Shown here: positions 1 to 64,000 of the stretch, piece by piece | Numbering within the stretch: position 1 is the stretch's first letter | How the letters are laid out: every line of letters begins with the position of its first letter | Assembly: GCF_003790525.1 (NCBI RefSeq) | Contig: NZ_CP033635.1 | Length of the DNA: 64,000 nucleotides | DNA from: Escherichia coli | GTDB lineage: Bacteria > Pseudomonadota > Gammaproteobacteria > Enterobacterales > Enterobacteriaceae | Strand: one strand, 5' to 3' | The notes under the pieces: generated by a model | What the model saw: only the letters and a program-made list of their open reading frames with translations | Databases searched by the model: none | Told to the model about the DNA's origin: nothing | Position numbers and translations under genes: made by a program

Positions 1-2403
1 CACGTCTGCCAGGGTGATTTGCTGCTTCATCGGCGTGAGGATCGGCAACTGGCGCAGTGCCTGCGGGCTATCGCGCCAGCTTTGCGGATAACGCAGATTA
101 ATTGGATAACGAGCAATCCCTTCCACCGTTTCGCCAACCATCGCCCCGCCCACCGCAGATGTCACAAACAATTGCACATCCGCCACCGTCATACCGTAAC
201 GCGCGGCTTTTTCACGGTTAATCTCAACGTTGATATAGCGCCCACCTTCCAGCCGCTCGGCAAGAGCAGAAGCTACGCCTGGCACCGTTCGCGCCACTTC
301 TTCAATTTGCTCCGCCATCGTGTCGATATCCGCCAGCACAGTGCCGGAAACTTTAATGCCGATAGGGCTTTTAATGCCAGTCGAGAGCATATCGATACGG
401 TTACGAATTGGCGGCACCCACAGATTCGCCAGCCCCGGCAGACGCACGGTGTTATCCAGTTCCTCAATGATTTTGTCCATCGTCATGCCTGGCCGCCACT
501 GATCTTGTGGCTTAAGCTGGATAGTCGTTTCTACCATCTCCAGTGGAGCTGAATCGGTGGCGGTTTCCGCTTTCCCGGTTTTGCCAAATACCCGCGCCAC
601 TTCCGGTACGCTCATAATCAGCTTGTCGGTTTTTTGCAGCATGCTCGCCGCCTCTGCTGCGGAAATCCCCGGCAGCGTCGATGGCATATACAACAAGTCG
701 CCTTCATTGATCTGCGGTAAAAATTCCCCGCCAACTTTATTGAGCGGCCAGAGTACCGTCAGCACCGAAAGCGCTGCCACCAACAGCGTGGTTTTCGGCC
801 AGTGCAGTACTTTCAGCAACAGCGGATGATAAACACGAATCAAAAAGCGATTGAGCGGGTTACTGCTTTCCGGCGGAATTTTGCCACGGATCCAGTAGCC
901 CATCAGGATCGGGATCACTACGATCGCCAGTAGCGCCGCGCCCGCCATCGCATAGGTTTTGGTGAACGCCAGCGGGCCAAACAGACGACCTTCCTGCCCT
1001 TCCAGGGTGAAGATCGGGATAAACGACAGCGTGATAATCAGCAGACTGATAAACAGCGCCGGCCCCACTTCAACAGATGCATCGGTAATCACCTGCCAGC
1101 GCGTTTTATTATCCAGCGTGGCGTCAGGATGCTGGTGCTGCCACTCTTCCAGCCGTTTATGCGCATTCTCGATCATGACGATAGCGGCATCGACCATCGC
1201 CCCGACGGCAATCGCAATACCGCCCAGCGACATAATATTGGCGTTCAGTCCCTGAAAGTGCATGACAATAAAAGCAATACACAACCCCAGCGGCAACGAA
1301 ATAATCGCCACCAGCGCCGAGCGCACATGCCAGAGAAACAGCGCACAGACTACCGCCACCACAATAAACTCTTCCAGCAACTTGCCACTGAGGTTGTCAA
1401 TGGCGCGGTCAATGAGCTGGCTGCGATCGTATGTTGTAACTATCTCCACGCCTTCCGGCAGACTGCTTTTCAGCGTTTCCAGTTTGTCCTTCACGGCAGC
1501 GATCACTTCACGGGCGTTTTTGCCGGAACGCAGGATCACCACCCCGCCCGCCACTTCGCCTTCGCCGTTCAGTTCGGCAATGCCCCGGCGCATCTCCGGG
1601 CCAACCTGGACCTTCGCAACATCACGCAGATAAACGGGCACGCCATTTTCACTGGCTTTTAAAACGATGTGATTAAAGTCGTCGAGCGTTTGCAGATATC
1701 CGCTGGCGCGCACCATATATTCCGCTTCCGCCAGTTCGATCGACGAACCGCCCGCTTCCTGGTTTGAAGCATCCAGCGCGCTTTTTACTTCGGCGAGACT
1801 GATGCCATACTGCGCCAGGCGCTGAGGATCGATAACCACCTGATACTCTTTCACCACACCGCCCACCGACGCCACTTCCGCAACGTCAGGGATGGTTTTT
1901 AGCTCATATTTGAGAAACCAGTCCTGCAATGAGCGTAAATCGGCCAGATCGTGCTTACCGCTGCGATCTACCAGTGCATATTCATAGATCCAGCCAACGC
2001 CCGTGGCGTCTGGCCCCAGCTCGGCGCTGACTCCCGCAGGCAGCTTCCCCTGTACCTGATTGAGGTACTCCAGCACCCGCGAGCGCGCCCAGTACGGATC
2101 GGTGCCATCTTCAAAAATGACATACACATAAGAGTCGCCAAACTGCGAGAAACCGCGCACTGTCTTCGCGCCAGGTACCGACAACATGGTGGTGGTTAGC
2201 GGATAAGTCACCTGATTTTCAACGATTTGCGGTGCCTGACCGGGATAGCTGGTTTTAATAATCACCTGTACATCAGAGAGATCCGGCAGCGCATCCACTG
2301 GCGTGTTAATGATGGTCCAGGTGCCCCAGATGCTCAGAAACAACGCGCCCATCAGCACCAGAAAACGGTTCGCCACCGAGCGACGAATAATCCATTCAAT
2401 CAT
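1..2403 (-). CDS. cusA: CusA, RND inner-membrane copper/silver efflux pump (partial; C-terminal part lies beyond the window start)
   Basis: Reverse complement at 2380-2403 encodes MIEWIIRR, the CusA N-terminus; minus-strand frame stays open to position 1; sits downstream of cusB. The long plus-strand ORFs here are antisense shadows. Confidence 0.9.
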
Positions 2404-2414
2404 TGGTTATTCCC

Positions 2415-3638
2415 TCAATGCGCATGGGTAGCACTTTCAGAGCGCATCCGCTCCAGTGCGCCAGAAATATTGGCTTCAGAATCAATCAGGAACAGGCCGC
2501 TGGAAACCACCTTTTCACCTTCCGCCAGACCAGAGCGTAACGCGGTGACGCCTTGCGATGCCTGGAAAACGGCAACGCGTTTCGGTACAAAGCGCCCGTC
2601 AGCATCAACGGTAATCACCCGCTGTTCGTTGCCGGTATCAATCAGCGCCTGTGACGGAATGAGCAGCATCGGTTCGCTGGCGGTATTGAGTTGCAACCAG
2701 GCGTTCATGCCCGGTTTTAGCGCCTCGTCGGCGTTGTCGACTTCCAGACGCAGTTGTAGCGTGCGGGTCGCGGCATCCACGCCGGGTAGCAGGGTCCATT
2801 TGCGAATGGTGAGTGTTTTATCCGGTCGCGCCGGAACGGTGAGGGTAAACTGCGAGGCATCTTTCACCAGCCAGGCGATGGACTCCGGGATCGCAGCAGT
2901 GACCCACACCGGGTCCATACCCTGAATTTTCGCGACCACGTTATCTTTGGCGATATTCATTCCCGCGCGCAGATCAAACGCGGTGATCACGCCATCAATG
3001 GGCGCTTTGAGCGTAAAGCGAGTCTGGATTTTTTGCGTGGCGATCAGGCGGCGAATATCCGCCTCCGGCATTCCCGCCAGTCTCAGCCGCTCAAGAATGC
3101 CTTCAGTCTGGGTCGCCGTACCGCCGGTTTCGCGCAGCAGTAAATACTCACTCTGCGCTTCCACCCAGTCGGGAATGGTCAGGTCGAGAAGCGGTGTGCC
3201 CTTTTGTACTTTATCGCCCACGGTAAGCGGATACACCTTGTCGATAAACCCGGCAGCGCGAGCCTGCACAATGGCATACTGATACTCGTTGTAACTGACA
3301 TTCGCCGGGAAACTCTGGGCAAAAGTCAGCGGCCCGCGCGTGACGGTCGCCGTTTTCACCCCCAGATTCTGCGTCTGGGTCGGGTCAATGCGTACACCAG
3401 ACGCAGAACTCTCTTCATCGGCATATTTCGGCACCAGATCCATATCCATAAACGGCGATTTACCTGGTTTATCGAACCGCGTATTGGGATACATCGGGTC
3501 GTACCAGAATAAGATTTTACGTTCTGCGGTCGGCGTTTTTTCTGCGGGCGGTTCAGCCTTTGCAAACCAGGTAAAACCTGCCGCAGAAATAATACCGCCC
3601 GCGATCATGCTGCCGATAATAAGCGCGATTTTTTTCAT
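2415..3638 (-). CDS. cusB: CusB, periplasmic adaptor of the CusCBA efflux system
   Basis: 407-aa ORF beginning MKKIALIIGSMIAGG with a signal/anchor; position between cusF and cusA. Confidence 0.92.
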   Translation of the reverse strand: MKKIALIIGSMIAGGIISAAGFTWFAKAEPPAEKTPTAERKILFWYDPMYPNTRFDKPGKSPFMDMDLVPKYADEESSASGVRIDPTQTQNLGVKTATVTRGPLTFAQSFPANVSYNEYQYAIVQARAAGFIDKVYPLTVGDKVQKGTPLLDLTIPDWVEAQSEYLLLRETGGTATQTEGILERLRLAGMPEADIRRLIATQKIQTRFTLKAPIDGVITAFDLRAGMNIAKDNVVAKIQGMDPVWVTAAIPESIAWLVKDASQFTLTVPARPDKTLTIRKWTLLPGVDAATRTLQLRLEVDNADEALKPGMNAWLQLNTASEPMLLIPSQALIDTGNEQRVITVDADGRFVPKRVAVFQASQGVTALRSGLAEGEKVVSSGLFLIDSEANISGALERMRSESATHAH

Positions 3639-3653
3639 CTCATTAAACCTGGG

Positions 3654-3986
3654 TTACTGGCTGACTTTAATATCCTGTAATAAAGAAAGGTTGCCCTGCT
3701 GGACAAAATTAAACGCCACTTTGTCGCCGGTTTTAATTTCGCTCATTTTCGTCTGCGGGGTGATGGTAAAGCGCATGGTCATCTCCGGCCAGTTCACGGC
3801 AGCAATCGGATCGTGATGGATGGTGATTTTTTTGCTTTCCAGATCAACACCTTTTACCACGCCAGTGGCGCTAATAACCTGTGGCTGTGCTTCGCTCATG
3901 GATTCATGATGATGTTCGTTAGCCTGGGCATTAAAGCCAATAACGGTAAACAGACTAAACATTGCGACTTGCAGTGCTTTTTTCAT
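3654..3986 (-). CDS. cusF: CusF, periplasmic copper/silver chaperone
   Basis: 110-aa ORF with signal peptide and His-rich motif NEHHHE; position between cusC and cusB. Confidence 0.92.
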   Translation of the reverse strand: MKKALQVAMFSLFTVIGFNAQANEHHHESMSEAQPQVISATGVVKGVDLESKKITIHHDPIAAVNWPEMTMRFTITPQTKMSEIKTGDKVAFNFVQQGNLSLLQDIKVSQ

Positions 3987-4009
3987 TTATTCTCTCCTGG
4001 AGTTAAAAA

Positions 4010-5392
4010 TTATTGCTGCCAACCGCCGCCTAAGGCGGTATATAAAGAAATTTCGTTAACCTGACGGGCATAATTCAGGTCAAGTAAAGTTTGTCGGGTT
4101 GCAAATAAAGAACGCTCGGCATCCAGCACTTCCAGATAACTTACTGCGCCGTGCTGATATAATGCCCGCGCCCGTTGCAAAGTAATTTTCAGCGATGCCA
4201 GATAACGCTGCTGGGCGCTGATTTGATCGTTCAGGCTTTGACGTAATGCCAGCGCATCTGCCACTTCTTTAAAGGCATTCTGGATTTTCTGTTCATAATT
4301 CACCACCGACTGCTGCTGGCGAATTTCGGCGATATCCAGATTGGCCTGGTTGCGTCCGGCATTAAAAATGGGGATCTCAATTTTGGGTATAAAATTCCAC
4401 ATCCCGCTGCTGGCGTTAAATAATGACGACAGATCGCTACTGGCGGTCGATATTCCGCTGGTCAGGCTGATAGACGGGAAAAATGCCGCGCGTGCAGCGC
4501 CAATATTGGCATTAGCCGCCATTAACGCGTGTTCAGCTTCCATAATATCAGGGCGCTGCAATAAGATTTGCGACGGCAAGCCCGCCGGTAATTTAACGCT
4601 TTGCAGGCTGTCGCTGTTTACTGTCTGCGCTTGCGGCAGCTTGCCGTAGCTTCCCAATAACAGTTGCAATGCATTATTCGCCTGCGCCAGTTCCCCCTGA
4701 CGTTTAGCGATGTCGCTGCGGGTACTTTCTATCACCCCGCGAGCCTGTTCTAGCGCCAGAACATTGCTGCTACCGGTCAACAGTTGTTTTTCGACAAATG
4801 CATATGACTGCTGATAATTACGCAGCGTTTCTTCGGCTATTTGCAATTGCGCATACGCCAGTTGCTGATTGAAATAGCTTTGCGCGACATTAGAAACCAG
4901 CAGAATATGCACCGCGCGCTGAGCTTCCTCAGTAGCTAAATAATTTTGACGCTCGGCTTCGCTCATGTTCTTTAAGCGCCCGAAAAAATCGAGGTCAAAG
5001 CTGGCGTTAAGGCCGGTCGAAAACTCCCGTGTCGTGGCGGTATTCCCTTTAAGATTACCGCTCCAGCTGCCGCTGCCCTCGCCATTGAGCTGTGGGTAGC
5101 GGTCGGCATCGGTCAGACGATATTGCGCCCGTGCCTCCTGCACTTTCAGCGCCGCCATGCGCAAATCCCGGTTATTCACCAACGCCTCGCTAATCAGCGT
5201 CTTCACCTGATTATCAACAAAAAAGGTGCGCCAGCCCGCGTTCTGGTAGTTATCTGCTGCGTTAACCAGGCCGTTCTGGCTGAGTGAGAACTGCTGCGGC
5301 ACGGGCATTGCCGGACGCTGATAATCCGGTGCCAGTGAACAACCGGTTAGCGCAAGGGCCACACAAAATGGCAGAAGTTTACAAGGAGACAT
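4010..5392 (-). CDS. cusC: CusC, outer-membrane efflux channel lipoprotein
   Basis: About 460-aa ORF, N-terminus MSPCKLLPFCVALALTGCSLAP with a lipobox; first gene of the cusCFBA operon. Confidence 0.92.
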   Translation of the reverse strand: MSPCKLLPFCVALALTGCSLAPDYQRPAMPVPQQFSLSQNGLVNAADNYQNAGWRTFFVDNQVKTLISEALVNNRDLRMAALKVQEARAQYRLTDADRYPQLNGEGSGSWSGNLKGNTATTREFSTGLNASFDLDFFGRLKNMSEAERQNYLATEEAQRAVHILLVSNVAQSYFNQQLAYAQLQIAEETLRNYQQSYAFVEKQLLTGSSNVLALEQARGVIESTRSDIAKRQGELAQANNALQLLLGSYGKLPQAQTVNSDSLQSVKLPAGLPSQILLQRPDIMEAEHALMAANANIGAARAAFFPSISLTSGISTASSDLSSLFNASSGMWNFIPKIEIPIFNAGRNQANLDIAEIRQQQSVVNYEQKIQNAFKEVADALALRQSLNDQISAQQRYLASLKITLQRARALYQHGAVSYLEVLDAERSLFATRQTLLDLNYARQVNEISLYTALGGGWQQ

Positions 5393-5462
5393 AGGCTCAT
5401 AATTTCTGGTGATTTTATGCCGCCAACTTTACTCGCCAGGCTCTGATTTTCCGGTGACAGGA

Positions 5463-5484
5463 AAATGACAAAATTGTCATTTTG
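5463..5484. promoter_or_regulatory. CusR (copper) box in the divergent cusC / cusRS promoter region
   Basis: Perfect palindrome AAAATGACAAAATTGTCATTTT in the 156-bp cusC-cusR intergenic region; matches the known CusR operator architecture. Confidence 0.75.
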
Positions 5485-5548
5485 CCAATAAGCGATTGCC
5501 ATCTGATCCCGCTACTCTAGAATTGCCCGGGCAACATGCGGAGGAAAT

Positions 5549-6232
5549 ATGAAACTGTTGATTGTCGAAGATGAAAAGAAAACCGGAGAATACTTGACCA
5601 AAGGGTTAACCGAAGCCGGTTTTGTGGTCGATTTGGCCGACAACGGGCTGAATGGCTACCATCTGGCGATGACCGGTGATTATGATCTGATAATCCTCGA
5701 TATTATGCTGCCGGACGTGAACGGCTGGGATATCGTGCGCATGTTGCGTTCCGCCAATAAGGGGATGCCGATTCTGTTGCTTACCGCGCTTGGCACCATT
5801 GAACATCGCGTCAAGGGGCTGGAGTTGGGGGCGGATGACTATCTGGTTAAGCCGTTCGCTTTTGCTGAACTGCTGGCGCGGGTGCGCACTCTACTGCGGC
5901 GCGGGGCGGCGGTGATTATCGAAAGTCAGTTTCAGGTTGCCGATCTGATGGTCGATCTCGTCAGCCGCAAAGTCACCCGTAGCGGCACGCGCATCACGTT
6001 GACCAGTAAAGAATTTACTTTGCTGGAGTTTTTCCTCCGCCATCAGGGTGAAGTGCTGCCCCGCTCGCTTATCGCCTCGCAGGTGTGGGACATGAATTTC
6101 GACAGCGACACTAACGCCATTGATGTGGCGGTGAAGCGGCTACGCGGCAAAATCGACAACGACTTTGAGCCGAAGCTGATTCAGACCGTGCGCGGCGTGG
6201 GCTATATGCTTGAGGTGCCGGATGGTCAGTAA
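5549..6232 (+). CDS. cusR: CusR, OmpR-family response regulator
   Basis: 227-aa [19 protein letters not shown] with receiver and winged-helix layout; GGAGGA Shine-Dalgarno 5 nt upstream of the ATG. Confidence 0.93.
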
Positions 6233-7664
6233 GCCATTTCAGCGCCCGTTTTCGCTGGCAACCCGTCTGACCTTTTTTATCAGCCTGGCCACCATCGCGG
6301 CGTTTTTCGCCTTTGCATGGATCATGATCCACTCGGTAAAAGTGCATTTTGCCGAGCAGGATATTAATGATTTAAAAGAGATTAGCGCCACCCTTGAACG
6401 GGTACTTAATCACCCTGACGAAACGCAAGCCCGACGCTTAATGACGCTGGAAGATATCGTCAGTGGTTATTCCAACGTGTTGATTTCTCTGGTAGATAGC
6501 CACGGTAAAACGGTGTATCACTCCCCCGGTGCGCCGGATATCCGCGAGTTTGCACGTGATGCCATACCCGATAAAGACGCTCGGGGCGGCGAGGTGTATC
6601 TCCTTTCCGGCCCGACAATGATGATGCCAGGCCACGGTCACGGACATATGGAACACAGCAACTGGCGGATGATTAACTTGCCGGTTGGCCCGCTGGTGGA
6701 CGGCAAACCGATTTATACGCTCTACATCGCGCTGTCTATCGATTTTCATCTTCATTACATTAATGATTTGATGAATAAACTTATTATGACCGCATCGGTA
6801 ATCAGCATTCTGATCGTCTTTATCGTGCTGTTGGCGGTACATAAAGGTCACGCGCCGATCCGCAGCGTCAGCCGTCAAATCCAGAACATTACCTCGAAAG
6901 ATCTCGACGTTCGCCTCGATCCACAGACCGTGCCCATTGAACTCGAACAACTGGTGCTGTCGTTCAACCATATGATCGAGCGTATTGAGGATGTCTTTAC
7001 CCGCCAGTCCAATTTCTCAGCGGATATCGCCCACGAAATTCGTACACCAATTACGAATCTCATAACGCAAACGGAAATCGCCCTCAGCCAGTCGCGCAGC
7101 CAGAAGGAGCTGGAAGATGTGCTCTACTCTAATCTCGAAGAGCTGACGCGAATGGCGAAAATGGTCAGCGATATGTTGTTTCTCGCCCAGGCCGATAACA
7201 ACCAGTTAATCCCCGAAAAGAAAATGCTCAACCTGGCGGATGAAGTCGGCAAAGTGTTCGATTTTTTCGAGGCGTTAGCGGAAGATCGCGGCGTGGAGTT
7301 GCGGTTTGTTGGTGACGAGTGTCAGGTTGCGGGCGATCCGCTGATGTTGCGTCGGGCGTTAAGCAACCTACTTTCTAATGCCCTGCGTTATACGCCAACC
7401 GGAGAGACAATTGTCGTGCGCTGCCAGACGGTCGATCACCTGGTGCAAGTTACCGTCGAAAACCCTGGTACGCCCATTGCGCCTGAGCACTTACCGCGAT
7501 TGTTTGACCGTTTCTACCGCATTGATCCTTCCCGCCAGCGAAAAGGCGAAGGTAGCGGTATTGGCCTGGCGATAGTGAAATCGATTGTTGTCGCGCATAA
7601 AGGCACGGTTGCGGTAACGTCAGATGCGCGGGGAACAAGGTTTGTTATCATATTACCCGCTTAA
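6222..7664 (+). CDS. cusS: CusS, copper-sensing histidine kinase
   Basis: ORF contains [19 protein letters not shown] with two TM segments and an HK core (HEIRTPIT); start chosen at the ATG at 6222, overlapping the cusR 3' end by 11 bp. Confidence 0.88.
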
Positions 7665-7813
7665 TCCTTCAGCAAACGGCAACTTTTATAACCAGTGTAA
7701 AAATAACGTGCCGCAATAATCCTACCTATTAATGATAAAAAGCTGTCACAATTCATAAAAAACTTTAATATACGCCACCCTAAACATAACCAGCGTTAAT
7801 GTAAGGTTTTTGT

Positions 7814-10051
7814 GTGGACTGGCTTCTTGATGTTTTTGCTACCTGGCTCTACGGCTTAAAAGTAATCGCGATAACGTTAGCGGTCATCATGTTCATCAGC
7901 GGGCTGGACGATTTTTTTATTGATGTCGTCTACTGGGTACGCCGCATTAAACGCAAGTTGAGTGTTTATCGCCGCTACCCGCGAATGAGTTACCGCGAAC
8001 TGTATAAACCAGATGAAAAACCGTTAGCGATTATGGTTCCGGCGTGGAATGAAACGGGCGTCATCGGCAATATGGCCGAGCTGGCGGCGACCACGCTCGA
8101 CTACGAAAACTATCATATCTTTGTTGGCACCTACCCCAACGACCCCGATACTCAGCGTGATGTTGACGAAGTGTGCGCTCGCTTCCCGAACGTGCATAAG
8201 GTAGTCTGCGCGCGTCCTGGCCCCACCAGCAAAGCCGACTGTCTGAACAACGTGCTGGACGCCATCACCCAATTTGAACGTAGCGCCAATTTCGCTTTTG
8301 CTGGTTTTATTCTGCATGACGCCGAAGATGTGATTTCACCGATGGAATTGCGTCTGTTCAACTATCTGGTCGAGCGTAAAGATCTGATTCAGATCCCAGT
8401 GTATCCGTTCGAACGCGAATGGACGCACTTCACCAGCATGACTTACATTGATGAGTTTTCAGAACTGCATGGCAAAGATGTTCCGGTGCGTGAAGCCCTC
8501 GCCGGACAGGTGCCCAGCGCAGGCGTCGGCACCTGTTTCAGCCGCCGCGCCGTGACCGCTCTGTTAGCTGACGGTGACGGTATTGCTTTCGACGTGCAGA
8601 GTCTGACTGAAGATTACGATATTGGCTTCCGCCTGAAAGAAAAAGGTATGACGGAAATTTTTGTCCGTTTTCCGGTGGTGGACGAAGCCAAAGAACGCGA
8701 GCAGCGTAAATTTTTACAGCACGCACGGACGTCAAACATGATCTGCGTGCGCGAATATTTCCCCGATACCTTTTCGACTGCGGTTCGACAAAAATCTCGC
8801 TGGATCATCGGCATTGTTTTCCAGGGCTTTAAAACCCACAAATGGACCTCCAGCCTGACGCTGAACTACTTTCTCTGGCGCGACCGCAAAGGGGCAATCA
8901 GTAACTTTGTCAGCTTCCTCGCGATGCTGGTGATGATCCAGCTTTTGCTGTTACTGGCGTATGAAAGTTTGTGGCCCGATGCCTGGCATTTCCTTTCTAT
9001 TTTCAGCGGCAGCGCATGGTTAATGACCCTGCTGTGGCTAAACTTTGGTTTGATGGTTAACCGCATCGTGCAGCGGGTGATTTTTGTCACTGGCTACTAC
9101 GGTCTGACGCAGGGGCTGCTATCTGTCCTGCGTCTTTTCTGGGGTAACCTGATTAACTTCATGGCCAACTGGCGCGCGTTAAAACAGGTACTTCAACACG
9201 GCGATCCGCGTCGAGTGGCGTGGGATAAAACAACGCATGACTTCCCCAGCGTGACTGGCGATACCCGCTCGTTGCGCCCGTTAGGTCAAATCCTGCTGGA
9301 AAATCAGGTCATCACTGAAGAACAACTCGATACAGCACTGCGTAATCGCGTCGAAGGTCTACGCCTGGGCGGTTCAATGCTGATGCAGGGGCTGATTAGC
9401 GCCGAGCAACTGGCACAGGCGCTGGCAGAGCAAAACGGCGTGGCGTGGGAATCCATCGATGCCTGGCAGATCCCTTCCTCGCTGATTGCCGAAATGCCGG
9501 CCTCCGTGGCGCTGCATTATGCGGTACTGCCGCTGCGTCTGGACAATGATGAGTTAATTGTCGGCAGTGAAGATGGTATTGACCCGGTTTCGCTGGCGGC
9601 CCTGACGCGTAAAGTCGGACGCAAAGTGCGTTACGTCATTGTTCTGCGGGGACAAATTGTCACCGGATTACGCCACTGGTATGCACGCCGACGCGGTCAC
9701 GATCCGCGGGCAATGTTGTACAATGCAGTTCAGCATCAGTGGCTCACGGAACAGCAGGCCGGTGAAATCTGGCGGCAATATGTGCCGCATCAGTTCCTGT
9801 TCGCCGAAATACTGACCACGCTCGGTCATATTAATCGTTCAGCAATTAACGTGTTGTTATTGCGCCATGAACGCAGTTCTCTGCCGCTCGGCAAGTTTTT
9901 GGTCACCGAAGGCGTTATCAGCCAGGAAACGTTGGATCGCGTCCTGACAATTCAACGCGAATTACAAGTTTCGATGCAATCACTATTACTCAAAGCAGGT
10001 TTAAACACAGAAAAGGTTGCGCAACTGGAGTCCGAAAATGAAGGAGAATAA
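7814..10051 (+). CDS. nfrB: NfrB, inner-membrane family-2 glycosyltransferase (phage N4 adsorption protein B)
   Basis: 745-aa ORF MDWLLDVFATWLYG; the first codon is GTG; 3' end overlaps nfrA. Confidence 0.9.
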   Translation: MDWLLDVFATWLYGLKVIAITLAVIMFISGLDDFFIDVVYWVRRIKRKLSVYRRYPRMSYRELYKPDEKPLAIMVPAWNETGVIGNMAELAATTLDYENYHIFVGTYPNDPDTQRDVDEVCARFPNVHKVVCARPGPTSKADCLNNVLDAITQFERSANFAFAGFILHDAEDVISPMELRLFNYLVERKDLIQIPVYPFEREWTHFTSMTYIDEFSELHGKDVPVREALAGQVPSAGVGTCFSRRAVTALLADGDGIAFDVQSLTEDYDIGFRLKEKGMTEIFVRFPVVDEAKEREQRKFLQHARTSNMICVREYFPDTFSTAVRQKSRWIIGIVFQGFKTHKWTSSLTLNYFLWRDRKGAISNFVSFLAMLVMIQLLLLLAYESLWPDAWHFLSIFSGSAWLMTLLWLNFGLMVNRIVQRVIFVTGYYGLTQGLLSVLRLFWGNLINFMANWRALKQVLQHGDPRRVAWDKTTHDFPSVTGDTRSLRPLGQILLENQVITEEQLDTALRNRVEGLRLGGSMLMQGLISAEQLAQALAEQNGVAWESIDAWQIPSSLIAEMPASVALHYAVLPLRLDNDELIVGSEDGIDPVSLAALTRKVGRKVRYVIVLRGQIVTGLRHWYARRRGHDPRAMLYNAVQHQWLTEQQAGEIWRQYVPHQFLFAEILTTLGHINRSAINVLLLRHERSSLPLGKFLVTEGVISQETLDRVLTIQRELQVSMQSLLLKAGLNTEKVAQLESENEGE

Positions 10052-13010
10052 CCTTAATCGCGTCATCGGATGGTCTGGTTTACTGCTGACGTCTTTATTG
10101 AGTACCAGCGCACTCGCAGACAATATCGGCACCAGCGCAGAAGAGCTGGGGCTGAGCGATTATCGCCATTTTGTTATTTATCCCCGTCTCGACAAGGCGC
10201 TGAAGGCACAGAAAAATAACGACGAAGCAACCGCCATCCGCGAATTTGAATATATACACCAACAGGTGCCGGATAATATTCCACTAACTTTATACCTTGC
10301 GGAAGCCTATCGCCATTTTGGTCATGATGACCGGGCGCGGCTGTTGCTTGAGGATCAACTGAAACGTCACCCAGGAGATGCCCGACTTGAGCGCAGTCTG
10401 GCGGCTATTCCAGTTGAAGTGAAAAGCGTTACGACTGTTGAAGAACTGCTTGCCCAGCAAAAAGCGTGCGACGCTGCGCCGACCCTGCGTTGTCGCAGTG
10501 AAGTTGGGCAGAATGCCCTGCGGCTGGCACAATTACCTGTCGCCAGAGCGCAACTGAACGATGCGACGTTTGCTGCATCGCCGGAAGGAAAAACGCTGCG
10601 AACCGATCTGCTGCAACGCGCAATCTACCTGAAACAATGGTCCCAGGCAGATACGCTATACAATGAAGCACGCCAGCAGAACACATTAAGCGCGGCAGAA
10701 CGCCGCCAGTGGTTTGATGTGCTTCTTGCCGGGCAGCTGGACGATCGGATCCTGGCGCTGCAATCACAGGGGATCTTCACCGATCCGCAGTCATATATTA
10801 CTTACGCGACCGCGCTGGCTTATCGTGACGAAAAAGCACGCCTCCAGCGTTATCTCATTGAAAATAAGCCGCTGTTTACCACGGACGCACAAGAGAAAAG
10901 TTGGCTCTATCTGTTATCTAAATACAGCGCCAACCCCGTTCCGGCGTTGGCGAATTATACGGTACAGTTTGCCGATAACCGCCAGTATGTTGTTGGCGCG
11001 ACGCTACCGGTGCTGTTAAAAGAAGGTCAGTACGACGCAGCGCAAAAACTGCTCGCCACCCTCCCCGCCAATGAAATGCTTGAGGAGCGTTATACCGTTA
11101 GCGTAGCGACCCATAACAAGGCTGAAGCTCTGCGTCTGGCACGATTGCTGTATCAGCAAGAACCGGCAAATCTTACCCGCCTGGATCAACTGACCTGGCA
11201 ACTGATGCAGAACGAGCAGTCACGCGAAGCTGCCGATTTATTGCTGCAACGCTATCCTTTCCAGGGCGATGCGCGTGTCAGCCAGACGTTAATGGCGCGA
11301 CTGGCGTCTCTGCTGGAAAGTCATCCTTACCTGGCAACGCCGGCGAAGGTGGCGATTTTATCGAAACCCTTACCGCTGGCGGAGCAACGTCAGTGGCAAA
11401 GTCAGTTGCCGGGTATTGCAGATAATTGCCCGGCTATAGTTCGCTTGCTGGGCGATATGTCGCCTTCCTACGATGCCGCCGCCTGGAACCGTCTGGCAAA
11501 GTGTTATCGGGACACGCTACCCGGTGTGGCGTTGTATGCATGGCTTCAGGCCGAACAACGACAACCGAACGCCTGGCAACATCGTGCGGTAGCCTATCAG
11601 GCGTATCAGGTTGAGGACTACGCCACCGCACTGGCGGCCTGGCAGAAAATCAGTCTTCACGACATGAGCAATGAGGATCTGCTTGCTGCTGCCAATACCG
11701 CCCAGGCGGCAGGAAATGGCGCAACTCGCGATCGCTGGCTTCAGCAGGCAGAACAACGTGGGCTGGGAAACAATGCCCTCTACTGGTGGCTGCATGCGCA
11801 ACGTTACATTCCTGGTCAGCCGGAACTCGCACTGAACGATCTCACGCGCTCAATCAATATTGCGCCTTCTGCCAACGCTTACGTTGCGCGGGCGACAATT
11901 TATCGCCAACGTCATAATGTCCCGGCGGCGGTGAGTGATTTGCGCGCCGCGCTGGAACTGGAACCGAATAATAGCAACACCCAGGCAGCGCTCGGTTACG
12001 CCTTGTGGGATAGCGGTGATATCGCACAGTCGCGGGAAATGCTCGAACAGGCGCATAAAGGGCTACCGGACGATCCGGCACTTATCCGACAACTGGCCTA
12101 CGTGAACCAGCGTCTGGATGACATGCCTGCGACGCAGCACTACGCCCGGCTGGTGATTGATGACATTGATAATCAGGCGCTGATAACCCCACTGACCCCA
12201 GAGCAAAATCAGCAACGCTTCAATTTCCGCCGTCTGCATGAGGAGGTCGGTCGCCGCTGGACGTTCAGTTTCGATTCTTCTATCGGCTTGCGTTCCGGCG
12301 CAATGAGTACCGCTAACAATAATGTCGGCGGCGCAGCGCCAGGGAAAAGCTATCGTAGCTACGGGCAACTGGAAGCCGAGTATCGCATCGGACGCAATAT
12401 GCTGCTGGAAGGCGACCTGCTCTCGGTTTACAGCCGTGTATTTGCCGATACCGGAGAAAACGGGGTGATGATGCCGGTGAAAAATCCGATGTCCGGCACC
12501 GGTCTGCGCTGGAAGCCGCTGCGCGATCAGATCTTTTTCCTCGCCGTCGAACAGCAGTTGCCGCTGAACGGCCAAAATGGTGCATCCGATACCATGCTGC
12601 GCGCCAGCGCCTCATTCTTTAATGGCGGCAAATACAGCGACGAATGGCACCCGAACGGTTCAGGCTGGTTTGCCCAAAACCTGTACCTCGATGCAGCGCA
12701 ATATATCCGCCAGGATATTCAGGCGTGGACGGCAGATTATCGCGTCAGCTGGCATCAGAAGGTAGCTAACGGACAGACTATTGAGCCTTACGCTCACGTT
12801 CAGGACAACGGCTATCGTGATAAAGGCACTCAGGGCGCGCAGCTTGGCGGTGTCGGGGTCCGCTGGAATATCTGGACCGGCGAGACGCACTACGACGCCT
12901 GGCCGCACAAAGTCAGTCTCGGCGTCGAGTATCAACATACCTTTAAGGCGATTAATCAACGTAACGGAGAGCGCAACAATGCGTTTCTCACCATTGGAGT
13001 GCACTGGTAA
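10038..13010 (+). CDS. nfrA: NfrA, outer-membrane protein with TPR-like repeats (phage N4 receptor)
   Basis: ORF with MKENNLNRVIGWSGLLLTSLLSTSALA signal peptide, about 990 aa; start at 10038 overlaps the nfrB stop. Confidence 0.9.
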   Translation: MKENNLNRVIGWSGLLLTSLLSTSALADNIGTSAEELGLSDYRHFVIYPRLDKALKAQKNNDEATAIREFEYIHQQVPDNIPLTLYLAEAYRHFGHDDRARLLLEDQLKRHPGDARLERSLAAIPVEVKSVTTVEELLAQQKACDAAPTLRCRSEVGQNALRLAQLPVARAQLNDATFAASPEGKTLRTDLLQRAIYLKQWSQADTLYNEARQQNTLSAAERRQWFDVLLAGQLDDRILALQSQGIFTDPQSYITYATALAYRDEKARLQRYLIENKPLFTTDAQEKSWLYLLSKYSANPVPALANYTVQFADNRQYVVGATLPVLLKEGQYDAAQKLLATLPANEMLEERYTVSVATHNKAEALRLARLLYQQEPANLTRLDQLTWQLMQNEQSREAADLLLQRYPFQGDARVSQTLMARLASLLESHPYLATPAKVAILSKPLPLAEQRQWQSQLPGIADNCPAIVRLLGDMSPSYDAAAWNRLAKCYRDTLPGVALYAWLQAEQRQPNAWQHRAVAYQAYQVEDYATALAAWQKISLHDMSNEDLLAAANTAQAAGNGATRDRWLQQAEQRGLGNNALYWWLHAQRYIPGQPELALNDLTRSINIAPSANAYVARATIYRQRHNVPAAVSDLRAALELEPNNSNTQAALGYALWDSGDIAQSREMLEQAHKGLPDDPALIRQLAYVNQRLDDMPATQHYARLVIDDIDNQALITPLTPEQNQQRFNFRRLHEEVGRRWTFSFDSSIGLRSGAMSTANNNVGGAAPGKSYRSYGQLEAEYRIGRNMLLEGDLLSVYSRVFADTGENGVMMPVKNPMSGTGLRWKPLRDQIFFLAVEQQLPLNGQNGASDTMLRASASFFNGGKYSDEWHPNGSGWFAQNLYLDAAQYIRQDIQAWTADYRVSWHQKVANGQTIEPYAHVQDNGYRDKGTQGAQLGGVGVRWNIWTGETHYDAWPHKVSLGVEYQHTFKAINQRNGERNNAFLTIGVHW

Positions 13011-13901
13011 ATGCGTAAGTTCATTTTCGTATTGCTGACACTGCTTTTGGTCAGCCCTTTTTCCTTTGCGATGAAAGGTATTATCTGGCAACCACAAAAC
13101 CGTGATAGTCAGGTTACCGATACCCAGTGGCAGGGGCTGATGAGTCAGTTACGTTTGCAAGGCTTCGATACCCTGGTTTTGCAATGGACTCGTTACGGCG
13201 ATGCATTCACCCAGCCAGAACAGCGCGCGTTATTGTTTAAGCGTGCCGCAGCTGCGCAACAGGCTGGCCTGAAGCTGATTGTCGGGCTGAATGCCGATCC
13301 GGAATTTTTTATGCACCAGAAACAGTCGTCTGCAGCGCTGGAAAGCTATCTTAACCGCCTGCTGGCTGCCGATCTCCAGCAAGCCAGATTATGGAGCGCC
13401 GTACCTGGCGTAACGCCGGATGGCTGGTACATCAGCGCGGAAATTGACGACCTGAACTGGCGCAGCGAAGCCGCCCGTCAGCCTTTGCTAACATGGTTAA
13501 ACAACGCGCAGCGGTTGATTAGCGATGTTTCAGCAAAACCGGTTTATATCAGTAGTTTTTTCGCCGGAAACATGTCGCCCGATGGCTATCGCCAACTGCT
13601 GGAACACGTTAAAGCAACCGGCGTTAATGTCTGGGTACAGGATGGCAGCGGCGTGGATAAACTGACCGCTGAACAGCGTGAACGCTATCTACAGGCCAGC
13701 GCCGATTGCCAAAGCTCCGCCCCAGCAAGCGGCATTGTTTATGAACTGTTTGTCGCCGGCAAAGGCAAAACCTTTACAGCGAAACCGAAACCGGACGCAG
13801 AAATTGCCTCGCTGTTAGCGAAACGTTCCTCTTGCGGTAAAGACACGCTCTATTTCTCTCTGCGCTATTTGCCCGTCGCGCACGGCATTCTCGAGTATTA
13901 A
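13011..13901 (+). CDS. ybcH: YbcH, periplasmic protein of the nfr locus
   Basis: 296-aa ORF with signal peptide MRKFIFVLLTLLLVSPFSFA; its ATG directly abuts the nfrA stop codon. Confidence 0.85.
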   Translation: MRKFIFVLLTLLLVSPFSFAMKGIIWQPQNRDSQVTDTQWQGLMSQLRLQGFDTLVLQWTRYGDAFTQPEQRALLFKRAAAAQQAGLKLIVGLNADPEFFMHQKQSSAALESYLNRLLAADLQQARLWSAVPGVTPDGWYISAEIDDLNWRSEAARQPLLTWLNNAQRLISDVSAKPVYISSFFAGNMSPDGYRQLLEHVKATGVNVWVQDGSGVDKLTAEQRERYLQASADCQSSAPASGIVYELFVAGKGKTFTAKPKPDAEIASLLAKRSSCGKDTLYFSLRYLPVAHGILEY

Positions 13902-14083
13902 ATCTCCTCCAGGTAAGTCGGGTACGACCTGGCTTACCTCTTTCGCTCTCGTCAGAATTCCATCAAGATTAATTGCTAAAAAGCGTGCTAAAGAAAGAAG
14001 ATCGTTATCGGCGAACGGGCCGATCACTCATGCAGGAAGCATAGATCCTTTGAGCGGAGTTTCTGATATCTGAGGAGTGCGAA

Positions 14084-14845
14084 ATGCAATTGAGCAGCAG
14101 TGAACCTTGCGTGGTGATCCTGACCGAAAAAGAGGTAGAGGTAAGCGTCAATAACCATGCTACGTTTACCCTTCCGAAAAACTACCTGGCCGCCTTCGCG
14201 TGCAACAATAACGTCATTGAACTCTCAACGTTAAATCACGTATTAATCACCCACATCAACCGTAACATCATCAACGATTATCTGTTGTTTTTAAATAAGA
14301 ACTTAACCTGTATAAAGCCCTGGTCGCGGCTGGCAACTCCGGTTATCGCTTGTCATAGCCGTACACCGGAAGTGTTCCGGCTAGCCGCCAACCACAGCAA
14401 GCAGCAACCCAGCAAACCCTGCGAAGCGGAGTTGACGCGCGCATTGCTTTTTACCGTATTGTCTAACTTTCTTGAGCAATCGCGGTTTATTGCCCTACTG
14501 ATGTATATCTTACGCAGCAGCGTCCGCGACAGCGTCTGCCGCATTATTCAAAGCGATATTCAGCATTACTGGAATCTGCGAATTGTCGCCAGTTCGCTAT
14601 GTTTAAGCCCCAGCCTGCTCAAAAAGAAATTAAAAAACGAAAATACCAGCTATAGCCAGATTGTCACAGAGTGTCGTATGCGTTACGCCGTACAGATGTT
14701 ATTGATGGATAACAAAAATATCACTCAGGTAGCGCAATTATGTGGCTATAGCAGCACGTCGTACTTTATCTCTGTTTTTAAGGCGTTTTACGGCCTGACA
14801 CCGTTGAATTATCTCGCCAAACAGCGACAAAAAGTGATGTGGTGA
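14084..14845 (+). CDS. envY: EnvY, AraC-family transcriptional regulator
   Basis: 253-aa ORF with a C-terminal AraC-type HTH (ITQVAQLCGYSSTSYFISVFKAFYGLTP). Confidence 0.85.
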   Translation: MQLSSSEPCVVILTEKEVEVSVNNHATFTLPKNYLAAFACNNNVIELSTLNHVLITHINRNIINDYLLFLNKNLTCIKPWSRLATPVIACHSRTPEVFRLAANHSKQQPSKPCEAELTRALLFTVLSNFLEQSRFIALLMYILRSSVRDSVCRIIQSDIQHYWNLRIVASSLCLSPSLLKKKLKNENTSYSQIVTECRMRYAVQMLLMDNKNITQVAQLCGYSSTSYFISVFKAFYGLTPLNYLAKQRQKVMW

Positions 14846-14890
14846 AGGGCAAAGCGGAAACGGATAAGACGGGGATAAATGAAGAAGAAA

Positions 14891-14967
14891 TGGCGCGCCC
14901 TGCAGGATTCGAACCTGCGGCCCACGACTTAGAAGGTCGTTGCTCTATCCAACTGAGCTAAGGGCGC
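14891..14967 (-). tRNA. argU: tRNA-Arg, anticodon UCU (argU)
   Basis: Reverse complement reads GCGCCCTTAGCTCAGTTGGATAGAGCAACGACCTTCTAAGTCGTGGGCCGCAGGTTCGAATCCTGCAGGGCGCGCCA: cloverleaf with anticodon loop CUUCUAA and 3' CCA. Confidence 0.93.
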
Positions 14968-15208
14968 GTTGATACCGCAATGCGGTGTAATCGCGTGAAT
15001 TATACGGTCAACCCTTGCTGAGTCAATGGCTTTTGATCTGGTTGCTGAACAAGTGAACGACCGCGTCTGATTTTCTGATTTATTTCGTTATAGCGGCAAA
15101 CAAACGCACACCGCTGCGCGTCTGAATCAAGAAAACCCGTATTTTCATGTATCAAGTACAATTTCCCGCCCTAACGGAAAATTGTCCGATCCAATGAGAC
15201 TGGTAACT

Positions 15209-15841
15209 ATGAAACCAACGTCGGTGATCATTATGGATACTCATCCTATCATCAGAATGTCTATTGAAGTTCTGTTGCAAAAAAACAATGAATTGCAAAT
15301 TGTCCTGAAAACGGATGATTATCGCATAACCATCGATTATCTCCGAACCCGTCCTGTTGATTTAATCATTATGGATATAGACTTGCCCGGAACAGACGGT
15401 TTTACCTTCCTGAAAAGGATCAAACAAATCCAGAGTACAGTGAAAGTATTATTTTTATCATCGAAATCAGAATGCTTTTATGCTGGCAGAGCGATACAAG
15501 CTGGTGCTAACGGTTTTGTCAGTAAATGCAATGATCAGAATGATATTTTTCATGCCGTTCAGATGATCCTCTCCGGATACACTTTTTTTCCCAGCGAAAC
15601 GCTCAACTATATAAAAAGCAATAAATGTAGTACGAATAGTTCAACGGTCACTGTGCTATCTAATCGTGAAGTAACCATATTACGTTATCTGGTTAGCGGA
15701 TTATCTAATAAAGAAATTGCCGATAAGTTATTACTTAGCAATAAAACAGTTAGTGCACATAAATCTAATATTTATGGCAAGCTAGGTTTGCATTCAATTG
15801 TAGAGCTTATCGACTACGCCAAATTATATGAATTAATATAA
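15209..15841 (+). CDS. fimZ: FimZ, LuxR/NarL-type response regulator of fimbrial genes
   Basis: ORF containing MKPTSVIIMDTHPIIRMSIEVLL; receiver domain plus C-terminal LuxR HTH (LSNREVTILRYLVSGLSNKEIADKL); diverges from the sfm operon. Confidence 0.88.
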   Translation: MKPTSVIIMDTHPIIRMSIEVLLQKNNELQIVLKTDDYRITIDYLRTRPVDLIIMDIDLPGTDGFTFLKRIKQIQSTVKVLFLSSKSECFYAGRAIQAGANGFVSKCNDQNDIFHAVQMILSGYTFFPSETLNYIKSNKCSTNSSTVTVLSNREVTILRYLVSGLSNKEIADKLLLSNKTVSAHKSNIYGKLGLHSIVELIDYAKLYELI

Positions 15842-15843
15842 TA

Positions 15844-16359
15844 TTAATTATAATTGATCATAAATATCGCATCCGCTTTCGCCACACCAGGCTGAACACC
15901 GCTGGCTAACGCTCGATAATTGGCAAAAAAGTTTAGTGTGACATTGCCATTTGCATCAACTTCCTCAGTCGAGCTCGCCTCCCCCAGTGCGAGCCGGGAG
16001 CGATCGCTATTACGTAATTCGATGGCGACGGTTTGTGCCATTGCGGGATCATCCAGAGCCAGCAGGTTGGCATCAGATGCCGGCGTTCCCGTAAATAAAA
16101 TCGCAACTGAACCCGGAGGACATCCCTCCAGCCGCAGGCTAAAAGGGACGAGTGCCGTGGTATCGCCAGCGCTCAGTAATTGTGTCGTAGGCCATCTGCC
16201 TAAATCTACCGTCTTATCCTTATCCGCTGTGTTTACGGTACAGGAGAAATCAACAACGTTACCGTGCAAATTGATATTAATCGTTCCTAAAGGGTCAACT
16301 GCCCATCCACTGGAACTCCACAGTAGCCCGCAGAAACAGCTAAAGAGTACTCTTCTCAT
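15844..16359 (-). CDS. sfmF: SfmF, minor fimbrial subunit
   Basis: 171-aa product from the MRRVLFSCFCGLLWSSSGWA start; fimbrial-subunit C-terminal motif; last gene of the operon. Confidence 0.85.
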   Translation of the reverse strand: MRRVLFSCFCGLLWSSSGWAVDPLGTININLHGNVVDFSCTVNTADKDKTVDLGRWPTTQLLSAGDTTALVPFSLRLEGCPPGSVAILFTGTPASDANLLALDDPAMAQTVAIELRNSDRSRLALGEASSTEEVDANGNVTLNFFANYRALASGVQPGVAKADAIFMINYN

Positions 16360-16369
16360 TCTCCGTACC

Positions 16370-17377
16370 TCATTGATAATCGACGCGTAAATACCCCAGC
16401 GCGCTAAACGGCCCTTCGGTCGGTTTTTGACCGGTAATACTGATAGGCCAGGCGCGAAGTGTGACATTGGCTGCCGCAGCTGCATCCAGACGGAAAGGAA
16501 TAACGCTATTGAGATCGTTAGGCGTGATCGGCGTATCGTTCTGATCGGCCACAATAAAACCTAAATCCTGATTGTCCGACACCATCGCCTGACCAGAAAC
16601 GGCACTGGCTTCCAGACGCATTGTTAAATAAGCCTGCGCAGCAACATTCGTACATTTGATCGCAATGCTCTTGGTTTGCGGCATGACACCAGCTGGTCGA
16701 TTCCCCGGCCCTGCCGCACTAAATAACGATGCGCCGATATCACCAAAATCAAATTCAACAATTTGCCCGGCATTTAATTCGCAGTTTTGCGGTACTTCAA
16801 CCCGGCCACCAAAACTAATGGTATAAACAGGTGTAACCAACGGATCGTTAGGCGTTGATGTCACATACACGGTAAACATCACCTGTCTGGGGATCTCCAC
16901 CATGTTAATAAAGGGACGAATAACCTTTAAACGAAATATCAAACGAGAATCCATCACCCCGAACGGAAGGTTTTGCGAAACGTTAGGATCTGTTCCCATA
17001 CGAATATAATTTTGCGGAGGGAATTGAATATCCATCACGCTATCAACCAGACTCATCGCACCTAATAGATAATCATTTAATTGCATATATTTATAATTAT
17101 CGATAGTTTCCTGAACAATAAAGTTGGTGACATAACTACGGTATGTATAATTCACCAGCGTGCCGGGTGGACAAATTGCTGATACACCTACCCAGCCGGA
17201 TTTTTCCGGTAAAACAACAATCTGCCCTGGCTGGTTATTGGTGCTATTAAAGACATTTGAGAGATCATAGTGTTCATCTTCTGCTACGCCAGTACTATTT
17301 GCACAAACAGTAGCCCAGGATATGTTTGCCAGACACAAACATGCCATTGCCAATAATAATCTGCAGATTATCTTCAT
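16370..17377 (-). CDS. sfmH: SfmH, FimH-like fimbrial adhesin
   Basis: About 325-335-aa ORF with a signal peptide and two-domain adhesin layout; start codon ambiguous between M1 and M11. Confidence 0.82.
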   Translation of the reverse strand: MKIICRLLLAMACLCLANISWATVCANSTGVAEDEHYDLSNVFNSTNNQPGQIVVLPEKSGWVGVSAICPPGTLVNYTYRSYVTNFIVQETIDNYKYMQLNDYLLGAMSLVDSVMDIQFPPQNYIRMGTDPNVSQNLPFGVMDSRLIFRLKVIRPFINMVEIPRQVMFTVYVTSTPNDPLVTPVYTISFGGRVEVPQNCELNAGQIVEFDFGDIGASLFSAAGPGNRPAGVMPQTKSIAIKCTNVAAQAYLTMRLEASAVSGQAMVSDNQDLGFIVADQNDTPITPNDLNSVIPFRLDAAAAANVTLRAWPISITGQKPTEGPFSALGYLRVDYQ

Positions 17378-17389
17378 TGATAATTTCCT

Positions 17390-19999
17390 TTATGAGCCAG
17401 GATGTGTGCAAACTGCCGAAATAACAGTGACGGCTTGCTGTAAGCTTTGCTTCGGCAATACATAGTGCGCTATGCAGCGTGAGTTCGCGCCGTCTCCCCA
17501 CTGAACCAGTAATTCACCAGACAATGGCGCACCGCTTAAATAAACTTGCCCGTCATCACCCACCATACTGGTTATTCCGGTACTGTTTTCCCGTACCGGT
17601 GATCCAAACGGCACCGGTTTTCCGCCCTGGGTAACGGTAATGAGCGCCCGCACGCCTATGCGGGTATCAAAATTGGCACGAACCAACGCGCCTTGCGTCG
17701 GCACAACGCTGCTAATATTTTTTTCAACATCGATGGAGTTCCCCATCGTATTGGTATCAAGCGCGATACGGTTATACCGATAAACCGTGGCATACGGCAT
17801 CACCGCATAGCCGCGCCAGTCGGTTAAAATTCCAGTTTGATTTTCAATGCGTACACCTCCTGCGCCTGGCGCTTTAATCAAAACATTGGTATCCCCTAAA
17901 GGCTGGCTCAGCGTTATACCATTTTCATGCCCGACCACACCGCCAGACAGCTGCCAGTTAACGTCATGTTGATCGCGGTCGTAGTTATACCCGACCCCCA
18001 GCGTACCGTAAGCGGCCTGCCAGTTTGCCGTGGCGCTGCCCGTATACCCATTATTCGAGGTATCGCCCTGGCTTACGTGATAACTCAGGTTGTGGCCTTC
18101 CAGTAAGGTCCCACCAACGCCTGCCAGCCAGTTATTTTGCCCGTTGCTGTTACGGTTGGCGTTAAAGGAGGCATAAGCGCGGTCGAGCGCATTTTCCCGG
18201 GTGTAGCGACGTTTGGTCAGAACATTGAAAGGCACTGAAACATTAAGTCCGACAATACGTTCGTTATCGGGGATCCCTACAGATTCATTCCACGAAAATG
18301 AGAGTGAATAACTGATGCCAACCCAGCTGCTGGTATACCCCACCTGATACCAGGTATCTGAATCCGAAGTATTCCAGTATTTTTGATGGGTACCAGAAAT
18401 ATAAAGCGAGCCAAAGTCATTAAGTGATTGTGAAATATTTAACTGCAAACGGTCTTTACGACTAAAGCGTAAATTGTGGTAATTCACGATTATCGGTTCA
18501 TCGCGATGCTCACCGTCATAATCGTAATCATATTCGTACCCCTCCATTCGACGATACGCAACATCATCAAGGGTATAAAAACCTTGTGTCGAATAGCGGT
18601 AACCCATTAACTGAAAATTGGTGCCGAAAGTGTTCATTGATTTCGCATAGAGGAAGCGAATGGAATCCCCCTCATGACGACTGTCGTCGGCTAACTGACT
18701 GCGCGCATGCGTTACATCCAGCGACACTGCGCCCCAGTTCCCGAGGTTGCGCCCCAGCCCTAACAAAAAGGCGGTGTAATTTGCAGATAATTGCGTCCCG
18801 CCGTAGGCAGTAAATTCCTGTGGTAAACCGCCGAGTGCCGTGCCCTGAAAAAAGAAAGGCGACGATTGCTGACTATTACCGCTACGAAAATCGCCCGCCG
18901 TCAGGTCAAATTTGAAACGCCCTTCGCGTTGTAAAATTGGCACTGTTGAATACGGAATAGTGTAATTCTGCTGATTACCATCGCGCTCGTCGATGGTGAC
19001 GTCCAGATCGCCATTTGAAGATGTCGGGTGCAAATCTGTAATTTCAAAAGCACCGGGGGAAACATAGCTTTGATAGATAATAAAACCATTTTGCCGAATC
19101 GTTAGCTGGGCCGCCGTACGGGCAATCCCACGTACCGTTGGAGCAAACCCCTGCTGGCTATCAGGATACATATTATCGGAAGAATAAAGCCGTACACCTC
19201 GAAATCCAACGCCATCGAAAATATCACTCCCTGTATTACCGTCTCCCATTACCAGTTCACTTTTCAGCGGAATAATGGCGCGCTGTACCCAGGTGCCAAT
19301 ATTATTCCACTGTTCTGAATGATATCCATTTCCGCGAAAATAGTTCCAGGAACCATTGTTGCGTAAACGCCACGGGCCAATATTAATCCCGCTGAGTTCA
19401 CTAAAAAAATAGCTATCGTTACCATTACCTCTGTTACCGGTGAAATTATAATTCAGGAGTAAAGCAGGAATACCTTCATCCCACTCTTCAGGCGGAATGT
19501 AACCGTGAGCGCTACTCAACAACGCTATCTGAGGAATAGTGATGTTCAGGCGCATCGCTGCAAAATCAAAGTTAATTGTGGCATCAGGTACAGCTTTCAG
19601 TAAATTGATGCATTTATTATTTTGCTGCTGGGCTAACTCGGGGAATGCACTGCTATTAAGGCCAATTCGTTCAAGGAGTGCCTGGTTAAAACAAGGCATT
19701 AACCCACCTGATTTATCACCTGTATTTACTGTCGTCGATTCAAATACGATATCCTGTGAACCAATGAACTCATCATTACGCCAGAGATCCACCCGATACA
19801 CGCCCGCAGGTTGATGATTACCTCTCTCAAAGCGCGATAAATCAGCAACGGATGTGCCATTCTCTAATAAAAATGCCGGGTTGAAATAACTTTCCGCATA
19901 GCTTAAAAAGGAGGGTAAAATGGCAAGAGATGAATAACAAATTCCGGCCAGACACCAGGTATACCTCTGCGGAATATCCGTAGTAGTGGGTATTTTCAT
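17390..19999 (-). CDS. sfmD: SfmD, outer-membrane fimbrial usher
   Basis: 869-aa ORF, usher-sized, positioned between the chaperone and adhesin genes. Confidence 0.9.
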
Positions 20000-20029
20000 A
20001 ATTAGCTCTGATATTGTCAGATGATTCGG

Positions 20030-20722
20030 TTAGTTTAAGTTCACTTCTCTGACCGGGGTTACTGAACCATAATCATTAACGGTCTGAAATTTCAGCTTTC
20101 CCTGCACTCCTGAGGGTAAGGGAATTTGTGAATTAACTCTGGGTGCAGCCATAGCATTCCCCAGTTTTTGGCTGCCCACTTGCAAGTTAACCAGGGTGAC
20201 ATAAAAAGGTGATGGATTATGAACATTGATATAGTTACCGGATCGCGAAAACTTGAGTGTGTCCGGCGCTTCTGCGGGTAATTCTTGTAATTGAATTGGA
20301 CGGAGAAATAATTTCATGCGCGATAAAATCGCCAGTTGCAAAACATTCCTGCCGTTCAATGCATTTTTATCTACCGAAGGGATCGTCTTAACATTCATCC
20401 AGAACAGAGACTCACGATCTGCCGCCAGCGGTGGACCGGTGTAAATAATACGCAAAGTATTTTCGCTTTTGGGTTCACTAACAAACAGTGGCGGTGTAAT
20501 GATGAATGACTTTTCTTTTACACCGCTGCTGTTTTCAATCCACGAATTGACCAGAAAGCGCTCATTGGTATGGCTATTTCTGATCCATACCGCAGTCTGT
20601 TTAGCATCAGCGGGATAAATAATACGCGTGGCACCTAATGCGATCCCTCCGGCAGCATGGGCGCTGGTCGAAATGATTAAATAAAATATAATGAGCATCA
20701 ATAACTTTATTTTAGTCATCAT
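20030..20722 (-). CDS. sfmC: SfmC, periplasmic fimbrial chaperone
   Basis: 230-aa product from [23 protein letters not shown]; PapD-like chaperone. Confidence 0.88.
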
Positions 20723-20940
20723 AGTTAATACGCCTTGTGTATTCCTGACGGCAAAAATAAGGAGTATAAAGAAATGATTGCTTTGGTTTCTTACACACAT
20801 CATTCCCTTTTCATTTAATAAAGCGGCATGATACAAAGTGAACATGATTTCGATTTACATTGCCACCATACCGCTTCAGACAACCGGTACATTACTTTGT
20901 TATAAGACGTGATATATAATTCAAAACAACGTGGTTTTGA

Positions 20941-21483
20941 TTATTCGTATCTCATAATAAAAGTCGCGTCAGCATTTGCTTGCCCTGCTGATGCACTTGT
21001 ACCGGTGCCTTTATAACGTGCAGAAAAATGAAGAACGTTGGTCCCGGGGATCAAGTTCTGGTTGGTTGAGAAGCTATTCCCATCAGGTTTGAGAATTGCG
21101 GATGTATTATCAAGTATTTCAATACCGACACCCGTTGCTGTTGTTGTATTAGTACTGGATGCAATGGCCAATAAATTATCATTGATTGCATCCGCCTGAC
21201 CAGAAAATGCAACGGCAGCATTAGCGGCAACGACAGGATCGCAGTCGTTCAACTGTATAGTGAATGGAATTAATGCAGAGGTATTACCAACAGCATTGAA
21301 AATATCGGTACGATATTGACCGAGTGTGACAACCTGGTCTGCCGAGTCAGTATTCACTGAACAGGCAGCATTCACCAGTTCGCCTTCAAAGTGAATTGTA
21401 CCGCCATCTACAACGGCAGCATAACTACCCGTAGCGGCGAATAGTGCGGCAGCCAGCGCAGACGAAATAAATCTTAATTTCAT
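20941..21483 (-). CDS. sfmA: SfmA, major type-1-like fimbrial subunit
   Basis: 180-aa product from [22 protein letters not shown]; fimbrial subunit with conserved Cys pair and C-terminal beta strand. Confidence 0.88.
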
Positions 21484-21954
21484 ATATATTCCTTCAATCT
21501 CATTTATCGACTCCACATCCGTATATAACCGATTACTTTATTTAAGACACTGATAGTAGTAAAATTCCTTTTTATCCTCTAAGAATGTCTTAATTGAAAA
21601 TATGCACTCTATTCTAAAAAATAGAGAGCCCCGTTAGATGAATATTTCCGCGCAAAATATATTCAACACAAATATAGACCTGAAGCGGTAAATTACCAGG
21701 CTGAAAATTCTTTTTATATTGTCAGGTATTTCTTAAATTATCTTAATCCTTAGACAAGGAAATAAATCAGTTCCAGATTTACAACGTCATCATGGACGAA
21801 AAATGAAGCTTTCAATCTCAGCGACGGTGCGCCTCACCTTCGCAAGAGGTCGCTTCACGCGATAAATCTGAAACGAAACCTGACAGCGCGCCCCGCTTCT
21901 GACAAAATAGGCGCATCCCCTTCGACCTACGTAACAGATGGAATCCTCTCTCTG

Positions 21955-22821
21955 ATGGCAGCAAAGATTATTGACGGTAAAACGATTGCGCAGCAGGTGC
22001 GCTCTGAAGTTGCTCAAAAAGTTCAGGCGCGTATTGCAGCCGGACTGCGGGCACCAGGACTGGCCGTTGTGCTGGTGGGTAGTAACCCTGCATCGCAAAT
22101 TTATGTCGCAAGCAAACGCAAGGCTTGTGAAGAAGTCGGGTTCGTCTCCCGCTCTTACGACCTCCCAGAAACCACCAGCGAAGCGGAGCTGCTGGAGCTT
22201 ATCGATACGCTGAATGCCGACAACACCATCGATGGCATTCTGGTTCAACTGCCGTTACCGGCGGGTATTGATAACGTCAAAGTGCTGGAACGTATACACC
22301 CGGACAAAGACGTAGACGGTTTCCATCCTTATAACGTCGGTCGCCTGTGCCAGCGCGCGCCGCGTCTGCGTCCCTGCACCCCGCGCGGTATTGTCACGCT
22401 GCTTGAGCGTTACAACATTGATACCTTCGGCCTCAACGCCGTGGTGATTGGCGCATCGAATATCGTTGGCCGCCCGATGAGCATGGAACTGCTACTGGCA
22501 GGTTGCACCACCACCGTGACTCACCGTTTCACTAAAAATCTGCGTCACCACGTAGAAAATGCCGATCTACTGATCGTTGCCGTCGGCAAGCCGGGCTTTA
22601 TTCCTGGTGACTGGATCAAAGAAGGCGCAATTGTGATTGATGTCGGCATCAACCGTCTGGAAAATGGCAAAGTTGTGGGCGACGTGGTGTTTGAAGACGC
22701 GGCTAAACGCGCCTCATACATTACGCCTGTTCCCGGCGGCGTTGGCCCGATGACGGTTGCCACGCTGATTGAAAACACGCTACAGGCGTGCGTTGAATAT
22801 CATGATCCACAGGGTGAGTAA
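21955..22821 (+). CDS. folD: FolD, bifunctional methylenetetrahydrofolate dehydrogenase/cyclohydrolase
   Basis: 288-aa [26 protein letters not shown]. Confidence 0.95.
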
Positions 22822-22822
22822 C

Positions 22823-23035
22823 ATGGCGACATTTTCTTTAGGTAAACATCCGCACGTTGAGCTGTGCGACTTGCTGAAACTGGAAGGCTGGAGCGAAAGC
22901 GGCGCACAGGCGAAAATCGCGATTGCCGAAGGCCAGGTGAAAGTCGACGGTGCGGTTGAAACGCGCAAACGCTGCAAAATCGTCGCCGGGCAGACAGTGA
23001 GTTTTGCAGGTCACAGCGTACAGGTTGTTGCCTGA
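22823..23035 (+). CDS. ybcJ: YbcJ, small S4-like RNA-binding protein
   Basis: 70-aa product from MATFSLGKHPHVEL; the ATG lies 2 nt after the folD stop. Confidence 0.8.
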   Translation: MATFSLGKHPHVELCDLLKLEGWSESGAQAKIAIAEGQVKVDGAVETRKRCKIVAGQTVSFAGHSVQVVA

Positions 23036-23042
23036 TCCCTTT

Positions 23043-23075
23043 CCCGGCCTGTATCAACAGGCCGGTTCTCTTTTC
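23043..23075 (+). terminator. Rho-independent terminator after folD-ybcJ
   Basis: Stem-loop CCCGGCCTGTATCAACAGGCCGG followed by the T-rich tract TTCTCTTTTC. Confidence 0.7.
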
Positions 23076-23142
23076 AGACTTTTGCCCTCTACGCCCCGTT
23101 CATCCATGCTGATAGCATCGACGTTTTGCCGAAGCGATCATC

Positions 23143-23664
23143 ATGCCAACCGTTATTACGCACGCCGCCGTTCCCCTATGCATTGGTTTAGGGTTGGGTT
23201 CGAAAGCCATCCCACCGCGTCTGTTATTTGCCGGAATCGTCCTGGCGATGTTGCCTGATGCCGACGTATTATCGTTTAAATTTGGCGTTGCTTACGGCAA
23301 CATTTTTGGTCATCGCGGGTTTACCCATTCGCTGGTGTTTGCGTTTGTTGTCCCGCTGTTATGTGTGCTGATTGGACGTCGATGGTTCAGGGCTGGGCTG
23401 ATTCGCTGCTGGCTGTTTTTAACCGTCTCGTTGCTATCGCACAGCTTGCTGGATTCGGTAACCACTGGCGGTAAAGGGGTTGGCTGGCTGTGGCCGTGGT
23501 CAGATGAACTCTTTTTCGCTCCCTGGCAGGTGATTAAAGTCGCGCCGTTTGCATTGTCTCGTTACACCACGCCGTACGGGCATCAGGTGATTATTTCTGA
23601 ATTGATGTGGGTGTGGTTGCCGGGGATGCTACTGATGGGAATGTTGTGGTGGCGCAGACGATAA
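23143..23664 (+). CDS. ybcI: YbcI, inner-membrane protein (DUF457-like)
   Basis: 173-aa hydrophobic ORF MPTVITHAAVPLCIGLGLG. Confidence 0.82.
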   Translation: MPTVITHAAVPLCIGLGLGSKAIPPRLLFAGIVLAMLPDADVLSFKFGVAYGNIFGHRGFTHSLVFAFVVPLLCVLIGRRWFRAGLIRCWLFLTVSLLSHSLLDSVTTGGKGVGWLWPWSDELFFAPWQVIKVAPFALSRYTTPYGHQVIISELMWVWLPGMLLMGMLWWRRR

Positions 23665-23699
23665 CCGGATGCGAAAACTCGCATCCGGCAATAGCGCAA

Positions 23700-25085
23700 T
23701 TACTTACGACGCCAGGTGGTCCCTTGCGGGCCATCTTCCAGCACGATCCCCATCTCGTTAAGACGGTCACGCGCCGCATCTGCCGCCGCCCAGTCTTTCG
23801 CTTTACGGGCATCCAGACGCTGTTGAATTAACGCTTCAATCTCAGCCACTTCGCTGTCGTCTGCCTGCGCACCGCTTTGCAGGAACGCTTCCGGTTCTTG
23901 CTCCAGCAGGCCCAATACGGCAGAAAGTTTACGCAGGTGAGACGCCATTGCATTCGCCGCTGCCATATCTTCTGCTTTCAGACGGTTTACTTCACGCGCC
24001 ATATCAAACAGTACGGAATAGGCTTCCGGGGTGTTGAAATCGTCGTTCATCGCCTCGATAAAGCGCGCTTCAAACGCTTCGCCACCGGCAGGCGCAACGG
24101 TTTTGTCTGTGCCGCGCAGCGCAGTGTAGAGACGTTCCAGCGCCGCACGCGCCTGTTTCAGGTTCTCTTCACTGTAGTTCAACTGACTGCGATAGTGACC
24201 CGACATCAGGAAGTAACGCACAGTTTCCGCATCGTAGTATTTCAGCACGTCACGCACGGTGAAGAAGTTACCCAGCGATTTGGACATCTTCTCGCGGTCA
24301 ACCATCACCATACCGGAATGCATCCAGTAATTCACATACTGGCCATCGTGCGCACAGGTGGACTGGGCAATTTCGTTCTCGTGGTGCGGGAACATCAGGT
24401 CAGAACCGCCGCCGTGGATATCAAAGTGGTTACCCAGCTGCTTGCAGTTCATTGCCGAACACTCAATGTGCCAGCCAGGACGGCCCGCGCCCCACGGAGA
24501 CGGCCAGCTCGGTTCGCCCTCTTTCGACATCTTCCACAGAACGAAGTCCATCGGGTTGCGTTTGTCGTCGACCACGTCAACGCGCGCGCCTGCCTGCAGC
24601 TGGTCGAGATCCTGACGCGACAGCACGCCATAAGTTGGATCGGTCGGGACGTCGAACATCACGTCGCCGTTGTCCGCCACATAAGCGTGACCTTTGGCGA
24701 TCAGTTGTTCAGTGAGTTCAATAATTTCTGCGATATGGTGCGTCGCGCGCGGCTCCATATCCGGGCGCAAAATGTTCAAAGCATCAAAATCTTTGTGCAT
24801 TTCGGCGATCATGCGATCCACCAGCGCCACAAAGCTTTCGCCATTTTCATTGGCGCGTTTGATGATTTTGTCGTCGATATCAGTAATGTTGCGCACATAC
24901 TTCAGCTTATAGCCGAGGAAACGCAGGTAGCGCGCGACCACGTCAAAGGCAACAAAGGTACGCCCGTGACCGATATGACAGAGATCGTAAACGGTGATTC
25001 CACACACGTACATGCCGACTTCCCCGGCGTGAATAGGCTTAAATTCCTCTTTTTGGCGTGTCAGAGTATTGAAGATTTTTAGCAT
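23700..25085 (-). CDS. cysS: CysS, cysteine--tRNA ligase
   Basis: 461-aa [20 protein letters not shown] with HIGH ([15 protein letters not shown]) and KMSKS motifs. Confidence 0.95.
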
Positions 25086-25258
25086 CGAAGATTCCGTTTA
25101 GACATGTGTGGGTAATTGAGTTGCGTATAATACCCATATTTCCCGCGCGAATCAGCATACATTGCGTGATGATCCGATCGTGCGGTTATGCTATAACACC
25201 CCCCTATATATGACCCGAACCGGGTTGAAGCACCAATCAAACGGAACAGGATGCAAAA

Positions 25259-25753
25259 ATGGTTACTTTCCACACCAATCACGGCGATATTGTCATCAAA
25301 ACTTTTGACGATAAAGCACCTGAAACAGTTAAAAACTTCCTGGACTACTGCCGCGAAGGTTTTTACAACAACACCATTTTCCACCGTGTAATCAACGGCT
25401 TTATGATTCAGGGCGGCGGTTTTGAACCTGGCATGAAGCAAAAAACCACCAAAGACCCGATCAAAAACGAAGCCAATAACGGTCTGAAAAATACCCGTGG
25501 TACGCTGGCAATGGCCCGTACTCAGGCACCGCACTCTGCAACTGCACAGTTCTTCATCAACGTAGTTGATAACGACTTCCTGAACTTCTCTGGCGAAAGC
25601 CTGCAAGGTTGGGGTTACTGCGTGTTTGCTGAAGTGGTTGAAGGCATGGACGTGGTAGACAAAATCAAAGGTGTTGCAACCGGTCGTAGCGGTATGCACC
25701 AGGACGTGCCAAAAGAAGACGTTATCATTGAAAGCGTGACCGTTAGCGAGTAA
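25259..25753 (+). CDS. ppiB: PpiB, peptidyl-prolyl cis-trans isomerase B (cyclophilin)
   Basis: 164-aa [30 protein letters not shown]. Confidence 0.95.
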
Positions 25754-25755
25754 TC

Positions 25756-26478
25756 GTGGCGACACTCTTTATTGCAGATCTTCATCTCTGCGTGGAAGAA
25801 CCGGCGATCACCGCCGGTTTTCTGCGTTTTTTAGCGGGGGAAGCCCGCAAGGCCGACGCGCTGTATATTCTTGGCGATCTGTTTGAAGCGTGGATTGGCG
25901 ACGACGATCCCAACCCACTCCATCGCCAGATGGCGGCAGCGATCAAAGCGGTGTCCGATTCCGGCGTTCCCTGTTATTTCATTCATGGCAACCGTGATTT
26001 TCTGCTCGGCAAACGCTTTGCCCGTGAAAGCGGCATGACGTTATTGCCGGAAGAAAAGGTGCTCGAACTTTATGGTCGTCGGGTGTTGATTATGCATGGC
26101 GACACGCTGTGCACCGATGACGCCGGTTATCAGGCTTTTCGCGCCAAAGTCCACAAGCCGTGGCTGCAAACGCTATTCCTCGCCCTGCCGTTGTTTGTGC
26201 GCAAACGCATTGCCGCGCGAATGCGAGCGAACAGCAAAGAAGCCAACAGCAGTAAATCGCTGGCGATCATGGACGTTAACCAAAACGCGGTGGTCAGTGC
26301 GATGGAAAAACATCAGGTGCAATGGCTGATTCACGGGCATACCCATCGCCCGGCAGTACATGAACTTATCGCCAATCAGCAACCTGCTTTCCGCGTCGTG
26401 CTGGGTGCCTGGCATACGGAAGGTTCAATGGTGAAAGTCACGGCGGATGACGTTGAGCTGATTCATTTTCCGTTTTAA
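25756..26478 (+). CDS. lpxH: LpxH, UDP-2,3-diacylglucosamine hydrolase
   Basis: 240-aa [25 protein letters not shown], calcineurin-like metallophosphatase motifs ([11 protein letters not shown]). Confidence 0.93.
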
Positions 26479-26507
26479 ATACCCGCAACTTTGCTGATTT
26501 CACAGCC

Positions 26508-26523
26508 ACGCAACCGTTTTCCT
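26508..26523. promoter_or_regulatory. Probable PurR operator in the purEK promoter
   Basis: ACGCAACCGTTTTCCT resembles the PurR box consensus (ACGCAAACGTTTTCNT); about 70 bp upstream of the purE start. Confidence 0.6.
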
Positions 26524-26594
26524 TGCTCTCTTTCCGTGCTATTCTCTGTGCCCTCTAAAGCCGAGAGTTGTGCACCACAGGAGTTTTAAGACGC

Positions 26595-27104
26595 ATGTCT
26601 TCCCGCAATAATCCGGCGCGTGTCGCCATCGTGATGGGGTCCAAAAGCGACTGGGCTACCATGCAGTTCGCCGCCGAAATCTTCGAAATCCTGAATGTCC
26701 CGCACCACGTTGAAGTGGTTTCTGCTCACCGCACCCCCGACAAACTGTTCAGCTTCGCCGAAAGCGCCGAAGAAAACGGTTATCAGGTGATTATTGCGGG
26801 CGCAGGCGGCGCGGCGCACCTGCCAGGTATGATTGCCGCCAAAACGCTGGTGCCGGTGCTGGGCGTGCCAGTACAGAGCGCCGCACTGAGCGGTGTCGAT
26901 AGTCTCTACTCCATCGTACAAATGCCGCGCGGCATTCCGGTGGGTACGCTGGCGATTGGTAAAGCTGGCGCGGCAAACGCGGCGTTACTGGCAGCACAAA
27001 TTCTTGCGACTCATGATAAAGAACTGCACCAGCGTCTGAATGACTGGCGCAAAGCCCAGACTGACGAAGTGCTGGAAAACCCGGACCCGCGAGGTGCGGC
27101 ATGA
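26595..27104 (+). CDS. purE: PurE, N5-carboxyaminoimidazole ribonucleotide mutase
   Basis: 169-aa product from [20 protein letters not shown]. Confidence 0.93.
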
Positions 27105-28168
27105 AACAGGTTTGCGTCCTCGGTAACGGGCAGTTAGGCCGTATGCTGCGTCAGGCAGGCGAACCGTTAGGCATTGCTGTCTGGCCAGTCGGGCTGGACG
27201 CTGAACCGGCGGCGGTGCCTTTTCAACAAAGTGTGATTACCGCTGAGATCGAACGCTGGCCGGAAACCGCATTAACCCGCGAGCTGGCGCGCCATCCGGC
27301 CTTTGTGAACCGCGATGTGTTCCCGATTATTGCTGACCGTCTGACTCAGAAGCAGCTTTTCGATAAGCTCCACCTGCCGACCGCACCGTGGCAGTTACTT
27401 GCCGATCGCAGCGAGTGGCCTGCGGTGTTTGATCGTTTAGGTGAGCTGGCGATTGTTAAGCGTCGCACTGGTGGCTATGACGGACGCGGTCAATGGCGTT
27501 TACGCGCCGATGAAACCGAACAGTTACCGACTGAATGCTACGGCGAATGTATTGTCGAGCAGGGCATAAACTTCTCTGGTGAAGTGTCGCTGGTTGGCGC
27601 GCGCGGCTTTGATGGTAGTACCGTGTTTTATCCGCTGACGCATAACCTGCATCAGGACGGTATTTTGCGCACCAGCGTCGCTTTCCCGCAGGCCAACGCG
27701 CAGCAGCAGGCGCAGGCCGAAGAGATGCTGTCGGCGATTATGCAGGAGCTGGGCTATGTGGGCGTGATGGCGATGGAGTGTTTTGTCACCCCACAAGGTC
27801 TGCTGATCAACGAACTGGCTCCGCGTGTGCATAACAGTGGGCACTGGACGCAAAACGGTGCCAGCATCAGCCAGTTTGAGCTGCATCTGCGGGCGATTAC
27901 CGATCTGCCGTTACCACAACCGGTGGTGAATAGTCCGTCGGTGATGATCAACCTGATTGGTAGCGATGTGAATTATGACTGGCTGAAACTGCCGCTGGTG
28001 CATCTGCACTGGTACGACAAAGAAGTCCGTCCGGGGCGTAAAGTGGGGCATTTAAATTTGACCGACAGCGACACATCGCGTCTGACCGCGACGCTGGAAG
28101 CCTTAATCCCGCTGCTGCCGCCAGAATATGCTAGCGGCGTGATTTGGGCGCAGAGCAAGTTCAGTTAA
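27101..28168 (+). CDS. purK: PurK, N5-carboxyaminoimidazole ribonucleotide synthase
   Basis: 355-aa ATP-grasp [19 protein letters not shown]; overlaps the purE stop by 4 bp. Confidence 0.93.
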
Positions 28169-28184
28169 TTGATGCTCATTTTCT

Positions 28185-28372
28185 TGCCGCATGCGGCGTG
28201 AACGCCTTATCCGGCCTACCGTTCCAACACCGACTGTAGGCCTGATAAGATGCGCCAGCATCGCATCAGGCATGGTGTGCCGATTGCCGGATGCGGCGTG
28301 AACGCCTTATCCGGCCTACCGTTCCGACACCGCCTGTAGACCTGATAAGACGCGCCAGCATCGCATCAGGCT
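28185..28372. repeat. REP/BIME cluster (two tandem roughly 100-bp units of paired REP palindromes)
   Basis: GCCGGATGCGGCGTGAACGCCTTATCCGGCCTAC and its inverted partner GTAGGCCTGATAAGACGCGCCAGCATCGCATCAGGC appear twice in tandem between convergent purK and ybcF. Confidence 0.85.
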
Positions 28373-28400
28373 AGATGTGCCAATTGCCTGGTGCCCATCA

Positions 28401-29294
28401 CTACAGCGAAATACAGGTCCCCGCTTCGCCCGCCAGCGTCTCTTCAATTCGCGATAACGCCCCAATCCACGCGGGTTTACCACGGCTTCTGACATAGCCA
28501 CTCACTGCCGTTACCTTCGGCCCCATCGAACCATCGGCTTTGGCAAGTGGCGCTAACTCATCCGGTGTGGCATGGCGAATGGCACGTTGCTGCGGCGTTC
28601 CCCAGTTTTCATATACCGCATCAGCATCGGTGAGGATCACCAGTCCATCGGCATTAATCTGCTCGGCGAGCAACGCAGCGGCGAGATCTTTATCAATCAC
28701 TGCTTCACTCCCTACTCCGTCATCCGTCACAGGCACACCGCCGCCGCCACTGCAAATCACCACATGCCCCTCTTTGAGCAACAACTCGATGGCTTCGCTG
28801 TCGAGAATATTACGCGGTTGCGGAGACGCCACCACCCGGCGCAAATATTTACCATCACGTTTCATCTGCCAGCCGTAAGCAGCTTCCAGTGCCTCTTGTT
28901 CTTCTGGCTGATAAACCGGACCGATAAACTTCTCTGGCTGCAAAAACGCCGGATCATCAGGCGAAACCTCAATGCGCGTCAGCACCGTCGTGACAGGCGG
29001 CATCTGCGGCTGTGCGCTCAAGCTCTGCACCAGCATATAGCCAATCATCCCCTGGCTTTCCGCCACCAGCACATCCAGCGGATACGGTTCTACCTCTTTC
29101 CACGCCAGATTCTGTAACGCCAACAGCCCCACCTGTGGCCCGTTGCCGTGAACAATCGCCAGCCGATAAGAACGGGCCAGGCGCGCCAGCGCGGGTACAG
29201 CACTGGCAATATTGCGATATTGATTTTCTGCCGTCAGCGCCTCACCGCGCTGGAGTAAGGCGTTGCCCCCAAGAGCCACAACCAGTGTTTTCAT
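28401..29294 (-). CDS. ybcF: Carbamate kinase-like protein (YbcF/ArcC family)
   Basis: 297-aa product from [18 protein letters not shown], a carbamate kinase fold signature; start overlaps the ylbF stop. Confidence 0.85.
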
Positions 29295-30106
29295 GGTTTT
29301 CCTTGTAATAATTGTTGGCCAAGCCAGAACCCCAGCAGCGTATCGGCCCCTGACGTATGCCCCAGCGCCAGCAGCGAATCGATCGCCGCTGCGGTACGTT
29401 TCGGGCAACTCAGAGCATGAACAAAGTGCAGGAGTGGCGAGGCGAAATATCCTTGCGCGGCATAACGTAAATAACTGACGCTCACCGCTGTGGTAACGAG
29501 TTGAAGATTGTCGGAACAGGCAAAAAACGGGCGACCGGAGCGCGCATCTAAAGCGCCATAATACCAGGCCGCCAGCAGCATTCCGCTCAGCGTGTCATCA
29601 TGACTTGGCGTTAATCCTGGGCCTTTACCCAGCCAGTGCCGCCAGTCGGTCTTAACGCCATTGAGCGCGGCCTGAAAACAGTGACGAAACTGGCGTAACT
29701 CAGCAGGCAGCGGATCGCTTGCCGCCATCGCCAGTGGCCCGAAAAGCCCGGTTTCCTCCGCGCGTTGCATCCATGCAGCTGCAAGCGGTTGAGGATGCGC
29801 AGGCGGCGTAATACGCAGCAAACAATAACGCTGTGGCTGTTTAACCGTGAAACGTCCGAGGCGAATGCCTTGAGCCACAACCTGTGGTCGTTCATTGCCG
29901 CATAATCCACCGCATAACGCATCGAATTGCGCGCGGCGAAGCACCCATCCTCCGGGGCCGAAACCACTCCCCTGACGATGCAGCGTTAACAGTTCGCCGC
30001 TTTCCGTCATCAGGTTAATCGCCCGCCGCCAGATGCCCGCTAACCGCCAGGACTGGCAATAATTCGGTGCACTACGGCTGGCAAGCAGAGGATGGATGAT
30101 CGTCAT
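29291..30106 (-). CDS. ylbF: YlbF, DUF2877-type protein of the fdrA-ylbE-ylbF cluster
   Basis: 271-aa product from [17 protein letters not shown]. Confidence 0.8.
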
Positions 30107-30116
30107 TGCGCGTTCC

Positions 30117-31376
30117 TCAACCAATACCCATGCTTTCAGCCAGAGCTTCCAGCGCCTGTTCAAAGCACGCCAGCGGTGCCCGCACGGTGCCTGCACCAAT
30201 CTGCCCGATCCCCGCCTCTTTATGGGCGATACCCGTATTGATGAGTGGTGTAATGCCGGTTTCTACCACGCGACGAATATCCAGCCCCAGACACGCGCCC
30301 TGGAAATCCCAGCCAGGGATCTGCAACTGCATATTGCGTTCAAGGAAGATTTCTGCCATCTCTTCAGATACTGCTCTGGCTGCTTCCATACCACCCGCAC
30401 CGACAAAGCGTGTTACGCCAGGGGCGGCGATCATTGCCGCACCACCGATACCAAAGGTTTCGGTAATCGCGCTATCGCCCATATCCGGGTTCGCCTGCTC
30501 CTGCGAGAAGCCGGTGAAAAACAGACCTTGCGGAGTGTTTACAGGCGCAGTAAACCAGCGCTCGCCCAGCCCACTTACCCGAATCCCGAACATATTGCCG
30601 TTGCGGGTCATAGCCGTAACGATGCTGCCCGCGCGGATCATCGCGCCTGCATCCATCGCCGCCTTGCAATAGGCCATCGCGAGGTTGAGGAAGAACTGAT
30701 CGGTCACGCTGAGGAAATCCATCACTTCCGCGATGTGCTGTTTATCGTGATTGAGGCGAGCAATTTGTGGGGCCAGCGCGCGCATCAACAGTGCTGAGGA
30801 TGCAATGTTGCGCTGATGGAACTCATCGCCCATGGTAATGCCCTGTGCCATCATCGCGGTGAGATCGATACCGCGCTCCATGCGCCCCAGCGCCGCGCTT
30901 AATACTGGCATTAACACATCGCGCATCCAGCGATGGCGAGTCAGGACATCTTCGCCGTAAGCGCCAAAACGCATCACTTTGCCGATACCTTCGTTGAGGT
31001 TGCAGTAGGCCCGGTTGCCGTCGGTCACGTTCTCGACCACCAGCATCGGCATACTGGCAGAAGTAATGCCACCCATTGGCCCGACGGCATTCACATGGTG
31101 ACAAGGAATGAAGTTCACTTCCCCCTGCTCCAGCATCGCCAGCGCCTGCGCTTCATCTTTCGCCCAGCCTTCGAACAGACATGCGCCCACGCACGCCCCT
31201 TTCATGGGTCCGGTCATCTCCTGCCAGCGCATTGGCGGCCCGGCGTGAAGCAGTGTTTTGCCCTTGTTTAGTTCGCTGATAAGTGAAGAAGCCGGTTGCA
31301 CATCCAGCCAGTGTGGACGAGCGCGACGAATTTGTTCGATAACCGCAGCATTGGCTTGCGCCACTGATGTAAACAT
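30117..31376 (-). CDS. ylbE: YlbE, DUF1116-type protein (intact 419-aa frame)
   Basis: Uninterrupted 419-aa [26 protein letters not shown]. Confidence 0.82.
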
Positions 31377-31385
31377 GGGAACCCC

Positions 31386-33053
31386 TTATTGCAAACGTTC
31401 TAATAAACGAGCCAGTTTTTTATTGCCGCCGGCGACTGGCGACCATTGGTAATGCACAACCGGTTTGCTGGCGCTTTGTAGCTCCAGCGCAAAGCTGCGT
31501 AATCCGATGTTAATCACGGCGACGTTTTCCAGTAATGACGGTGTGTGTTGCTGTGTGGCAGGCGAGAGCGGATGAATTAACGCCGCCGCCAGCAAGGTGG
31601 CTTCCGGTAGCGAACTCACTACCGCGATCCCCGCATCTTCCAACGTGGCGATTTGCTGCGCGCGGCATTGCGGGTCACGTTCAGTGCCTGTCACCGTGGC
31701 AATGGCATACAGTGGTTGATTGTCTGAACGCGCGGCACAGGCTTTTTGCCAGGCGCTCACCAGCGAGGCGGCAGGATCGGCGGTCGCACCGAAGCCAATC
31801 ACGACATCAAGCAGCAACACGCGCACTTGCGGTTTAGCGCCGAGATCGGCAATTAACAGGTTGCGTAAGGTCGGGTCGATCATCGGATGGGGACGCCCGA
31901 CGGTGTAAAAATCATCGCCCAGGTCGAGGATCTGATGTCCGTCGGCGTCCAGCATCATGCCATGTTGATGGGTATCGTCGGCTTCCACGCCAAGGTGTCC
32001 GGCAAGTAATCCCGCCGCTTCAGCAGCCAGCGTACCGCCGGTATACAAACCGCAAATAAATCCGCTGCTGACAGGCGCTATCGCGTTACGTCGCGCAGTG
32101 ACGCGTGAAAGCAGACAAGCCAGGCGTGCGGCCTCATCCAGCGAGGAGGCAAACCAGACATTCTCGTCGCGGGCCACCGCCGGGGTATAACCTAAAAACA
32201 ACGCCACCGTCGGTTTGCCAGTTGCTTTCATGGCATTAACAATTTTCAGACGCACAGCTTCGGCAGGTGGTTTTGAAACAAATGCCAGCACTTCGCTTTT
32301 CTCGTCTGCACTAAGCATTTCCAGCGCCGTTAGCGCACTGATGCCGCCCACTTCACGGCTGAGGTCGCGCCCGCCAAGGCCAATCGCATGAGTAATTCCC
32401 TCCCCTGCCAGCGCAATCTGTGAGCACAGCTCCTGAATCCCGGTACCGGAAGCGCCAATGACGCCAATGTTGCCTTCCGGCATCACGTTAGCAAAAGCCA
32501 GCGGCGTGGCGGCAATCATCGACGTACCGCAGTCCGGCCCCATCACCAGCAAGCCTTTTTCCCGCGCGCGGGTTTTAAGTTGGATTTCATCTTCCAGCGT
32601 GACGTTATCGGAGAACATCATCACGTTGAGGTTGCGATCCAGCGCCTGGTTCGCCAGCTCCGCCGCATACTCGCCAGCCACTGAAATCAGCGCCAGACTG
32701 GCATCGGGTAATTTCTGACAGGCACTGTCCCAACGACGCACCTGCGTCAACGCCTGGCTGCTGCCTGAACCCTGCGCCAGTTGTTTTAGCGCCTCTTCAA
32801 GCTGCTGCATAACCGCCTGCGCGATCCCCGCATCTGCCGCTTCGCTACGAATTGCCACGCAAATATCGTTCGGCGTGGCGTGATTAAAATCGTCATGCCA
32901 GAAACCTGTGGTATCTAATAACGCTTTATTGGCGGGCGTACCCATCATTACGGAAACATCATCAACATTTTCTGATTCGCTGAGTTTTCGTGAAATAATC
33001 ATTAAACTGACCGAATCCTGAAAACACCCTTTTTTAATAAAGGCGTGGATCAT
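31386..33053 (-). CDS. fdrA: FdrA, acyl-CoA synthetase (NDP-forming)-like protein
   Basis: 555-aa ORF MIHAFIKKGCFQDSVSLMIISRKL, CoA-binding/succinyl-CoA-synthetase-like layout. Confidence 0.85.
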   Translation of the reverse strand: MIHAFIKKGCFQDSVSLMIISRKLSESENVDDVSVMMGTPANKALLDTTGFWHDDFNHATPNDICVAIRSEAADAGIAQAVMQQLEEALKQLAQGSGSSQALTQVRRWDSACQKLPDASLALISVAGEYAAELANQALDRNLNVMMFSDNVTLEDEIQLKTRAREKGLLVMGPDCGTSMIAATPLAFANVMPEGNIGVIGASGTGIQELCSQIALAGEGITHAIGLGGRDLSREVGGISALTALEMLSADEKSEVLAFVSKPPAEAVRLKIVNAMKATGKPTVALFLGYTPAVARDENVWFASSLDEAARLACLLSRVTARRNAIAPVSSGFICGLYTGGTLAAEAAGLLAGHLGVEADDTHQHGMMLDADGHQILDLGDDFYTVGRPHPMIDPTLRNLLIADLGAKPQVRVLLLDVVIGFGATADPAASLVSAWQKACAARSDNQPLYAIATVTGTERDPQCRAQQIATLEDAGIAVVSSLPEATLLAAALIHPLSPATQQHTPSLLENVAVINIGLRSFALELQSASKPVVHYQWSPVAGGNKKLARLLERLQ

Positions 33054-33369
33054 AACAACTCCTTAAAAATTGCACCCATGGCAATTGCACGAGCAGTGTT
33101 AATGTGGCGATTACGGTATCGATGACAACGAGTAAATAAGGTGATGAATATCACACAGGGATTATTAACAAAAGAATTCAAATAACCGCCGGGCTATTAC
33201 GCGTTATTTTTTAATAAGCGTGATTGTTTTAAAAACCAGGTTAAAAGCGAGCGGATTATCAAATAAATTCTAACTATATTTTTTTGCCTGTCTGGATCAC
33301 ATAATCCAGATATTTTCCCTGTATGTTAATTGCAGTCATGCTTCACATCGTCGTTAAAAAGGAAGACAG

Positions 33370-34419
33370 ATGAAAATCAGTCGGGAAACACTCCACCAGC
33401 TAATTGAGAATAAACTCTGCCAGGCTGGGTTAAAACGTGAGCACGCTGCAACCGTGGCTGAAGTATTGGTTTACGCCGATGCCAGAGGGATCCACTCTCA
33501 TGGCGCGGTGCGCGTGGAATACTACGCCGAACGCATTTCAAAAGGCGGCACCAACCGTGAACCGGAATTTCGTCTTGAAGAAACCGGACCGTGCTCGGCA
33601 ATTTTACATGCCGACAATGCCGCCGGACAGGTCGCGGCGAAAATGGGTATGGAACATGCCATCAAAACCGCCCAGCAAAATGGCGTTGCGGTGGTCGGTA
33701 TCAGCCGGATGGGTCACAGCGGCGCAATCTCTTATTTTGTACAGCAGGCAGCTCGCGCCGGGTTAATTGGCATTTCGATGTGCCAGTCCGATCCAATGGT
33801 GGTGCCGTTTGGCGGCGCGGAAATTTACTACGGTACTAACCCACTGGCCTTTGCCGCGCCGGGAGAAGGCGACGAGATCCTTACCTTTGATATGGCGACT
33901 ACCGTACAGGCATGGGGAAAAGTGCTCGACGCCCGTTCGCGTAATATGTCTATCCCGGATACCTGGGCGGTCGATAAAAACGGTGCACCAACAACCGATC
34001 CGTTCGCGGTACATGCTCTGCTCCCCGCCGCTGGGCCGAAAGGGTATGGCCTGATGATGATGATTGACGTCCTCTCAGGCGTCTTACTCGGCTTACCGTT
34101 TGGGCGACAGGTTAGTTCGATGTATGACGATTTACACGCCGGGCGTAATTTGGGGCAATTACATATCGTTATTAACCCGAACTTTTTCTCCTCCAGCGAA
34201 TTATTCCGTCAACATCTTAGCCAGACCATGCGCGAATTAAATGCCATTACCCCCGCGCCCGGTTTTAATCAGGTTTATTATCCCGGACAGGATCAGGATA
34301 TTAAACAACGCAAAGCCGCCGTCGAAGGCATCGAAATTGTTGATGATATTTACCAGTATTTGATTTCCGACGCGCTTTATAACACGTCATACGAAACGAA
34401 AAATCCCTTTGCGCAATAA
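33370..34419 (+). CDS. allD: AllD, ureidoglycolate dehydrogenase
   Basis: 349-aa ORF MKISRETLHQLIENKLCQAGLKREHA, Ldh_2 family. Confidence 0.9.
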   Translation: MKISRETLHQLIENKLCQAGLKREHAATVAEVLVYADARGIHSHGAVRVEYYAERISKGGTNREPEFRLEETGPCSAILHADNAAGQVAAKMGMEHAIKTAQQNGVAVVGISRMGHSGAISYFVQQAARAGLIGISMCQSDPMVVPFGGAEIYYGTNPLAFAAPGEGDEILTFDMATTVQAWGKVLDARSRNMSIPDTWAVDKNGAPTTDPFAVHALLPAAGPKGYGLMMMIDVLSGVLLGLPFGRQVSSMYDDLHAGRNLGQLHIVINPNFFSSSELFRQHLSQTMRELNAITPAPGFNQVYYPGQDQDIKQRKAAVEGIEIVDDIYQYLISDALYNTSYETKNPFAQ

Positions 34420-34440
34420 TTATTGAGACAGGACTTTCTT

Positions 34441-35676
34441 ATGATTACACATTTCCGTCAAGCTATAGAAGAAACGCTGCCCTGGCTTTCCTCTTTTGGC
34501 TCTGACCCAACGGGTGGAATGACCCGTTTACTTTATTCGCCGGAATGGTTGGAAACCCAGCAGCAATTTAAAAAAAGAATGGCAGCAAGCGGGCTGGAAA
34601 CACGTTTCGATGAAGTGGGGAATTTATACGGTCGCCTGAGTGGCACCGAATATCCACAGGAAGTGGTTCTGAGCGGTTCGCATATCGATACCGTGGTTAA
34701 CGGCGGTAACCTCGACGGACAATTCGGCGCACTGGCGGCGTGGCTGGCAATTGACTGGTTGAAAACGCAATACGGCGCGCCGTTACGTACGGTCGAAGTG
34801 GTGGCGATGGCAGAAGAAGAAGGCAGCCGCTTCCCGTATGTCTTCTGGGGCAGTAAAAATATCTTTGGGCTGGCGAATCCTGACGACGTGCGGAATATCT
34901 GTGATGCCAAAGGAAATAGTTTTGTCGATGCGATGAAGGCTTGCGGATTTACTCTGCCGAACGCCCCACTAACTCCGCGTCAGGATATTAAAGCCTTTGT
35001 CGAACTGCATATCGAACAGGGCTGTGTGCTGGAAAGTAATGGGCAATCAATTGGCGTGGTGAATGCAATTGTCGGGCAACGTCGCTATACGGTGACGCTG
35101 AATGGCGAATCAAACCATGCAGGCACCACGCCGATGGGTTATCGTCGTGATACGGTTTACGCTTTCAGTCGCATTTGCCATCAGTCGATCGAAAAAGCGA
35201 AAAAGATGGGCGACCCGCTGGTGCTGACCTTTGGCAAGGTGGAACCGCGCCCGAATACGGTAAATGTGGTGCCGGGGAAAACCACGTTCACCATTGATTG
35301 TCGTCATACCGACGCCGCCGTGCTGCGCAATTTCACCCAACAGTTAGAAAACGACATGCGGGCGATTTGCGATGAAATGGACATTGGTATTGATATCGAT
35401 TTATGGATGGACGAAGAACCGGTGCCGATGAATAAGGAGCTGGTCGCCACCCTGACAGAATTGTGTGAAAGCGAAAAACTGAATTACCGGGTAATGCACA
35501 GTGGTGCCGGGCACGACGCACAAATTTTCGCGCCTCGCGTGCCGACCTGCATGATTTTCATTCCCAGCATCAACGGGATCAGCCATAACCCGGCGGAACG
35601 CACCAATATTACCGACCTTGCCGAAGGGGTCAAAACGTTGGCACTCATGCTTTATCAACTTGCCTGGCAGAAATAA
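34441..35676 (+). CDS. allC: AllC, allantoate amidohydrolase (M20 family)
   Basis: 411-aa product from MITHFRQAIEETLPWLSSFG. Confidence 0.9.
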   Translation: MITHFRQAIEETLPWLSSFGSDPTGGMTRLLYSPEWLETQQQFKKRMAASGLETRFDEVGNLYGRLSGTEYPQEVVLSGSHIDTVVNGGNLDGQFGALAAWLAIDWLKTQYGAPLRTVEVVAMAEEEGSRFPYVFWGSKNIFGLANPDDVRNICDAKGNSFVDAMKACGFTLPNAPLTPRQDIKAFVELHIEQGCVLESNGQSIGVVNAIVGQRRYTVTLNGESNHAGTTPMGYRRDTVYAFSRICHQSIEKAKKMGDPLVLTFGKVEPRPNTVNVVPGKTTFTIDCRHTDAAVLRNFTQQLENDMRAICDEMDIGIDIDLWMDEEPVPMNKELVATLTELCESEKLNYRVMHSGAGHDAQIFAPRVPTCMIFIPSINGISHNPAERTNITDLAEGVKTLALMLYQLAWQK

Positions 35677-35686
35677 GGAGTCATAA

Positions 35687-36472
35687 ATGGGATATTTAAA
35701 TAACGTCACCGGTTACCGCGATGATTTACTGGCTAACCGTGCGATTGTGAAACACGGTAATTTCGCGCTGTTAACCCCGGACGGCCTGGTAAAAAATATT
35801 ATTCCGGGCTTTGAAAATTGTGACGCGACAATCCTCTCCACGCCAAAACTGGGTGCCTCTTTTGTTGATTATCTGGTCACACTGCATCAAAACGGCGGCA
35901 ACCAACAGGGCTTCGGTGGCGAAGGCATTGAAACGTTCCTGTATGTGATCTCTGGAAATATCACTGCCAAAGCCGAAGGTAAAACATTTGCCTTAAGCGA
36001 AGGTGGCTATCTTTATTGCCCGCCAGGCTCCTTAATGACGTTTGTTAACGTCCAGGCCGAAGACAGCCAAATCTTTTTATATAAGCGTCGCTATATTCCG
36101 GTAGAAGGTCATGCGCCGTGGCTGGTTTCTGGCAATGCCAGCGAACTGGAACGCATTCATTATGAAGGCATGGACGATGTTATTCTGCTGGATTTTCTGC
36201 CCAAAGAGTTAGGTTTTGATATGAACATGCATATCCTCTCTTTTGCACCAGGTGCCAGCCACGGTTATATCGAAACCCACGTTCAGGAACACGGTGCCTA
36301 TATTCTTTCCGGTCAGGGGGTTTATAACCTCGACAATAACTGGATCCCGGTGAAAAAAGGCGATTACATCTTTATGGGCGCTTATTCTTTACAGGCTGGT
36401 TATGGCGTAGGGCGTGGTGAAGCGTTCAGCTATATTTACTCGAAAGATTGCAACCGCGACGTAGAGATTTAA
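35687..36472 (+). CDS. allE: AllE (YlbA), (S)-ureidoglycine aminohydrolase, bicupin
   Basis: 261-aa ORF MGYLNNVTGYRDDLLANRAIVKHG. Confidence 0.88.
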   Translation: MGYLNNVTGYRDDLLANRAIVKHGNFALLTPDGLVKNIIPGFENCDATILSTPKLGASFVDYLVTLHQNGGNQQGFGGEGIETFLYVISGNITAKAEGKTFALSEGGYLYCPPGSLMTFVNVQAEDSQIFLYKRRYIPVEGHAPWLVSGNASELERIHYEGMDDVILLDFLPKELGFDMNMHILSFAPGASHGYIETHVQEHGAYILSGQGVYNLDNNWIPVKKGDYIFMGAYSLQAGYGVGRGEAFSYIYSKDCNRDVEI

Positions 36473-36513
36473 GTCATACCACTCGCCTGATTATTTTTAG
36501 CTATGTTGGATTT

Positions 36514-36541
36514 TGCCACGGTTTATTCCGTGGCTTTTTTT
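36514..36541 (+). terminator. Rho-independent terminator after allDCE
   Basis: GCCACGG-TTTATTC-CGTGGC stem-loop followed by TTTTTTT. Confidence 0.75.
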
Positions 36542-36556
36542 GCGGTAAATTCAGGT

Positions 36557-36590
36557 AAAAAACGGATGCGATATAAATCGCATCCGCTTT
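36557..36590 (-). terminator. Rho-independent terminator after glxK
   Basis: CGGATGCGATATAAATCGCATCCG stem-loop followed on the minus strand by a T-run (plus-strand AAAAAA at 36557-36562). Confidence 0.7.
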
Positions 36591-36601
36591 AAAGGTAATA
36601 G

Positions 36602-37747
36602 TCAGTTTTTAATTCCCTGACCTATTTTAATGGCGCAGGCAATATTTCGTGCGCTGTTGAAGAGATTGGTTTCACCGCTGGCGAGCACTTCGGCTAAAGG
36701 TGCCAGACGTGGCAAAATGCTGAACACCGCGTCAATGCCGTACTGGTGCACCACTTCCACGCCATCACCCAATACGCCAGCAATCCCAATCACCGGGACA
36801 TTAAACTGCTTCGCCACCGACGCCACGCCCAGCGGCGCTTTACCACCTGCCGTTTGCGAATCGATGCGCCCTTCCCCGGTGATCACCAGCGCTGCACCCT
36901 GCACCGCCTGCTCCAGGTTGACCGCCCGCAGTACAATCTCAATACCCGGTTTAATATCCGCATTGAGGAATACCGCCGCCGCAATGCCCATACCGCCCGC
37001 CGCGCCGCCACCCGCCATCTGGCAGACGTTGATTTCAGTTAGCTGTTGTAAAACACGGGCGTAATTTTGCAGCCCCTGTTCCAGTTCTTCGACCATTTCC
37101 GGCGTTGCCCCTTTTTGCGGACCAAACACCGCCGCCGCGCCGCGTGCCCCTACCAGCGGGTTATCAACGTCACATGCTACTTCAATATGACAGTTCGCCA
37201 GACGCGGATCGCATTCATTCATCTCAATACTTGCCACCCGCGCTAAATTGCCGCCGTTAGCCGCCAGCGGCTGACCGTCGGCATCAAGGAAACGCACACC
37301 GAGCGCCTGCGCCATGCCCATACCGCCGTCGACCGTCGCACTGCCGCCAATGCCGAGAATAATATGGCGAATGCCGTTATCCAGCGCATGGCGAATTAAC
37401 TCCCCCGTACCAAAACTGGAGGCCAGCAACGGATTACGCTTTTCAGGCGCGACCAGCATCAGGCCACTTGCTGCCGCCATCTCAATCACTGCCGTTTTCC
37501 CGTCGCCGGTAAGTCCATAAAAAGCATTCACTTTTTCGCCCATCGGCCCGCAGACTTCAAGCTTCACGATGTTACCGCCCGTCGCGGCGACCATCGCCTC
37601 CACCGTCCCTTCGCCGCCATCCGCTATCGGCAAACAGATATAGTGCGCATCGGGAAATATGGTCGAAAACCCGGCTTTAATTGCCTGACAACATTTTTCT
37701 GCACTTAAGCTCTCTTTAAAAGAGTCTGGCGCAATGACAATCTTCAT
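36602..37747 (-). CDS. glxK: GlxK, glycerate 2-kinase
   Basis: 381-aa product from [27 protein letters not shown]. Confidence 0.9.
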
Positions 37748-38019
37748 TATCAATCCTTTTTCAACAAATTATTCGATGCGTTCCCACGGAATAAGATTAT
37801 CCATAAGAACAGCCAGTAAAATTCCGACCAGTAAGCCGTTACTGAGCAGAGGACGAAGCGTTAATGGAAGGTCTTGCAGATACACAGGCGGTAATGCCAT
37901 TAAAAATATGCCGACAAATAACGGCAATGCGAGTCGATAAATATTGCGAGCGGTAAACGTTATTTGCTGGCTAAACACCAGCGCGGAAAAGAGTAAAGGC
38001 AGATGGTAATGACTCCAAC

Positions 38020-38523
38020 TTACTGATAGTGTTTTATGTTCAGATAATGCCCGATGACCTTGTCATGCAGCTCCACCGATTTTGAGAACGACAGTGACTT
38101 CCGTCCCAGCCTTGCCAGATGTTGTCTCAGATTCAGGTTATGCCGCTCAATTCGCTGAGTGTAACGCTTGCTGATTACGTGCAGCTTTCCCTTCAGGCGG
38201 GATTCATACAGCGGCCAGCCATCCGTCATCCATACCACGACCTCAAAGGCCGACAGCAGGCTTAGAAGACGCTCCAGTGTGGCCAGAGTGCGTTCACCGA
38301 ATACGTGCGCAACAACCGTCTTCCGGAGCCTGTCATACGCGTAAAACAGCCAGCGCTGGCGCGATTTAGCCCCGACGTATCCCCACTGTTCGTCCATTTC
38401 CGCGCAGACGATGACGTCACTGCCCGGCTGTATGCGCGAGGTTACCGACTGCGGCCTGAGTTTTTTAAATGGCGGAAAATCGTGTTGAGGCCAACGCCCA
38501 TAATGCGGGCGGTTGCCCGGCAT
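38020..38523 (-). CDS. insB: InsB, IS1 transposase catalytic ORF (expressed by -1 frameshift as InsAB')
   Basis: 167-aa [54 protein letters not shown]. Confidence 0.95.
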
Positions 38524-38717
38524 CCAACGCCATTCATGGCCATATCAATGATTTTCTGGTGCGTACCGGGTTGAGAAGCGGTGTAAGTGAACTGCAGTTG
38601 CCATGTTTTACGGCAGTGAGAGCAGAGATAGCGCTGATGTCCGGCGGTGCTTTTGCCGTTACGCACCACCCCGTCAGTAGCTGAACAGGAGGGACAGCTG
38701 ATAGAAACAGAAGCCAC
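38442..38717 (-). CDS. insA: InsA, IS1 repressor/transposase N-terminal protein
   Basis: 91-aa [43 protein letters not shown] (zinc-finger plus HTH). Confidence 0.95.
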
Positions 38718-39902
38718 TGGAGCACCTCAAAAACACCATCATACACTAAATCAGTAAGTTGGCAGCATCACCAAGGCAGATAAGAAACCAACATGACCGC
38801 GCTACTCACCGGTAAAGGGATACTGCAAAACAGTCGTGTGAGTGCCGGAACCAGTGCCACCAGCAGGCAAATAACGCTGCCATAAATAAACGATCGTCGC
38901 GTGTAATCGCCAGTCTGGGTTAATAAACCAATGGATGAAACAAACGGTGAAAATGGAATTACCGCCAGCGGCACGGTTATCAGCGTCATAAATCCGGTCG
39001 CCACAAAGCTGCGACGATAACGCGTATTCCCCGCGCCCTGTTGCGGATAAAAAACATCCGTGCCACGAATCGCACCGTAGGTATTGCTGATATTTACCAG
39101 ACCTGTAATCACCGCCGTCAGAATAATCCCCGGCGACAAAGCACCGCCACTGCCGAGCGGGAACCACTGCCAGTGCAACTCACCGGAGAGCGAATGCGAA
39201 GAAGGAAAGCAAAAGTACCACAACAACCAGCCGGTTATCGTACCGACCAGCAGGCCATAACGGGCAAAACGTTGCGGCAGGAAGATAATCATCGCCAGTA
39301 CCAGGCACATCACCGCCACCGAGAGCGCGAACGGCGGTAACTGAATTTTAAAATTCGGGTCGGCTATGCCAAACGGCAGCCCGAGCATACCTTTGAAAAA
39401 GATAGTGGTCAGCTGCGCGCCCAGCATCAACATAAACAAGACCATCACCGACGGCGTAAATAACCGCGCCAGACGATGACCTAATCCGCTAAAACCAATC
39501 AACATCGTCAGCACGCCAGAGAGCGCAATTCCCACCGCCAGGCTGGTAGCGATATCGTTGATCGGTGTCCCGCGCGATGCTTCGCCAAGGGTGATAGTCA
39601 GGATGGTTCCCCACCACAGGCCACCCGGCCCTTCCATAATAGCGCGACGATGACCGCAGAACGCCTGAGCGAAGCAGGCCAGTGCGGTAGCAAGAAAAGC
39701 ATATTGCGTGAGCGTAAGCAGGCTACTTTGCGGCAACTGAAAAGCAGAAAGTAGCGTAGGAGGAACCACAACCGTGTTGCAAAAAATAAAGAAAAACCAC
39801 TGAAATCCTGATAACAGGCTTTCGCGGCCCACTGCAAAATTGAACATAAACACACCTTAACCGGAGAATGCCCGCCACAAGGACGGGCATTGCAGGGCCA
39901 GA

Positions 39903-41264
39903 TTACTGCTGATGTTTAAGGATAAATTGACCTTTCGGCGCAACAGGGAAGCCCTGTTCGATGTCGTAAATCACATCACCACGTAAGATGGTTTTCGTGA
40001 TACGCGCGCCAATAGTACGGCCAACATACGGGCTGACTTTGTGGCGATATTCCAGATCGTCATTGGTAAGAACATAGCTGCTATTCGGCTGAATGAAGAC
40101 GAAGTCGGCATCTTTTCCTGGGGCGATACGGCCTTTTTGCTGCAGACCGAAAATATCTGCTGCGTTAGTCGCCATTAATTTGCCGAACATTGGCAGAGAC
40201 ATTCCGCGTTTCTGTACCGCTTCATCGAACATCACGTCCATGCAGCTTTGCAGACCAGCGATACCGCCCCACGCTTTCATGATGTTACCGGCTTTCATTT
40301 CCGGCGGGCATGGAGAGTGGTCGGAAACCAGGCAGTCTATTTCACCGTTAAACAGTTTTTCCCACATGCCTTTCTGGTTTTCCAGATCGCGGATCGGCGG
40401 TGAACACTTCGCCAGGGTGCCAATTTCTTCGAACTGATCGGTATCCAGCACAAAGTAATGCGGGCAGGATTCACAGGTAACATCCTGGCCTTCCTGACGT
40501 GCACGAGTCACTTCTTCAACACCTTCCGGGCTGCTGATATGGCAAACGTGCAGACGGCAACCGGCAACTTTCGCCAGGTACAGCACGCGGCGAATCGCTT
40601 CCACTTCGGTAAATACCGGACGCGAAGCCACATAGTCATGTGCGGTTACGCGACCTTCACGTTTCGCTTCTTCGCCAAGTTCGTCACAGATCAGCGCGTT
40701 TTCGCAGTGCACCAGCACCGGCTGTCCCAGTTCGCCCAGCTTCTGCGCACCTTTGAAGAACTGCCAGTCATTGACGTCACGGAAGTCGTTGTCGATACCG
40801 CGATCGCCACAGGTCGCAACGAAGCATTTGAAGCCGACAACGCCCACTTCATCCAGCTCATGCAGACGGTCGATGTTGTAAGACACCAGGCCACCGAGTT
40901 GCGCCGCATCGATAGTCAGCTTGCCTTTGGCGGCATCAAACTTCAGTTCAATCGATGCGCGGTCAACCGTTGCAGGCAGCTGGTTGAGCGGCATTTCGAT
41001 CATGGTGGTGATACCACCTTTTGCTGCTGCGCGAGTACCGGTTTCATAACCTTCCCAGTGGCTGCGACCCGGTTCAGAAATATGGGTGTGCGCATCAACC
41101 ATGCCTGGCGAAACCACCAGACCAGACGCATCCATAACTTCTTTTGCATCGCCCAGATCCTGACCGATAGCAGCAATTTTTCCGCCTTTAACGGCGACAT
41201 CCACTACGCGAGCTTCGTTTTCTAAAATAACGGTGCCGTTTTTAATGATTAAATCAAAAGACAT
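39903..41264 (-). CDS. allB: AllB, allantoinase
   Basis: 453-aa product from [34 protein letters not shown]; cyclic amidohydrolase with metal-binding His motifs. Confidence 0.9.
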
Positions 41265-41324
41265 AACAAACTCCTTGTAAAATACAGATTGGTTTTTTAA
41301 CTCAATGTTCAATATCGGGATTAA

Positions 41325-42779
41325 TTAACCTGTGACTTTTTGTTCTCCTGTTTTTTCTGCTGCAGTACGCTTCTTTAATAAGGCGTAGGCCGCAAAGGCG
41401 ACAATAACGCCGACAAACCATGAAACGCGTGATAAAGGCTCCATGAACGGAATAAATTTACCACCGAGAGATAAAATAACGGCGACCAAAGTTACTGAGA
41501 ACGCGGTAAGGTTAAAGCCGTTATCGTAATATTTGAAATCCCCTGCTGCGGTATACAGTTCATCAAGATTAATTTGTCCGCGCATCACCACAAAATAATG
41601 CGCCATCATGACACCAATTACCGGACCCAGCATTCCGCCGATAATATCGAGGAACAGATAAATGCTGTCCTGATTTTCCATTAATTTCCACGGGCAGATC
41701 AGCAAGCTGATAATACTGGCAATCAGTACGCCGTTTTTATAGGTCAGTTTCGTCGGTGCAATAGCGGCTATCTGATAACCAGCCGGAATAATATTACCGG
41801 TGGCGTTAGTGGAGATAGTCGTCATCAGAATAACCAGTACCGCAAAGAACGAGGCAAACAGGCTGTCCCAACGCTGAACAATATCCAGCACGTTCCAGGT
41901 GTCCGCGCCGTAGTGAATACTGGCTCCGGCAATAATACATACCCCGGCGACCGCAAACAGAATATAGGCCACAACTAAACCCAGCGTTTGCCCCAGCGCC
42001 TGCTCACGAAACGAGTGGGCGTTTTGCGTAAAGTCGGATGCGCTCACCGCCGGTGCCGCCCAGACCGCAACTACCGCGTTAATCACCACCAGGAACAGGA
42101 AGCCACCGTTTTCTGCTTTCTGAATACCGCCCGGAATATAGTCAAAGATTGGACCGATCCCGACCAGCGAAATCGCCCAAATCGCCATACCGCCGAAAAC
42201 GATATAGATGCACGGGTTAAGAATGGCAGTGAATTTATTTAAAACTTTGCCATCACCGAAACCGATTCCGACGTTCACCAGCCAGAAGAGTAAGAAAGTG
42301 ATTAAACCCGGTAGAGAAAGCCCTAACAGGGTAAAATCACCACCGAGAGTTAAAAATCCCGGCCAGATTTTGCCAATCAGGATCAAGCAGGCCAGCGATC
42401 CAGCGTAACATTGCAGGCCAAACCACATAATGGCAGCAATCCCGCCTCTTAATAATCCGGGAAACAGTGCACCACGTACGCCGTAAGAAGCACGCAGGAT
42501 CATGGCAAAAGGCACACCGTATTTACTGCCCGCAGCACCGTTTAATACCATTACCGCGGCAATGAAAAAGGCGCTGAGGATAATTGCCAGCATAATACTA
42601 AAGGTAGACAAGCCGAGAATAAAAAAGCCGCCGACCATCACATAATTGGGAACGTTATGAACCGAACCCATCCATAAGGTAAAATAGTTAAATGTTTTCC
42701 AGGTCCGCTGGCTTTGCGTTTTCGGCAATAGATCTTCGCTATAGCCGCGTTGCTGGAATAGTTTTCTCTGATGTTCCAT
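41325..42779 (-). CDS. ybbW: YbbW, putative allantoin permease (NCS1 family)
   Basis: 484-aa polytopic membrane ORF MEHQRKLFQQRGYSEDLLPKTQSQRTW. Confidence 0.85.
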   Translation of the reverse strand: MEHQRKLFQQRGYSEDLLPKTQSQRTWKTFNYFTLWMGSVHNVPNYVMVGGFFILGLSTFSIMLAIILSAFFIAAVMVLNGAAGSKYGVPFAMILRASYGVRGALFPGLLRGGIAAIMWFGLQCYAGSLACLILIGKIWPGFLTLGGDFTLLGLSLPGLITFLLFWLVNVGIGFGDGKVLNKFTAILNPCIYIVFGGMAIWAISLVGIGPIFDYIPGGIQKAENGGFLFLVVINAVVAVWAAPAVSASDFTQNAHSFREQALGQTLGLVVAYILFAVAGVCIIAGASIHYGADTWNVLDIVQRWDSLFASFFAVLVILMTTISTNATGNIIPAGYQIAAIAPTKLTYKNGVLIASIISLLICPWKLMENQDSIYLFLDIIGGMLGPVIGVMMAHYFVVMRGQINLDELYTAAGDFKYYDNGFNLTAFSVTLVAVILSLGGKFIPFMEPLSRVSWFVGVIVAFAAYALLKKRTAAEKTGEQKVTG

Positions 42780-42948
42780 AAATCCCTCTTAATTTCACGT
42801 ATCGAATAACGTCTTTTTAATCTAGCTATGAGGAACAAATAAAATAAAAATATTATTTTTAATACTGAAGCAACATCTTTGGCTGCTTTCTTTTTTTAAT
42901 ATTGCTGGCCGATTCATTTTCTGATATCGGCCATTTTTATTGCGGGTA

Positions 42949-43827
42949 TCAGGCCAGTTTATGGTTAGCCATTAATTCCAGCGCCTGCACTAACGCAGAG
43001 TGATCCAACTGGCTACCACCGTTTGCCGCACAGGTATTAAACAATTCCTGGCAGGTCGCGGTGTTTGGCAGATTCAGCGCCAGTGCTTTCGCACTTTGCA
43101 GTGCCAGGTTGAGATCTTTCTGGTGCAGCGCAATTTTAAAACCTGGATTAAAGGTGCGTTTAATCATGCGCTCACCGTGAACTTCCAGAATACGTGAGGA
43201 AGCAAAGCCGCCCATCAGCGCCTGGCGCACACGTACCGGATCCGCTCCGGCTTTTGAAGCAAATAGCAGGGCTTCAGAAACCGCTTCAATATTGAGCGCC
43301 ACGATAATCTGATTTGCCACTTTGCAGGTTTGACCGTCGCCGTTACCGCCCACGAGGGTGATATTTTTACCGAGCAGTTCAAACAGCGGTTTAACACGTT
43401 CAAATACCGCTTCGTCACCGCCAACCATAATCGACAACGTCCCTTCACGCGCGCCGATTTCACCGCCGGAGACGGGCGCATCGAGATAATCGCCGCCCAG
43501 TTCATTCACCTGACGAGCGAAACGTTTAGTTTCGATCGGGGAAATGGAGCTCATATCAACAATGGTTTTGCCCTTCAGCGAGGCTTTGGTACAACCATTT
43601 TCACCAAACAGAACGTCTTCAACCTGTGGCGTATCCGGCACCATAATAAAAATGATGTCCGATGCTTCCGTTACCTGGCGCGCAGTTTCAACACTGACGG
43701 CACCCAGTGACAGTAATTCATCAGCAACCGGACCAATGGTTGTGACATGCAGTTGATGACCGGCACGCGCCAGATTAATGGCCATCGGAGTACCCATAAT
43801 GCCTAAGCCAATAAATCCCAGTTTCAT
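42949..43827 (-). CDS. glxR: GlxR, tartronate semialdehyde reductase
   Basis: 292-aa ORF MKLGFIGLGIMGTPMAINLARAGH with NAD-binding Rossmann motif. Confidence 0.92.
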   Translation of the reverse strand: MKLGFIGLGIMGTPMAINLARAGHQLHVTTIGPVADELLSLGAVSVETARQVTEASDIIFIMVPDTPQVEDVLFGENGCTKASLKGKTIVDMSSISPIETKRFARQVNELGGDYLDAPVSGGEIGAREGTLSIMVGGDEAVFERVKPLFELLGKNITLVGGNGDGQTCKVANQIIVALNIEAVSEALLFASKAGADPVRVRQALMGGFASSRILEVHGERMIKRTFNPGFKIALHQKDLNLALQSAKALALNLPNTATCQELFNTCAANGGSQLDHSALVQALELMANHKLA

Positions 43828-43926
43828 AATTAACCTCTTTTAAATTTCGCTTTTCCTGAATTCAGACAACACGATCCCCTGCCGACTTAGCGACCTAAAA
43901 AAGCATTGTCTGAATAGCGTTACGTT

Positions 43927-44703
43927 TTAACGGTACGGATCCATCCAGCGTAAACCAGCTTCCGTGGTGGTTTGGGGTTTATATTCACAGCCAATCCAAC
44001 CGTTGTAGTCAGAATTTTCAATTACCGTAAAGAGATATTCGTAATTAATTTCTCCGGTTCCCGGTTCGCCGCGATGCGGATTATCAGCGATTTGCAGGTG
44101 ACCAATTTTATCGGCCCATTGCGTCATAGTGTTGGTTAATTCACCCTCCATCCGCTGCATGTGATAAATGTCATACTGAATTTTCAAATTGCAGCAACCA
44201 ACATCATCAATCAATTTCAGCGCCTGCCGAGTTCCGGTGAGATGGAAACCAGGAATATCAAAATGGTTGATAGGTTCAATCAGTAATAAAATATCTTCTT
44301 TCATCAGCATATTCGCGGCATAACGCAGGTTTTCTACAAGCGTTGCGTGAATCTGTTCACTGCTGAAACCAGCCGGCGTTTTACCGACCAGACAGTTAAT
44401 TTTTTTATTACCCAGCGCACGAGCATAACGAATCGCTGCTGCTACGCCATCCCGAAACTCTTCTTCACGGCCAGGAATACAGGCAATACCCCGCTCGCCC
44501 GCCGCCCAGTCACCTGCCGGTAAATTGTGCAGCGTATGTTCGAGTTTATTACTCGCCAGCACCTGTTTTAATTCTTCAATGTCGTAGTCATAAGGGAACA
44601 TAAATTCAACGCCGCGAAAACCACACTGCGCAGCTTTCTCAAAACGGGCGAGAAAATCATATTCACCAAATAACATCGATAAATTAGCAGAGAAACGTAA
44701 CAT
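43927..44703 (-). CDS. hyi: Hyi, hydroxypyruvate isomerase
   Basis: 258-aa ORF MLRFSANLSMLFGEYDFLARFEKAAQCGFRGVEF. Confidence 0.92.
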   Translation of the reverse strand: MLRFSANLSMLFGEYDFLARFEKAAQCGFRGVEFMFPYDYDIEELKQVLASNKLEHTLHNLPAGDWAAGERGIACIPGREEEFRDGVAAAIRYARALGNKKINCLVGKTPAGFSSEQIHATLVENLRYAANMLMKEDILLLIEPINHFDIPGFHLTGTRQALKLIDDVGCCNLKIQYDIYHMQRMEGELTNTMTQWADKIGHLQIADNPHRGEPGTGEINYEYLFTVIENSDYNGWIGCEYKPQTTTEAGLRWMDPYR

Positions 44704-44715
44704 TATTTATCTCCC

Positions 44716-46497
44716 TTATTCATAGTGCATGAAACAGGTTTCAGTCGGTGCGTCCGCTGCGTTATCGGCGATATCTTCAAATTCCATGACGTTATCCAGT
44801 TCACTGCCCATCGAAATATTGGTCACACGCTCGAGAATAACTTCCACGACTACAGGTACCCGATATTGCGCTATTAAGACTTTCGCCTGTTCAAAGGCTG
44901 GTGCAATATCTTCCGGTTTGAAAACGCGAATTGCTTTACAACCTAAACCTTCCGCTACTTTTACGTGGTCGACGCCATAACCGTTCACTTCGCTGGAGTT
45001 AATATTTTCGAAAGCGAGCTGTACGCAGTAATCCATATCAAACGCGCGCTGCGACTGGCGAATCAGCCCCAGATAAGCGTTGTTCACCAGTACATGGATG
45101 TACGGAATATTGAACTGTGCGCCAACGGCTAATTCTTCAATCAGGAACTGGAAGTCGAAGTCACCGGAAATCGCCACCACATTGCGCTCTGGATCAGCGG
45201 CACACACGCCCAGCGCCGCCGGAATGGTCCAGCCCAACGGGCCTGCCTGCCCACAGTTGATCCAGTGGCGGTCTTTAAAGACATGCAGCATTTGTGCCGC
45301 AGCGATTTGTGACAGACCAATGGTGGTGACATAACAAACATCGCGACCAAAGGCTTTGTTCATCTCTTCATACACGCGCTGCGGTTTCACCGGCACATTG
45401 TCGAAGTGGGTTTTGCGCAGCAAAGTGCGTTTGCGCTGCTGGCAGTCGGCGACCCATTCTTTACGACACGGCAGACGACCCGCTTTTTGCATCTCCTGCG
45501 CCACTTCAACCAGCAGCGTCAGCGCTGCTTTAGCATCAGAGACAATGCCGAGATCCGGACACAGCACGCGGCCAATTTGCGTCGGCTCAATATCGATATG
45601 AACGATTTTGCGCCCTTCGGTGTATTTCTCTACCGAACCGGTATGACGGTTAGCAAAACGGTTACCGATACCAAACACCATGTCGGACGCCAGCAGCGTT
45701 GCGTTACCGTAACGATGCGCGGTTTGCAGACCCACCATCCCGGCCATCAGTTCATGATCGTCGGGAATACAGCCCCAGCCCATCAGCGTTGGGATCACCG
45801 GAACGCTGGTCAGTTCAGCAAACTGTTGTAACAGTGCAGCAGCGTCAGCATTGATTACCCCGCCCCCGGCAACAATCACCGGACGTTCGGCCTGAATTAA
45901 CATTTCTACAGCTTTTTCGATCTGCATACGGCTGGCAGCAGGTTTGTAGACCGGCAGCGGTTCGTACATGTCAGGATCAAACTCGATTTCCGCAACCTGA
46001 ACGTCGAACGGTAAATCCACCAGTACCGGACCCGGGCGACCAGAACGCATCAGGTGAAACGCCTGTTGCAGCACACGAGGCACCAGCGCCGCTTCACGAA
46101 CTGTAACCGCCATTTTGCTGACCGGTTTAGCAATTGCTTCAATATCAACGGCCTGGAAATCTTCTTTATGCAGACGGGCGCGCGGAACCTGGCCGGTAAT
46201 ACACAGAATAGGAATGGAATCAGCAGAAGCAGAATAGAGCGCGGTGATCATGTCCGTGCCCGCAGGACCGGAAGTCCCCAGACATACGCCGATATTCCCT
46301 GCCGTTGCGCGGGTATAACCTTCCGCCATGTGCGAAGCACCTTCCACATGACGCGCCAGAATGTGACGAATACCGCCGTGCTTACGCATCGCTGAGTAGA
46401 ACGGATTGATTGCAGCTCCCGGAACGCCGAAGGCGGTGATGATACCTTCTTTCTCCAGCACATACATTGCCGCGTCAACGGCTCTCATTTTTGCCAT
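44716..46497 (-). CDS. gcl: Gcl, glyoxylate carboligase (ThDP-dependent)
   Basis: 593-aa product from [34 protein letters not shown]. Confidence 0.92.
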
Positions 46498-46517
46498 TTT
46501 ATTCCTACCTCTATTAA

Positions 46518-46534
46518 TTGGAAAAATTTTCCAA
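46518..46534. promoter_or_regulatory. AllR operator at the gcl promoter
   Basis: Perfect palindrome TTGGAAAAATTTTCCAA immediately upstream of gcl. Confidence 0.8.
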
Positions 46535-46541
46535 CTTTCAA

Positions 46542-46566
46542 ATTTTGTCAAAAAAACCCGCTCCGC
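46542..46566 (-). terminator. Rho-independent terminator after allR
   Basis: CCCGCTC-CGCA-GAGCGGG stem-loop with an adjacent A7 tract on the plus strand (a T-run on the minus-strand transcript). Confidence 0.7.
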
Positions 46567-46586
46567 AGAGCGGGATGCGACAGACA

Positions 46587-47402
46587 CTATGGATGTGCTT
46601 TCAGTCCCAACGCCGTGCTGATATCGCGGGCGGTGTCTCTGACCAGCTCACCCTGACTGACAAAACGATCTTCTGTCAGTCTTGATGAAGGCCCGGAGAT
46701 GGAGATAGCGGCAACAACACTACCTACATCATCGTAAATTGCTGAAGCTATGCAATTCAGGCCAACAACATGCTCTTCTTTATCTACGGTATAGCCCAGT
46801 TCACGCGCTTGTTCCAGGTCCTTCAGCAAGGTGGGCATATCCACAAGCGTCGTTGGCGTAAACTGCTGCAAACCGGTTTGCAGAATGATGCTCATCAGCT
46901 CCTCTTCCGCCAGCGGATAAAGCAGCGCCTTGCCCGCACCGGAAGCATGCAGCGGCAGACGACTGCCCAGCGGCGCACACATCCTGACCATCGATTTACA
47001 CTCTAACTGACCAATTAATACCGCTTCATTGCCGTTACGGATCGCGACATTGACCGTTTCGCCGGAAAGTAACATCAGGCGGCGCATAAACGGCCCGGCG
47101 ACGGAGAGGACATCGCGGTTATGGATGTACGCTGCACCGACGTTAAAGACACCTAATCCTATATGCCACCAGCCTAACTGACTGTCCTGATAGACAAAAT
47201 CCGCTGCCTGTAAAACCTTCAGCAAGCGAAAGGTCGTGGAGAGCGGCAAATCCAGATTGAGAGAAATATCGCTAACCGATGAACTTCCCCCACTTTTTTC
47301 CAGATATTGCAGAATCGCAATTCCCCGCTCTAACGCCTGTGCGCCCTTCTGTGCCACAGGCTCCGCCTGTCCTGGCCTGCCGCGCCGTCTAACTTCCGTC
47401 AT
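46587..47402 (-). CDS. allR: AllR, IclR-family repressor of the allantoin regulon
   Basis: 271-aa ORF with N-terminal IclR HTH ([38 protein letters not shown]). Confidence 0.9.
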
Positions 47403-47479
47403 ACCTACGTTAACTCCGACCTACAAGTGAGCATAAACAATGAACAATTCGTTTATCTTATGCAAGTCGGTTGCAGGCG

Positions 47480-47962
47480 TCACGCAAAACAGAGTTCCTG
47501 TTCAGGAATACTTTCAACATCACAGTTGTCACTGCCGCCGCGATCGATGGTCAAGAAATCGGTGACGCGCTGCCAGGCGAAAAGTGGATGATGCCAGACG
47601 TTACGATGGTAATTCACCCCCTGTTCGCCGTTGGTAATAAACGCCCGCAGAGTTGACAGGTCTGGTTTGTCGTCACCTAACGCCACGACCACCACAAACA
47701 CTTCCCCTTTCATCGGGATAAAGGCCTGAGTACCCAGCGGATGACGTTCGAGTTCGTGAAGGGTCAGCGGCAGATTCGCCGGTTGCGCGCGGTTAATGCT
47801 GATAAGCGTACGGTCTTGCTCAAGAATCTCAACCAGCGCCAAATCGTGGTAACGCTCCACCAGTCCATTGTTAATATGGAAAAAATCCCGTTGCTGCGTT
47901 TCGATTACGTCGCCATAAGCACTAAAGGCTTCCTGACTTAACGGTAATACCTGAAGTTTCAT
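47480..47962 (-). CDS. allA: AllA, ureidoglycolate lyase
   Basis: 160-aa [36 protein letters not shown]. Confidence 0.9.
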
Positions 47963-48067
47963 CTTTTTGTCCTTGTAACATAATTCCGTTCAACCACCGC
48001 CGACCGGTCAGCTTGGTTTCAATAACAGGCAATCTAAAACCTTAAGAGAACAACATCAACACAAAAG

Positions 48068-48084
48068 TTGGAATATTTTTCCAA
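48068..48084. promoter_or_regulatory. AllR operator in the allA / allS divergent promoter region
   Basis: Palindrome TTGGAATATTTTTCCAA, same half-sites as the gcl site. Confidence 0.75.
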
Positions 48085-48191
48085 AACTAGATTTAGTCCA
48101 CAAATTGAACAGGGTTATCATGTAAAAATACTGATAAATCAGAGGATAAGAAAATCACGCAACTTGCGGATTTAAAAGGGGATACCTGAAG

Positions 48192-49118
48192 ATGTTCGAT
48201 CCAGAAACCTTGCGGACTTTCATTGCGGTTGCTGAAACAGGTAGTTTTTCAAAAGCGGCAGAACGATTATGTAAAACCACGGCGACGATCAGTTATCGCA
48301 TTAAACTTCTGGAAGAGAATACCGGAGTAGCGCTGTTTTTCCGTACGACTCGTAGCGTAACGTTGACAGCGGCTGGCGAGCATCTACTTTCCCAGGCCAG
48401 AGACTGGCTGAGCTGGCTGGAAAGTATGCCAAGCGAGCTGCAACAGGTGAATGATGGCGTGGAACGCCAGGTGAATATTGTCATCAACAACCTGCTCTAT
48501 AACCCCCAGGCCGTTGCCCAGTTGCTGGCGTGGCTGAATGAGCGTTACCCCTTTACCCAGTTTCACATCTCCCGACAAATCTATATGGGCGTCTGGGACT
48601 CGCTATTGTACGAAGGTTTTTCGCTGGCTATCGGCGTCACGGGAACTGAGGCGCTGGCAAATACCTTTAGTCTTGATCCCTTAGGATCGGTGCAATGGCG
48701 CTTTGTCATGGCGGCGGATCATCCGCTGGCGAACGTTGAAGAGCCGCTAACAGAAGCGCAGTTGCGGCGCTTTCCGGCGGTCAATATTGAAGACAGCGCC
48801 CGCACACTAACCAAACGCGTCGCCTGGCGATTGCCGGGGCAAAAAGAGATTATTGTTCCCGATATGGAAACGAAAATCGCCGCCCATCTGGCGGGCGTTG
48901 GCATTGGTTTTTTGCCAAAATCACTTTGCCAGTCAATGATCGATAATCAACAACTGGTCAGCCGGGTAATCCCAACGATGCGCCCTCCTTCACCATTGAG
49001 TCTGGCATGGCGCAAATTTGGCAGCGGCAAAGCGATAGAAGATATTGTGACCTTGTTTACCCAGCGCAGGCCGGAAATCAGCGGATTTTTAGAAATTTTC
49101 GGCAACCCACGCAGTTAA
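48192..49118 (+). CDS. allS: AllS, LysR-family activator of allDCE
   Basis: 308-aa [45 protein letters not shown] (LysR HTH). Confidence 0.9.
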
Positions 49119-49171
49119 AAATCAAGTTTCCTTGCGCGTTGGCGCGTAAAATAGCGCGCAAGCTGATTTGA

Positions 49172-50281
<1,110 letters not shown>

Positions 50282-50309
50282 TAGGCGGTATTCTGTGCAC
50301 GCTGTTCAT

Positions 50310-50396
50310 GCCGGATGCGGCGTGAACGCCTTATCCGGCCTACGGTTAAGTGCAGTTTTGTAGGCCTGATAAGACGCGCCAGCGTCGCATCAGGCA
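50310..50396. repeat. REP/BIME element (inverted REP pair)
   Basis: GCCGGATGCGGCGTGAACGCCTTATCCGGCCTAC plus inverted GTAGGCCTGATAAGACGCGCCAGCGTCGCATCAGGC between convergent selU and ybbP. Confidence 0.85.
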
Positions 50397-50411
50397 ATCT
50401 AACGCCTGTCA

Positions 50412-52826
50412 TCATCCCGCAAACTGCCTGAACAGCGCCTTACCCTTAACCAGTCGCGCACCCAGCCAGCCGCCGCAAAGCGACAGCAGCAGCGCACCGC
50501 TGCACGGCAGCACAATCCACAATCGCCAGTCTGGCTCCCACGGGAAATCAAACACTTTCGCCTGCAACACTGCCAGCGCCGTTTCCGCACCAATTGCGGC
50601 CACCAGGCCAGAAACAAACCCAAGCATGGCGAACTCACACCACAATGTCGTGCGCAGCAGCTTTTTCCCCGCACCGAGTGTGCGCCACACCACCAGCTCC
50701 TGATGACGCTGACGCATTCCCACCTGCACCTGTGCCAGCAACAGCAACATACCGCAGGCGGTGACCAGCACCACCATCACCTCCAGCGCCCGACTTACCT
50801 GCTCCAGCACCTGACCGACCTGTTTTAAAATCGCGCCAATGTCTAACAGGCTAATGGTCGGGAACTGGCGGTTGAGTTGCGTCAACATGCCGTTGCCATT
50901 CTCCCAGCGGAAACTGGTAAGCCAGCTCTGCGGTTGCCCGTCTAATGCCCCTTCAGGGAAAATAAAATAGAAATTAGGCCGCAGACTTTCCCAGTCCACT
51001 TTGCGCAGGCTGGTCACTTTAGCGCGGAACTCCTGGGTATCGCCCATAAAAGTCACGGTATCACCGAGGGCAACGTTTAAGCGTTTCGCCAGCCCCTCTT
51101 CCATCGACACTTCATCGGCTTTTGGCGGCCAGTTACCGGCGACAATCGGATTATGATCGGGCCGCGTATTTTGCCAGGTAAGATTGAGTTCGCGATTGAG
51201 CGCCTCATCTTCATTGCCTTCTGTCGGCTTGCCGTTAATCGCCGTCAGTCTCGCCCGCACCACCGGATAAAACGATTCCGGGACTATCTGATGTTCCGCG
51301 AGGAACGCTTTTAGCGGTGCTACCTGTTCTGTGGCGATGTTAATTAAAAAGTAGTTCGGGCTTTCTGGAGGTAGCTGCTGCTGCCAGCGGTCGAGCAGAT
51401 CGCCACGCAACACCAGCAGCAGTGCCAGCAGCATAAAGGAGAGCGAAAATGCCGAAAGCTGGCTTAACGTTGACCACGGCTGACGTAACAGGCGGCTAAC
51501 CGCCAGGCGCAGAGGCAGCGATTTCAGCGTCATGCGGCGAAGTACATTCAGCAGCATCCAGCCCAGCACACCGCACAGCAAAGCCAGTACTACCGCGCCC
51601 GCCAGCACCGCCCAAAGCAGCATGCTGCCACCCATTAATCCGGCGAGCAGCAGCACAACCACTACACTGACAATCGGCAGATAAAACTTCAGCGGCCAGA
51701 CGTTCGCTACCACATCATTACGTAATACGCGTAAAGGCTGCGTTGCCAGCAACAAGCGGTATGGTCGTAGCCCCACCAGCAGCGAGATAACCGTCATGGT
51801 GCCGAGCGCCCACAGCCACGGCCAGAGGCTGGCTGGCGGTAGTGCGGCAGGCAGAACGGGCTTGAGCAGCACCATCAACACGTTTTCGAACAACAGGCCT
51901 ATCGCCCCACCGGTAACGGCTGAAAGCGTCAGCACCATCAACCACTGACCGACGATTAGCTTACGCAGTTGCGCTCGCCCTGCCCCCAGCGTTTTGAGGA
52001 TCGCCACCAGATCGTAGCGACTGCGACAGTAATGATTCATCGCCACCGCCACCGCTGCCACTGCCAGCAGCAAGGTCAGAAGCGCAGAAAGCAGCAGGAA
52101 CTGTTGCGAGCGTTCCATCGAGCGCCCCAGCGCGCCTTCGTCCTGTTCCAGACCGTACCAGCGTTGTTCGGGTTTAAGCTGGGGTAACAACCATTTCTCA
52201 TAGCCGTCGAGCTGGTTCTCGTTGCCGCCGAATTTATAGCGCCAGGTGACCCGACTTCCCGGCTGCACGGCTCCGGTTTTATCGACATCCGCCAGATTCA
52301 TCATCAGACGCGGAGCCATCTGGAAGGGGTTAAAACCGGAATCCGGTTCCTGAATCACTTCTCCGGCAATCCGCAAGGTGGCATCGCCCACGTCAATGGT
52401 GTCGCCCGTTTTCAGGTTAAGCAGTGCCATCAGGCGTGGGGCCAGCAATACGCTGCCCGCCTGCGGTTTCAGGCCTGGGGGATTGGTTTGCAGATCGCCA
52501 TACATCGGGTAGATATCATCCACCGCTTTGACGTTCGCCAGCTGCGGTGTGTCGCCTGCAAATGTCATGGTGGCGAAAGTCAGCTGCTTGCCGACTTTCA
52601 GGCCGCGCTTTTGCGCTTCCTCCAGCCACGCTTGCGGCACTTCGCGCGAACTGCGCAACGCCCGATCGCCCGCCATAAACTCCCGGCTTTGCTGGCTTAA
52701 GCCCTTCTCCATGCGATCGCTGATATTGCCCAGCGCCAGCACGCAGGCCACCGCCAGGCTTAGCGCCAGCCAGACAATTAATAGCGACGGCGAGCGCCAT
52801 TCGCGCCAGAACCAACGTGCAATCAT
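50412..52826 (-). CDS. ybbP: YbbP, ABC transporter permease (FtsX/MacB-like with large periplasmic domains)
   Basis: 804-aa polytopic ORF MIARWFWREWRSPSLLIVWLALSLAVA. Confidence 0.88.
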   Translation of the reverse strand: MIARWFWREWRSPSLLIVWLALSLAVACVLALGNISDRMEKGLSQQSREFMAGDRALRSSREVPQAWLEEAQKRGLKVGKQLTFATMTFAGDTPQLANVKAVDDIYPMYGDLQTNPPGLKPQAGSVLLAPRLMALLNLKTGDTIDVGDATLRIAGEVIQEPDSGFNPFQMAPRLMMNLADVDKTGAVQPGSRVTWRYKFGGNENQLDGYEKWLLPQLKPEQRWYGLEQDEGALGRSMERSQQFLLLSALLTLLLAVAAVAVAMNHYCRSRYDLVAILKTLGAGRAQLRKLIVGQWLMVLTLSAVTGGAIGLLFENVLMVLLKPVLPAALPPASLWPWLWALGTMTVISLLVGLRPYRLLLATQPLRVLRNDVVANVWPLKFYLPIVSVVVVLLLAGLMGGSMLLWAVLAGAVVLALLCGVLGWMLLNVLRRMTLKSLPLRLAVSRLLRQPWSTLSQLSAFSLSFMLLALLLVLRGDLLDRWQQQLPPESPNYFLINIATEQVAPLKAFLAEHQIVPESFYPVVRARLTAINGKPTEGNEDEALNRELNLTWQNTRPDHNPIVAGNWPPKADEVSMEEGLAKRLNVALGDTVTFMGDTQEFRAKVTSLRKVDWESLRPNFYFIFPEGALDGQPQSWLTSFRWENGNGMLTQLNRQFPTISLLDIGAILKQVGQVLEQVSRALEVMVVLVTACGMLLLLAQVQVGMRQRHQELVVWRTLGAGKKLLRTTLWCEFAMLGFVSGLVAAIGAETALAVLQAKVFDFPWEPDWRLWIVLPCSGALLLSLCGGWLGARLVKGKALFRQFAG

Positions 52827-53509
52827 GTTTCCTCCTGCAACTGCCCGTTCACCAGCCGTAAGCAGCGGTCGCAGCGTGCCGCCAGTTGCAGGTCGTGGGT
52901 CACCATAATCAACGTGGTGCCATGTTCACGGTTGAGGGAAAACAGCAGGTCGGCAATTTTATCGCCCGTCTGGCGGTCAAGATTGCCGGTGGGTTCGTCG
53001 GCAAACAGCACATCAGGCCGACCATTAAAAGCTCGCGCCAGCGCCACTCGTTGCTGTTCGCCGCCGGAAAGCTGTGCCGGAAGATGATCCAGACGTTTAC
53101 CCAGTCCTAACTGTTCGAGCAACGCTTTTGCCCCGTTACGACTTTCTGCGCTACTCTCACCACGCAGCAGCGCCGGAAGCTCGACGTTTTCCAGCGCGTT
53201 AAGGGTAGGAATTAACATAAATGACTGAAAAACAAAGCCTACGTGCTTCGCGCGCAACTTTGCCCGCGCTTCTTCGTCCATATTATGTAGCGGTTGTCCC
53301 ACCAGACTCACTTCGCCACTGCTGCCGTCATCCAGCCCGGCGAGGATCGCCAGCAAGGTTGACTTACCCGATCCCGACTCGCCCACCAGCGCGATGGTCT
53401 CGCCACGTTTGACAACCAGCTCAACTCCGGTGAGGATGGAGAGTTCATGCTCCCCCTGACCGACGGACTTCTTAAGATGATGAACTTCAACAATGTTTTC
53501 CGCTGGCAT
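52823..53509 (-). CDS. ybbA: YbbA, ABC transporter ATP-binding protein
   Basis: 228-aa ORF with Walker A GESGSGKST, signature LSGGEQQR and Walker B; overlaps ybbP by 4 bp. Confidence 0.9.
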   Translation of the reverse strand: MPAENIVEVHHLKKSVGQGEHELSILTGVELVVKRGETIALVGESGSGKSTLLAILAGLDDGSSGEVSLVGQPLHNMDEEARAKLRAKHVGFVFQSFMLIPTLNALENVELPALLRGESSAESRNGAKALLEQLGLGKRLDHLPAQLSGGEQQRVALARAFNGRPDVLFADEPTGNLDRQTGDKIADLLFSLNREHGTTLIMVTHDLQLAARCDRCLRLVNGQLQEET

Positions 53510-54103
53510 TTGCCCTTCCTGTTCCTGGTCCTGTTAACCTTCCGTGCCGCTGCAGCGGACACGTTATTGATTCTGGGTGATAGCCTGAGCGCCGGGTATC
53601 GAATGTCTGCCAGCGCGGCCTGGCCTGCCTTGTTGAATGATAAGTGGCAGAGTAAAACGTCGGTAGTCAATGCCAGCATCAGCGGCGACACCTCGCAACA
53701 AGGGCTGGCGCGCCTTCCGGCTCTGCTGAAACAGCATCAGCCGCGCTGGGTGCTGGTAGAACTGGGCGGCAATGACGGTTTGCGTGGTTTTCAGCCACAA
53801 CAAACCGAGCAAACGCTGCGCCAGATTTTGCAGGATGTCAAAGCCGCCAACGCTGAACCATTGTTAATGCAAATACGTCTGCCTGCAAACTATGGTCGCC
53901 GTTATAATGAAGCCTTTAGCGCCATTTACCCCAAACTCGCCAAAGAGTTTGATGTTCCGCTGCTGCCCTTTTTTATGGAAGAGGTCTACCTCAAACCACA
54001 ATGGATGCAGGATGACGGTATTCATCCCAACCGCGACGCCCAGCCGTTTATTGCCGACTGGATGGCGAAGCAGTTGCAGCCTTTAGTAAATCATGACTCA
54101 TAA
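53477..54103 (+). CDS. tesA: TesA, periplasmic acyl-CoA thioesterase I / lysophospholipase L1 (SGNH hydrolase)
   Basis: 208-aa product MMNFNNVFRWHLPFLFLVLLTFRAAAADTLLILGDSLSAGY (signal peptide plus GDSL motif); its 5' end overlaps the divergent ybbA start. Confidence 0.88.
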   Translation: MMNFNNVFRWHLPFLFLVLLTFRAAAADTLLILGDSLSAGYRMSASAAWPALLNDKWQSKTSVVNASISGDTSQQGLARLPALLKQHQPRWVLVELGGNDGLRGFQPQQTEQTLRQILQDVKAANAEPLLMQIRLPANYGRRYNEAFSAIYPKLAKEFDVPLLPFFMEEVYLKPQWMQDDGIHPNRDAQPFIADWMAKQLQPLVNHDS

Positions 54104-54902
54104 AGCAACGGAGATCCTGACAGGTAAAGTTATGCAAAAATCGGTCTTAATTACCGGATGTTCCAGTGGAATTGGCCTGGAAAGCGCGCTCGAATTAAAA
54201 CGCCAGGGTTTTCATGTGCTGGCAGGTTGCCGGAAAGCGGATGATGTTGAGCGCATGAACAGCATGGGATTTACCGGCGTGTTGATCGATCTGGATTCAC
54301 CAGAAAGTGTTGATCGCGCAGCCGACGAAGTGATCGCCCTGACCGATAATTGTCTGTATGGGATCTTTAACAATGCCGGATTCGGCATGTATGGCCCCCT
54401 TTCCACCATCAGCCGTGTGCAGATGGAACAGCAGTTTTCCGCCAACTTTTTCGGCGCACACCAGCTCACCATGCGCCTGTTACCCGTGATGTTACCGCAC
54501 GGTGAAGGACGTATTGTGATGACCTCATCGGTGATGGGATTAATCTCCACGCCGGGTCGTGGCGCTTACGCGGCCAGTAAATATGCGCTGGAGGCGTGGT
54601 CAGACGCACTGCGCATGGAGCTACGTCACAGCGGAATTAAAGTTAGCCTGATCGAACCCGGTCCCATTCGTACTCGCTTCACCGACAACGTCAACCAGAC
54701 GCAAAGTGATAAACCTGTCGAAAATCCCGGCATCGCCGCCCGCTTTACGTTGGGACCGGAAGCGGTGGTCGACAAAGTGCGCCATGCTTTTATTAGCGAG
54801 AAGCCGAAGATGCGCTATCCAGTAACGCTGGTGACCTGGGCAGTAATGGTGCTTAAGCGCCTGCTGCCGGGGCGCGTGATGGACAAAATATTGCAGGGGT
54901 GA
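54093..54902 (+). CDS. ybbO: YbbO, short-chain dehydrogenase/reductase
   Basis: 269-aa ORF with TGCSSGIG cofactor motif and YxxxK active site. Confidence 0.88.
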   Translation: MTHKATEILTGKVMQKSVLITGCSSGIGLESALELKRQGFHVLAGCRKADDVERMNSMGFTGVLIDLDSPESVDRAADEVIALTDNCLYGIFNNAGFGMYGPLSTISRVQMEQQFSANFFGAHQLTMRLLPVMLPHGEGRIVMTSSVMGLISTPGRGAYAASKYALEAWSDALRMELRHSGIKVSLIEPGPIRTRFTDNVNQTQSDKPVENPGIAARFTLGPEAVVDKVRHAFISEKPKMRYPVTLVTWAVMVLKRLLPGRVMDKILQG

Positions 54903-54920
54903 GTTGAAGCGCGCGCTTAA

Positions 54921-55817
<897 letters not shown>

Positions 55818-55824
55818 GTTTCCG

Positions 55825-55990
55825 TTGAAATGCGATGTGCTGGTTTGTAGGCCTGATAAGACGCGCCAGCGTCGCATCAGGCATCCGCGCATAGCCGCCG
55901 GATGCGGCGTGAACGCCTTATCCGGCCTACCAAACCGTGCTAATTCAATACATTGCAGGTGCCATGTAGGTCTGATAAGACGCATCAGGC
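55825..55990. repeat. REP/BIME cluster
   Basis: Several copies of the GTAGGCCTGATAAGACGC...GCATCAGGC and GCCGGATGCGGCGTGAACGCCTTATCCGGCCTAC palindromes between convergent ybbN and fetB. Confidence 0.85.
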
Positions 55991-55996
55991 ATCGCA

Positions 55997-56776
55997 TTAT
56001 TTCTTCTTCAATTGCGTCACCACCAACTGGTGGCGCGAATTATAAAATTTACGATAGGTTAAATAGCAGGCAATAATGGTCGACAGGCTGGCAGTTGAGA
56101 GCAGCATAAAGGTCACCATAATCTGATATTTAATCGCCTTCACCGGATCAATCCCGGCAAATATCAGCCCGGACATCATTCCTGGTAAACTCACTAAGCC
56201 AACCGTTTTTGCTGAATCGACCGTCGGAATTAAAGCCGCGCGAATACTGTCGCGAATCAATATCGCTGAAGCCTGTTTCGGCGTCGCGCCAAGACTCAGT
56301 TTCTCCTGAATCTGTTGCTGTTCGCTAATCACGCGTTGCCCTAAATTGTTGTAACACAACCCCACCGCTACCATGGCGTTACCGGCTATCATCCCGGCGA
56401 TAGGGATCACCTGCATCGGGATAAATTCAATCGACCCTGAGAGAATCAGCACCGCCAGGGTAATTCCCGCCCCGACCGTAATGGCAATAAACGATGAGAT
56501 AAAAGCTTTAGCAATATATTTACTGCGTTTTTGCGCATTCCACGCCGCATTAAAGCAGATAAATAACACCATCAATAATGTCAGGCTGGCATCATCCACG
56601 CTGAAAATATACTTCAGCACATAGCCGACAATAATCAGCTGAATTATCGCGCGCCCGACGCTCCAGAGAATATCTTTCTCCAGCGCCAGTTTTTCTTTAT
56701 GGCTAATTAAGATTGCCACCACCACCAGCATTAATGCCAGTGCCAATGATTCGTTAGTAATATTATGCGAGTTCAT
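55997..56776 (-). CDS. fetB: FetB (YbbM), iron-export ABC permease
   Basis: 259-aa membrane product from MNSHNITNESLALALMLVVVAIL; the longest ORF extends 9 codons further upstream. Confidence 0.85.
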   Translation of the reverse strand: MNSHNITNESLALALMLVVVAILISHKEKLALEKDILWSVGRAIIQLIIVGYVLKYIFSVDDASLTLLMVLFICFNAAWNAQKRSKYIAKAFISSFIAITVGAGITLAVLILSGSIEFIPMQVIPIAGMIAGNAMVAVGLCYNNLGQRVISEQQQIQEKLSLGATPKQASAILIRDSIRAALIPTVDSAKTVGLVSLPGMMSGLIFAGIDPVKAIKYQIMVTFMLLSTASLSTIIACYLTYRKFYNSRHQLVVTQLKKK

Positions 56777-57443
56777 AGCGTGCTTCCTGCATTTCTCCGG
56801 CATGCGGTTGCAGTGTAATCACCTTATCCGCATGATTAATTTCGTCTTTATCGTGTGTCACCCACAGCACGGCAATATTTTGCTCGTGCACATAACGATG
56901 GATCATCTCATTAACGTTATGTTTATTACTTTCATCCAGCGCACTGGTGATTTCATCCAGCAATAAAACCTTCGGCATAAATTGAAGATTACGAATCAAT
57001 GAGATGCGTTGTTTTTCACCACCAGATAGCTCGGCGATATTTTTCGTCAAAATGGTGTCCGGCAAAGCGAAGCGTTCGAGAAAATCGAGAAAAATGGCTG
57101 GTTCAGGCTGCTGGTTACGGATCTGCCAGGGAAAGATCAGATTATCGTATACCGTATCGCCAAACAGCGTCGGCGTCTGGGCGCAGTAAGACACTTGCTG
57201 GCGGTAGATTTCTGGCTTTAGTGTGCTGACATCCTCACCTTCAAACAGTAACGTTCCGCTGGTTGGGCTGATCAATGAAGCAACTATTTTTAGCAGCGTA
57301 CTTTTGCCACAACCAGAAGGACCGGTAATTAACTTAAATTCGCCAGCACGCAGCGAAAAATTGATGTTATTAAGAATCTTCGCATCACTCGCCAGATATC
57401 CTACGTTTTGTAGCTGAAGCAAAGGACTATTTTCCTGCATCAC
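56763..57443 (-). CDS. fetA: FetA (YbbL), iron-export ABC ATPase
   Basis: About 225-aa ORF with Walker A GPSGCGKST and signature LSGGEKQR. Confidence 0.88.
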   Translation of the reverse strand: MMQENSPLLQLQNVGYLASDAKILNNINFSLRAGEFKLITGPSGCGKSTLLKIVASLISPTSGTLLFEGEDVSTLKPEIYRQQVSYCAQTPTLFGDTVYDNLIFPWQIRNQQPEPAIFLDFLERFALPDTILTKNIAELSGGEKQRISLIRNLQFMPKVLLLDEITSALDESNKHNVNEMIHRYVHEQNIAVLWVTHDKDEINHADKVITLQPHAGEMQEARYELA

Positions 57444-57585
57444 TGTTCCCTTTTTCTGATTTTTACTAAAAACAGTTTATCCTTCGCAGGAATAAGGGGG
57501 AACTCTCTTTCAGTAATCAGGTATAATTTGTTTAATCAAGCAGCAATTTTGCTGATTATGGACGGTACAACAGGAGGTTTTTCCG

Positions 57586-58503
57586 ATGCTTATCTTTATC
57601 CCTATTCTCATTTTTGTCGCGCTGGTCATTGTCGGCGCGGGCGTCAAAATCGTGCCGCAGGGCTATCAATGGACGGTAGAGCGTTTTGGTCGCTATACCA
57701 AAACGTTACAGCCAGGTCTAAGCCTAGTGGTGCCCTTTATGGATCGCATTGGTCGCAAGATCAATATGATGGAGCAAGTGCTCGACATCCCTTCCCAGGA
57801 AGTTATCTCGAAAGATAACGCCAACGTTACCATCGACGCCGTGTGCTTTATTCAGGTGATTGATGCCCCGCGCGCCGCTTATGAAGTCAGCAATCTGGAG
57901 CTGGCGATCATCAACCTGACCATGACTAACATCCGTACCGTGCTGGGTTCAATGGAACTTGATGAAATGCTCTCTCAGCGCGACAGCATCAACTCACGCC
58001 TGCTGCGTATTGTCGATGAGGCCACCAACCCGTGGGGGATTAAAGTCACCCGTATTGAAATTCGCGACGTGCGCCCACCGGCAGAGCTTATCTCTTCAAT
58101 GAACGCGCAGATGAAAGCGGAACGTACCAAACGCGCTTACATCCTTGAAGCGGAAGGGATCCGTCAGGCGGAAATCCTCAAAGCCGAAGGTGAAAAACAG
58201 TCGCAAATCCTGAAAGCGGAAGGTGAACGTCAGTCGGCATTCTTACAGGCCGAAGCGCGTGAACGTTCTGCCGAAGCGGAAGCCCGCGCCACCAAAATGG
58301 TGTCTGAAGCCATTGCCTCCGGCGATATTCAGGCGGTGAACTACTTCGTCGCACAGAAATACACCGAAGCGTTACAGCAGATCGGTTCCTCCAGTAACAG
58401 CAAAGTAGTGATGATGCCATTAGAGGCCAGCAGCCTGATGGGGTCGATTGCCGGGATTGCCGAGCTGGTGAAAGACAGCGCCAACAAACGGACTCAGCCA
58501 TGA
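57586..58503 (+). CDS. qmcA: QmcA (YbbK), SPFH/stomatin-family membrane protein
   Basis: 305-aa [40 protein letters not shown]. Confidence 0.9.
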
Positions 58504-58958
58504 TGGAGTTAATGGTCGTTCATCCACATATTTTCTGGCTCAGTCTCGGCGGGTTGCTGCTGGCAGCCGAGATGCTGGGCGGAAATGGTTATTTGTTGTG
58601 GAGCGGCGTGGCAGCGGTGATTACCGGCCTGGTGGTCTGGCTGGTGCCGCTGGGTTGGGAGTGGCAAGGGGTGATGTTTGCCATCCTGACGCTGCTCGCC
58701 GCCTGGCTGTGGTGGAAATGGTTGTCGCGGCGGGTGCGCGAACAAAAGCACAGCGACAGTCATTTAAACCAGCGCGGGCAGCAGCTGATTGGCCGACGTT
58801 TTGTGCTGGAATCTCCGCTGGTCAACGGGCGCGGTCATATGCGCGTCGGCGACAGTTCATGGCCTGTCAGCGCCAGCGAGGATCTCGGTGCAGGTACGCA
58901 TGTTGAAGTCATTGCGATAGAAGGGATAACGCTGATCATCCGTGCGGTCATCGCCTGA
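58500..58958 (+). CDS. ybbJ: YbbJ, NfeD-like membrane protein partner of QmcA
   Basis: 152-aa [31 protein letters not shown]; overlaps the qmcA stop by 4 bp. Confidence 0.88.
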
Positions 58959-59045
58959 TGCGACGCTGACGCGTCTTATCATGCCTACAAAATATGCCCG
59001 AATCGTAGGCCAGATAAGGCGCTTGCGCCGCATCCGGCATATAGC
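58959..59045. repeat. REP-like palindromic element at the left edge of the ybbJ-cueR insert
   Basis: GATGCGACGCTGACGCGTCTTATCATGCCTAC ... GTAGGCCAGATAAGGCGCTTGCGCCGCATCCGGCAT, a REP inverted pair. Confidence 0.75.
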
Positions 59046-59060
59046 CGAGTAGAGGCAAAA

Positions 59061-59423
59061 TTACTCTTCCCGGCCTTTACCCATACTTTTTTGGTCTTCA
59101 TCCGGATAGTGTTTTTTTAGATATTCCAGGACGTTTTTATTGACCTTGTGTTGGGTATACACCCACCCTTTCCAGTAATCAGGTTGGTCCAGGTAAACTT
59201 CTGGCGGAATGGTGAAATCAGAAAGCGTTAACCATTCGGCTAACAGATCGGGGTTTCGTTTCTGGATCAACTGCAACAGCATGATCAGCGACATGGCAGA
59301 GGCAGGAGCCGTACTATCGCCGCTTAAATACTTCCACACTGTCGACCGGTTCGAACGAAAAAGGATCGGTAGCAATGCCCGGTCCAGATTCATTTCATTA
59401 AAAATCTTCTCAAATTCATTCAT
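59061..59423 (-). CDS. Hypothetical 120-aa cytoplasmic protein, possible small DNA-binding regulator
   Basis: ORF with AGGAAA Shine-Dalgarno 6 nt upstream of the ATG; no signal peptide; segment RSNRSTVWKYLSG resembles the recognition helix of small phage-type HTH proteins; transcribed divergently from the adjacent 338-aa gene. I do not recognise the protein. Confidence 0.5.
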   Translation of the reverse strand: MNEFEKIFNEMNLDRALLPILFRSNRSTVWKYLSGDSTAPASAMSLIMLLQLIQKRNPDLLAEWLTLSDFTIPPEVYLDQPDYWKGWVYTQHKVNKNVLEYLKKHYPDEDQKSMGKGREE

Positions 59424-59788
59424 TTAAATTTCCTGCCTGGCGTAAACCTCTTAAAAATTGAGATTTATCAAAGAAACGCATTTTAGCACACATCAGGAAC
59501 CGCTTCACGTTTAGTCCAGAAACAGAATTTATTTCGCTTATCAAAACAAGTCTTTACTCTTTTTTACATTGAAAGAGCACGAAATAATTTCCTTTTTTAT
59601 TTATATAAGAAACTATTTTTGTTCCTTATTGGTGGTGTTTACGCTTACACAAGACAAAAATGCGCTTTACATCACACAAATGGCGGCGTAGATTTCGATC
59701 AAATTGCAACGCAGTTTATTTCTTAAAACAATATTATTTGTTTCTTATAGAAACATTAATGCGACTTATTTTGAACAAGAGAAAATGA

Positions 59789-60805
59789 ATGAAAACTGTA
59801 AACGTAGCTTTACTGGCACTCATAATTTCAGCAATATCCAGCCCTGTTGTTTTAGCTGGTGATACCATTGAAGCGGCGGCAACAGAGCTTTCAGCCATTA
59901 ACTCTGGCATGTCGCAATCGGAGATTGAGCAGAAGATTACCCGCTTTTTAGAACGCACAGACAACAGCCCCGCTGCGTATACCTATTTGACTGAACATCA
60001 CTACATCCCTTCTGAAACACCTGATACCACTCAGACTCCCACTGTCCAGACAGATCCTGACGCAGGACAAAAAACCGTTGCCGCTACAGGTGATGTACAG
60101 ACAACCGCCCGTTATCAGAGCATGATCAACGCCCGACAGTCTGCGGTAACTGATGCCCAGCAAACGCAAATTACAGAGCAACAGGCGCAGATCGTAGCCA
60201 CACAAAAAACGCTCGCCGCGACTGGAGATACGCAAAATACCGCGCATTATCAGGAGATGATTAATGCCAGACTGGCGGCTCAAAATGAGGCTAATCAGCG
60301 CACTACCACGGAACAAGGGCAGAAAATGAATGCACTGACAACCGATGTGGCAGCACAACAGCAAAAAGAAAGGGCTCAATACGATAAACAAATGCAAAGT
60401 CTGGCGCAGAAGTCTGTCCAGGCACATGAGCAAATTGAAAGTCTGAGACAAGATTCCGCACAAACGCAGCAACAGTTAACCAACACGCAAAAACGGGTCG
60501 CAGATAACAGCCAACAAATTAACACGCTCAATAACCATTTCGATTCTCTGAAAAACGAAGTTGAGGACAATCGTAAAGAAGCCAATGCGGGAACTGCATC
60601 TGCCATTGCTATCGCCTCACAACCACAGGTGAAAACCGGTGACGTGATGATGGTGTCAGCGGGAGCGGGAACGTTCAACGGTGAATCTGCGGTGTCTGTA
60701 GGAACATCTTTTAATGCCGGAACGCATACGGTACTTAAAGCAGGTATTTCTGCGGATACACAATCTGATTTCGGTGCGGGTGTCGGCGTGGGATATTCGT
60801 TCTAA
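59789..60805 (+). CDS. Small trimeric-autotransporter-like protein: signal peptide, Gln-rich coiled-coil stalk with two internal repeats, YadA-like C-terminal membrane anchor
   Basis: 338-aa ORF: N-terminal MKTVNVALLALIISAISSPVVLA-GD signal peptide; repeats QKTVAATGDVQTTARYQSMINAR and QKTLAATGDTQNTAHYQEMINAR; heptad-like stalk; C-terminus ANAGTASAIAIASQPQ...GAGVGVGYSF matches the four-strand YadA anchor pattern ending in an aromatic residue. Confidence 0.75.
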   Translation: MKTVNVALLALIISAISSPVVLAGDTIEAAATELSAINSGMSQSEIEQKITRFLERTDNSPAAYTYLTEHHYIPSETPDTTQTPTVQTDPDAGQKTVAATGDVQTTARYQSMINARQSAVTDAQQTQITEQQAQIVATQKTLAATGDTQNTAHYQEMINARLAAQNEANQRTTTEQGQKMNALTTDVAAQQQKERAQYDKQMQSLAQKSVQAHEQIESLRQDSAQTQQQLTNTQKRVADNSQQINTLNNHFDSLKNEVEDNRKEANAGTASAIAIASQPQVKTGDVMMVSAGAGTFNGESAVSVGTSFNAGTHTVLKAGISADTQSDFGAGVGVGYSF

Positions 60806-60858
60806 TTTTAACAGCAATTTCTTATTCGCAATTTTCCGCACATTATTTAAGGTTAACA

Positions 60859-61281
60859 ATGATGAATAGCTCCATTAAATCGTTTTCCCTGCTGGCGGTT
60901 ATATTACTGGCTGGCTGTAGTTCACCCACTTCCCGCATCGCAGATTGCCAGGCGCAGGGCGTCAGCCATGACACCTGTTATCTCGCAGAACAGCAGCGTC
61001 AGACGGCTATTTTAAGTGCATCCGAGGCGCAGGCATTTAAAAATGCAGAAGCCGCACAACATGCCCAGGCGGCAAAGAAAGCCATTTATAAAGGATTTGG
61101 CATGACCTTTAGAATGAGCAGTAAGAACTTTGCTTATCTCAATGATTCATTATGTGCAATTGATGAAGACAATAAAGATGCCACTGTTTATCAGTCAGGT
61201 CTTTATAACGTCATTGTTTATCACCACACGGGAAAAGTCGCCTTAATGAAGGAAGGTCAGTTTGTGGGTTATTTAAAATGA
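60859..61281 (+). CDS. Hypothetical lipoprotein (140 aa)
   Basis: Signal peptide with lipobox LLAG-C (Cys20), three further Cys; AAGG ribosome-binding site upstream; 53 bp downstream of the autotransporter-like gene. Confidence 0.6.
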   Translation: MMNSSIKSFSLLAVILLAGCSSPTSRIADCQAQGVSHDTCYLAEQQRQTAILSASEAQAFKNAEAAQHAQAAKKAIYKGFGMTFRMSSKNFAYLNDSLCAIDEDNKDATVYQSGLYNVIVYHHTGKVALMKEGQFVGYLK

Positions 61282-61481
61282 AGGAGCAAAGGAAAATCCC
61301 CCTGACGCATATTATGATTATCGGTGCGTTTATTTTTGCCTTCTTGCAAGTGGTGTTATTAGCCTCCCTGGTTCACGCTGTGAATGTTAACAACGAAATC
61401 CAGGAAGGCTTATTTCAGTCGGGGCGCATTATGGTAGAAAGTTTGCAGCATATTCTTTCGGTGCAAACGGGGATTAACTGA
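61278..61481 (+). CDS. Hypothetical small single-pass membrane protein (67 aa)
   Basis: ATG overlaps the lipoprotein stop (ATGA), with AAGGAG inside the upstream gene; one hydrophobic helix IMIIGAFIFAFLQVVLLASLV. Confidence 0.45.
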   Translation: MKEQRKIPLTHIMIIGAFIFAFLQVVLLASLVHAVNVNNEIQEGLFQSGRIMVESLQHILSVQTGIN

Positions 61482-61484
61482 TTT

Positions 61485-61892
61485 TCACCCCGCCCGATGA
61501 TGACAGCAGCCGGAGAGATTTTCGATAATCGGGCAGTCGGCGCTGTCATCACCGGGGCAGGCATTCGCCAGCGCCAGTAGCTGGTTGCGCATGGATTGCA
61601 GTTCTTCGATATGCCGTTCGATCTCCGCTACCTTCTCCAACGTACGACGTTTGACGTCGGCACTGTGACGCTGCGGATCGTTAAACAGATTCACCAGCTC
61701 GCCGCTCTCTTCCAGGTTAAAGCCCACCTGGCGTGCCTGCCGCAGTAAGGTCAGTTCGTTGAGATGCTGCTGCGTGTAGGTTCGATAACCATTTTCGCTG
61801 CGCATCGGCGGCGTCACCAGCCCCTTCTCTTCATAGAAGCGGATTGCTTTGCTGGTCAGGCCGGTAATTTTTGCTACATCGCTAATGTTCAT
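61485..61892 (-). CDS. cueR: CueR, MerR-family copper-responsive regulator
   Basis: 135-aa [28 protein letters not shown] with C-terminal metal-binding Cys pair ([10 protein letters not shown]). Confidence 0.92.
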
Positions 61893-62016
61893 CGTTCGCG
61901 CAACGCCTCCTGTGCTTTGTTAAAGGGTTTCAACAAATATTCAAGCACGTTTTTTTGCCAGTGCGAATATCGACCGCCACCACAATAATACAGGAAGTAC
62001 TGCGCACAGAGAGGTG

Positions 62017-63309
62017 TTATACGGTTTTATTGCGCTTCATGACCATTGCCACAATAAGGCTGAGTAAGATTGCGCCAATAATCCATATCAACGCACGGCT
62101 GCCCTGGGACCACAGGCTGTAGATAAAGCCAACGATCACCAACAACATCACCGACGTACCAACGATAAGAATCGGCAACGAGGCGTGAATATCATGACGC
62201 AGGCGGATCGCCACCACAAACACCGCCAGATAGCAGATCAAAAAGGTGGCGCTGGCAACGCTGGCGAGTGAGCCTAAATTCAGCGCCGCCGTCATCAGCA
62301 TAATCAGCACCACGACAATGATGTTGCCCCAGGTACTCTGCCGCCACAGGGATTTATTCATTAGCTTCGGCAGTTCGCGTTCGCTGCCCATGTTGTCCAT
62401 GATGTTAAACACGGCGAACAGGTTCGCGTTGATGGCTGAAGCCGTCGCCAGTAAAGCGCCGATGACGACGATCACATAACCCACATGCCCGAGCAGCGGA
62501 GAAGCAGCCTGCGCTACGGCGGTATCGGCATATTTTTCTAACTCTAATGCCGATACATCGCTAAGCAAAACCAGCGCCAGCGAGATATAAAGCAACGTGG
62601 TAACGCCAATCGCCACCAGAAACGCCCGTGGCATAATGATCTGCGGATCTTTCACTTTATCCGCCGCGTTCGCCATCATGCCAAAGCCCGCATAGGCAAG
62701 GAAGGTTATCCCAATACAGGAGAAGAACGCACCGGAGCTGGGGGGCGCAGAGACGGAAATATGTGCCGGTTGCAGCGACCAGACACCTGCAATGATCAGC
62801 AATAACAGGATCATCATTTTAATGCCGACGAGGATCACTTCCAGCCGCCCTACCGCATGGTTGCTTAAGGAGTTGAAAAGCGTCATCACCGCAATGATCC
62901 CCAACGCGTAGAGCAATATAAGGTGCTCCTCCTGACTGCCTTCATGCAAAAACTGCACGGCATAAGCGCCAAAAGCACGGGCGACCATGGCGATGCTCAC
63001 CGCCAGCGTCAACAGGTACAATAACGAGAGTGCCAGCGAAAAGACGCCGTTGCCTAATCCGCGACGAAAGAAGTCGATAATACCGCCATTGCTGGGATAG
63101 CTCGCCCCCAGGCGCGCATAGGCATAACCGGAAAACATCGCCACAATACCGCCAAAAGCAAAGGCGACCCAGGTCGAGGCTTCCATTAGCAACGCAGCCT
63201 GCCCCAGCAGCGCGAAGATCCCCGCCCCCACCATTGCCCCAATGCCGATGGAAACGACGTTCCATAGACCGAGGGGTTTGTTACCGTTATTACCTTCCGT
63301 GTTCATCAT
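62017..63309 (-). CDS. ybaT: YbaT, APC-family amino acid transporter
   Basis: 430-aa polytopic ORF MMNTEGNNGNKPLGLWNVVSIGIGAMVGAGIFALLG. Confidence 0.88.
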   Translation of the reverse strand: MMNTEGNNGNKPLGLWNVVSIGIGAMVGAGIFALLGQAALLMEASTWVAFAFGGIVAMFSGYAYARLGASYPSNGGIIDFFRRGLGNGVFSLALSLLYLLTLAVSIAMVARAFGAYAVQFLHEGSQEEHLILLYALGIIAVMTLFNSLSNHAVGRLEVILVGIKMMILLLLIIAGVWSLQPAHISVSAPPSSGAFFSCIGITFLAYAGFGMMANAADKVKDPQIIMPRAFLVAIGVTTLLYISLALVLLSDVSALELEKYADTAVAQAASPLLGHVGYVIVVIGALLATASAINANLFAVFNIMDNMGSERELPKLMNKSLWRQSTWGNIIVVVLIMLMTAALNLGSLASVASATFLICYLAVFVVAIRLRHDIHASLPILIVGTSVMLLVIVGFIYSLWSQGSRALIWIIGAILLSLIVAMVMKRNKTV

Positions 63310-63311
63310 GA

Positions 63312-64000
63312 TCAGCCCTTAAACACGTTATAGCCGAGTTGCTTAGCGACCGATGCCACCATTTTTTGACCGCGAACACTGTTGCCTTCTTCGTCCAGCG
63401 GTGGTGAGAACGCGGCAATTCCCATCACGCCAGGGACGACCGCCAGAATACCGCCACCTACACCGCTTTTGCCCGGTAAACCAACGCGATACGCCCAGTC
63501 ACCGGAGCGACCATACAGCCCTTCCATCATCATTTCGGCCAGAATGTACGGCACGTTGTCGGCCTGAAGAACGCGTTTATGCGTCAGCGGATTCACTCCC
63601 CCCGCCGCCAGCGTCGCGCCAAGCGTTGCCAGTTCAACAGTATTGATGAGCGTGGAGCACTGACGGGTGTACACGTCACAGGCTTCCATTGCATCACAAT
63701 AGAGATATCCGGCGGAGTACAGCAGCCAGGCAATGGCCCGGTTATGGAAGTTGGTTGTTTGTTCCGACTGGTTGACTTCATCAGAGAGCGCTACCTGCTC
63801 ACCAGCCAGTTGTTGTTGGATATGTAAAATTCGCTGCCAGCGTTGTTCGGCATTTTCAGCGTTAATCAGGCTGGTGGTGGCAATAGCGCCAGCATTTACC
63901 AGTGGCGACAGCGGTTTGCCGCCATGCAACTCTAAGGCGATAACTGAATTAAAGGGCAATCCGGTCGGGTCAGCGCCAATTTTGTCCTGTACCGCCTGCG
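63312..64000 (-). CDS. glsA: Glutaminase (GlsA/YbaS), C-terminal part; N-terminus lies beyond the window end
   Basis: Minus-strand frame open to the window edge; glutaminase-like sequence (…GKSGVGGGILAVVPGVMGIAAFSPPLDEEGNSVRG…); stop 2 nt upstream of the ybaT start. Confidence 0.85.
   Translation of the reverse strand, partial: QAVQDKIGADPTGLPFNSVIALELHGGKPLSPLVNAGAIATTSLINAENAEQRWQRILHIQQQLAGEQVALSDEVNQSEQTTNFHNRAIAWLLYSAGYLYCDAMEACDVYTRQCSTLINTVELATLGATLAAGGVNPLTHKRVLQADNVPYILAEMMMEGLYGRSGDWAYRVGLPGKSGVGGGILAVVPGVMGIAAFSPPLDEEGNSVRGQKMVASVAKQLGYNVFKG

What the first reader, a model, noticed from the sequence alone, without database searches (positions are those of the whole stretch)
37996..38781. 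IS1 insertion disrupting ybbY inside the allantoin gene cluster, with intact 9-bp target duplication
Seen in sequence: complete 768-bp IS1 (both IRs, insA, insB) flanked by identical AAGGCAGAT direct repeats, splitting one permease reading frame into a 361-aa N-terminal and a roughly 70-aa C-terminal fragment. The perfect duplication argues for a fairly recent, simple transposition. Inference: because ybbY lies between allB and glxK on the same strand, the insertion may also be polar on glxK or provide an outward promoter; I recall ybbY as intact in K-12.
Basis: partly seen in the sequence, partly recalled or inferred. Interest (0 to 1): 0.45.

Follow-up and report, generated by a model that had tools for sequence, protein, structure and literature searches.

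The report
IS1 insertion splitting ybbY permease gene
An ordinary, already annotated IS1 insertion sequence has split the ybbY transporter gene in the allantoin gene cluster of the E. coli ST354 lineage (strain SMS-3-5 and relatives), and in several relatives the same IS1 copy sits at the edge of further deletions of neighbouring allantoin genes.

Summary
A complete 768-bp IS1 lies at 38005-38772. It is flanked by identical 9-bp repeats (AAGGCAGAT) and lies in the same direction as allB-ybbY-glxK. Removing it in silico restores a 433-aa YbbY that differs from K-12 YbbY at one residue.

The window matches E. coli SMS-3-5 (ST354) at 63,999 of 64,000 bases. RefSeq already annotates the two ybbY pseudogene pieces and the IS1 transposase there.

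The insertion marks a lineage. It is present in 21 of 5,426 complete E. coli genomes, from several continents and hosts. Three near-identical relatives have the empty site.

In 9 of those 21 genomes the intact IS1 is joined directly to distant DNA. These are five independent deletions that start at an IS end and remove allW-allB, gcl-to-allB, glxK, or glxK-allECD.

An unrelated strain (LR-48) has a different IS1 isoform, inverted, at the same 9-bp target. Four more independent IS1 hits lie within about 350 bp.

Polarity on glxK is plausible but untested. No outward promoter was found. This is known biology of low novelty; the comparative pattern adds modest interest.

The parts
37996..38004 (.). 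Left copy of the 9-bp target-site duplication, AAGGCAGAT (ybbY nt 1067-1075 on the - strand).
38005..38772 (-). Complete IS1, 768 bp. insA to insB' runs on the - strand, the same direction as ybbY and glxK.
   Evidence: RefSeq annotates 'IS1 family transposase, programmed frameshift'.
38005..38027 (.). IRR end of IS1 (GGTAATGACTCCAACTTACTGAT). It faces the ybbY 3' fragment and glxK.
   Evidence: 19 of 23 positions match IRL.
38750..38772 (.). IRL end of IS1 (GGTGATGCTGCCAACTTACTGAT on the - strand). It faces the ybbY 5' fragment.
38738..38765 (-). Promoter-like site CTGCCA-16-TATGAT inside IRL, at the position of the IS1 insA promoter.
   Evidence: a consensus match only. The identification as the insA promoter comes from established IS1 knowledge.
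38442..38717 (-). insA, 91 aa, GTG start.
   Evidence: Pfam Zn_ribbon_InsA and HTH_Tnp_IS1.
38460..38466 (-). A6C (AAAAAAC) programmed -1 frameshift motif that joins insA to insB'.
   Evidence: A conceptual 232-aa InsAB' is obtained.
38020..38717 (-). InsAB' transposase coding region (698 nt, 232 aa with the -1 frameshift).
   Evidence: Pfam DDE_Tnp_IS1 at 4.7e-75 over 131 of 131 profile positions. NCBIfam transpos_IS1, 246.5 bits against a cut-off of 100.
38773..38781 (.). Right copy of the 9-bp target-site duplication, AAGGCAGAT.
38773..39847 (-). ybbY 5' fragment, codons 1-358. The ORF runs 2 codons into IS1 (…YLPW*).
   Evidence: Annotated as a RefSeq pseudogene piece.
37769..38004 (-). 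ybbY 3' fragment, the last 75 codons plus the stop. It now lacks a start codon.
   Evidence: Annotated as a RefSeq pseudogene piece.
36602..37747 (-). glxK (glycerate kinase), intact. Its ATG is 257 nt downstream of the IS1 IRR end and 21 nt after the ybbY stop. It is the gene expected to suffer polarity.
   Evidence: Operon structure from PMC10163214.
39903..41264 (-). allB (allantoinase), intact, immediately upstream of ybbY.

Best explanation
SHOWN. One copy of the insertion sequence IS1 transposed into codon 356-359 of ybbY and duplicated the 9-bp target AAGGCAGAT. ybbY encodes an uncharacterised NCS2/NAT-family nucleobase-type permease. It is the sixth gene of the gcl-hyi-glxR-allW-allB-ybbY-glxK operon.

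The IS1 is complete: two inverted repeats, insA, insB', and the A6C frameshift site. It lies in the same direction as the operon.

The break falls inside a hydrophobic helix of YbbY (residues 347-365). It removes that helix's end and two further hydrophobic segments, so ybbY is a pseudogene.

The event happened once, in an ancestor of part of the E. coli ST354 lineage (strain SMS-3-5 and 20 other complete genomes). It has been inherited vertically since.

In 9 of those 21 genomes the same intact IS1 copy borders a deletion that begins exactly at one IS end. There are five independent deletion events. These are the expected products of IS1 intramolecular replicative transposition ('adjacent deletion'), or of recombination with a transient second IS1 copy. 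They removed allW-allB; gcl'-hyi-glxR-allW-allB; glxK; and, twice, glxK-allE-allC-allD.

INFERRED. Transcripts from the AllR-controlled gcl promoter now meet a ybbY stop codon two codons into IS1, followed by poorly translated IS1 RNA. glxK expression from the operon promoter should therefore be strongly reduced, as in classical IS1 polarity.

GlxK is reported to activate allantoinase AllB allosterically. The insertion may therefore weaken the allantoin pathway beyond the loss of YbbY, and leave the cluster under relaxed selection. That would fit the repeated secondary deletions.
For: Anatomy and target duplication.

Protein families. InsAB' matches Pfam Zn_ribbon_InsA, HTH_Tnp_IS1 and DDE_Tnp_IS1, and NCBIfam transpos_IS1. 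Repaired YbbY matches NCBIfam PRK11412 over 433 of 433 positions at 816 bits, and Pfam Xan_ur_permease over profile positions 2-388 of 389.

Repair. The excised sequence equals K-12 YbbY except S7G. The repaired 1,524-bp sequence exists verbatim, as a single aligned piece at 100% identity, in strains TUM1586, EC17CM2 and e1-39. Those strains are also about 100% identical to the window over 24 kb.

Identity of the window. It equals SMS-3-5 NC_010498.1 539601-603600 (reverse complement) with 1 mismatch. SMS-3-5 is ST354 (PMC9174282).

Distribution. The IRR junction is present at 100% identity in 16 genomes, and the IRL junction in 17. The union is 21 genomes, and 12 have both junctions.

Deletions, all leaving IS1 at 768 bp:
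- del 38773-42937 in 2D, KFu014 and MINF_1A
- del 38773-44903 in E22
- del 36543-38004 in three CUVET strains (and coordinate arithmetic)
- del 33223-38004 in SBF22 and del 33063-38004 in CM2

Hydropathy.

Literature. Operon structure and GlxK activation of AllB: PMC10163214. IS1 intramolecular transposition gives deletions that leave the IS without direct repeats: PMC9330008, citing Turlan and Chandler 1995. No promoter-like site lies between IS1 and glxK.
Against: Nothing contradicts the structural part.

The functional part is untested. No expression data were available. The scan for C-rich, G-poor stretches, a crude proxy for Rho loading sites, was uninformative. IS1's own weak promoter, or read-through, could still give some glxK expression.

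The paralogue garK (from my own knowledge) may cover the metabolic role of GlxK.

Deletion of allantoin genes in this lineage could reflect niche-related dispensability that has nothing to do with polarity.

Adjacent deletion and recombination between two IS1 copies give the same product and cannot be told apart here.
Confidence: 0.93

Rival explanations
1. The IS1 is an assembly artefact: a repeat placed wrongly in the assembly.
For: IS1 is multi-copy in these genomes, with 6 places in the SMS-3-5 chromosome. Repeats can be misplaced in assemblies.
Against: Both junctions are identical in 12 independent complete assemblies, and one junction in 9 more. The 9-bp duplication is perfect, and excision restores the reading frame exactly.
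Confidence: 0.01
2. The insertion activates or decouples glxK instead of silencing it. A hybrid promoter (a -35 hexamer in the IRR end plus a -10 hexamer in the flank), or IS1 read-out, gives AllR-independent glxK expression.
For: IS1 ends are known to create fusion promoters (Prentki et al. 1986, as cited in PMC9330008). Reading outward from IRR gives TTGGAG, 17 nt, then TACTCT.
Against: Each hexamer matches consensus at only 3 of 6 positions. The scan reports no promoter-like site at the junction or anywhere between IS1 and glxK. The better outward -35 hexamer of IS1 (TTGGCA, in IRL) faces the other way. glxK was later deleted in 5 of the 21 IS-bearing genomes (CUVET x3, SBF22, CM2), which argues against a selected gain of expression.
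Confidence: 0.07
3. The insertion, and the later deletions, were positively selected because loss of YbbY or of allantoin/glyoxylate catabolism is advantageous in the ST354 niche. On this view they are not neutral hitch-hikers.
For: There are five independent secondary deletions in 21 genomes. There are at least five further independent IS1 hits in the ybbY-glxK segment in unrelated strains, including one at the identical 9-bp target.
Against: The locus is retained in 5,348 of 5,426 genomes, and in 5,324 of them a single place covers at least 80% of the query. IS1 target preference for A+T-rich DNA can explain the recurrence: the 100-bp windows 37700-37799 and 37900-37999 are 36% and 42% G+C, against about 52% nearby. 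IS1 is intrinsically deletion-prone. No phenotype data were available.
Confidence: 0.15
4. The insertion is older than the whole near-identical clade, and the three empty-site strains lost IS1 by precise excision.
For: The empty-site strains are as close to the window over 24 kb (1-2 mismatches) as the IS-bearing strains are.
Against: Precise excision of IS1 that also removes one duplicate copy exactly is rare (my own knowledge). Three such losses, or one in a common ancestor, is less parsimonious than one late gain. The 24-kb comparison has no resolving power either way.
Confidence: 0.05

Closest known systems
IS1 (IS1 family; K-12 isoforms IS1A/E, IS1B/C, IS1D, IS1F)
   Same: The length is 768 bp. 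The terminal repeats are about 23 bp and imperfect. It has insA, insB' and the A6C -1 frameshift giving a 232-aa InsAB'. The target duplication is 9 bp and the target region is A+T-rich.
   Different: The isoform looks like a mosaic. Bases 1-486 are identical to a copy annotated IS1B-like (KFu015). There are 21 differences in bases 487-750. It differs at 28 positions from an IS1A-like copy. PGAP names it only 'IS1 family transposase'. I could not assign an ISfinder isoform name.
Classical IS1 polar insertions in the gal and lac operons (Jordan, Saedler and Starlinger 1968, and later work; my own knowledge, with the reference seen)
   Same: IS1 lies inside a promoter-proximal gene of a polycistronic operon, with one intact gene downstream and no intervening promoter-like site.
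   Different: Polarity here is predicted, not measured. The downstream gene product GlxK also acts as an allosteric activator of the upstream enzyme AllB (PMC10163214). A polar effect could therefore feed back on a gene upstream of the insertion.
IS1-mediated adjacent (replicative) deletions (Reif and Saedler 1975, my own knowledge; Turlan and Chandler 1995, cited in PMC9330008)
   Same: In 9 relatives the IS1 is retained intact, one flank is unchanged, the other flank is a distant sequence, and the matching copy of the target duplication is gone.
   Different: These deletions are seen in natural isolates, not in selection experiments. They occur at both IS ends, in five independent events from a single resident copy.
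ybbY (b0513) of E. coli K-12, a putative purine or uracil/xanthine transporter of the NCS2/NAT family
   Same: The repaired product is 432 of 433 residues identical to K-12 YbbY, in the same position between allB and glxK.
   Different: Here the gene is interrupted after codon 358. The substrate of YbbY is still unknown (PMC3809563), so the direct phenotypic cost cannot be stated.

Membership tests
IS1 family insertion sequence | Element of about 768 bp bounded by imperfect terminal inverted repeats of about 23 bp (GGTRATG…CCAACTTA…). | tested here: met
   768 bp. The inverted repeats match at 19 of 23 positions. The end motif is unique in the window and occurs 0 times in shuffles.
IS1 family insertion sequence | Two consecutive frames, insA and insB', joined by a -1 frameshift at an A6C motif to give the InsAB' transposase. 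| tested here: met
   insA is 91 aa. AAAAAAC lies at IS position 307-313. The conceptual fusion is 232 aa with no internal stop. RefSeq annotates 'programmed frameshift'.
IS1 family insertion sequence | Transposase with an InsA zinc ribbon, a helix-turn-helix domain and an IS1-type DDE domain. | tested here: met
   Pfam PF03811 (8e-21), PF12759 (6.4e-28) and PF03400 (4.7e-75, full profile length). NCBIfam NF033558 scores 246.5 bits against a cut-off of 100.
IS1 family insertion sequence | Target-site duplication of 9 bp (occasionally 8). | tested here: met
   AAGGCAGAT occurs twice. The empty site, with one copy, is found verbatim in three close relatives and in K-12.
IS1 family insertion sequence | Transposition activity of this particular copy. 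| not testable with these tools
   Indirect evidence only: five deletions start exactly at its ends in relatives.
NCS2/NAT nucleobase:cation symporter family (YbbY) | Full-length match to the family profile, Xan_ur_permease, with about 14 transmembrane segments. | tested here: met
   The repaired protein matches PF00860 over profile positions 2-388 of 389 (2.8e-100), and NF008502 over 433 of 433 positions at 816 bits. The interrupted gene ends at residue 358, inside hydrophobic segment 347-365, and lacks segments 380-398 and 405-423.
NCS2/NAT nucleobase:cation symporter family (YbbY) | Demonstrated nucleobase transport. | not testable with these tools
   YbbY is listed as a hypothetical transporter, and a deletion spanning ybbW-allB-ybbY had no effect on purine-analogue sensitivity (PMC3809563).
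IS1 polar insertion in an operon | The downstream gene is co-transcribed with the interrupted gene and has no promoter of its own. | tested here: inconclusive
   The literature gives one operon, gcl-…-ybbY-glxK (PMC10163214). The spacer between ybbY and glxK is 21 nt, and there is no promoter-like site on the - strand in 37748-38004. A consensus scan cannot exclude a weak promoter.
IS1 polar insertion in an operon | Reduced expression of the downstream gene. | not testable with these tools
   No transcript data were available.

The most novel reading that the evidence does not exclude
The ybbY::IS1 copy acts as a locus-specific 'deletion seed'. It lies in tandem with an inducible operon, so read-through from the gcl promoter (induced by glyoxylate or allantoin) would raise InsAB' synthesis in cis. 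Upstream transcription was shown to stimulate tandem IS1 copies in K-12 (PMC12428005). The allantoin cluster of ST354 would then be eroded preferentially under the very conditions that induce it. The AAGGCAGAT site and the ybbY-glxK spacer would also be true IS1 hot spots that make this operon a recurrent target across E. coli.
Probability: 0.15. Interest if true: 0.4.

Novelty: already known. Interest (0 to 1): 0.14.

Why it matters
The finding has little importance on its own. It is a textbook IS1 insertion, already annotated in a public reference genome, in a gene of unknown substrate.

It has three practical uses.

(1) It is a clean lineage marker for a sub-clade of the multidrug-resistant ST354 lineage.

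(2) It offers a natural series for testing two published claims: that GlxK is needed for efficient AllB activity, and that upstream transcription stimulates IS1. The series runs from the empty site, to the insertion, to five different adjacent deletions.

(3) It reminds annotators that the allantoin pathway should not be scored as intact in these strains. In 9 of the 21 genomes it has lost allB/allW, glxK or allCDE.

Tried and rejected
- I looked for an IS1-created outward promoter. The scan found only the IS1 insA promoter-like site in IRL and an unrelated site at 39345-39372. The manual candidate TTGGAG-17-TACTCT is weak, so I rejected it as a supported feature.

- I tried a C/G-ratio profile of the sense strand as a crude indicator of Rho loading sites. 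Only a stretch inside insA reaches C/G of 1.8-1.9, and nothing is distinctive downstream. It is uninformative and I did not use it.

- Terminator-like hairpins in the ybbY 3' fragment are short and lie in coding sequence. There were 10 against 4.9 ± 2.7 expected, so I did not interpret them.

- I tried to read the SMS-3-5 genome paper (PMC2566207) for comments on this locus, but it is not held.

- Searches for open-access primary papers on IS1 polarity returned only reference-list mentions. Polarity therefore rests on textbook knowledge.

- I could not name the IS1 isoform in ISfinder terms or list the other IS1 copies of the SMS-3-5 chromosome, because the search tool reports one place per record.

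- The survey of independent IS1 hits is limited to about 700 bp around the two junction queries. For one search it is also limited to one IS orientation. I therefore make no formal hot-spot statistic.
Full report
**1. The observation**

The reported interval 37996-38781 consists of AAGGCAGAT, a 768-bp element, and AAGGCAGAT again.

- The ends of the element are the two IS1 inverted repeats. They match each other at 19 of 23 positions.
- The IS1 end motif occurs once in the 64-kb window and never in shuffled sequence.
- insA (91 aa, 38442-38717) and the insB' frame lie on the - strand.
- The AAAAAAC frameshift motif is at 38460-38466. A -1 shift there gives a 232-aa InsAB' with no internal stop.
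- That protein carries the three IS1 transposase domains in Pfam and passes the NCBIfam IS1 model.

So the IS1 is complete. It is oriented with IRL towards the 5' part of ybbY and IRR towards the 3' part of ybbY and glxK. This is the same direction as the allB-ybbY-glxK genes, which are all on the - strand.

**2. The interrupted gene**

- The 361-aa ORF upstream (38768-39853, -) is 2 extra N-terminal codons, then YbbY residues 1-358, then Trp-stop read from the IS end.
- The last 75 codons lie at 37769-38004.
- Removing IS1 plus one repeat copy restores a single ORF.
- The K-12 MG1655 record has an intact 433-aa ybbY between allB and glxK.
- The repaired allele differs from K-12 by one residue (S7G) and 34 of 1,302 nucleotides.
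- The repaired protein matches the YbbY equivalog model over its full length (816 bits) and Pfam Xan_ur_permease.
- The break lies inside a hydrophobic segment (residues 347-365). Two further hydrophobic segments are lost.
- The truncated product is therefore very unlikely to be a working transporter. This last step is an inference from the family architecture.

**3. Where the window comes from, and what is already annotated**

- The window equals E. coli SMS-3-5 (NC_010498.1, 539601-603600, reverse complement) at 63,999 of 64,000 bases.
- The single difference is C against T at 35755. It is synonymous in allE. Other members of the clade carry the window's C.
- SMS-3-5 is an ST354 strain (PMC9174282).
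- RefSeq already annotates two 'uracil/xanthine transporter' pseudogene pieces flanking an 'IS1 family transposase, programmed frameshift'.
- The feature is therefore public and correctly annotated.

**4. Distribution**

- The IRR junction (200 bp of flank plus 200 bp of IS) is present at 100% identity in 16 of 5,426 complete E. coli genomes.
- The IRL junction is present in 17.
- The union is 21 genomes, and 12 have both junctions.
- The strains come from humans, chickens, dogs, a pangolin, rivers and surface water. They were isolated in China, Japan, Australia, Thailand and Switzerland, as well as the SMS-3-5 reference strain.
- The repaired, IS-free sequence exists verbatim, as one aligned piece at 100% identity, in TUM1586, EC17CM2 and e1-39.
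- Those three strains are also essentially identical to the window over 24 kb of neighbouring sequence.
- The ybbY segment is present in 5,348 of 5,426 genomes, and in 5,324 of them a single place covers at least 80% of the query.
- The simplest history is one insertion inside the ST354 lineage, after its separation from the three empty-site strains, followed by clonal spread.
- 'Recent' is therefore true relative to E. coli diversification. The insertion is nevertheless old enough to be worldwide.

**5. What happened next at this IS1 copy**

In 9 of the 21 genomes one junction is missing because the intact 768-bp IS1 is joined directly to distant DNA.

| IS end | Deleted interval | Strains | Genes lost | Calls |
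|---|---|---|---|---|
| IRL | 38773-42937 | 2D, KFu014, MINF_1A | ybbY 5' part, allB, allW | 25, 26, 28, 30 |
| IRL | 38773-44903 | E22 | the same, plus glxR, hyi and the 3' end of gcl | 27, 30 |
| IRR | 36543-38004 | three CUVET dog isolates | ybbY 3' part, glxK | 33, 35; same offsets |
| IRR | 33223-38004 | SBF22 | ybbY 3' part, glxK, allE, allC, allD | 37, 39 |
| IRR | 33063-38004 | CM2 | ybbY 3' part, glxK, allE, allC, allD | 38, 39 |

This makes five independent events. Each starts exactly at an IS end and removes the adjacent copy of the duplication. That is the product expected from IS1 intramolecular replicative transposition (PMC9330008, citing Turlan and Chandler 1995). Recombination with a transient second IS1 copy would give the same product, and the two routes cannot be distinguished here.

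**6. Recurrence in unrelated strains**

| Strain | IS1 and site (window-equivalent coordinates) |
|---|---|
| LR-48 | Flanks about 96% identical to the window. Different IS1 isoform (94.9% identical), inverted, with its end on exactly the same base as the window's right repeat (…cattacc\|aaggcagataag…). Its other end is joined to the interior of allE. |
| EM20-18-50 | IS1 in the 21-nt ybbY-glxK spacer, with a 9-bp duplication (TCCTTTTTC). |
| KFu015 | IS1 in the same spacer, with an 8-bp duplication (CCTTTTTC). Its IS1 differs from the EM20-18-50 copy at 50 positions. |
| PEC414 | IS1 at 37928-37936. |
| E8 | IS1 in about codon 30 of glxK. |

Together with the ST354 insertion, this gives at least six independent IS1 insertions within about 350 bp. 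The region is A+T-rich: the 100-bp windows 37700-37799 and 37900-37999 are 36% and 42% G+C, against about 52% nearby. That fits IS1's known regional preference. The survey is limited to the surroundings of my two junction queries, so I do not claim a statistically established hot spot.

**7. How it most likely works**

Shown: ybbY is inactivated, IS1 is intact, and it lies in tandem with the operon.

Inferred:

- The glxK ATG is 21 nt after the ybbY stop and 257 nt from the IS1 end.
- No promoter-like site lies in between.
- Ribosomes now stop two codons into IS1, and most of the IS1 RNA is poorly translated.
- Rho-dependent polarity on glxK is therefore expected. This is the classical IS1 behaviour in gal and lac, cited here from textbook knowledge.
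- I put this at about 0.6.

A hybrid outward promoter is not supported. The candidate is TTGGAG-17-TACTCT, with 3 of 6 matches in each hexamer.

GlxK is reported to lower the Km of allantoinase AllB for allantoin by direct binding (PMC10163214). Reduced GlxK could therefore weaken the allantoin pathway upstream of the insertion too. The later loss of allB/allW, glxK and allCDE in nine relatives shows the cluster is dispensable in this lineage. Whether that results from the insertion or from the niche cannot be decided here.

A recent study reports that upstream transcription into tandem IS1 copies raises their transposition (PMC12428005). That suggests, speculatively, that operon induction could stimulate this copy.

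**8. Comparison with what is known, and verdict**

Every defining feature of IS1 that can be read from sequence is met. The isoform looks mosaic: it is identical to an IS1B-like copy over bases 1-486 and has 21 differences in bases 487-750.

The insertion, the pseudogene and the transposase are already annotated in RefSeq. This is a known kind of event and a known instance.

The comparative observations are tidy natural-history additions and do not amount to a new phenomenon. They are the lineage marker, the five adjacent deletions, and the same-site independent insertion.

- Interest: 0.14.
- Novelty: already known.

Noticed in passing
window 35755 (allE codon 23): This is the only difference between the window and RefSeq SMS-3-5 over 64 kb: C in the window, T in NC_010498.1. 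It is synonymous (His, CAC/CAT). Four other clade genomes carry C (2D, KFu014, E22, MINF_1A). The window may therefore come from another clade member or record version, or SMS-3-5 has a private change.
   Followed up: partly
L016 (E. coli LR-48, NZ_AP027543.1) 2267-3034; equivalent to window 38773: An IS1 of a different isoform (94.9% identical), in inverted orientation, sits at exactly the same 9-bp target AAGGCAGAT in an unrelated lineage. An adjacent deletion runs to the interior of allE (window-equivalent 36160). allB is frameshifted there as well.
   Followed up: yes
L002, L003, L004, L015; equivalent to window 37754-37762, 37755-37762, 37928-37936 and about 37653-37660: Four further independent IS1 insertions occur in unrelated strains. 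Two are at virtually the same spot in the 21-nt ybbY-glxK spacer, with a 9-bp and an 8-bp duplication and different isoforms. One is in the 3' part of ybbY. One is in about codon 30 of glxK.
   Followed up: partly
window 36479-36545 (- strand): An Rfam match to the enterobacterial sRNA family STnc480 (81.9 bits against a gathering score of 72) lies immediately 3' of glxK, overlapping the allE/glxK convergent terminator hairpin (36515-36534). If it is a glxK 3'-UTR-derived RNA, it would share any polarity from the IS1. In the CUVET strains the IS1 end abuts it directly (junction at 36542/36543).
   Followed up: no
window 28184-28388, and 55850-55927: There is a two-copy 100-bp tandem repeat (91% identical) between ybcF/arcC and purK. 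It matches Rfam naRNA4 (REP325-type element) at 28239-28316. A second naRNA4 match lies at 55850-55927.
   Followed up: partly
window 14894-14967 (- strand) and neighbours: tRNA-Arg lies next to fimZ and is followed directly by envY-ybcH-nfrA-nfrB. From memory, K-12 carries the DLP12 prophage at this tRNA (argU). No prophage genes are annotated here, so the attachment site appears unoccupied in this lineage.
   Followed up: no
window about 59400-61500 (SMS-3-5 542120-544540): Between cueR and ybbJ there is a small block annotated as two hypothetical proteins, a YadA-family autotransporter adhesin (1,017 nt) and another hypothetical protein. From memory it is not part of the K-12 arrangement. 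I did not examine it.
   Followed up: no
window 58141-58236: A 33-bp tandem repeat (2.9 copies, 75% matches) lies inside the coding region annotated as qmcA (SPFH-domain protein). It is probably a protein-level repeat.
   Followed up: no

Follow-up and report, generated by a model that had tools for sequence, protein, structure and literature searches.

The two near-identical palindromes that lie at positions 46518-46534 and 48068-48084 of the window, a 64,000-nucleotide stretch of Escherichia coli DNA, are almost certainly operators of AllR, a repressor of the IclR family whose gene lies between them. This assignment is supported by the published AllR motif, by the match to the corresponding K-12 sites and by conservation, and it upholds the earlier note, which had called the palindromes AllR operators and whose coordinates for both were confirmed by direct reading of the window sequence.

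The palindromes, their genes and their repressor

The operator at gcl (46518..46534) reads TTGGAAAAATTTTCCAA on the plus strand and TTGGAAAATTTTTCCAA in the sense of gcl, and is located between the stop codon of allR (46587) and the ATG of gcl (46497). The second operator (48068..48084) lies in the divergent allS/allA control region, between the ATG of allA (47962) and that of allS (48192), and reads TTGGAATATTTTTCCAA on the plus strand and TTGGAAAAATATTCCAA in the sense of allA. The sequences of the two sites show 2 differences in 17 positions when both are read on one strand, and 1 in 17 when one of them is read on the opposite strand. According to the RefSeq annotation, gcl (glyoxylate carboligase; 44716..46497, minus strand) is the first gene of the gcl-hyi-glxR-allW-allB-(ybbY)-glxK operon. 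It is preceded by allR (46587..47402, minus strand), the product of which binds the palindromes, and by allA (ureidoglycolate lyase; 47480..47962, minus strand), while allS (48192..49118, plus strand) encodes the LysR-type activator of allD and allF; allA and allS are both repressed via the operator at 48068 (PMC12535856). The RefSeq annotation of AllA and AllS was confirmed by NCBIfam equivalog models. On this gene map the palindromes do frame the allR-allA unit, one in the allS/allA region and the other in the gap between allR and gcl, as had been claimed.

The window AllR scores 619 bits against the NCBIfam equivalog NF007548, which has a cut-off of 406, matches PDB entry 1TF1 with E = 2e-110 and is identical to K-12 AllR at 271/271 residues, so that experiments performed in K-12 transfer directly. 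The 2.1 kb around the sites are 100% identical to E. coli SMS-3-5, and this 2.1-kb query is present in 5401/5426 complete E. coli genomes. An 81-bp megablast query of the gcl operator region found a match in 3279 of the 5426 E. coli genomes, a figure that most likely reflects the requirement for a 28-base word in A/T-rich DNA with SNPs and that we do not read as site loss, because the 2.1-kb query was found in 5401 genomes. Elsewhere in the gcl operon, between allB and glxK, an IS1 element (about 38020-38717, minus strand) splits ybbY, a uracil/xanthine-type transporter gene (about 37769-39847), both halves of which are RefSeq pseudogenes inside this AllR-controlled operon; the insertion might have a polar effect on glxK. 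At another place in the window, argU (tRNA-Arg(TCT), 14891-14967, minus strand) is directly followed by envY, with no prophage there in this strain; in K-12, the DLP12 prophage is located at argU.

The pattern TTGGAA-N5-TTCCAA has exactly two matches in the 64-kb window and none in 100 dinucleotide-preserving shuffles. Allowing up to two mismatches gave no site beyond these two in the window, and at three mismatches the 24 matches found in the window, against 29.9 expected, correspond to background. Two such three-mismatch matches near the operators (46491-46507 and 47973-47989) were rejected as AllR sites, being not conserved as sites. The scan that the earlier note had proposed for additional sites, for example upstream of allD or fdrA, found none in the window, and the absence of a site at allD and fdrA agrees with published work in which allD and allF are controlled by AllS and not directly by AllR (PMC12535856).

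For AllR, the motif KTTGGAAWAWTWTTCCAAC has been published (Rintoul 2002; Table 1 of PMC8222616); the minus strand of the allS/allA site (tTTGGAAAAATATTCCAAc) matches it at 19/19 positions and that of the gcl site (gTTGGAAAATTTTTCCAAt) at 18/19. The K-12 "AllR recognition site" given in a 2026 paper is AAATCTAGTTTTGGAAAAATATTCCAACTTTTGTATT (PMC13300388), and the reverse complement of window positions 48058-48094 agrees with it at 36/37 bases. The 17-mer at 48068-48084 is identical to the K-12 allS/allA site, and the sole difference between the gcl site and its K-12 counterpart is the central base of the palindrome. A full-text literature search with the exact 17-mer gave no match. According to reviews of the system, AllR binds at the promoter of gcl and in the control region between allS and allA; its inducer is glyoxylate and its corepressor allantoin (PMC12535856; PMC11323563). 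The two targets agree with those named in the earlier note, and deletion of allR alone derepresses the genes (PMC12535856). Binding and its release by glyoxylate were reported for K-12 from gel shifts and footprints (Rintoul 2002, Walker 2006, Hasegawa 2008; summarised in PMC12535856 and PMC11323563), and in vivo ChIP-seq work characterised AllR as a factor of high specificity that has one strong site or a few (PMC12059191). Compared with the AllR boxes of the K-12 allantoin regulon at the gcl promoter and in allS-allA (Rintoul 2002, Hasegawa 2008), the window sites have the same genes, positions and regulator and show essentially no difference; they represent the same element in an SMS-3-5-like lineage instead of K-12.

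Conservation across enterobacteria and competing readings

A scan for AllR with one genome per species yielded 22 enterobacterial loci from nine genera, namely Escherichia, Citrobacter, Klebsiella, Raoultella, Superficieibacter, Buttiauxella, Izhakiella, Atlantibacter and Providencia, the last with 66% AllR identity. All 22 orthologous loci have the gcl palindrome, at 12-27 nt before the gcl ATG and with 0-1 mismatch, and the allS/allA palindrome, again with 0-1 mismatch, occurs in each of the 21 other loci whose sequence includes the region. Over 12 half-site positions in 44 sites, 524 of 528 cells carry the consensus base, and mean column conservation is 0.99 in the half-sites versus 0.71 in the other allR-gcl columns and 0.66 in the other allS-allA columns. 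An E. coli genome that ranks among the most divergent, at 89% identity over the operator region, has likewise kept both sites intact. The 5-nt spacer is itself part of the conserved motif, with A, A and T at positions 7, 8 and 10 in 41/44 orthologous sites, and the motif is better written TTGGAAAAWTWTTCCAA; hence the earlier description of identical half-sites around a 5-nt spacer holds for the length of the spacer and fails where the spacer was treated as free sequence. As a separate observation, record CACSKA010000001.1, labelled 'Chryseobacterium sp. 18061', carries an enterobacterial allS-allA-allR-gcl locus near-identical to that of Citrobacter sp. 18056, and is probably mislabelled or contaminated.

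The arrangement of the two sites could also be read as functional beyond mere gene order, with one AllR tetramer (a dimer of dimers) holding both palindromes and looping out the intervening 1.55 kb with allA and allR, in the way that the lac, gal and deo repressors loop DNA between operators. We consider such a loop unlikely. AllR reportedly must be a tetramer to function, and Walker 2006 is reported to have found tetramerisation mutants inactive in vivo; a loop, if true, would explain this need for a tetramer despite the single dimer-sized palindrome at each promoter. Also in its favour, each control region contains one good palindrome with no conserved second site within 60 bp (across the 22 loci, no offset in that range averages below 5.4 mismatches out of 12), both sites are retained together in every one of the 21 loci that span them, PDB entry 1TF1 holds four chains, and members of the IclR family bind either as dimers or as tetramers (PMC8222616). 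However, the spacing of 1541-1636 bp just tracks the lengths of allA and allR, and the helical phase between the operators is evenly scattered, with no phase conserved. In addition, published gel shifts work on each region alone (PMC12535856, PMC11323563), two separate promoters that each need the repressor fully explain the pairing, and the literature searched makes no mention of looping. The more specific proposal of a 1.55-kb repression loop, bridged by one AllR tetramer and enclosing the repressor's own gene together with the promoter of the small RNA AllZ, is one that we regard as distinctly improbable. In TtgV-type operators, two adjacent dimer sites lie within about 40 bp. TtgV belongs to the same family, shares the dimer-of-dimers architecture and is found, as entry 2XRO, among the PDB relatives of AllR, and the IclR family often has tandem sites spaced by 19-21 nt (PMC8222616). 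The AllR operators are unlike this type in that no conserved second palindrome adjoins either of them.

A further reading is that IclR, a paralogous repressor, binds the sites in addition to AllR or in its place, which would imply cross-talk between the glyoxylate shunt and glyoxylate assimilation. The IclR box of aceBAK/iclR, TGGAAATNATTTCCA, resembles the AllR box as an A/T-rich palindrome on GGAA/TTCC cores that is used by a paralogous glyoxylate-responsive repressor, and when this box (PMC8222616) is compared with the site cores, 12 of its 14 specified positions agree at gcl and 11 of 14 at allS/allA. AllR moreover scores 248 bits against the IclR model, and both proteins sense glyoxylate (PMC11323563). 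Yet neither site conforms to TGGAAATNATTTCCA, and the disagreements concern positions conserved among AllR sites, which makes cross-binding unlikely: at both sites the innermost half-site bases depart from the IclR box, and across the genera they are kept as AA..T, and the outer T/A of TTGGAA/TTCCAA is invariant although it lies outside the IclR box. The AllR box extends one conserved T/A outward on each side, and it serves a different regulon. The literature also gives the sites to AllR, the deletion of which suffices for derepression (PMC12535856), and we therefore regard a role of IclR here as very unlikely. Finally, that the palindromes arose by chance or are generic promoter elements such as UP elements, with no specific partner, has virtually no chance of being correct, for although both lie in A+T-rich intergenic DNA, where short A/T-rich repeats are common, zero exact matches were expected from the shuffles and two were seen, and the reading is refuted by half-sites that contain G/C and stay near-invariant across nine genera while the surrounding bases drift, together with published AllR binding (PMC12535856, PMC13300388, PMC8222616).

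Proposed promoter geometry, the allR terminator and AllZ

The earlier note had also noticed a terminator hairpin of allR near the gcl site, and the terminator scan, folding and conservation all agree with it. The stem-loop, CCCGCTC-TGCG-GAGCGGG, occupies 46557..46574 on the minus strand, has 7 pairs, of which 6 are G-C, and a free energy of -14.8 kcal/mol, and is directly followed by a T7 tract at 46550..46556 on the same strand. A hairpin with a T-run is found at the same place in 22/22 loci, and in Buttiauxella, Atlantibacter and Providencia its stem has another sequence. AllZ, a small RNA of K-12 (b4831) that comes from the 3' end of allR and its UTR, has its counterpart at 46550..46784 on the minus strand, with 231/235 bases identical to K-12. 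In the K-12 RefSeq record AllZ extends over 533629-533863, and its 3' end, 533863, corresponds to window position 46550, the last T of the run, which identifies the hairpin after allR as a working terminator. The allR terminator is also the 3' module of AllZ, a small RNA derived from the allR 3'UTR; by ending at the hairpin and U-tract after allR, AllZ resembles other 3'UTR-derived, Hfq-associated small RNAs that end at the intrinsic terminator of their host gene. AllZ is not known to be connected with binding by AllR. The small RNA was detected by RIL-seq, in which it paired with grcA and ftsZ, and was visible on northern blots; it may be transcribed from a promoter of its own within allR (PMC8175672). 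Among other RNA elements in the window, Rfam matched the enterobacterial small RNA STnc480 at 36479-36545 on the minus strand, in the allE-glxK gap (81.9 bits against a gathering score of 72), and the REP-type element naRNA4 (CssrE) twice, at 28239-28316 and 55850-55927, both on the minus strand.

The gcl operator ends 20 nt upstream of the gcl ATG, and these 20 nt hold the Shine-Dalgarno sequence GAGG, so that the gcl promoter must overlap or precede the operator; the order of terminator, operator and promoter proposed in the earlier note is therefore refuted. As a candidate -35 element on the minus strand we propose the perfect hexamer TTGACA at 46546..46551, two T of which also belong to the terminator T-run; in 21/22 loci the same place, 10-11 nt before the palindrome, is taken by a TTGnnn or TTAGAC hexamer. 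A weaker candidate for the -10 element, AATTTT (46523..46528, minus strand), lies 17 nt after TTGACA and inside the operator, and matches the consensus at 3 of 6 positions; because of this weak -10, the TTGACA/AATTTT pair falls below the threshold of the consensus scan. With this pair, transcription would be predicted to start near 46516, giving a short leader that carries the ribosome-binding site. The sole promoter-like match of the consensus scan, TTTCCA-17-TAAAAT (46524..46496), was dismissed as a promoter of gcl, since its -10 overlaps the start codon and its transcript would lack the conserved ribosome-binding site. Probably, then, the gcl operator covers the -10 region of a promoter whose -35 TTGACA is fused to the terminator T-run, a geometry read from sequence.

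For allA, a candidate promoter is predicted at 48031..48059 on the minus strand, with -35 TTGATG (48059..48054), a 17-nt spacer and -10 TAGATT (48036..48031). In the alignment of the 22 loci each hexamer stands out as a conserved block; the pair falls below the threshold of the consensus scan. Relative to this predicted promoter the operator would be centred at about -52, upstream of the -35 element, which is not the classic position for occlusion. For allS, two options seem possible from the hexamers present, namely a -35 TTTCCA (48078-48083) that would overlap the operator, combined with CAAATT (48101-48106), or an extended -10 of the form TG-T-AAAAAT (48121-48129). Further conserved blocks of the allS-allA region, unlike the AllR box, are found on the plus strand at 48097-48101 (CCACA) and at 48120-48141 (ATGTAAAAATACTGATAAATCA), the latter with a TTATCA-N11-TGATAA-like symmetry; they may represent the allS core promoter or the site of another regulator.

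Proposed repression and what the sites mean

Taken together with the known response to glyoxylate, the layout suggests how AllR might act at its two operators. When glyoxylate is absent, AllR would sit on each 17-bp inverted repeat with one helix-turn-helix per TTGGAA half-site. At gcl, where the operator lies between the -35-like TTGACA and the ribosome-binding site, bound AllR would most likely block RNA polymerase at -10/+1, and could also stop any polymerase that reads through the allR terminator. Between allS and allA, one operator flanked by two back-to-back promoters would repress both of them, and the repression of allS would in turn keep the AllS-activated allD and allF operons off indirectly. 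Glyoxylate releases AllR from the DNA, and allantoin reportedly makes repression stronger. In this scheme, the precise promoter hexamers and the geometry of occlusion are predictions.

AllR operators are already known, and the finding is correct but ordinary: the operators were defined experimentally in K-12 more than 20 years ago and are catalogued in regulatory databases, so that their recognition here adds little. The sequence-only reading was accurate, and the sites are useful as clean positive controls for motif-finding rather than as a discovery. For the enterobacteria, the layout of two operators, the terminator and its probable overlap with the gcl -35 element are conserved across nine genera.

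Follow-up and report, generated by a model that had tools for sequence, protein, structure and literature searches.

The stretch of DNA analysed here (the window; 64,000 nt) matches Escherichia coli SMS-3-5 (NC_010498.1), with 100% identity across the 2.5 kb tested. At the junction under study, RefSeq annotates mnmH and ybbP as convergent neighbours separated by a spacer of 130 bp (50282-50411); both genes score far over the NCBIfam equivalog cut-offs. The junction and its flanks comprise the following features.

49187-50281, + strand: mnmH (also selU or ybbB), tRNA 2-selenouridine synthase (ORF list; NCBIfam NF008749, 757 bits; RefSeq NC_010498.1)
50279-50281, + strand: stop codon of mnmH, TAA
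50282-50309, unstranded: left spacer, 28 nt of unique sequence (blastn break points and allele sequences)
50310-50343, + strand: y-type REP, GCCGGATGCGGCGTGAACGCCTTATCCGGCCTAC, ending in CTAC (sequence, inverted repeat I3 and RNA-fold stem-loop)
50344-50359, unstranded: S-type tail-to-tail linker of 16 nt, GGTTAAGTGCAGTTTT (spacing as in the three other pairs of the window)
50360-50395, - strand: inverted z2-type REP, starting with GTAG on the + strand (sequence, inverted repeats I2 and I5)
50396-50411, unstranded: right spacer of 16 nt, AATCTAACGCCTGTCA, reaching the ybbP stop codon
50412-50414, - strand: stop codon of ybbP, TGA
50412-52826, - strand: ybbP, permease of the YbbAP ABC transporter (ORF list; NCBIfam NF041854, 1462 bits; annotation)
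52823-53509, - strand: ybbA, ATP-binding subunit, in the same operon as ybbP (NCBIfam NF007879, 478 bits; annotation)

A preliminary description of this DNA had placed selU and ybbP in convergent orientation, about 130 bp apart, with an inverted REP pair between them; its coordinates were exact and the REP pair was confirmed. The right spacer is retained in E. albertii and in most of the short BIME-bearing alleles examined, the 58-bp allele excepted, and in it a further TGA, in the same frame, follows the ybbP stop codon (50409-50411, - strand). Twenty-four complete genomes of varied host origin carry the same 2,501 bp at ~100% identity (22 by bit score, two slightly lower). An assembly artefact or collapse at the junction is ruled out, since these 24 independent genomes share the sequence. 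Beyond Escherichia, the convergence of mnmH and ybbP is maintained across the Enterobacteriaceae, as seen in Citrobacter, Kluyvera, Kosakonia and Buttiauxella, although the inserts between the two genes vary.

A scan of 50000-50700 identified neither an intrinsic terminator nor a promoter-like site in the spacer, and the run of T residues on the transcribed strand that characterizes an intrinsic terminator is absent after either REP. The only three ORFs overlapping the spacer (50203-50415, - strand; 50350-50703, + strand; 50124-50309, - strand) were rejected as hidden small genes, being antisense read-throughs of mnmH or ybbP.

Anatomy of the REP pair

Both units of the spacer are imperfect palindromes of ~35 nt that carry the GTAG/CTAC end, lie outside genes and are highly repeated, with hundreds of thousands of REP matches across E. 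coli genomes. Within the window, the y REP of the spacer is identical to the copy at 28285-28319, differs by one base from that at 28185-28219 and, over its last 27 nt, is identical to the copy ending at 55930. The z2 REP shares 94-100% identity (34-36 of 36 nt) with the z2 copies at 28236, 28336 and 55847. For the REP tail motif TTATCMGGCCTAC, 11 copies were counted in the window where 0.06 would be expected, and all four tail-to-tail REP pairs of the window have the 16-nt spacing. According to RNA folding, the spacer reaches -65.6 kcal/mol on the + strand (z = -4.3) and -62.8 kcal/mol on the - strand (z = -3.9) relative to shuffled sequences. The REP pair is far beyond chance. The y, z1 and z2 type calls are in part provisional, relying on general consensus sequences.

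In the Bachellier/Gilson classification, as summarised in PMC3333891, a BIME-2 consists of a y REP and an inverted z2 REP joined by a short S linker. The spacer contains a single unit of this type, which is ordinary for E. coli, a species in which convergent genes commonly have a REP/BIME pair between them. Three further BIMEs were observed in the window: the ybcF-purK interval contains two y-S-z2 units in tandem (28185-28385), a z2-y-long linker-z1-like array follows ybbO (55847-55990) and a z2/y pair adjoins ybbJ (58953-59040).

Occupied and unoccupied states of the junction

To relate the junction to that of K-12, we compared the window with an MG1655 derivative (L003). According to blastn, homology ends at 50282 and restarts at 50406, and where the window has 50283-50405 (123 bp) K-12 carries an element of 7,294 bp (L003:17284-24577). 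The latter contains the ylbG pseudogene, small hypothetical genes, an RHS-core fragment, ybbC and rhsD (1,426 aa). No REP is left at the K-12 junction, and the 50283-50405 segment, which includes both REPs, is without a K-12 counterpart. Judged from these end points, RhsD in K-12 is a replacement of the spacer, not a plain insertion. The pairwise comparison proposed in the preliminary description thus places RhsD between mnmH and ybbP in K-12 and nothing of it in the spacer of the window. The presence and gene content of the K-12 element were borne out, and the ~10 kb attributed to it was an overestimate.

Searches for Rhs sequences extended this result. A tblastn search with K-12 RhsD detected no Rhs homology in the 64-kb window (best E = 0.17), and no Rhs element, with its large GC-rich core ORF of YD repeats followed by a variable tip and an immunity gene, was recognised there. 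The rest of the chromosome was probed with a chimeric query, comprising 2.2 kb of ybbP and, on the opposite strand, 1.3 kb of clade-I rhsD core. This query matched at one place in the SMS-3-5 record as compared to seven in the median genome; because there is only this one place, the core segment is without a match on the SMS-3-5 chromosome (blastn, word 11). The 23 near-identical relatives of SMS-3-5 behaved in the same manner. Thus, the chromosome-wide search for an Rhs core, sampled by the 1.3-kb segment, detected none.

These data agree with published work. In Table 1 of Jackson et al. 2009 (PMC2935791), SMS-3-5 is entered with 0 rhs genes, and their Table 3 defines the ybbA-ybbB site as Rhs position 3, occupied in some strains only. 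They inferred that position 3 is a duplicate of position 6 and postdates the divergence from a group of pathogenic strains without the expansion of clade I rhs genes. The SMS-3-5 count of 0 rhs genes fits that group. The window, the chromosome and Jackson 2009 therefore concur with the earlier view that the locus is Rhs-free here and that Rhs elements are variable accessory cassettes. Because that study lists both strain and locus, the absence of Rhs at this site was already published. The nfrB-cusS junction (window 7665-7813) is Rhs position 4 of the same study (PMC2935791); it spans merely 149 bp and, therefore, a second published Rhs site is also empty in this genome.

Two other types of cargo were found at the junction. 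The first is a 570-bp module (L002:2297-2866) inserted in other strains between the positions corresponding to window 50295 and 50296. It encodes a 27-aa peptide, MKTFLDKVLIVLKALIALLELIRQFIE, that passes the NCBIfam DinQ model NF041472 (40.9 bits; cut-off 30), together with an AgrB-like antisense RNA (RF02891, 53.6 bits; Rfam gathering score 40), and shares ~69% identity with the canonical dinQ locus. By these matches, the module is a DinQ/AgrB-like type I toxin-antitoxin paralogue; Kristiansen et al. 2016 (PMC5066626) described the dql family of genes. It also occurs in Escherichia sp. E1V33. A blastn search found no trace of the module, and with it no such type I toxin-antitoxin pair, in the whole window. 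Decayed forms were observed elsewhere: in one E. coli representative (L013:11095-11330) a remnant of the module is collapsed between two direct repeats, AAAAAAACCGACATGACAGTYGGTTT, and in another sequence (L007:1483-2086) an internal deletion of ~108 bp takes out the toxin start codon.

The second type is an AT-rich island (40% GC) of 4,241 bp (L009:15274-19514) that encodes an Hcp (tssD, 667 aa) extended by a long C-terminal part, together with three DUF2931 proteins. This Hcp-extended-toxin (Hcp-ET) island replaces the last 9 nt of mnmH and is also present in E. whittamii (L016, about 1100-4650). A 58-bp allele (L011:1001-1058) contains no REP and looks like a deletion scar of the island, because its right half matches the island's terminal hairpin. 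Three toxin systems alternate at the junction: RhsD with its immunity gene, the Hcp-extended toxin with DUF2931, and the DinQ/AgrB-like type I toxin-antitoxin module.

The frequency of each state was determined in 5,426 complete E. coli genomes using junction-specific queries. The K-12-type RhsD junction is the state of 2,860 genomes (53%) and the Hcp-toxin island that of 572 (~11%). According to a REP-free synthetic junction query, mnmH and ybbP lie <1.5 kb apart in 1,907 of 5,420 genomes. The 570-bp DinQ/AgrB-like module was found in 1,315 of the 5,426 (~24%) and accounts for about that many of the 1,907 short-spacer genomes, and a BIME alone or a scar occupies the junction in ~11% of complete genomes. 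The exact 130-bp architecture was found in 33 of the 5,426 genomes (0.6%), 24 of them at 100% identity and nine with flanks that are ~4% divergent.

Probable origin and possible function of the 130-bp allele

Short junction alleles of 58, 130, 140, 240, 340, 604, 712 and 914 bp were read. They conform to one plan: a DinQ-like module that may or may not be present, y-S-z2-l repeated n = 0-2 times and a terminal y-L-z1, in which the L linker carries the IHF consensus AATCAATATATTG. E. albertii, represented by one genome and used as an outgroup, has a 240-bp array, y-S-z2-l-y-L-z1, with the same outer flanks as the window. In the alignment of these alleles (A1), the 130-bp alleles lack a block of 110 nt (l-y-L-z1) whose two ends lie in CGCATCAGGCA, a sequence common to z2 and z1. 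By contrast, the 140-bp allele of E. coli Nissle 1917 lacks a different block, of 100 nt, bounded by two y REPs. The window spacer is without the IHF consensus AATCAATATATTG because the 110-nt l-y-L-z1 part is absent. Consistent with this, a pattern search with the IHF consensus WATCAANNNNTTR found no match in the window spacer and did find it in the 240-bp and 712-bp alleles.

Based on the alignment, the most likely account of the 130-bp allele is that recombination between REPs of the ancestral array produced it, leaving one BIME-2 unit in place. More specifically, 110 nt would have been lost from a 240-bp array by recombination between z2 and z1 at their shared ...CGCATCAGGCA ends, an event that would also have taken out the IHF-binding L linker. 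The Nissle 1917 allele would be the reciprocal type, in which y/y recombination retained y-L-z1. Variation in copy number between strains is a general property of BIMEs (Ton-Hoang et al. 2012, PMC3333891). The REP pair is then a remnant of an older array held in common with E. albertii and, therefore, the Rhs-free state is ancestral, a call supported by one E. albertii genome; of the other Escherichia outgroups, E1V33 carries the DinQ-like module and E. whittamii the Hcp-ET island. The earlier statement that a REP/BIME fills the junction holds in that the pair is present; the pair fills no excision gap and is instead a shortened remnant of the older array.

Overall, we conclude that the spacer is the unoccupied (Rhs-free and island-free) form of the RhsD locus, Rhs position 3, with a single BIME-2 unit that would derive from z2/z1 recombination and whose REPs may have hairpin and gyrase functions. 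We assign this reading a probability of about 0.88.

The distribution of the allele bears on whether it arose where it is now found. In the nine genomes with divergent flanks (L012:1213-1342), mnmH and ybbP are 95.7-96.8% identical to the window and the spacer is identical at 129 of 130 positions; therefore, the deletion occurred on two occasions or was passed on by recombination. The 130-bp spacer could accordingly have been imported from another lineage by homologous recombination, whatever the recipient had carried, and the mixed combinations of module state and BIME array length indeed suggest recombination at the locus. However, the spacer is too short for the near-identity to be significant (~5 mismatches expected versus one seen) and REPs are homogenised genome-wide in any event. 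We regard such an import as unlikely, and under it the locus would still be Rhs-free and the identity of the element unchanged.

A very improbable history is that the SMS-3-5 lineage once had RhsD at this position and later deleted it, leaving the junction as a scar. Scars do exist at the locus, as in the 58-bp allele with its Hcp-ET hairpin (L011) and the DinQ-like remnant (L013), and the last 383 bp of mnmH in the window are 99% identical to K-12. Nevertheless, secondary loss is disfavoured because Rhs-bearing alleles are without the BIME and the window spacer is without element sequence. K-12 lacks the whole BIME, and a deletion could not rebuild y-S-z2 together with the conserved 28-nt and 16-nt flanks, whereas the flanks and REPs of the window spacer match those of Rhs-free alleles and E. 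albertii. Moreover, no sequence of the K-12 element is left in the spacer, the SMS-3-5 chromosome has no match to the sampled rhsD core, and, according to Jackson 2009 (PMC2935791), position 3 originated once this strain group had already split off.

Finally, that the spacer encodes a dedicated sRNA, a naRNA4/REP325-like nucleoid-associated RNA, instead of a passive 3' structure is scarcely credible, and the gene call was dropped as sub-threshold REP similarity: Rfam naRNA4 (RF02564) matches 50304-50340, 50364-50399 and 50309-50396 with E values of 4.6e-5 to 3.9e-4, but the scores of 34-38 bits are far under the gathering score of 59.5, the matches correspond to the REP consensus, naRNA4 comes from a six-repeat cluster whereas the spacer is one unit, and no promoter-like site was found in 50000-50700.

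The unoccupied allele, with its single BIME-2 unit, may nonetheless serve the two genes that flank it. By analogy with other REPs, the hairpins probably protect the 3' ends of both convergent transcripts: those of mnmH and ybbP would each end in, or run through, a stable REP hairpin that shields the 3' end from exonucleases. DNA gyrase binds and cleaves BIME-2 in vivo, preferentially in y REPs (Sutormin 2018, PMC6379681). By the same type of analogy, the y REP at 50310-50343 may be a gyrase site between the converging units and, as a preferred site, would relieve the positive supercoils that accumulate between convergent genes. K-12, the strain of the published expression, 3'-end and gyrase maps, has lost the BIME at this junction. 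According to PMC12306157, which cites Liang 2015, a REP located <=15 nt from a stop codon causes ribosome stalling and translational down-regulation; the z2 hairpin starts 15-16 nt past the ybbP stop codon, at this published threshold.

A broader reading combines the cargo with the array. The mnmH-ybbP junction could be a landing pad dedicated to toxin cargo, more than a place where Rhs is found by chance; three unrelated systems alternate there, each displacing or joining an ancestral BIME array that itself expands and contracts by REP-REP recombination. The 130-bp allele would then represent the naive state in its minimal form, and the missing IHF linker could affect termination or supercoiling in ybbAP-tesA. 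We offer this reading tentatively, as a possibility that we consider rather doubtful.

Other variable sites and comparison with known systems

Further variable sites were noted in the window. A copy of IS1 (38020-38717) splits ybbY, a gene for a uracil/xanthine transporter; the RefSeq annotation gives its two halves as pseudogenes. In K-12, cueR and ybbJ are direct neighbours, whereas in the window they are separated by a gene for a YadA-family autotransporter adhesin and three hypothetical genes (59061-61481); a REP pair (58976-59017) lies at the edge of this insert, marking another variable junction. A tRNA-Arg gene (14891-14967) is followed directly by envY. At this tRNA-Arg, K-12 carries the DLP12 prophage and ompT, and the DLP12 site appears to be unoccupied in the window.

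Two database records look, from their sequences, like contamination in public assemblies. L048, a 3,995-bp contig filed as an 'uncultured Alistipes sp.' MAG, was rejected as an extra copy of the window allele: it is K-12-like E. coli contamination, in which mnmH is followed by the ylbG side of RhsD. L088, a contig of 394 bp filed under 'Trinickia soli', codes for 131 aa that are 98% identical to E. coli MnmH.

In sum, the observation is confirmed and its interpretation supported with small corrections; the polymorphism is ordinary and already documented. The presence or absence of Rhs at fixed positions having been published for this locus and strain, the finding carries little weight alone. 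The added value is modest, consisting of a clean census and an allele series for one hotspot. The series illustrates in detail how recombination between REPs reshapes a BIME, and could provide a natural set for testing the effects of BIME-1 and BIME-2 on the expression of flanking genes.

As in BIME-2, the spacer comprises y and inverted z2 REPs arranged tail-to-tail across a 16-nt linker, is extragenic and lies at gene 3' ends. It differs in being one unit, not a tandem array, and in adjoining ybbP without the repeated s/l/r flanking motif. The tandem, multi-copy arrangement typical of BIME-2 is thus not seen in the window spacer, and its sister alleles have one or two units followed by y-L-z1. 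The BIME-1/RIB/RIP type is represented at the same junction in E. coli Nissle 1917, which likewise has a single REP pair and the same outer flanks. By contrast, the Nissle allele combines a long L linker with a z1 REP, whereas the window allele has a short S linker, a z2 REP and no IHF site; the long L linker with IHF consensus and the z1 REP that define this type are both missing from the spacer. The atypical (chimeric) BIME y-S-z2-l-y-L-z1 of E. albertii and many E. coli strains has the same flanks and first unit as the window allele, of which it is evidently the parent; the window allele is without the 110-nt l-y-L-z1 part. With respect to the K-12 RhsD locus, the junction in the window differs in having no rhs core, ybbC, orphan tips or ylbG. 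The junction and the flanking genes are the same in both, and the window carries the unoccupied allele of a published variable locus.

Follow-up and report, generated by a model that had tools for sequence, protein, structure and literature searches.

Head-to-head overlap of the tesA and ybbA coding sequences at the junction of the two divergent operons of the YbbAP-TesA complex in Escherichia coli

We analyzed the head-to-head junction of tesA and ybbA in a window of 64,000 nucleotides of Escherichia coli DNA (contig NZ_CP033635.1 of assembly GCF_003790525.1; the window is the whole stretch that was analyzed, and all positions refer to it). Our analysis confirms that the predicted coding sequences of the two genes overlap at their 5' ends, and that this overlap is real and more than a matter of chance. 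It is very probable, in our view, that the operons tesA-ybbO and ybbA-ybbP, which point away from each other, meet here at their 5' ends, that their products work as one envelope machine, and that the overlap is old, has expression signals of each gene embedded in the other gene and probably causes a mild mutual interference. Both the overlap and the partnership of TesA with YbbAP were already published in 2025; the arrangement is real and rare, but it is not new. The additions made here are modest. They concern the antisense register of the codons, the fusion of the two start codons as CATG across Proteobacteria, the conservation of the phase, and the -35 and Shine-Dalgarno blocks that are embedded in the opposite gene.

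On the plus strand, two adjacent ATG codons (ATGATG, 53477-53482) open a frame that reads MMNFNN... according to both the sequence and the ORF translation. The translation that starts at 53477, MMNFNNVFRWHLPFLFLVLLTFRAAAADTLLILGDS..., is that of TesA. For the minus strand, the CAT at 53507-53509 represents the start codon ATG of an ORF that reads MPAENIVEVHH...; its translation, MPAENIVEVHHLKKSVGQG...GESGSGKST, is YbbA. The segment 53470-53512 that contains all these start codons is tcttaag ATG ATG AAC TTC AAC AAT GTT TTC CGC TGG CAT TTG. Across the stretch that is shared by the two genes, which measures 33 nt with the first and 30 nt with the second of the two tesA ATGs, the codons of tesA and ybbA are in exact antisense register and are the reverse complements of each other. 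M1 and M2 of TesA are found opposite H11 and H10 of YbbA, and M1 of YbbA is found opposite H11 of TesA. The same overlap is present in the annotation of K-12 MG1655 (tesA 519139..519765 on the minus strand, ybbA 519733..520419 on the plus strand). The RefSeq/PGAP annotation of a 100% identical strain lets tesA begin at the second ATG (53480), resulting in an overlap of 30 nt; either of the two adjacent ATGs may be the one that is used, and the overlap may accordingly be 30 or 33 nt. The earlier note had placed the start of tesA at 53477, inside the first codons of ybbA, with a 5' overlap of about 33 bp, and on this point sequence, ORFs and K-12 annotation agree. The region matches several E. 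coli genomes at 100% and is present in 5418 of 5426 complete genomes. Divergent coding overlaps as such are very rare, and account for only 2 of 663 overlapping gene pairs in E. coli (PMC4161906).

The products of both operons were identified by profile and structure matches (Table 1). YbbA scores 478 bits against the equivalog model NF007879 (cut-off 336), with residues 1-227 aligned to profile positions 1-227. Among the paralogue models that were considered (LolD, MacB and FtsE), the LolD model yields 254 bits, which is below its cut-off of 308. Moreover, residues 1-227 of YbbA match chain B of PDB 9GE6-9GE8 with an E-value of 6e-145. The gene directly downstream of ybbA, which begins with the last 4 nt of ybbA (ATGA), encodes YbbP, which reaches 1462 bits against the NCBIfam equivalog NF041854 (cut-off 999). 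TesA scores 413 bits against the equivalog NF007819 (cut-off 270), its residues 1-206 covering profile positions 1-210. Residues 27-208 match PDB 1IVN as well as chain T of 9GE8. Since the solved mature chains begin at residue 27, the first 26 residues of TesA represent a cleaved signal peptide. The conserved features of TesA are those of an SGNH hydrolase, namely the GDS(L) block with the catalytic serine, the glycine and asparagine blocks and the DxxH catalytic pair, and in an alignment of 47 sequences residues G34, D35, S36, G70, N99, D180 and H183 are invariant. Finally, the annotated start of ybbO, which is co-directional with tesA, overlaps the tesA stop by 11 nt. YbbO matches NF005950 with 533 bits, the profile aligning only from residue 14 onwards.

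Table 1. Positions of genes, the overlap and candidate expression signals around the tesA/ybbA junction
Feature	Position	Strand	Remarks
ybbP, permease of a type VII (MacB-like) ABC transporter	50412..52826	-	ORF; NF041854; RefSeq annotation
ybbA, ABC ATPase, 228 aa	52823..53509	-	starts with ATG at 53509; NF007879; chain B of PDB 9GE6-9GE8
Putative tesA promoter	53409..53437	+	-35 TTGACA 53409-53414, 17-nt spacer, -10 GAGGAT 53432-53437
Weak Shine-Dalgarno-like ACGGA of tesA	53463..53467	+	9-12 nt upstream of the ATGs; in ybbA codons 15-16
tesA, thioesterase I / protease I / lysophospholipase L1, 208 aa	53477..54103	+	207 aa if started at 53480
Head-to-head CDS overlap	53477..53509	both	33 nt (30 nt if tesA starts at 53480); codons exact reverse complements
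TesA signal-peptide codons, residues 1-26	53477..53554	+	hydrophobic core antisense to the ybbA ribosome-binding site
In-frame TTG (TesA L12), alternative tesA start	53510..53512	+	would exactly abolish the overlap; judged unlikely
ybbA Shine-Dalgarno	53517..53523	-	AGGA at 53520..53517, 7 nt from the ATG, in invariant TCCTGTT
Weak transcription start site upstream of ybbA	53851	-	MG1655 U00096.2 518615; Cappable-seq supplement of PMC4782308
ybbO, NADP-dependent aldehyde reductase	54093..54902	+	ORF and RefSeq annotation; NF005950

That these genes encode partners is known from recent work, in which TesA was identified as the periplasmic partner of YbbAP and the complex was co-purified and solved by cryo-EM (McAndrew et al., PLoS Biol 2025, PMC12646458). 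In the cryo-EM structure TesA sits on the periplasmic domains of YbbP (PDB 9GE8; PMC12646458). The same study remarks that the tesA and ybbAP operons partly overlap and that similar arrangements are found in other Gram-negative bacteria, and its authors see in the overlap support for a functional relation and for a possible co-regulation. Thus, the functional link between TesA and the MacB-like transporter, which the earlier note had proposed from the gene arrangement, is borne out by the co-purified and structurally solved complex (PMC12646458), the chains of which are matched by the proteins of our window. The genes studied here are the same as in that complex (PDB 9GE6-9GE8), and nothing about them is different in kind; the junction itself is not analyzed in the YbbAP-TesA paper.

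We then considered which start codons the two genes use. For ybbA, ORF analysis shows that 53509 is the first start codon past the upstream stop. The sole other in-frame candidate is a GTG, the codon right before the first Walker-A glycine, and a start at this GTG is impossible for an ABC ATPase. In 17 of 19 Enterobacterales, no start candidate other than an ATG situated 42 codons ahead of this glycine is found upstream of codon 20; in Pectobacterium the ybbA start is found 57 codons ahead of the Walker-A glycine. In tesA there are four in-frame candidates, ATG 53447, ATG 53477, ATG 53480 and TTG 53510. An ATG equivalent to 53480 and/or 53477, at which initiation is predicted from the sequence, is present in all 19 Enterobacterales. 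When 12 Enterobacteriaceae are aligned, the ATG at 53480 is invariant and the T of the first ATG is variable; Photorhabdus has kept only the equivalent of the first ATG. The ATG at 53447, which would result in a longer or leaderless version of the gene product (a TesA of 218 aa), was rejected, as its A is variable and the codon is missing in some Enterobacteriaceae.

The TTG at 53510 deserves separate attention, since a TesA that truly starts at this codon (L12) would turn the overlap into an annotation artefact, with two genes that abut without overlapping. Its frame is that of tesA and it directly follows the CAT of ybbA, many gene callers emit a TesA of 197, 194 or 189 aa that starts there or further downstream, and 10 of 11 close Enterobacteriaceae loci have a start codon at the equivalent site (GTG in Mangrovibacter, TTG in the others). 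However, the codon lacks conservation. Citrobacter werkmanii has TGG instead, Serratia, Rahnella, Photorhabdus and Providencia have no start codon at this site, and the first two bases of the codon are variable in the 12-species alignment, in contrast to the ATG equivalent to 53480 or 53477 that all 19 Enterobacterales have. Moreover, initiation at the TTG would produce a signal peptide (MPFLFLV...) whose n-region has no positive charge, while an ATG start provides R9, and the NCBIfam equivalog profile NF007819 aligns TesA from residue 1. We thus consider it highly improbable that the overlap is an artefact of this kind; and even with a start at TTG 53510, the ribosome-binding site and the promoter of each gene would still be inside the other gene. 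Gene callers that penalize overlaps on opposite strands cut TesA to 189-197 aa, whereby the n-region of the signal peptide is lost. TesA and YbbA peptides were not found in the TRAINSPOTTER supplements. N-terminal proteomics is limited by the cleavage of signal peptides (PMC13245402), and it is unworkable for the start of TesA, because the TesA signal peptide is cleaved.

Having no spacer between them, the two genes would be expected to carry their expression signals in each other's coding sequence, and the conservation of silent sites supports this. As a measure we used wobble invariance: 12 Enterobacteriaceae were aligned with MAFFT, free of gaps, and the share of third-codon positions that do not vary was determined. 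The values for ybbA are 0.67 next to the junction (53465-53509), 0.33 in the following segment (53420-53464), 0.20 in the one after that (53375-53419) and about 0.05 in the remaining 540 nt; the conservation of silent sites extends about 130 nt from the junction into ybbA. In tesA the corresponding values are 0.73 (53477-53521) and then 0.13-0.20, with a range of 0-0.33 across tesA. Silent sites at the 5' ends of genes can be highly conserved for other reasons as well, for instance because translation initiation demands it. The longest invariant run in the 1.27 kb is 12 nt in length and includes the ybbA start (53498-53509). It is followed by 11 nt that correspond to the codons for W-M-Q-D (54002-54012) and by GTTTGACAA, which with its 9 nt is the third-longest run (53407-53415). 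Further runs are TTTATGGA (8 nt, 53972-53979; codons for F-M-E), ACTTCAA within the overlap (7 nt, 53484-53490) and TCCTGTT (7 nt, 53517-53523), the complement of which is AACAGGA.

This last run contains the Shine-Dalgarno sequence of ybbA. Read on the ybbA strand, the sequence upstream of the start is ...AACAGGAAGGGCAA, directly followed by the ATG, and its AGGA falls among the codons that specify the hydrophobic core of the TesA signal peptide. In the tesA leader, ACGGA forms an invariant run of 5 nt that has the GGA core only, which makes it a weak candidate. Thus, the ribosome-binding site of ybbA is inside tesA, and the leader of tesA is inside ybbA. The RNA of the two 5' regions is predicted to fold no more stably than shuffled sequences (z = 0.86 and 0.20), and a hairpin between Shine-Dalgarno and anti-Shine-Dalgarno sequences that would sequester the start codons was dropped on the basis of these values. 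An Rfam scan of 52500-54500 with E <= 1 returned no matches.

The run GTTTGACAA carries a perfect -35 hexamer, TTGACA, and covers three wobble sites of ybbA, those of V32, V33 and K34. Together with a -10 candidate it makes up a putative tesA promoter that occupies ybbA codons 25-34. From Escherichia to Pectobacterium, the -35 block is kept, as are the A at position 2 and the AT at positions 5-6 of GAGGAT. Photorhabdus and Providencia have TCGACA in place of TTGACA and an A/T-richer -10 at the same site. In a scan with a sigma-70 position weight matrix (PWM) the candidate is the best match for tesA, ranking only at the 90th percentile of the background of the window; its -10 is poor, with 3 of 6 consensus matches, and a consensus scan for promoters and terminators in 53100-53900 detected 0 promoter-like sites. 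Despite the weak PWM score we kept the candidate, because its conservation is an independent piece of evidence. We infer that tesA is transcribed from a promoter at 53409-53437 with a start site near 53444, and that this promoter is wholly inside ybbA. For ybbA, the PWM scan yielded nothing above background, and a conserved promoter-like block near the junction was not found in the 12-species alignment. Cappable-seq of MG1655 reports weak transcription start sites on the ybbA strand, 342, 569 and 789 nt upstream of the ybbA ATG (PMC4782308); the coordinates of this data set were converted using an offset of 776, which we checked against the fetA start site. The first of these sites (53851) has TTGCAG-17-AACAAT upstream of it and would give a ybbA leader of 342 nt that is antisense to more than half of tesA. 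The earlier note had held that the promoters of both genes must lie within each other's coding sequence. This stands in part, for the conserved tesA candidate is found in ybbA and the AGGA of ybbA in tesA, whereas a promoter of ybbA was not located.

To see how far the arrangement is conserved, we used a TesA alignment of 47 sequences from distant representatives and subsequently a scan of one genome per species. The sample comprises the 80 best loci, from Gammaproteobacteria and one betaproteobacterium. A ybbA homologue is located directly upstream of tesA, in divergent orientation, in 79 of the 80 loci, which are phylogenetically related, such that locus counts overstate the number of independent observations, and the starts of which are predicted ones. 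In nearly all of them ybbP follows; the single exception is a symbiont with degraded genes. As a measure that does not depend on start calls, we determined D, which is counted between the codons for two glycines, that of the GDS motif of TesA (G34) and the Walker-A glycine of YbbA (G43), from first base to first base. E. coli has a D of 193; the median is 215, and 59 of 79 loci do not exceed 230. About 183 nt are needed for the shortest N-terminal segments that were seen, and since D is close to this minimum, most lineages have essentially no free DNA between tesA and ybbA. Within the Enterobacterales D is 193, 196, 229 or 241 and is always 1 mod 3 (19 of 19). Because D shifts only by whole codons, even where the shift amounts to 36 or 48 nt, the whole interval between the two anchors behaves as coding sequence. 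An overlap of 30/33 nt is found in 17 of the 19 Enterobacterales species; it measures about 75-78 nt in Pectobacterium and about 39 nt in one metagenome-assembled genome.

Outside the Enterobacterales the dominant phase of D is 2 mod 3, with 22 genus-level entries compared to 5 and 5, and in 36 of 60 loci, representing 14 genus-level groups, the two start codons are fused in a single CATG. The ATG of this tetramer is in frame with tesA, and its CAT is an in-frame ATG of ybbA. Genera with a fused CATG include Vibrio, Psychromonas, Rheinheimera, Halomonas, Marinobacterium and Nitrincola, and also Dokdonella, Cycloclasticus, Oceanisphaera and Noviherbaspirillum. The tetramer is kept despite a varying D, which is 281, 290 and 305 in Halomonas and 194, 197 and 290 in Vibrio. 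As a control we counted all CATG tetramers between the anchors, 46 of which are in frame, versus 7 and 4 in the other phases. The TesA N-termini derived from the CATG have a canonical short signal peptide of the type M-x-R/K-hydrophobic in 12 of the 14 groups, and a core Shine-Dalgarno motif precedes the tesA ATG of the CATG in 7 of the 14. In Pseudomonas the upstream ATG, the one in the CATG, is probably not used as a TesA start, as a GGAG inside CATGGAGAATCCGATG serves a downstream ATG; this suggests that Pseudomonas TesA starts four codons downstream of the CATG, with a 10-nt spacer. Pseudoalteromonas and the Idiomarinaceae have CATATG or spacers of 1-3 nt, and Shewanella has overlaps of 20-35 nt. 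In Aeromonas, Marinobacter, Porticoccus and Salinicola, finally, tesA and ybbA are separated by gaps that range from tens of nt to about 440 nt. Since several genera have gaps of up to this size, the tight junction is not essential for function. Judged from these comparisons, the E. coli overlap is apparently a clade-specific elaboration, involving a phase change of one base, of a far older start-to-start junction.

This variation bears on the question of whether the overlap has a role at all. It could be a neutral by-product, in which partner genes were kept adjacent, their starts drifted together during compaction and the overlap has no regulatory consequence. The lengths of overlaps and spacers differ by lineage (+75/78, +39, +30/33, +20-35, +2, 0, -1 to -3, -10, -57 and about -440 nt), and for this reason the exact geometry of the junction cannot be required. 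The absence of an Rfam element and the RNA structure of the region, which is not more stable than that of shuffled sequence, point in the same direction, and purifying selection on each gene alone would suffice to freeze the junction at the shared bases of the start codons. However, near-zero spacing persists in at least 14 genus-level groups despite flanking indels of up to 100 nt. Moreover, the near absence of divergent overlaps from E. coli, with the 2 cases among 663 pairs, suggests that they are usually selected against, and the transcripts of tesA and ybbA do overlap in RNA-seq data (PMC12288877). We regard a neutral origin as a serious possibility that falls somewhat short of an even chance. 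Given the lineages with spacers, a frozen by-product of compaction is nearly as plausible as a mutual damping of the two genes.

The RNA-seq data just mentioned come from a study in which 16 divergent excludons are listed for E. coli MG1655, tesA-ybbA being one of them (Sanmartin et al., NAR 2025, PMC12288877). The classification is based on RNA-seq coverage and requires overlapping transcripts in 50% or more of 58 RNA-seq samples. For divergent excludons an antagonistic expression, as opposed to a coordinated one, has been proposed (PMC12288877). The earlier note had suggested a co-regulation of the two genes; this listing was the sole transcript-level evidence on the pair that we found. If tesA/ybbA were a true excludon, face-to-face transcription and cleavage by RNase III would make the expression of tesA-ybbO and of ybbAP mutually exclusive and would yield free TesA and YbbAP-bound TesA under different conditions. 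In line with such a scenario, the geometry of the junction forces the 5' regions of the transcripts to be complementary over both ribosome-binding sites, and in one transcriptome study ybbA and ybbP change together, tesA not being listed. However, ExcludonFinder considers transcript overlap only, and tesA/ybbA is captured by it automatically, because overlapping coding sequences force the transcripts to overlap if both genes are expressed. A search of the literature for anti-correlation, dsRNA or RNase III data specific to tesA/ybbA found none. TesA and YbbAP form a stoichiometric complex, which argues for joint expression, and the excludon logic of mutual exclusion fits poorly with partners of a complex, which are expected to be co-expressed. 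A mutually exclusive excludon for the subunits of one machine therefore seems least likely among the roles considered for the overlap, and we hold it to be improbable.

Compared to the divergent excludons (PMC12288877), the tesA/ybbA pair shares the divergent orientation, the antisense overlap of the transcripts and the very short, here negative, intergenic distance. In classical excludons, in contrast, it is untranslated regions that overlap and the functions are opposing, whereas tesA and ybbA overlap in their coding sequences and encode partners in one complex. Co-directional overlaps of the ATGA or 4-nt type, which are associated with translational coupling and to which the ybbA/ybbP junction belongs, are likewise short overlaps between genes for subunits. 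The tesA/ybbA overlap differs from them in that it is start-to-start and on opposite strands, so that no ribosome passes from one gene to the other. In coliphage 186, the face-to-face promoters pR and pL are subject to transcriptional interference and form a switch between alternative states. Polymerases would meet in a similar way at tesA/ybbA, each having to run across the promoter of the other gene, if tesA is transcribed from 53409-53437 and ybbA from a promoter beyond 53523, both of which are putative; pR/pL control alternative states, however, whereas tesA and ybbA encode proteins that are partners.

The explanation we favor, that of a shared junction of two operons with mild mutual interference, can be put together as follows. 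The products of tesA-ybbO and ybbA-ybbP form the YbbAP-TesA type VII ABC transporter-lipid hydrolase complex. Their head-to-head junction is old; in Proteobacteria it is generally devoid of intergenic DNA and typically has the two starts fused as CATG, and the Enterobacterales represent a derived state with a tesA start that lies 10-11 codons within ybbA. As the spacer is missing, each gene has its ribosome-binding site, its leader and, in the case of tesA, its putative promoter within the first 10-35 codons of its neighbor. The two promoters would then face each other, and the two mRNAs would be complementary across both translation-initiation regions. The genes would in this way be coupled physically, through co-inheritance and a common locus, and a mild mutual interference probably holds both of them at low and balanced levels.

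A more far-reaching possibility is that the junction is an ancient and selected device that controls stoichiometry by reciprocal antisense, either because the mRNAs titrate each other or because the polymerases occlude each other's promoters. We think this unlikely. If it were true, a selected junction, CATG in most Proteobacteria and a 30/33-nt overlap in antisense register in the Enterobacterales, would keep the transporter in the membrane and the secreted enzyme that is its partner at a set ratio and a low copy number, and each mRNA would carry the complement of the ribosome-binding site and start codon of the other. The locus is a clean natural test case for the regulatory cost or benefit of a start-to-start overlap, as it is one of about two divergent coding overlaps in E. 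coli, joins two operons that encode one complex, and is conserved across the Gammaproteobacteria.

Public annotations place the start of tesA at several positions. The lengths of enterobacterial TesA in public gene calls are 189, 194, 197, 204, 207, 208 and 218 aa (P0065, P0066, P0070, P0089 and many other proteins), and the short calls begin at the TTG or further downstream, a start which was apparently chosen to avoid the overlap with the opposite strand. A TesA call that begins at the TTG or later therefore loses the n-region of the signal peptide. Some of the 218-aa calls, moreover, start at the additional upstream ATG (53447), which lies near the predicted tesA transcription start site and is found in many, but not all, Enterobacteriaceae; its A is variable.

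Features of the tesA region in the window and in three other loci
Feature	Sequence	Position	Remark
tesA 3' end / ybbO 5' end	window	54093-54132	tesA stop at 54103
ybbA stop / ybbP start	window	52823-52826	common ATGA
Extra in-frame ATG upstream of tesA	window	53447-53449	10 codons 5' of tesA start; MLPLTDGLLK-MMNF...
GC-rich intergenic stretch, mnmH-ybbP	window	50281-50412
GC-rich intergenic stretch, cnoX-fetB	window	55820-55996
Extended junction	L014 (Pectobacterium betavasculorum)	~4907-5148	longer by 48 nt, in frame
Disrupted genes	L020 (Candidatus Pantoea persica, symbiont)	~4350-5620	tesA broken into two frames
Separated genes	L059 (Salinicola tamaricis)	~4282-5031	anchor distance 749 nt

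Three loci of the comparison carry variants of the tesA region. In P. betavasculorum, the N-terminal part of TesA contains an insertion of 16 residues, the sole ybbA ATG is found 57 codons upstream of the Walker-A glycine, and the apparent tesA/ybbA overlap amounts to 75-78 nt. In S. tamaricis, tesA and ybbA are set apart by ~440 nt of additional DNA, and the distance between the glycine codons of the TesA GDS motif and the YbbA Walker-A motif exceeds the 193-312 nt of the other loci. Finally, ybbA and ybbP of Candidatus P. persica are reduced to fragments, and all three genes appear to be in joint decay.

Comparison of annotations shows that the gene after ybbP is rhsD in K-12, whereas it is mnmH in the window. 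Spurious ORFs in the two GC-rich intergenic stretches encode a ten-residue signature that is typical of REP palindromes.

As annotated, tesA and ybbA also overlap their downstream neighbours. Between ybbA and ybbP the overlap is co-directional and 4 nt long, a common type that is associated with translational coupling. For ybbO, the annotated start at 54093 gives an 11-nt overlap with the end of tesA. The ORF, however, contains an in-frame ATG at 54132, corresponding to M14 and reading MQKSVLITG..., and since residue 14 is also the first residue aligned by the NCBIfam SDR equivalog in the profile search, this ATG, as an alternative to 54093, may be the true ybbO start. If ybbO starts at 54132, the overlap between tesA and ybbO disappears.

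Follow-up and report, generated by a model that had tools for sequence, protein, structure and literature searches.

A lipoprotein and a coupled small membrane protein beside a short trimeric autotransporter of Escherichia coli: a candidate accessory module in O-island 29

The analyzed window is a stretch of 64,000 nucleotides of Escherichia coli DNA, matching the chromosome of strain SMS-3-5 at 100% identity. The interval from the ybbJ stop (58958) to the stop codon of cueR (61485-61487, minus strand) contains four open reading frames (ORFs), encoding proteins of 120, 338, 140, and 67 amino acids (aa). The whole region (58959-61484) corresponds to O-island 29 (OI-29) of O157:H7. Its equivalence with OI-29 of strain EDL933 was established through a published deletion study and the primers given there (PMC5826968), which were placed on the Sakai sequence to match the z numbers with the ORFs. 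The fetched loci were scanned with profiles for the YadA anchor, both modules of the lipoprotein, the small protein, and the HTH-like protein. Within a conserved envelope module of four genes, those for the lipoprotein and the small protein make up the distal half. The order of genes in this module is a divergent gene for the HTH-like protein, a gene for a short headless trimeric autotransporter (TAA), the lipoprotein gene, and the gene for the small membrane protein.

The HTH-like protein (120 aa, z0640/ECs_0549) is encoded at 59061-59423 on the minus strand, divergently from the autotransporter gene, and its z number was assigned by the primer mapping on Sakai (PMC5826968). The only Pfam match for this protein is a weak one, to the HTH region of MqsA (E 0.12). 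Homologs of this gene are also divergent from the TAA gene in Escherichia, Pseudocitrobacter, Rahnella, Yersinia, and the L042 lineage. In Serratia silvae, the HTH-like gene adjoins the lipoprotein gene at a locus having no TAA gene. Only sub-threshold matches to naRNA4 were found at the locus with Rfam, all at an apparent REP element beside ybbJ.

The autotransporter gene (59789-60805, plus strand; z0639/ECs_0548, "GmrA") encodes a short headless protein of 338 aa. Two features were used to recognize trimeric autotransporters, a C-terminal YadA-type anchor and an N-terminal signal peptide, and both were found here. The Sec signal peptide, as read from the sequence, occupies aa 1-23 and is followed by a coiled-coil passenger and by the anchor at aa 279-338 (PF03895, YadA_anchor, E 2.6e-11), which is the only part of the protein matched by Pfam. 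The RefSeq product for this ORF is "YadA family autotransporter adhesin." Upstream of the gene, a sigma-70-like promoter match was found at 59666-59694 (plus strand), being a consensus match only, at 9 of 12 positions. At the 3' end of the ORF, a weak terminator-like hairpin (60776-60800, plus strand; 9 pairs, 3 of them G-C) could attenuate transcription toward the lipoprotein gene.

The lipoprotein gene (60859-61281, plus strand; z0638/ECs_0546) follows the TAA stop codon after a spacer of 53 nt. The signal peptide and lipobox of its product occupy aa 1-20 (nt 60859-60918) and include an n-region with K7, a hydrophobic core, and the lipobox L-L-A-G-C with Cys20. The pattern [LVI][ASTVI][GAS]C is matched by MMNSSIKSFSLLAVILLAG-C20. 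In an alignment of 19 sequences, Cys20 is invariant and L17 nearly so. Judged by these features, the 140-aa protein is a predicted lipoprotein with a canonical lipobox. Residue +2 is Ser in this protein and Ser, Thr, or Val, but never Asp, in the 19 aligned relatives. Under the +2 rule, on which this placement is based, the lipoprotein would be sorted by Lol to the outer membrane, facing the periplasm. In the SMS-3-5 genome, the lipoprotein is annotated in RefSeq as WP_001339231.1 and the small protein as WP_000664216.1.

Alignment and an AlphaFold model divide the mature lipoprotein into two modules, a Cys30-Cys40 helical hairpin (aa 21-72, herein referred to as the N-module) and an 8-stranded β-barrel (aa 73-140, the C-module). 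In the alignment, the N-module has the form of the lipobox followed by SRMA-x-C-x-AQG-[IV]-S-x-D-T-C-Y-L-A-E-Q-N-R-Q. Its modeled fold is a helical hairpin with two nearly invariant Cys residues ten residues apart, continued by a long Ala/Gln-rich helix, and such a hairpin would be disulfide-capable. The C-module is modeled with a pLDDT of 87-94 across residues 80-140; Y111, G114, and Y121 are invariant in its alignment, and G125-K126 nearly so.

The lipoprotein belongs to a small Enterobacterales family that is new to the domain databases, having neither a Pfam nor an NCBIfam model. No match to Pfam was found even at E <= 10, and the NCBIfam matches are all sub-threshold and confined to the lipobox/Cys region. 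One of them, to the XAC1346 family secretion chaperone (E 0.0017), was rejected at 18.9 bits against a cut-off of 120, and no paper on this family was found in the collection searched. A word-indexed search returned 55 relatives, and all the named ones are enterobacterial. An exhaustive profile search of 1.84 billion representatives returned only 149 clusters at E <= 1e-3. Two large multi-match proteins, P0192 and P0193, were set aside as unrelated repeat proteins that share just a short motif of the type "ATCYSEGSYDSVIYC". No sequence relatives of the lipoprotein were found in the PDB, and a Foldseek search of the PDB with the model returned no match below E 1e-3. The fold matches in AFDB50 at E <= 1e-3 are uncharacterized proteins, the named ones all being enterobacterial; most are labeled "Lipoprotein" or "Uncharacterized protein," and a few DUF2845, RcnB, or DUF1471. 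A phage or defense origin was rejected, since neither the lipoprotein nor the small protein has a match in PHROGs or PADLOC and a tblastn search of 50,697 phage records gave no hit.

The last gene of the module (61278-61481, plus strand) encodes the 67-aa bitopic membrane protein. Its N-terminus is basic (K2, R5, K6), its only hydrophobic span lies at about aa 12-34 (nt 61311-61379), and its tail of 30 residues is acidic and amphipathic. By the positive-inside rule, this is a predicted inner-membrane protein with a cytoplasmic N-terminus and a 30-aa periplasmic helix. A conserved periplasmic motif, LVHA-x-N…Q…FQS…E…Q, was found in its orthologs. No family match for this protein was found in any library searched. 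The small ORF is restricted to Escherichia, Pseudocitrobacter, and the L042 lineage, being absent from most loci. The Sakai record carries no annotation for it, although the ORF is intact in that sequence.

The start of the small ORF and the stop of the lipoprotein gene share the tetranucleotide ATGA (61278-61281, plus strand), with the ATG at 61278-61280 and the TGA at 61279-61281. This 4-nt overlap is kept in all five distinct loci with the small ORF: E. coli, E. whittamii, two Pseudocitrobacter, and the metagenomic L042. The frame, the transmembrane segment, and the overlap are all retained among orthologs with about 40-50% amino acid identity. The original prediction had described a 140-aa lipoprotein with an LLAGC lipobox and four Cys residues, a 67-aa single-span ORF beginning in an ATGA overlap, and an end of this ORF 3 nt short of the convergent cueR stop. 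All of this holds: the ORF at 60859-61281 has Cys at positions 20, 30, 40, and 99, and the small ORF, with its span as given above, ends at 61481, the cueR stop being at 61485. The AAGGAG described there as lying upstream of the small ORF was misplaced. It is found at 61281-61286, just after the ATG, as codons 2-3 of the small ORF and 27 nt before the next in-frame ATG (M13), so that it serves as a Shine-Dalgarno sequence for neither start. The nearest purine-rich stretch upstream is AAGGAAGG (61249-61256), ending 21 nt before the ATG, and at about -10 there is only a weak GTGGG. Since AAGGAG follows the ATG and only this weak element precedes it, the arrangement suggests that the small ORF is started by termination-reinitiation coupling rather than from an independent Shine-Dalgarno site.

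Pairwise dN/dS values against the orthologs of E. coli O157, E. whittamii, and Pseudocitrobacter are 0.03-0.04 for the lipoprotein and 0.09-0.24 for the small ORF. Values well below 1 show that both ORFs are under purifying selection, and together with the RefSeq annotation and the conserved overlap they mark both as real genes. In E. coli, both are intact in about 1400 genomes at 95-100% identity. Frameshifted copies of the lipoprotein gene were found in two Citrobacter genomes.

Linkage of the lipoprotein to the autotransporter was counted over 28 independent loci in which the barrel module is present and the upstream sequence is long enough to be assessed. A YadA-anchor ORF was found directly upstream on the same strand in 17 of these loci. 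They belong to E. coli, E. whittamii, two Pseudocitrobacter, three Enterobacter, one Enterobacteriaceae MAG, Phytobacter massiliensis, Rahnella rivi, Yersinia aleksiciae, Pantoea conspicua, and five metagenomic lineages. The gap between the TAA and lipoprotein genes is mostly 50-160 nt, and 1.9 kb in Pantoea conspicua. The passengers of the linked TAAs vary in length, from about 250 residues to over 700. The surroundings of the TAA-lipoprotein pair are of at least seven kinds: the ybbJ-cueR junction, the region upstream of qmcA, a site next to wrbA-yccJ that also has a recombinase, a site beside thiM-thiD, a Rep3 plasmid-like contig, the region preceding an mscK-like gene, and a plasmid of Enterobacter.

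In three lineages (L040, L041, and L044), the lipoprotein is split, so that the TAA gene is followed by a lipoprotein consisting of the N-module (72-96 aa) and then by a separate adjacent barrel gene. The split barrel protein has its own signal peptide in L040 and L041. The arrangement in L046 resembles the split form, but the reading frames of the N-module and the barrel overlap. The occurrence of fused and split forms argues that the two modules work together. Short lipoproteins with only the N-module, found in Buttiauxella, Atlantibacter, Aeromonas, and Pseudomonas, are usually solitary.

Among 5426 complete E. coli genomes, the lipoprotein together with the small ORF was found in 1416 and the TAA anchor in 1382. 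Both are carried on the chromosome, essentially once in each genome (median one place, maximum two). Anchors of no more than 40% identity were found on plasmids of Burkholderia, Klebsiella, Enterobacter, and E. coli and in 33 phages, and all lack the lipoprotein. An anchor with 58.6% identity on a plasmid of Enterobacter sp. 638 has an N-module about 360 nt downstream. From these two observations, the association is specific to one clade of TAAs. A mirror-tree comparison of the anchor and the barrel gave a Pearson coefficient of 0.56 and a Spearman coefficient of 0.24, which are modest values and uninformative about physical contact.

In the remaining 11 of the 28 loci, no TAA was found within about 6 kb of the lipoprotein or barrel gene. 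These solitary loci belong to Klebsiella grimontii, K. aerogenes, Raoultella, Pluralibacter, Erwinia, Serratia, Phytobacter diazotrophicus, one Citrobacter chromosome, a set of Citrobacter plasmids, a Chimaeribacter plasmid, and one Enterobacter contig. No TAA remnant was found upstream by tblastn at any of the 11 loci, so the idea that solitary lipoproteins are leftovers of degraded TAA loci was rejected. Thus, the lipoprotein is linked non-randomly, but not obligately, to one clade of short headless TAAs. The original prediction had proposed co-occurrence across genomes as a check on the association and independent occurrence of the genes as evidence against it, and each was found in part. 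The two genes occur at nearly 1:1 in E. coli, but more than a third of the independent loci (11 of 28) have neither a TAA nor a remnant of one.

The site between ybbJ and cueR does not require a compacted insertion. In K-12-like strains without the island, the ybbJ and cueR stops abut with 0 nt between them, and in other strains the same site is occupied by a different 407-aa gene. The spacing of 3 nt between the small ORF and cueR is therefore the native geometry of this junction. Moreover, the module directly precedes qmcA-ybbJ-cueR in Pseudocitrobacter sp., Serratia silvae, and the L042 lineage, and in L046 it is close to qmcA. This recurrence in several genera makes the module an old neighbor of qmcA-ybbJ-cueR and not a randomly landed foreign insert. 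The earlier proposal of selection on a compact insert is unnecessary and finds no support here.

One of the closest known systems is the lipoprotein SadB of Salmonella (STM3690), which has a non-essential, enhancing role toward SadA and is retained in the inner membrane by Asp at +2 (PMC3953254). The two systems are alike in having, in Enterobacterales, a small lipoprotein gene that adjoins a TAA gene in an operon-like arrangement with a short spacer. In addition, SadB has a solitary paralog, YajI, and the family of the 140-aa lipoprotein likewise has solitary members. However, SadB has Asp at +2, whereas the 140-aa lipoprotein has Ser; SadB consists of a trimeric coiled coil and a YajI/MATH-like domain, whereas the 140-aa lipoprotein consists of a Cys-Cys hairpin and an 8-stranded barrel; and sadB is located upstream of sadA, whereas the lipoprotein gene lies downstream of its TAA gene. 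SadB also has no coupled small membrane protein. No sequence match to SadB or YajI was found, and both are absent among the fold matches listed. Homology to SadB was ruled out by the +2 residue, the gene order, and the lack of a sequence or fold match.

TpgA, the partner of AtaA in Acinetobacter sp. Tol 5, likewise has its gene directly after that of its TAA. It is a periplasmic protein, and its proposed site of action is the periplasmic face of the TAA anchor. Its homologs have a BamE-like domain with or without an OmpA-type peptidoglycan-binding domain (2026 TAA survey). Neither of these domains was matched in the lipoprotein by Pfam at E <= 10, and the lipoprotein has a small barrel fold instead, so a TpgA-like identity was rejected.

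The 8-stranded β-barrel fold of the C-module is shared with MliC, PliC, ACP, and PhiA. However, these proteins have no detectable sequence relationship to the lipoprotein and are found in other gene contexts, and Pfam does not place the lipoprotein in the MliC family or in any other. The N-terminus resembles that of TraV (TIGR02747), in which a lipobox is also followed by a short segment with two conserved Cys residues. Residues 7-66 of the lipoprotein align with profile positions 4-64 at 19.5 bits, against a cut-off of 44.75. The remainder of TraV is missing from the 140-aa lipoprotein, and no conjugation genes lie nearby. With a sub-threshold match only, and with ybbJ, cueR, the TAA gene, and the HTH-like gene as neighbors rather than tra genes, a role in conjugation was rejected. 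One public source labels a homolog of the lipoprotein TraV.

The module has been studied genetically under the z numbers. The deletion primers for z0639 bracket precisely the 338-aa ORF; z0638 is exactly the lipoprotein ORF, and in its published deletion the start codon (ATG) of the small ORF is lost as well (PMC5826968). The product of z0639 was named GmrA and reported as a DNA-binding transcriptional activator of fliA (PMC5826968), having been listed as a Saa-like adhesin in an earlier paper. Deletion of z0639 altered motility, deletion of z0638 or z0640 had no effect, and the deletion of the whole island was complemented by z0639 alone (PMC5826968). The expression of fliA and fliC was lower after deletion of the island, adherence to HeLa and Caco-2 cells was unchanged, and all OI-29 genes were reported to be co-downregulated upon host-cell contact (PMC5826968). 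By these genetics, the sole known phenotype of z0639 is independent of z0638. In the collection searched, no literature on z0638 beyond this study was found. The protein published as an activator is, judged by its sequence, the outer-membrane autotransporter of the module. An envelope-based explanation of the reported motility phenotype may therefore be needed.

The reading preferred here is that the lipoprotein and the small protein form a new accessory module, specific to one clade of TAAs and unrelated to SadB; we put its probability at about 0.45. This reading is supported by the linkage, the diversity of genomic contexts, the split forms, the co-occurrence in E. coli, the clade specificity, the purifying selection, the reported co-expression, and the precedents of SadB and TpgA, to which the lipoprotein would be similar in function and concept, but not homologous. 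In this scheme, the lipoprotein, sitting in the outer membrane and facing the periplasm, would serve this TAA clade as a dedicated accessory. It may bind or stabilize the trimeric anchor from its periplasmic side, or the passenger prior to export, so that its contribution could be in stabilization, assembly, or anchoring. The small protein would form a complex with it from the inner membrane, and its translational coupling would supply the periplasmic helix in a fixed stoichiometry. The module is probably an enhancer or stabilizer rather than an essential factor, since an essential helper role is opposed by the 11 solitary loci and by the failure of the z0638 deletion to reproduce the z0639 phenotype. 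Also counting against the accessory reading are the solitary N-module lipoproteins, the unchanged adherence to HeLa and Caco-2 cells after deletion of the island, and the modest mirror-tree correlation. Of the earlier proposal of a SadB-like helper for the adjacent TAA, the linkage to that gene stands (17 of 28 loci), and the relation to SadB and an obligate link do not.

The main rival to the accessory reading is an autonomous envelope lipoprotein, the barrel of which binds or inhibits something unrelated to the TAA, their adjacency reflecting shared ancestry of the cluster. The barrel could act as an inhibitor of hydrolases, like MliC, PliC, ACP, and PhiA, or could bind small ligands, like avidins and lipocalin-like barrels. 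MliC, too, is a lipoprotein, and the solitary loci also fit a protein that acts independently. In the same way, the z0638 deletion did not show the phenotype of the TAA deletion (PMC5826968). However, the absence of any Pfam match at E <= 10 places the lipoprotein outside the MliC/PliC group, and the Foldseek search of the PDB below E 1e-3 was empty. An autonomous barrel also leaves unexplained the joint spread of the pair over at least seven contexts and the split forms that still follow a TAA. We regard this explanation as rather unlikely, though deserving more weight than the two that follow, both of which are less likely than the accessory and autonomous readings.

The lipoprotein and its inner-membrane partner could instead report the state of the TAA or of the envelope, loosely like RcsF-IgaA, with an output in expression under the divergent HTH-like protein or in flagellar regulation. 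Pairing an outer-membrane lipoprotein with an inner-membrane protein is how a trans-envelope relay is built, conservation of the HTH-like gene is seen beside the module, in Serratia even beside a lipoprotein gene with no TAA, and the expression of fliA and fliC drops on deletion of the island (PMC5826968). However, the motility phenotype was traced to z0639 alone, the z0638 and z0640 deletions being neutral (PMC5826968), and the small protein has just about 11 cytoplasmic residues, has no signaling domain, and is missing from most loci. A sensing role is accordingly given a low probability. A still lower one, close to negligible, is given to evolutionary baggage, in which the small ORF would be untranslated and the lipoprotein gene a decaying passenger with no current role. 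Such decay would agree with the frameshifted copies in two Citrobacter genomes, with the small ORF being unannotated in Sakai, and with the absence of a reported phenotype for the z0638 deletion (PMC5826968). It is contradicted by dN/dS values far under 1 for both genes, by the survival of the frame, the transmembrane segment, and the ATGA overlap of the small ORF at about 40-50% identity, and by the conservation of both genes in the E. coli genomes.

A more far-reaching form of the accessory reading is that the module represents a third class of dedicated TAA accessory. This class would consist of a two-module outer-membrane lipoprotein, fused or split, joined in Escherichia and its relatives by a tiny inner-membrane protein, the two forming a trans-periplasmic complex that stabilizes or assembles short headless TAAs. 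We advance this proposal tentatively and consider it doubtful in its full extent. A global survey of 2026 presents SadB and TpgA as the only described TAA helpers, with no further candidates. Its scope was TAAs with both a YadA anchor and a YadA head domain, and since the TAA described here has only the anchor, the lipoprotein family would escape such a survey. If the proposal is true, a third unrelated family, tied to headless TAAs, would mean that type Vc secretion has repeatedly come to rely on dedicated periplasmic partners, and the module would provide a small and tractable E. coli system for studying the action of TAA accessories. At present, it is a solid comparative-genomic lead. About one in four E. 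coli genomes carries the module, O157:H7 among them, and its carriers also include strains classed as extra-intestinal pathogens in the cited papers.

The junction between ybbJ and cueR (58958-58959 and 61484-61485 in the window) is a variable site between E. coli strains. In K-12-like strains (comparison locus L038, 1200-1201), the stop codons of ybbJ and cueR abut, with 0 nt separating them. In SMS-3-5 and O157, this junction is occupied by the module, that is, by the four open reading frames including the trimeric autotransporter, the lipoprotein and the small membrane protein. In another strain (L037, 1678-2901), an unrelated gene, for a 407-aa protein, was found at the same junction. Island-bearing and island-free strains, with and without the module at this site, differ also in the last ~7 codons of ybbJ. 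The left edge of the module, directly 3' of ybbJ (58919-59075), looks like a REP/BIME-type repeat, judging by its sequence and by the presence of other copies in the genomes, with a median of 6 places per genome. Matches to the Rfam family naRNA4 in this segment were found on both strands, all of them below the threshold.

The module was also found in Pseudocitrobacter, Serratia silvae, and two metagenomic lineages (L006, 6895-8683; L015, 6907-8620; metagenomic L042, 5736-7513, and L046, 4058-4462). There it is located directly upstream of qmcA-ybbJ(-cueR); its position in Escherichia is between ybbJ and cueR. Such recurrence suggests an ancestral synteny of the module with the qmcA-ybbJ-cueR neighborhood or, perhaps, its functional link with the SPFH/NfeD pair. 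In Pseudocitrobacter faecalis (L003, 801-4532), two genes with YadA-type anchors, encoding proteins of 633 and 608 aa, are arranged in tandem and followed by a single pair of lipoprotein and small-ORF genes. A gene for a serine recombinase is located ~1.5 kb downstream, which suggests that the module can be mobile.

The passenger of the autotransporter is highly variable between strains, and the downstream lipoprotein and small ORF are constant. E. coli VCSW7 (L036, 1456-3996) has at the same site an open frame of ~846 aa ending with the same anchor; only the final 349 aa of this frame are covered by the annotation. The C-termini of proteins from 33 phage genomes (records H110-H124) have 34-42% identity to the YadA-type anchor region. 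These proteins, annotated as tail proteins, receptor-binding proteins or adhesins, belong to phages of Escherichia, Salmonella, Pantoea, Yersinia, and Erwinia, among others.

Mapping of the published primers demonstrated that the gene for 'GmrA' (PMC5826968), described as a protein that binds DNA and activates fliA transcription, is exactly the autotransporter ORF (59789-60805). Its product combines a Sec signal peptide with a YadA anchor for the outer membrane, and direct promoter binding is hard to reconcile with such a secreted protein. Alternatively, the motility phenotype may be an indirect effect mediated by the envelope.

The small ORF and cueR have no terminator between them. For the cueR-direction transcript, the nearest terminator-like hairpin (61043-61057, minus strand) lies inside the opposite gene, and so does the nearest one for the module transcript (61849-61867, plus strand); hence, these convergent transcripts may overlap, forming antisense RNAs. 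Just past the cueR start, a frameshifted gene remnant was found (about 61889-61986, corresponding to 5990-6087 in L001), with a 4-nt overlap between its stop and the start of cueR. On that side of cueR, O157:H7 and some other strains have an intact type I secretion adaptor of the HlyD family along with a lapB-like ABC transporter.
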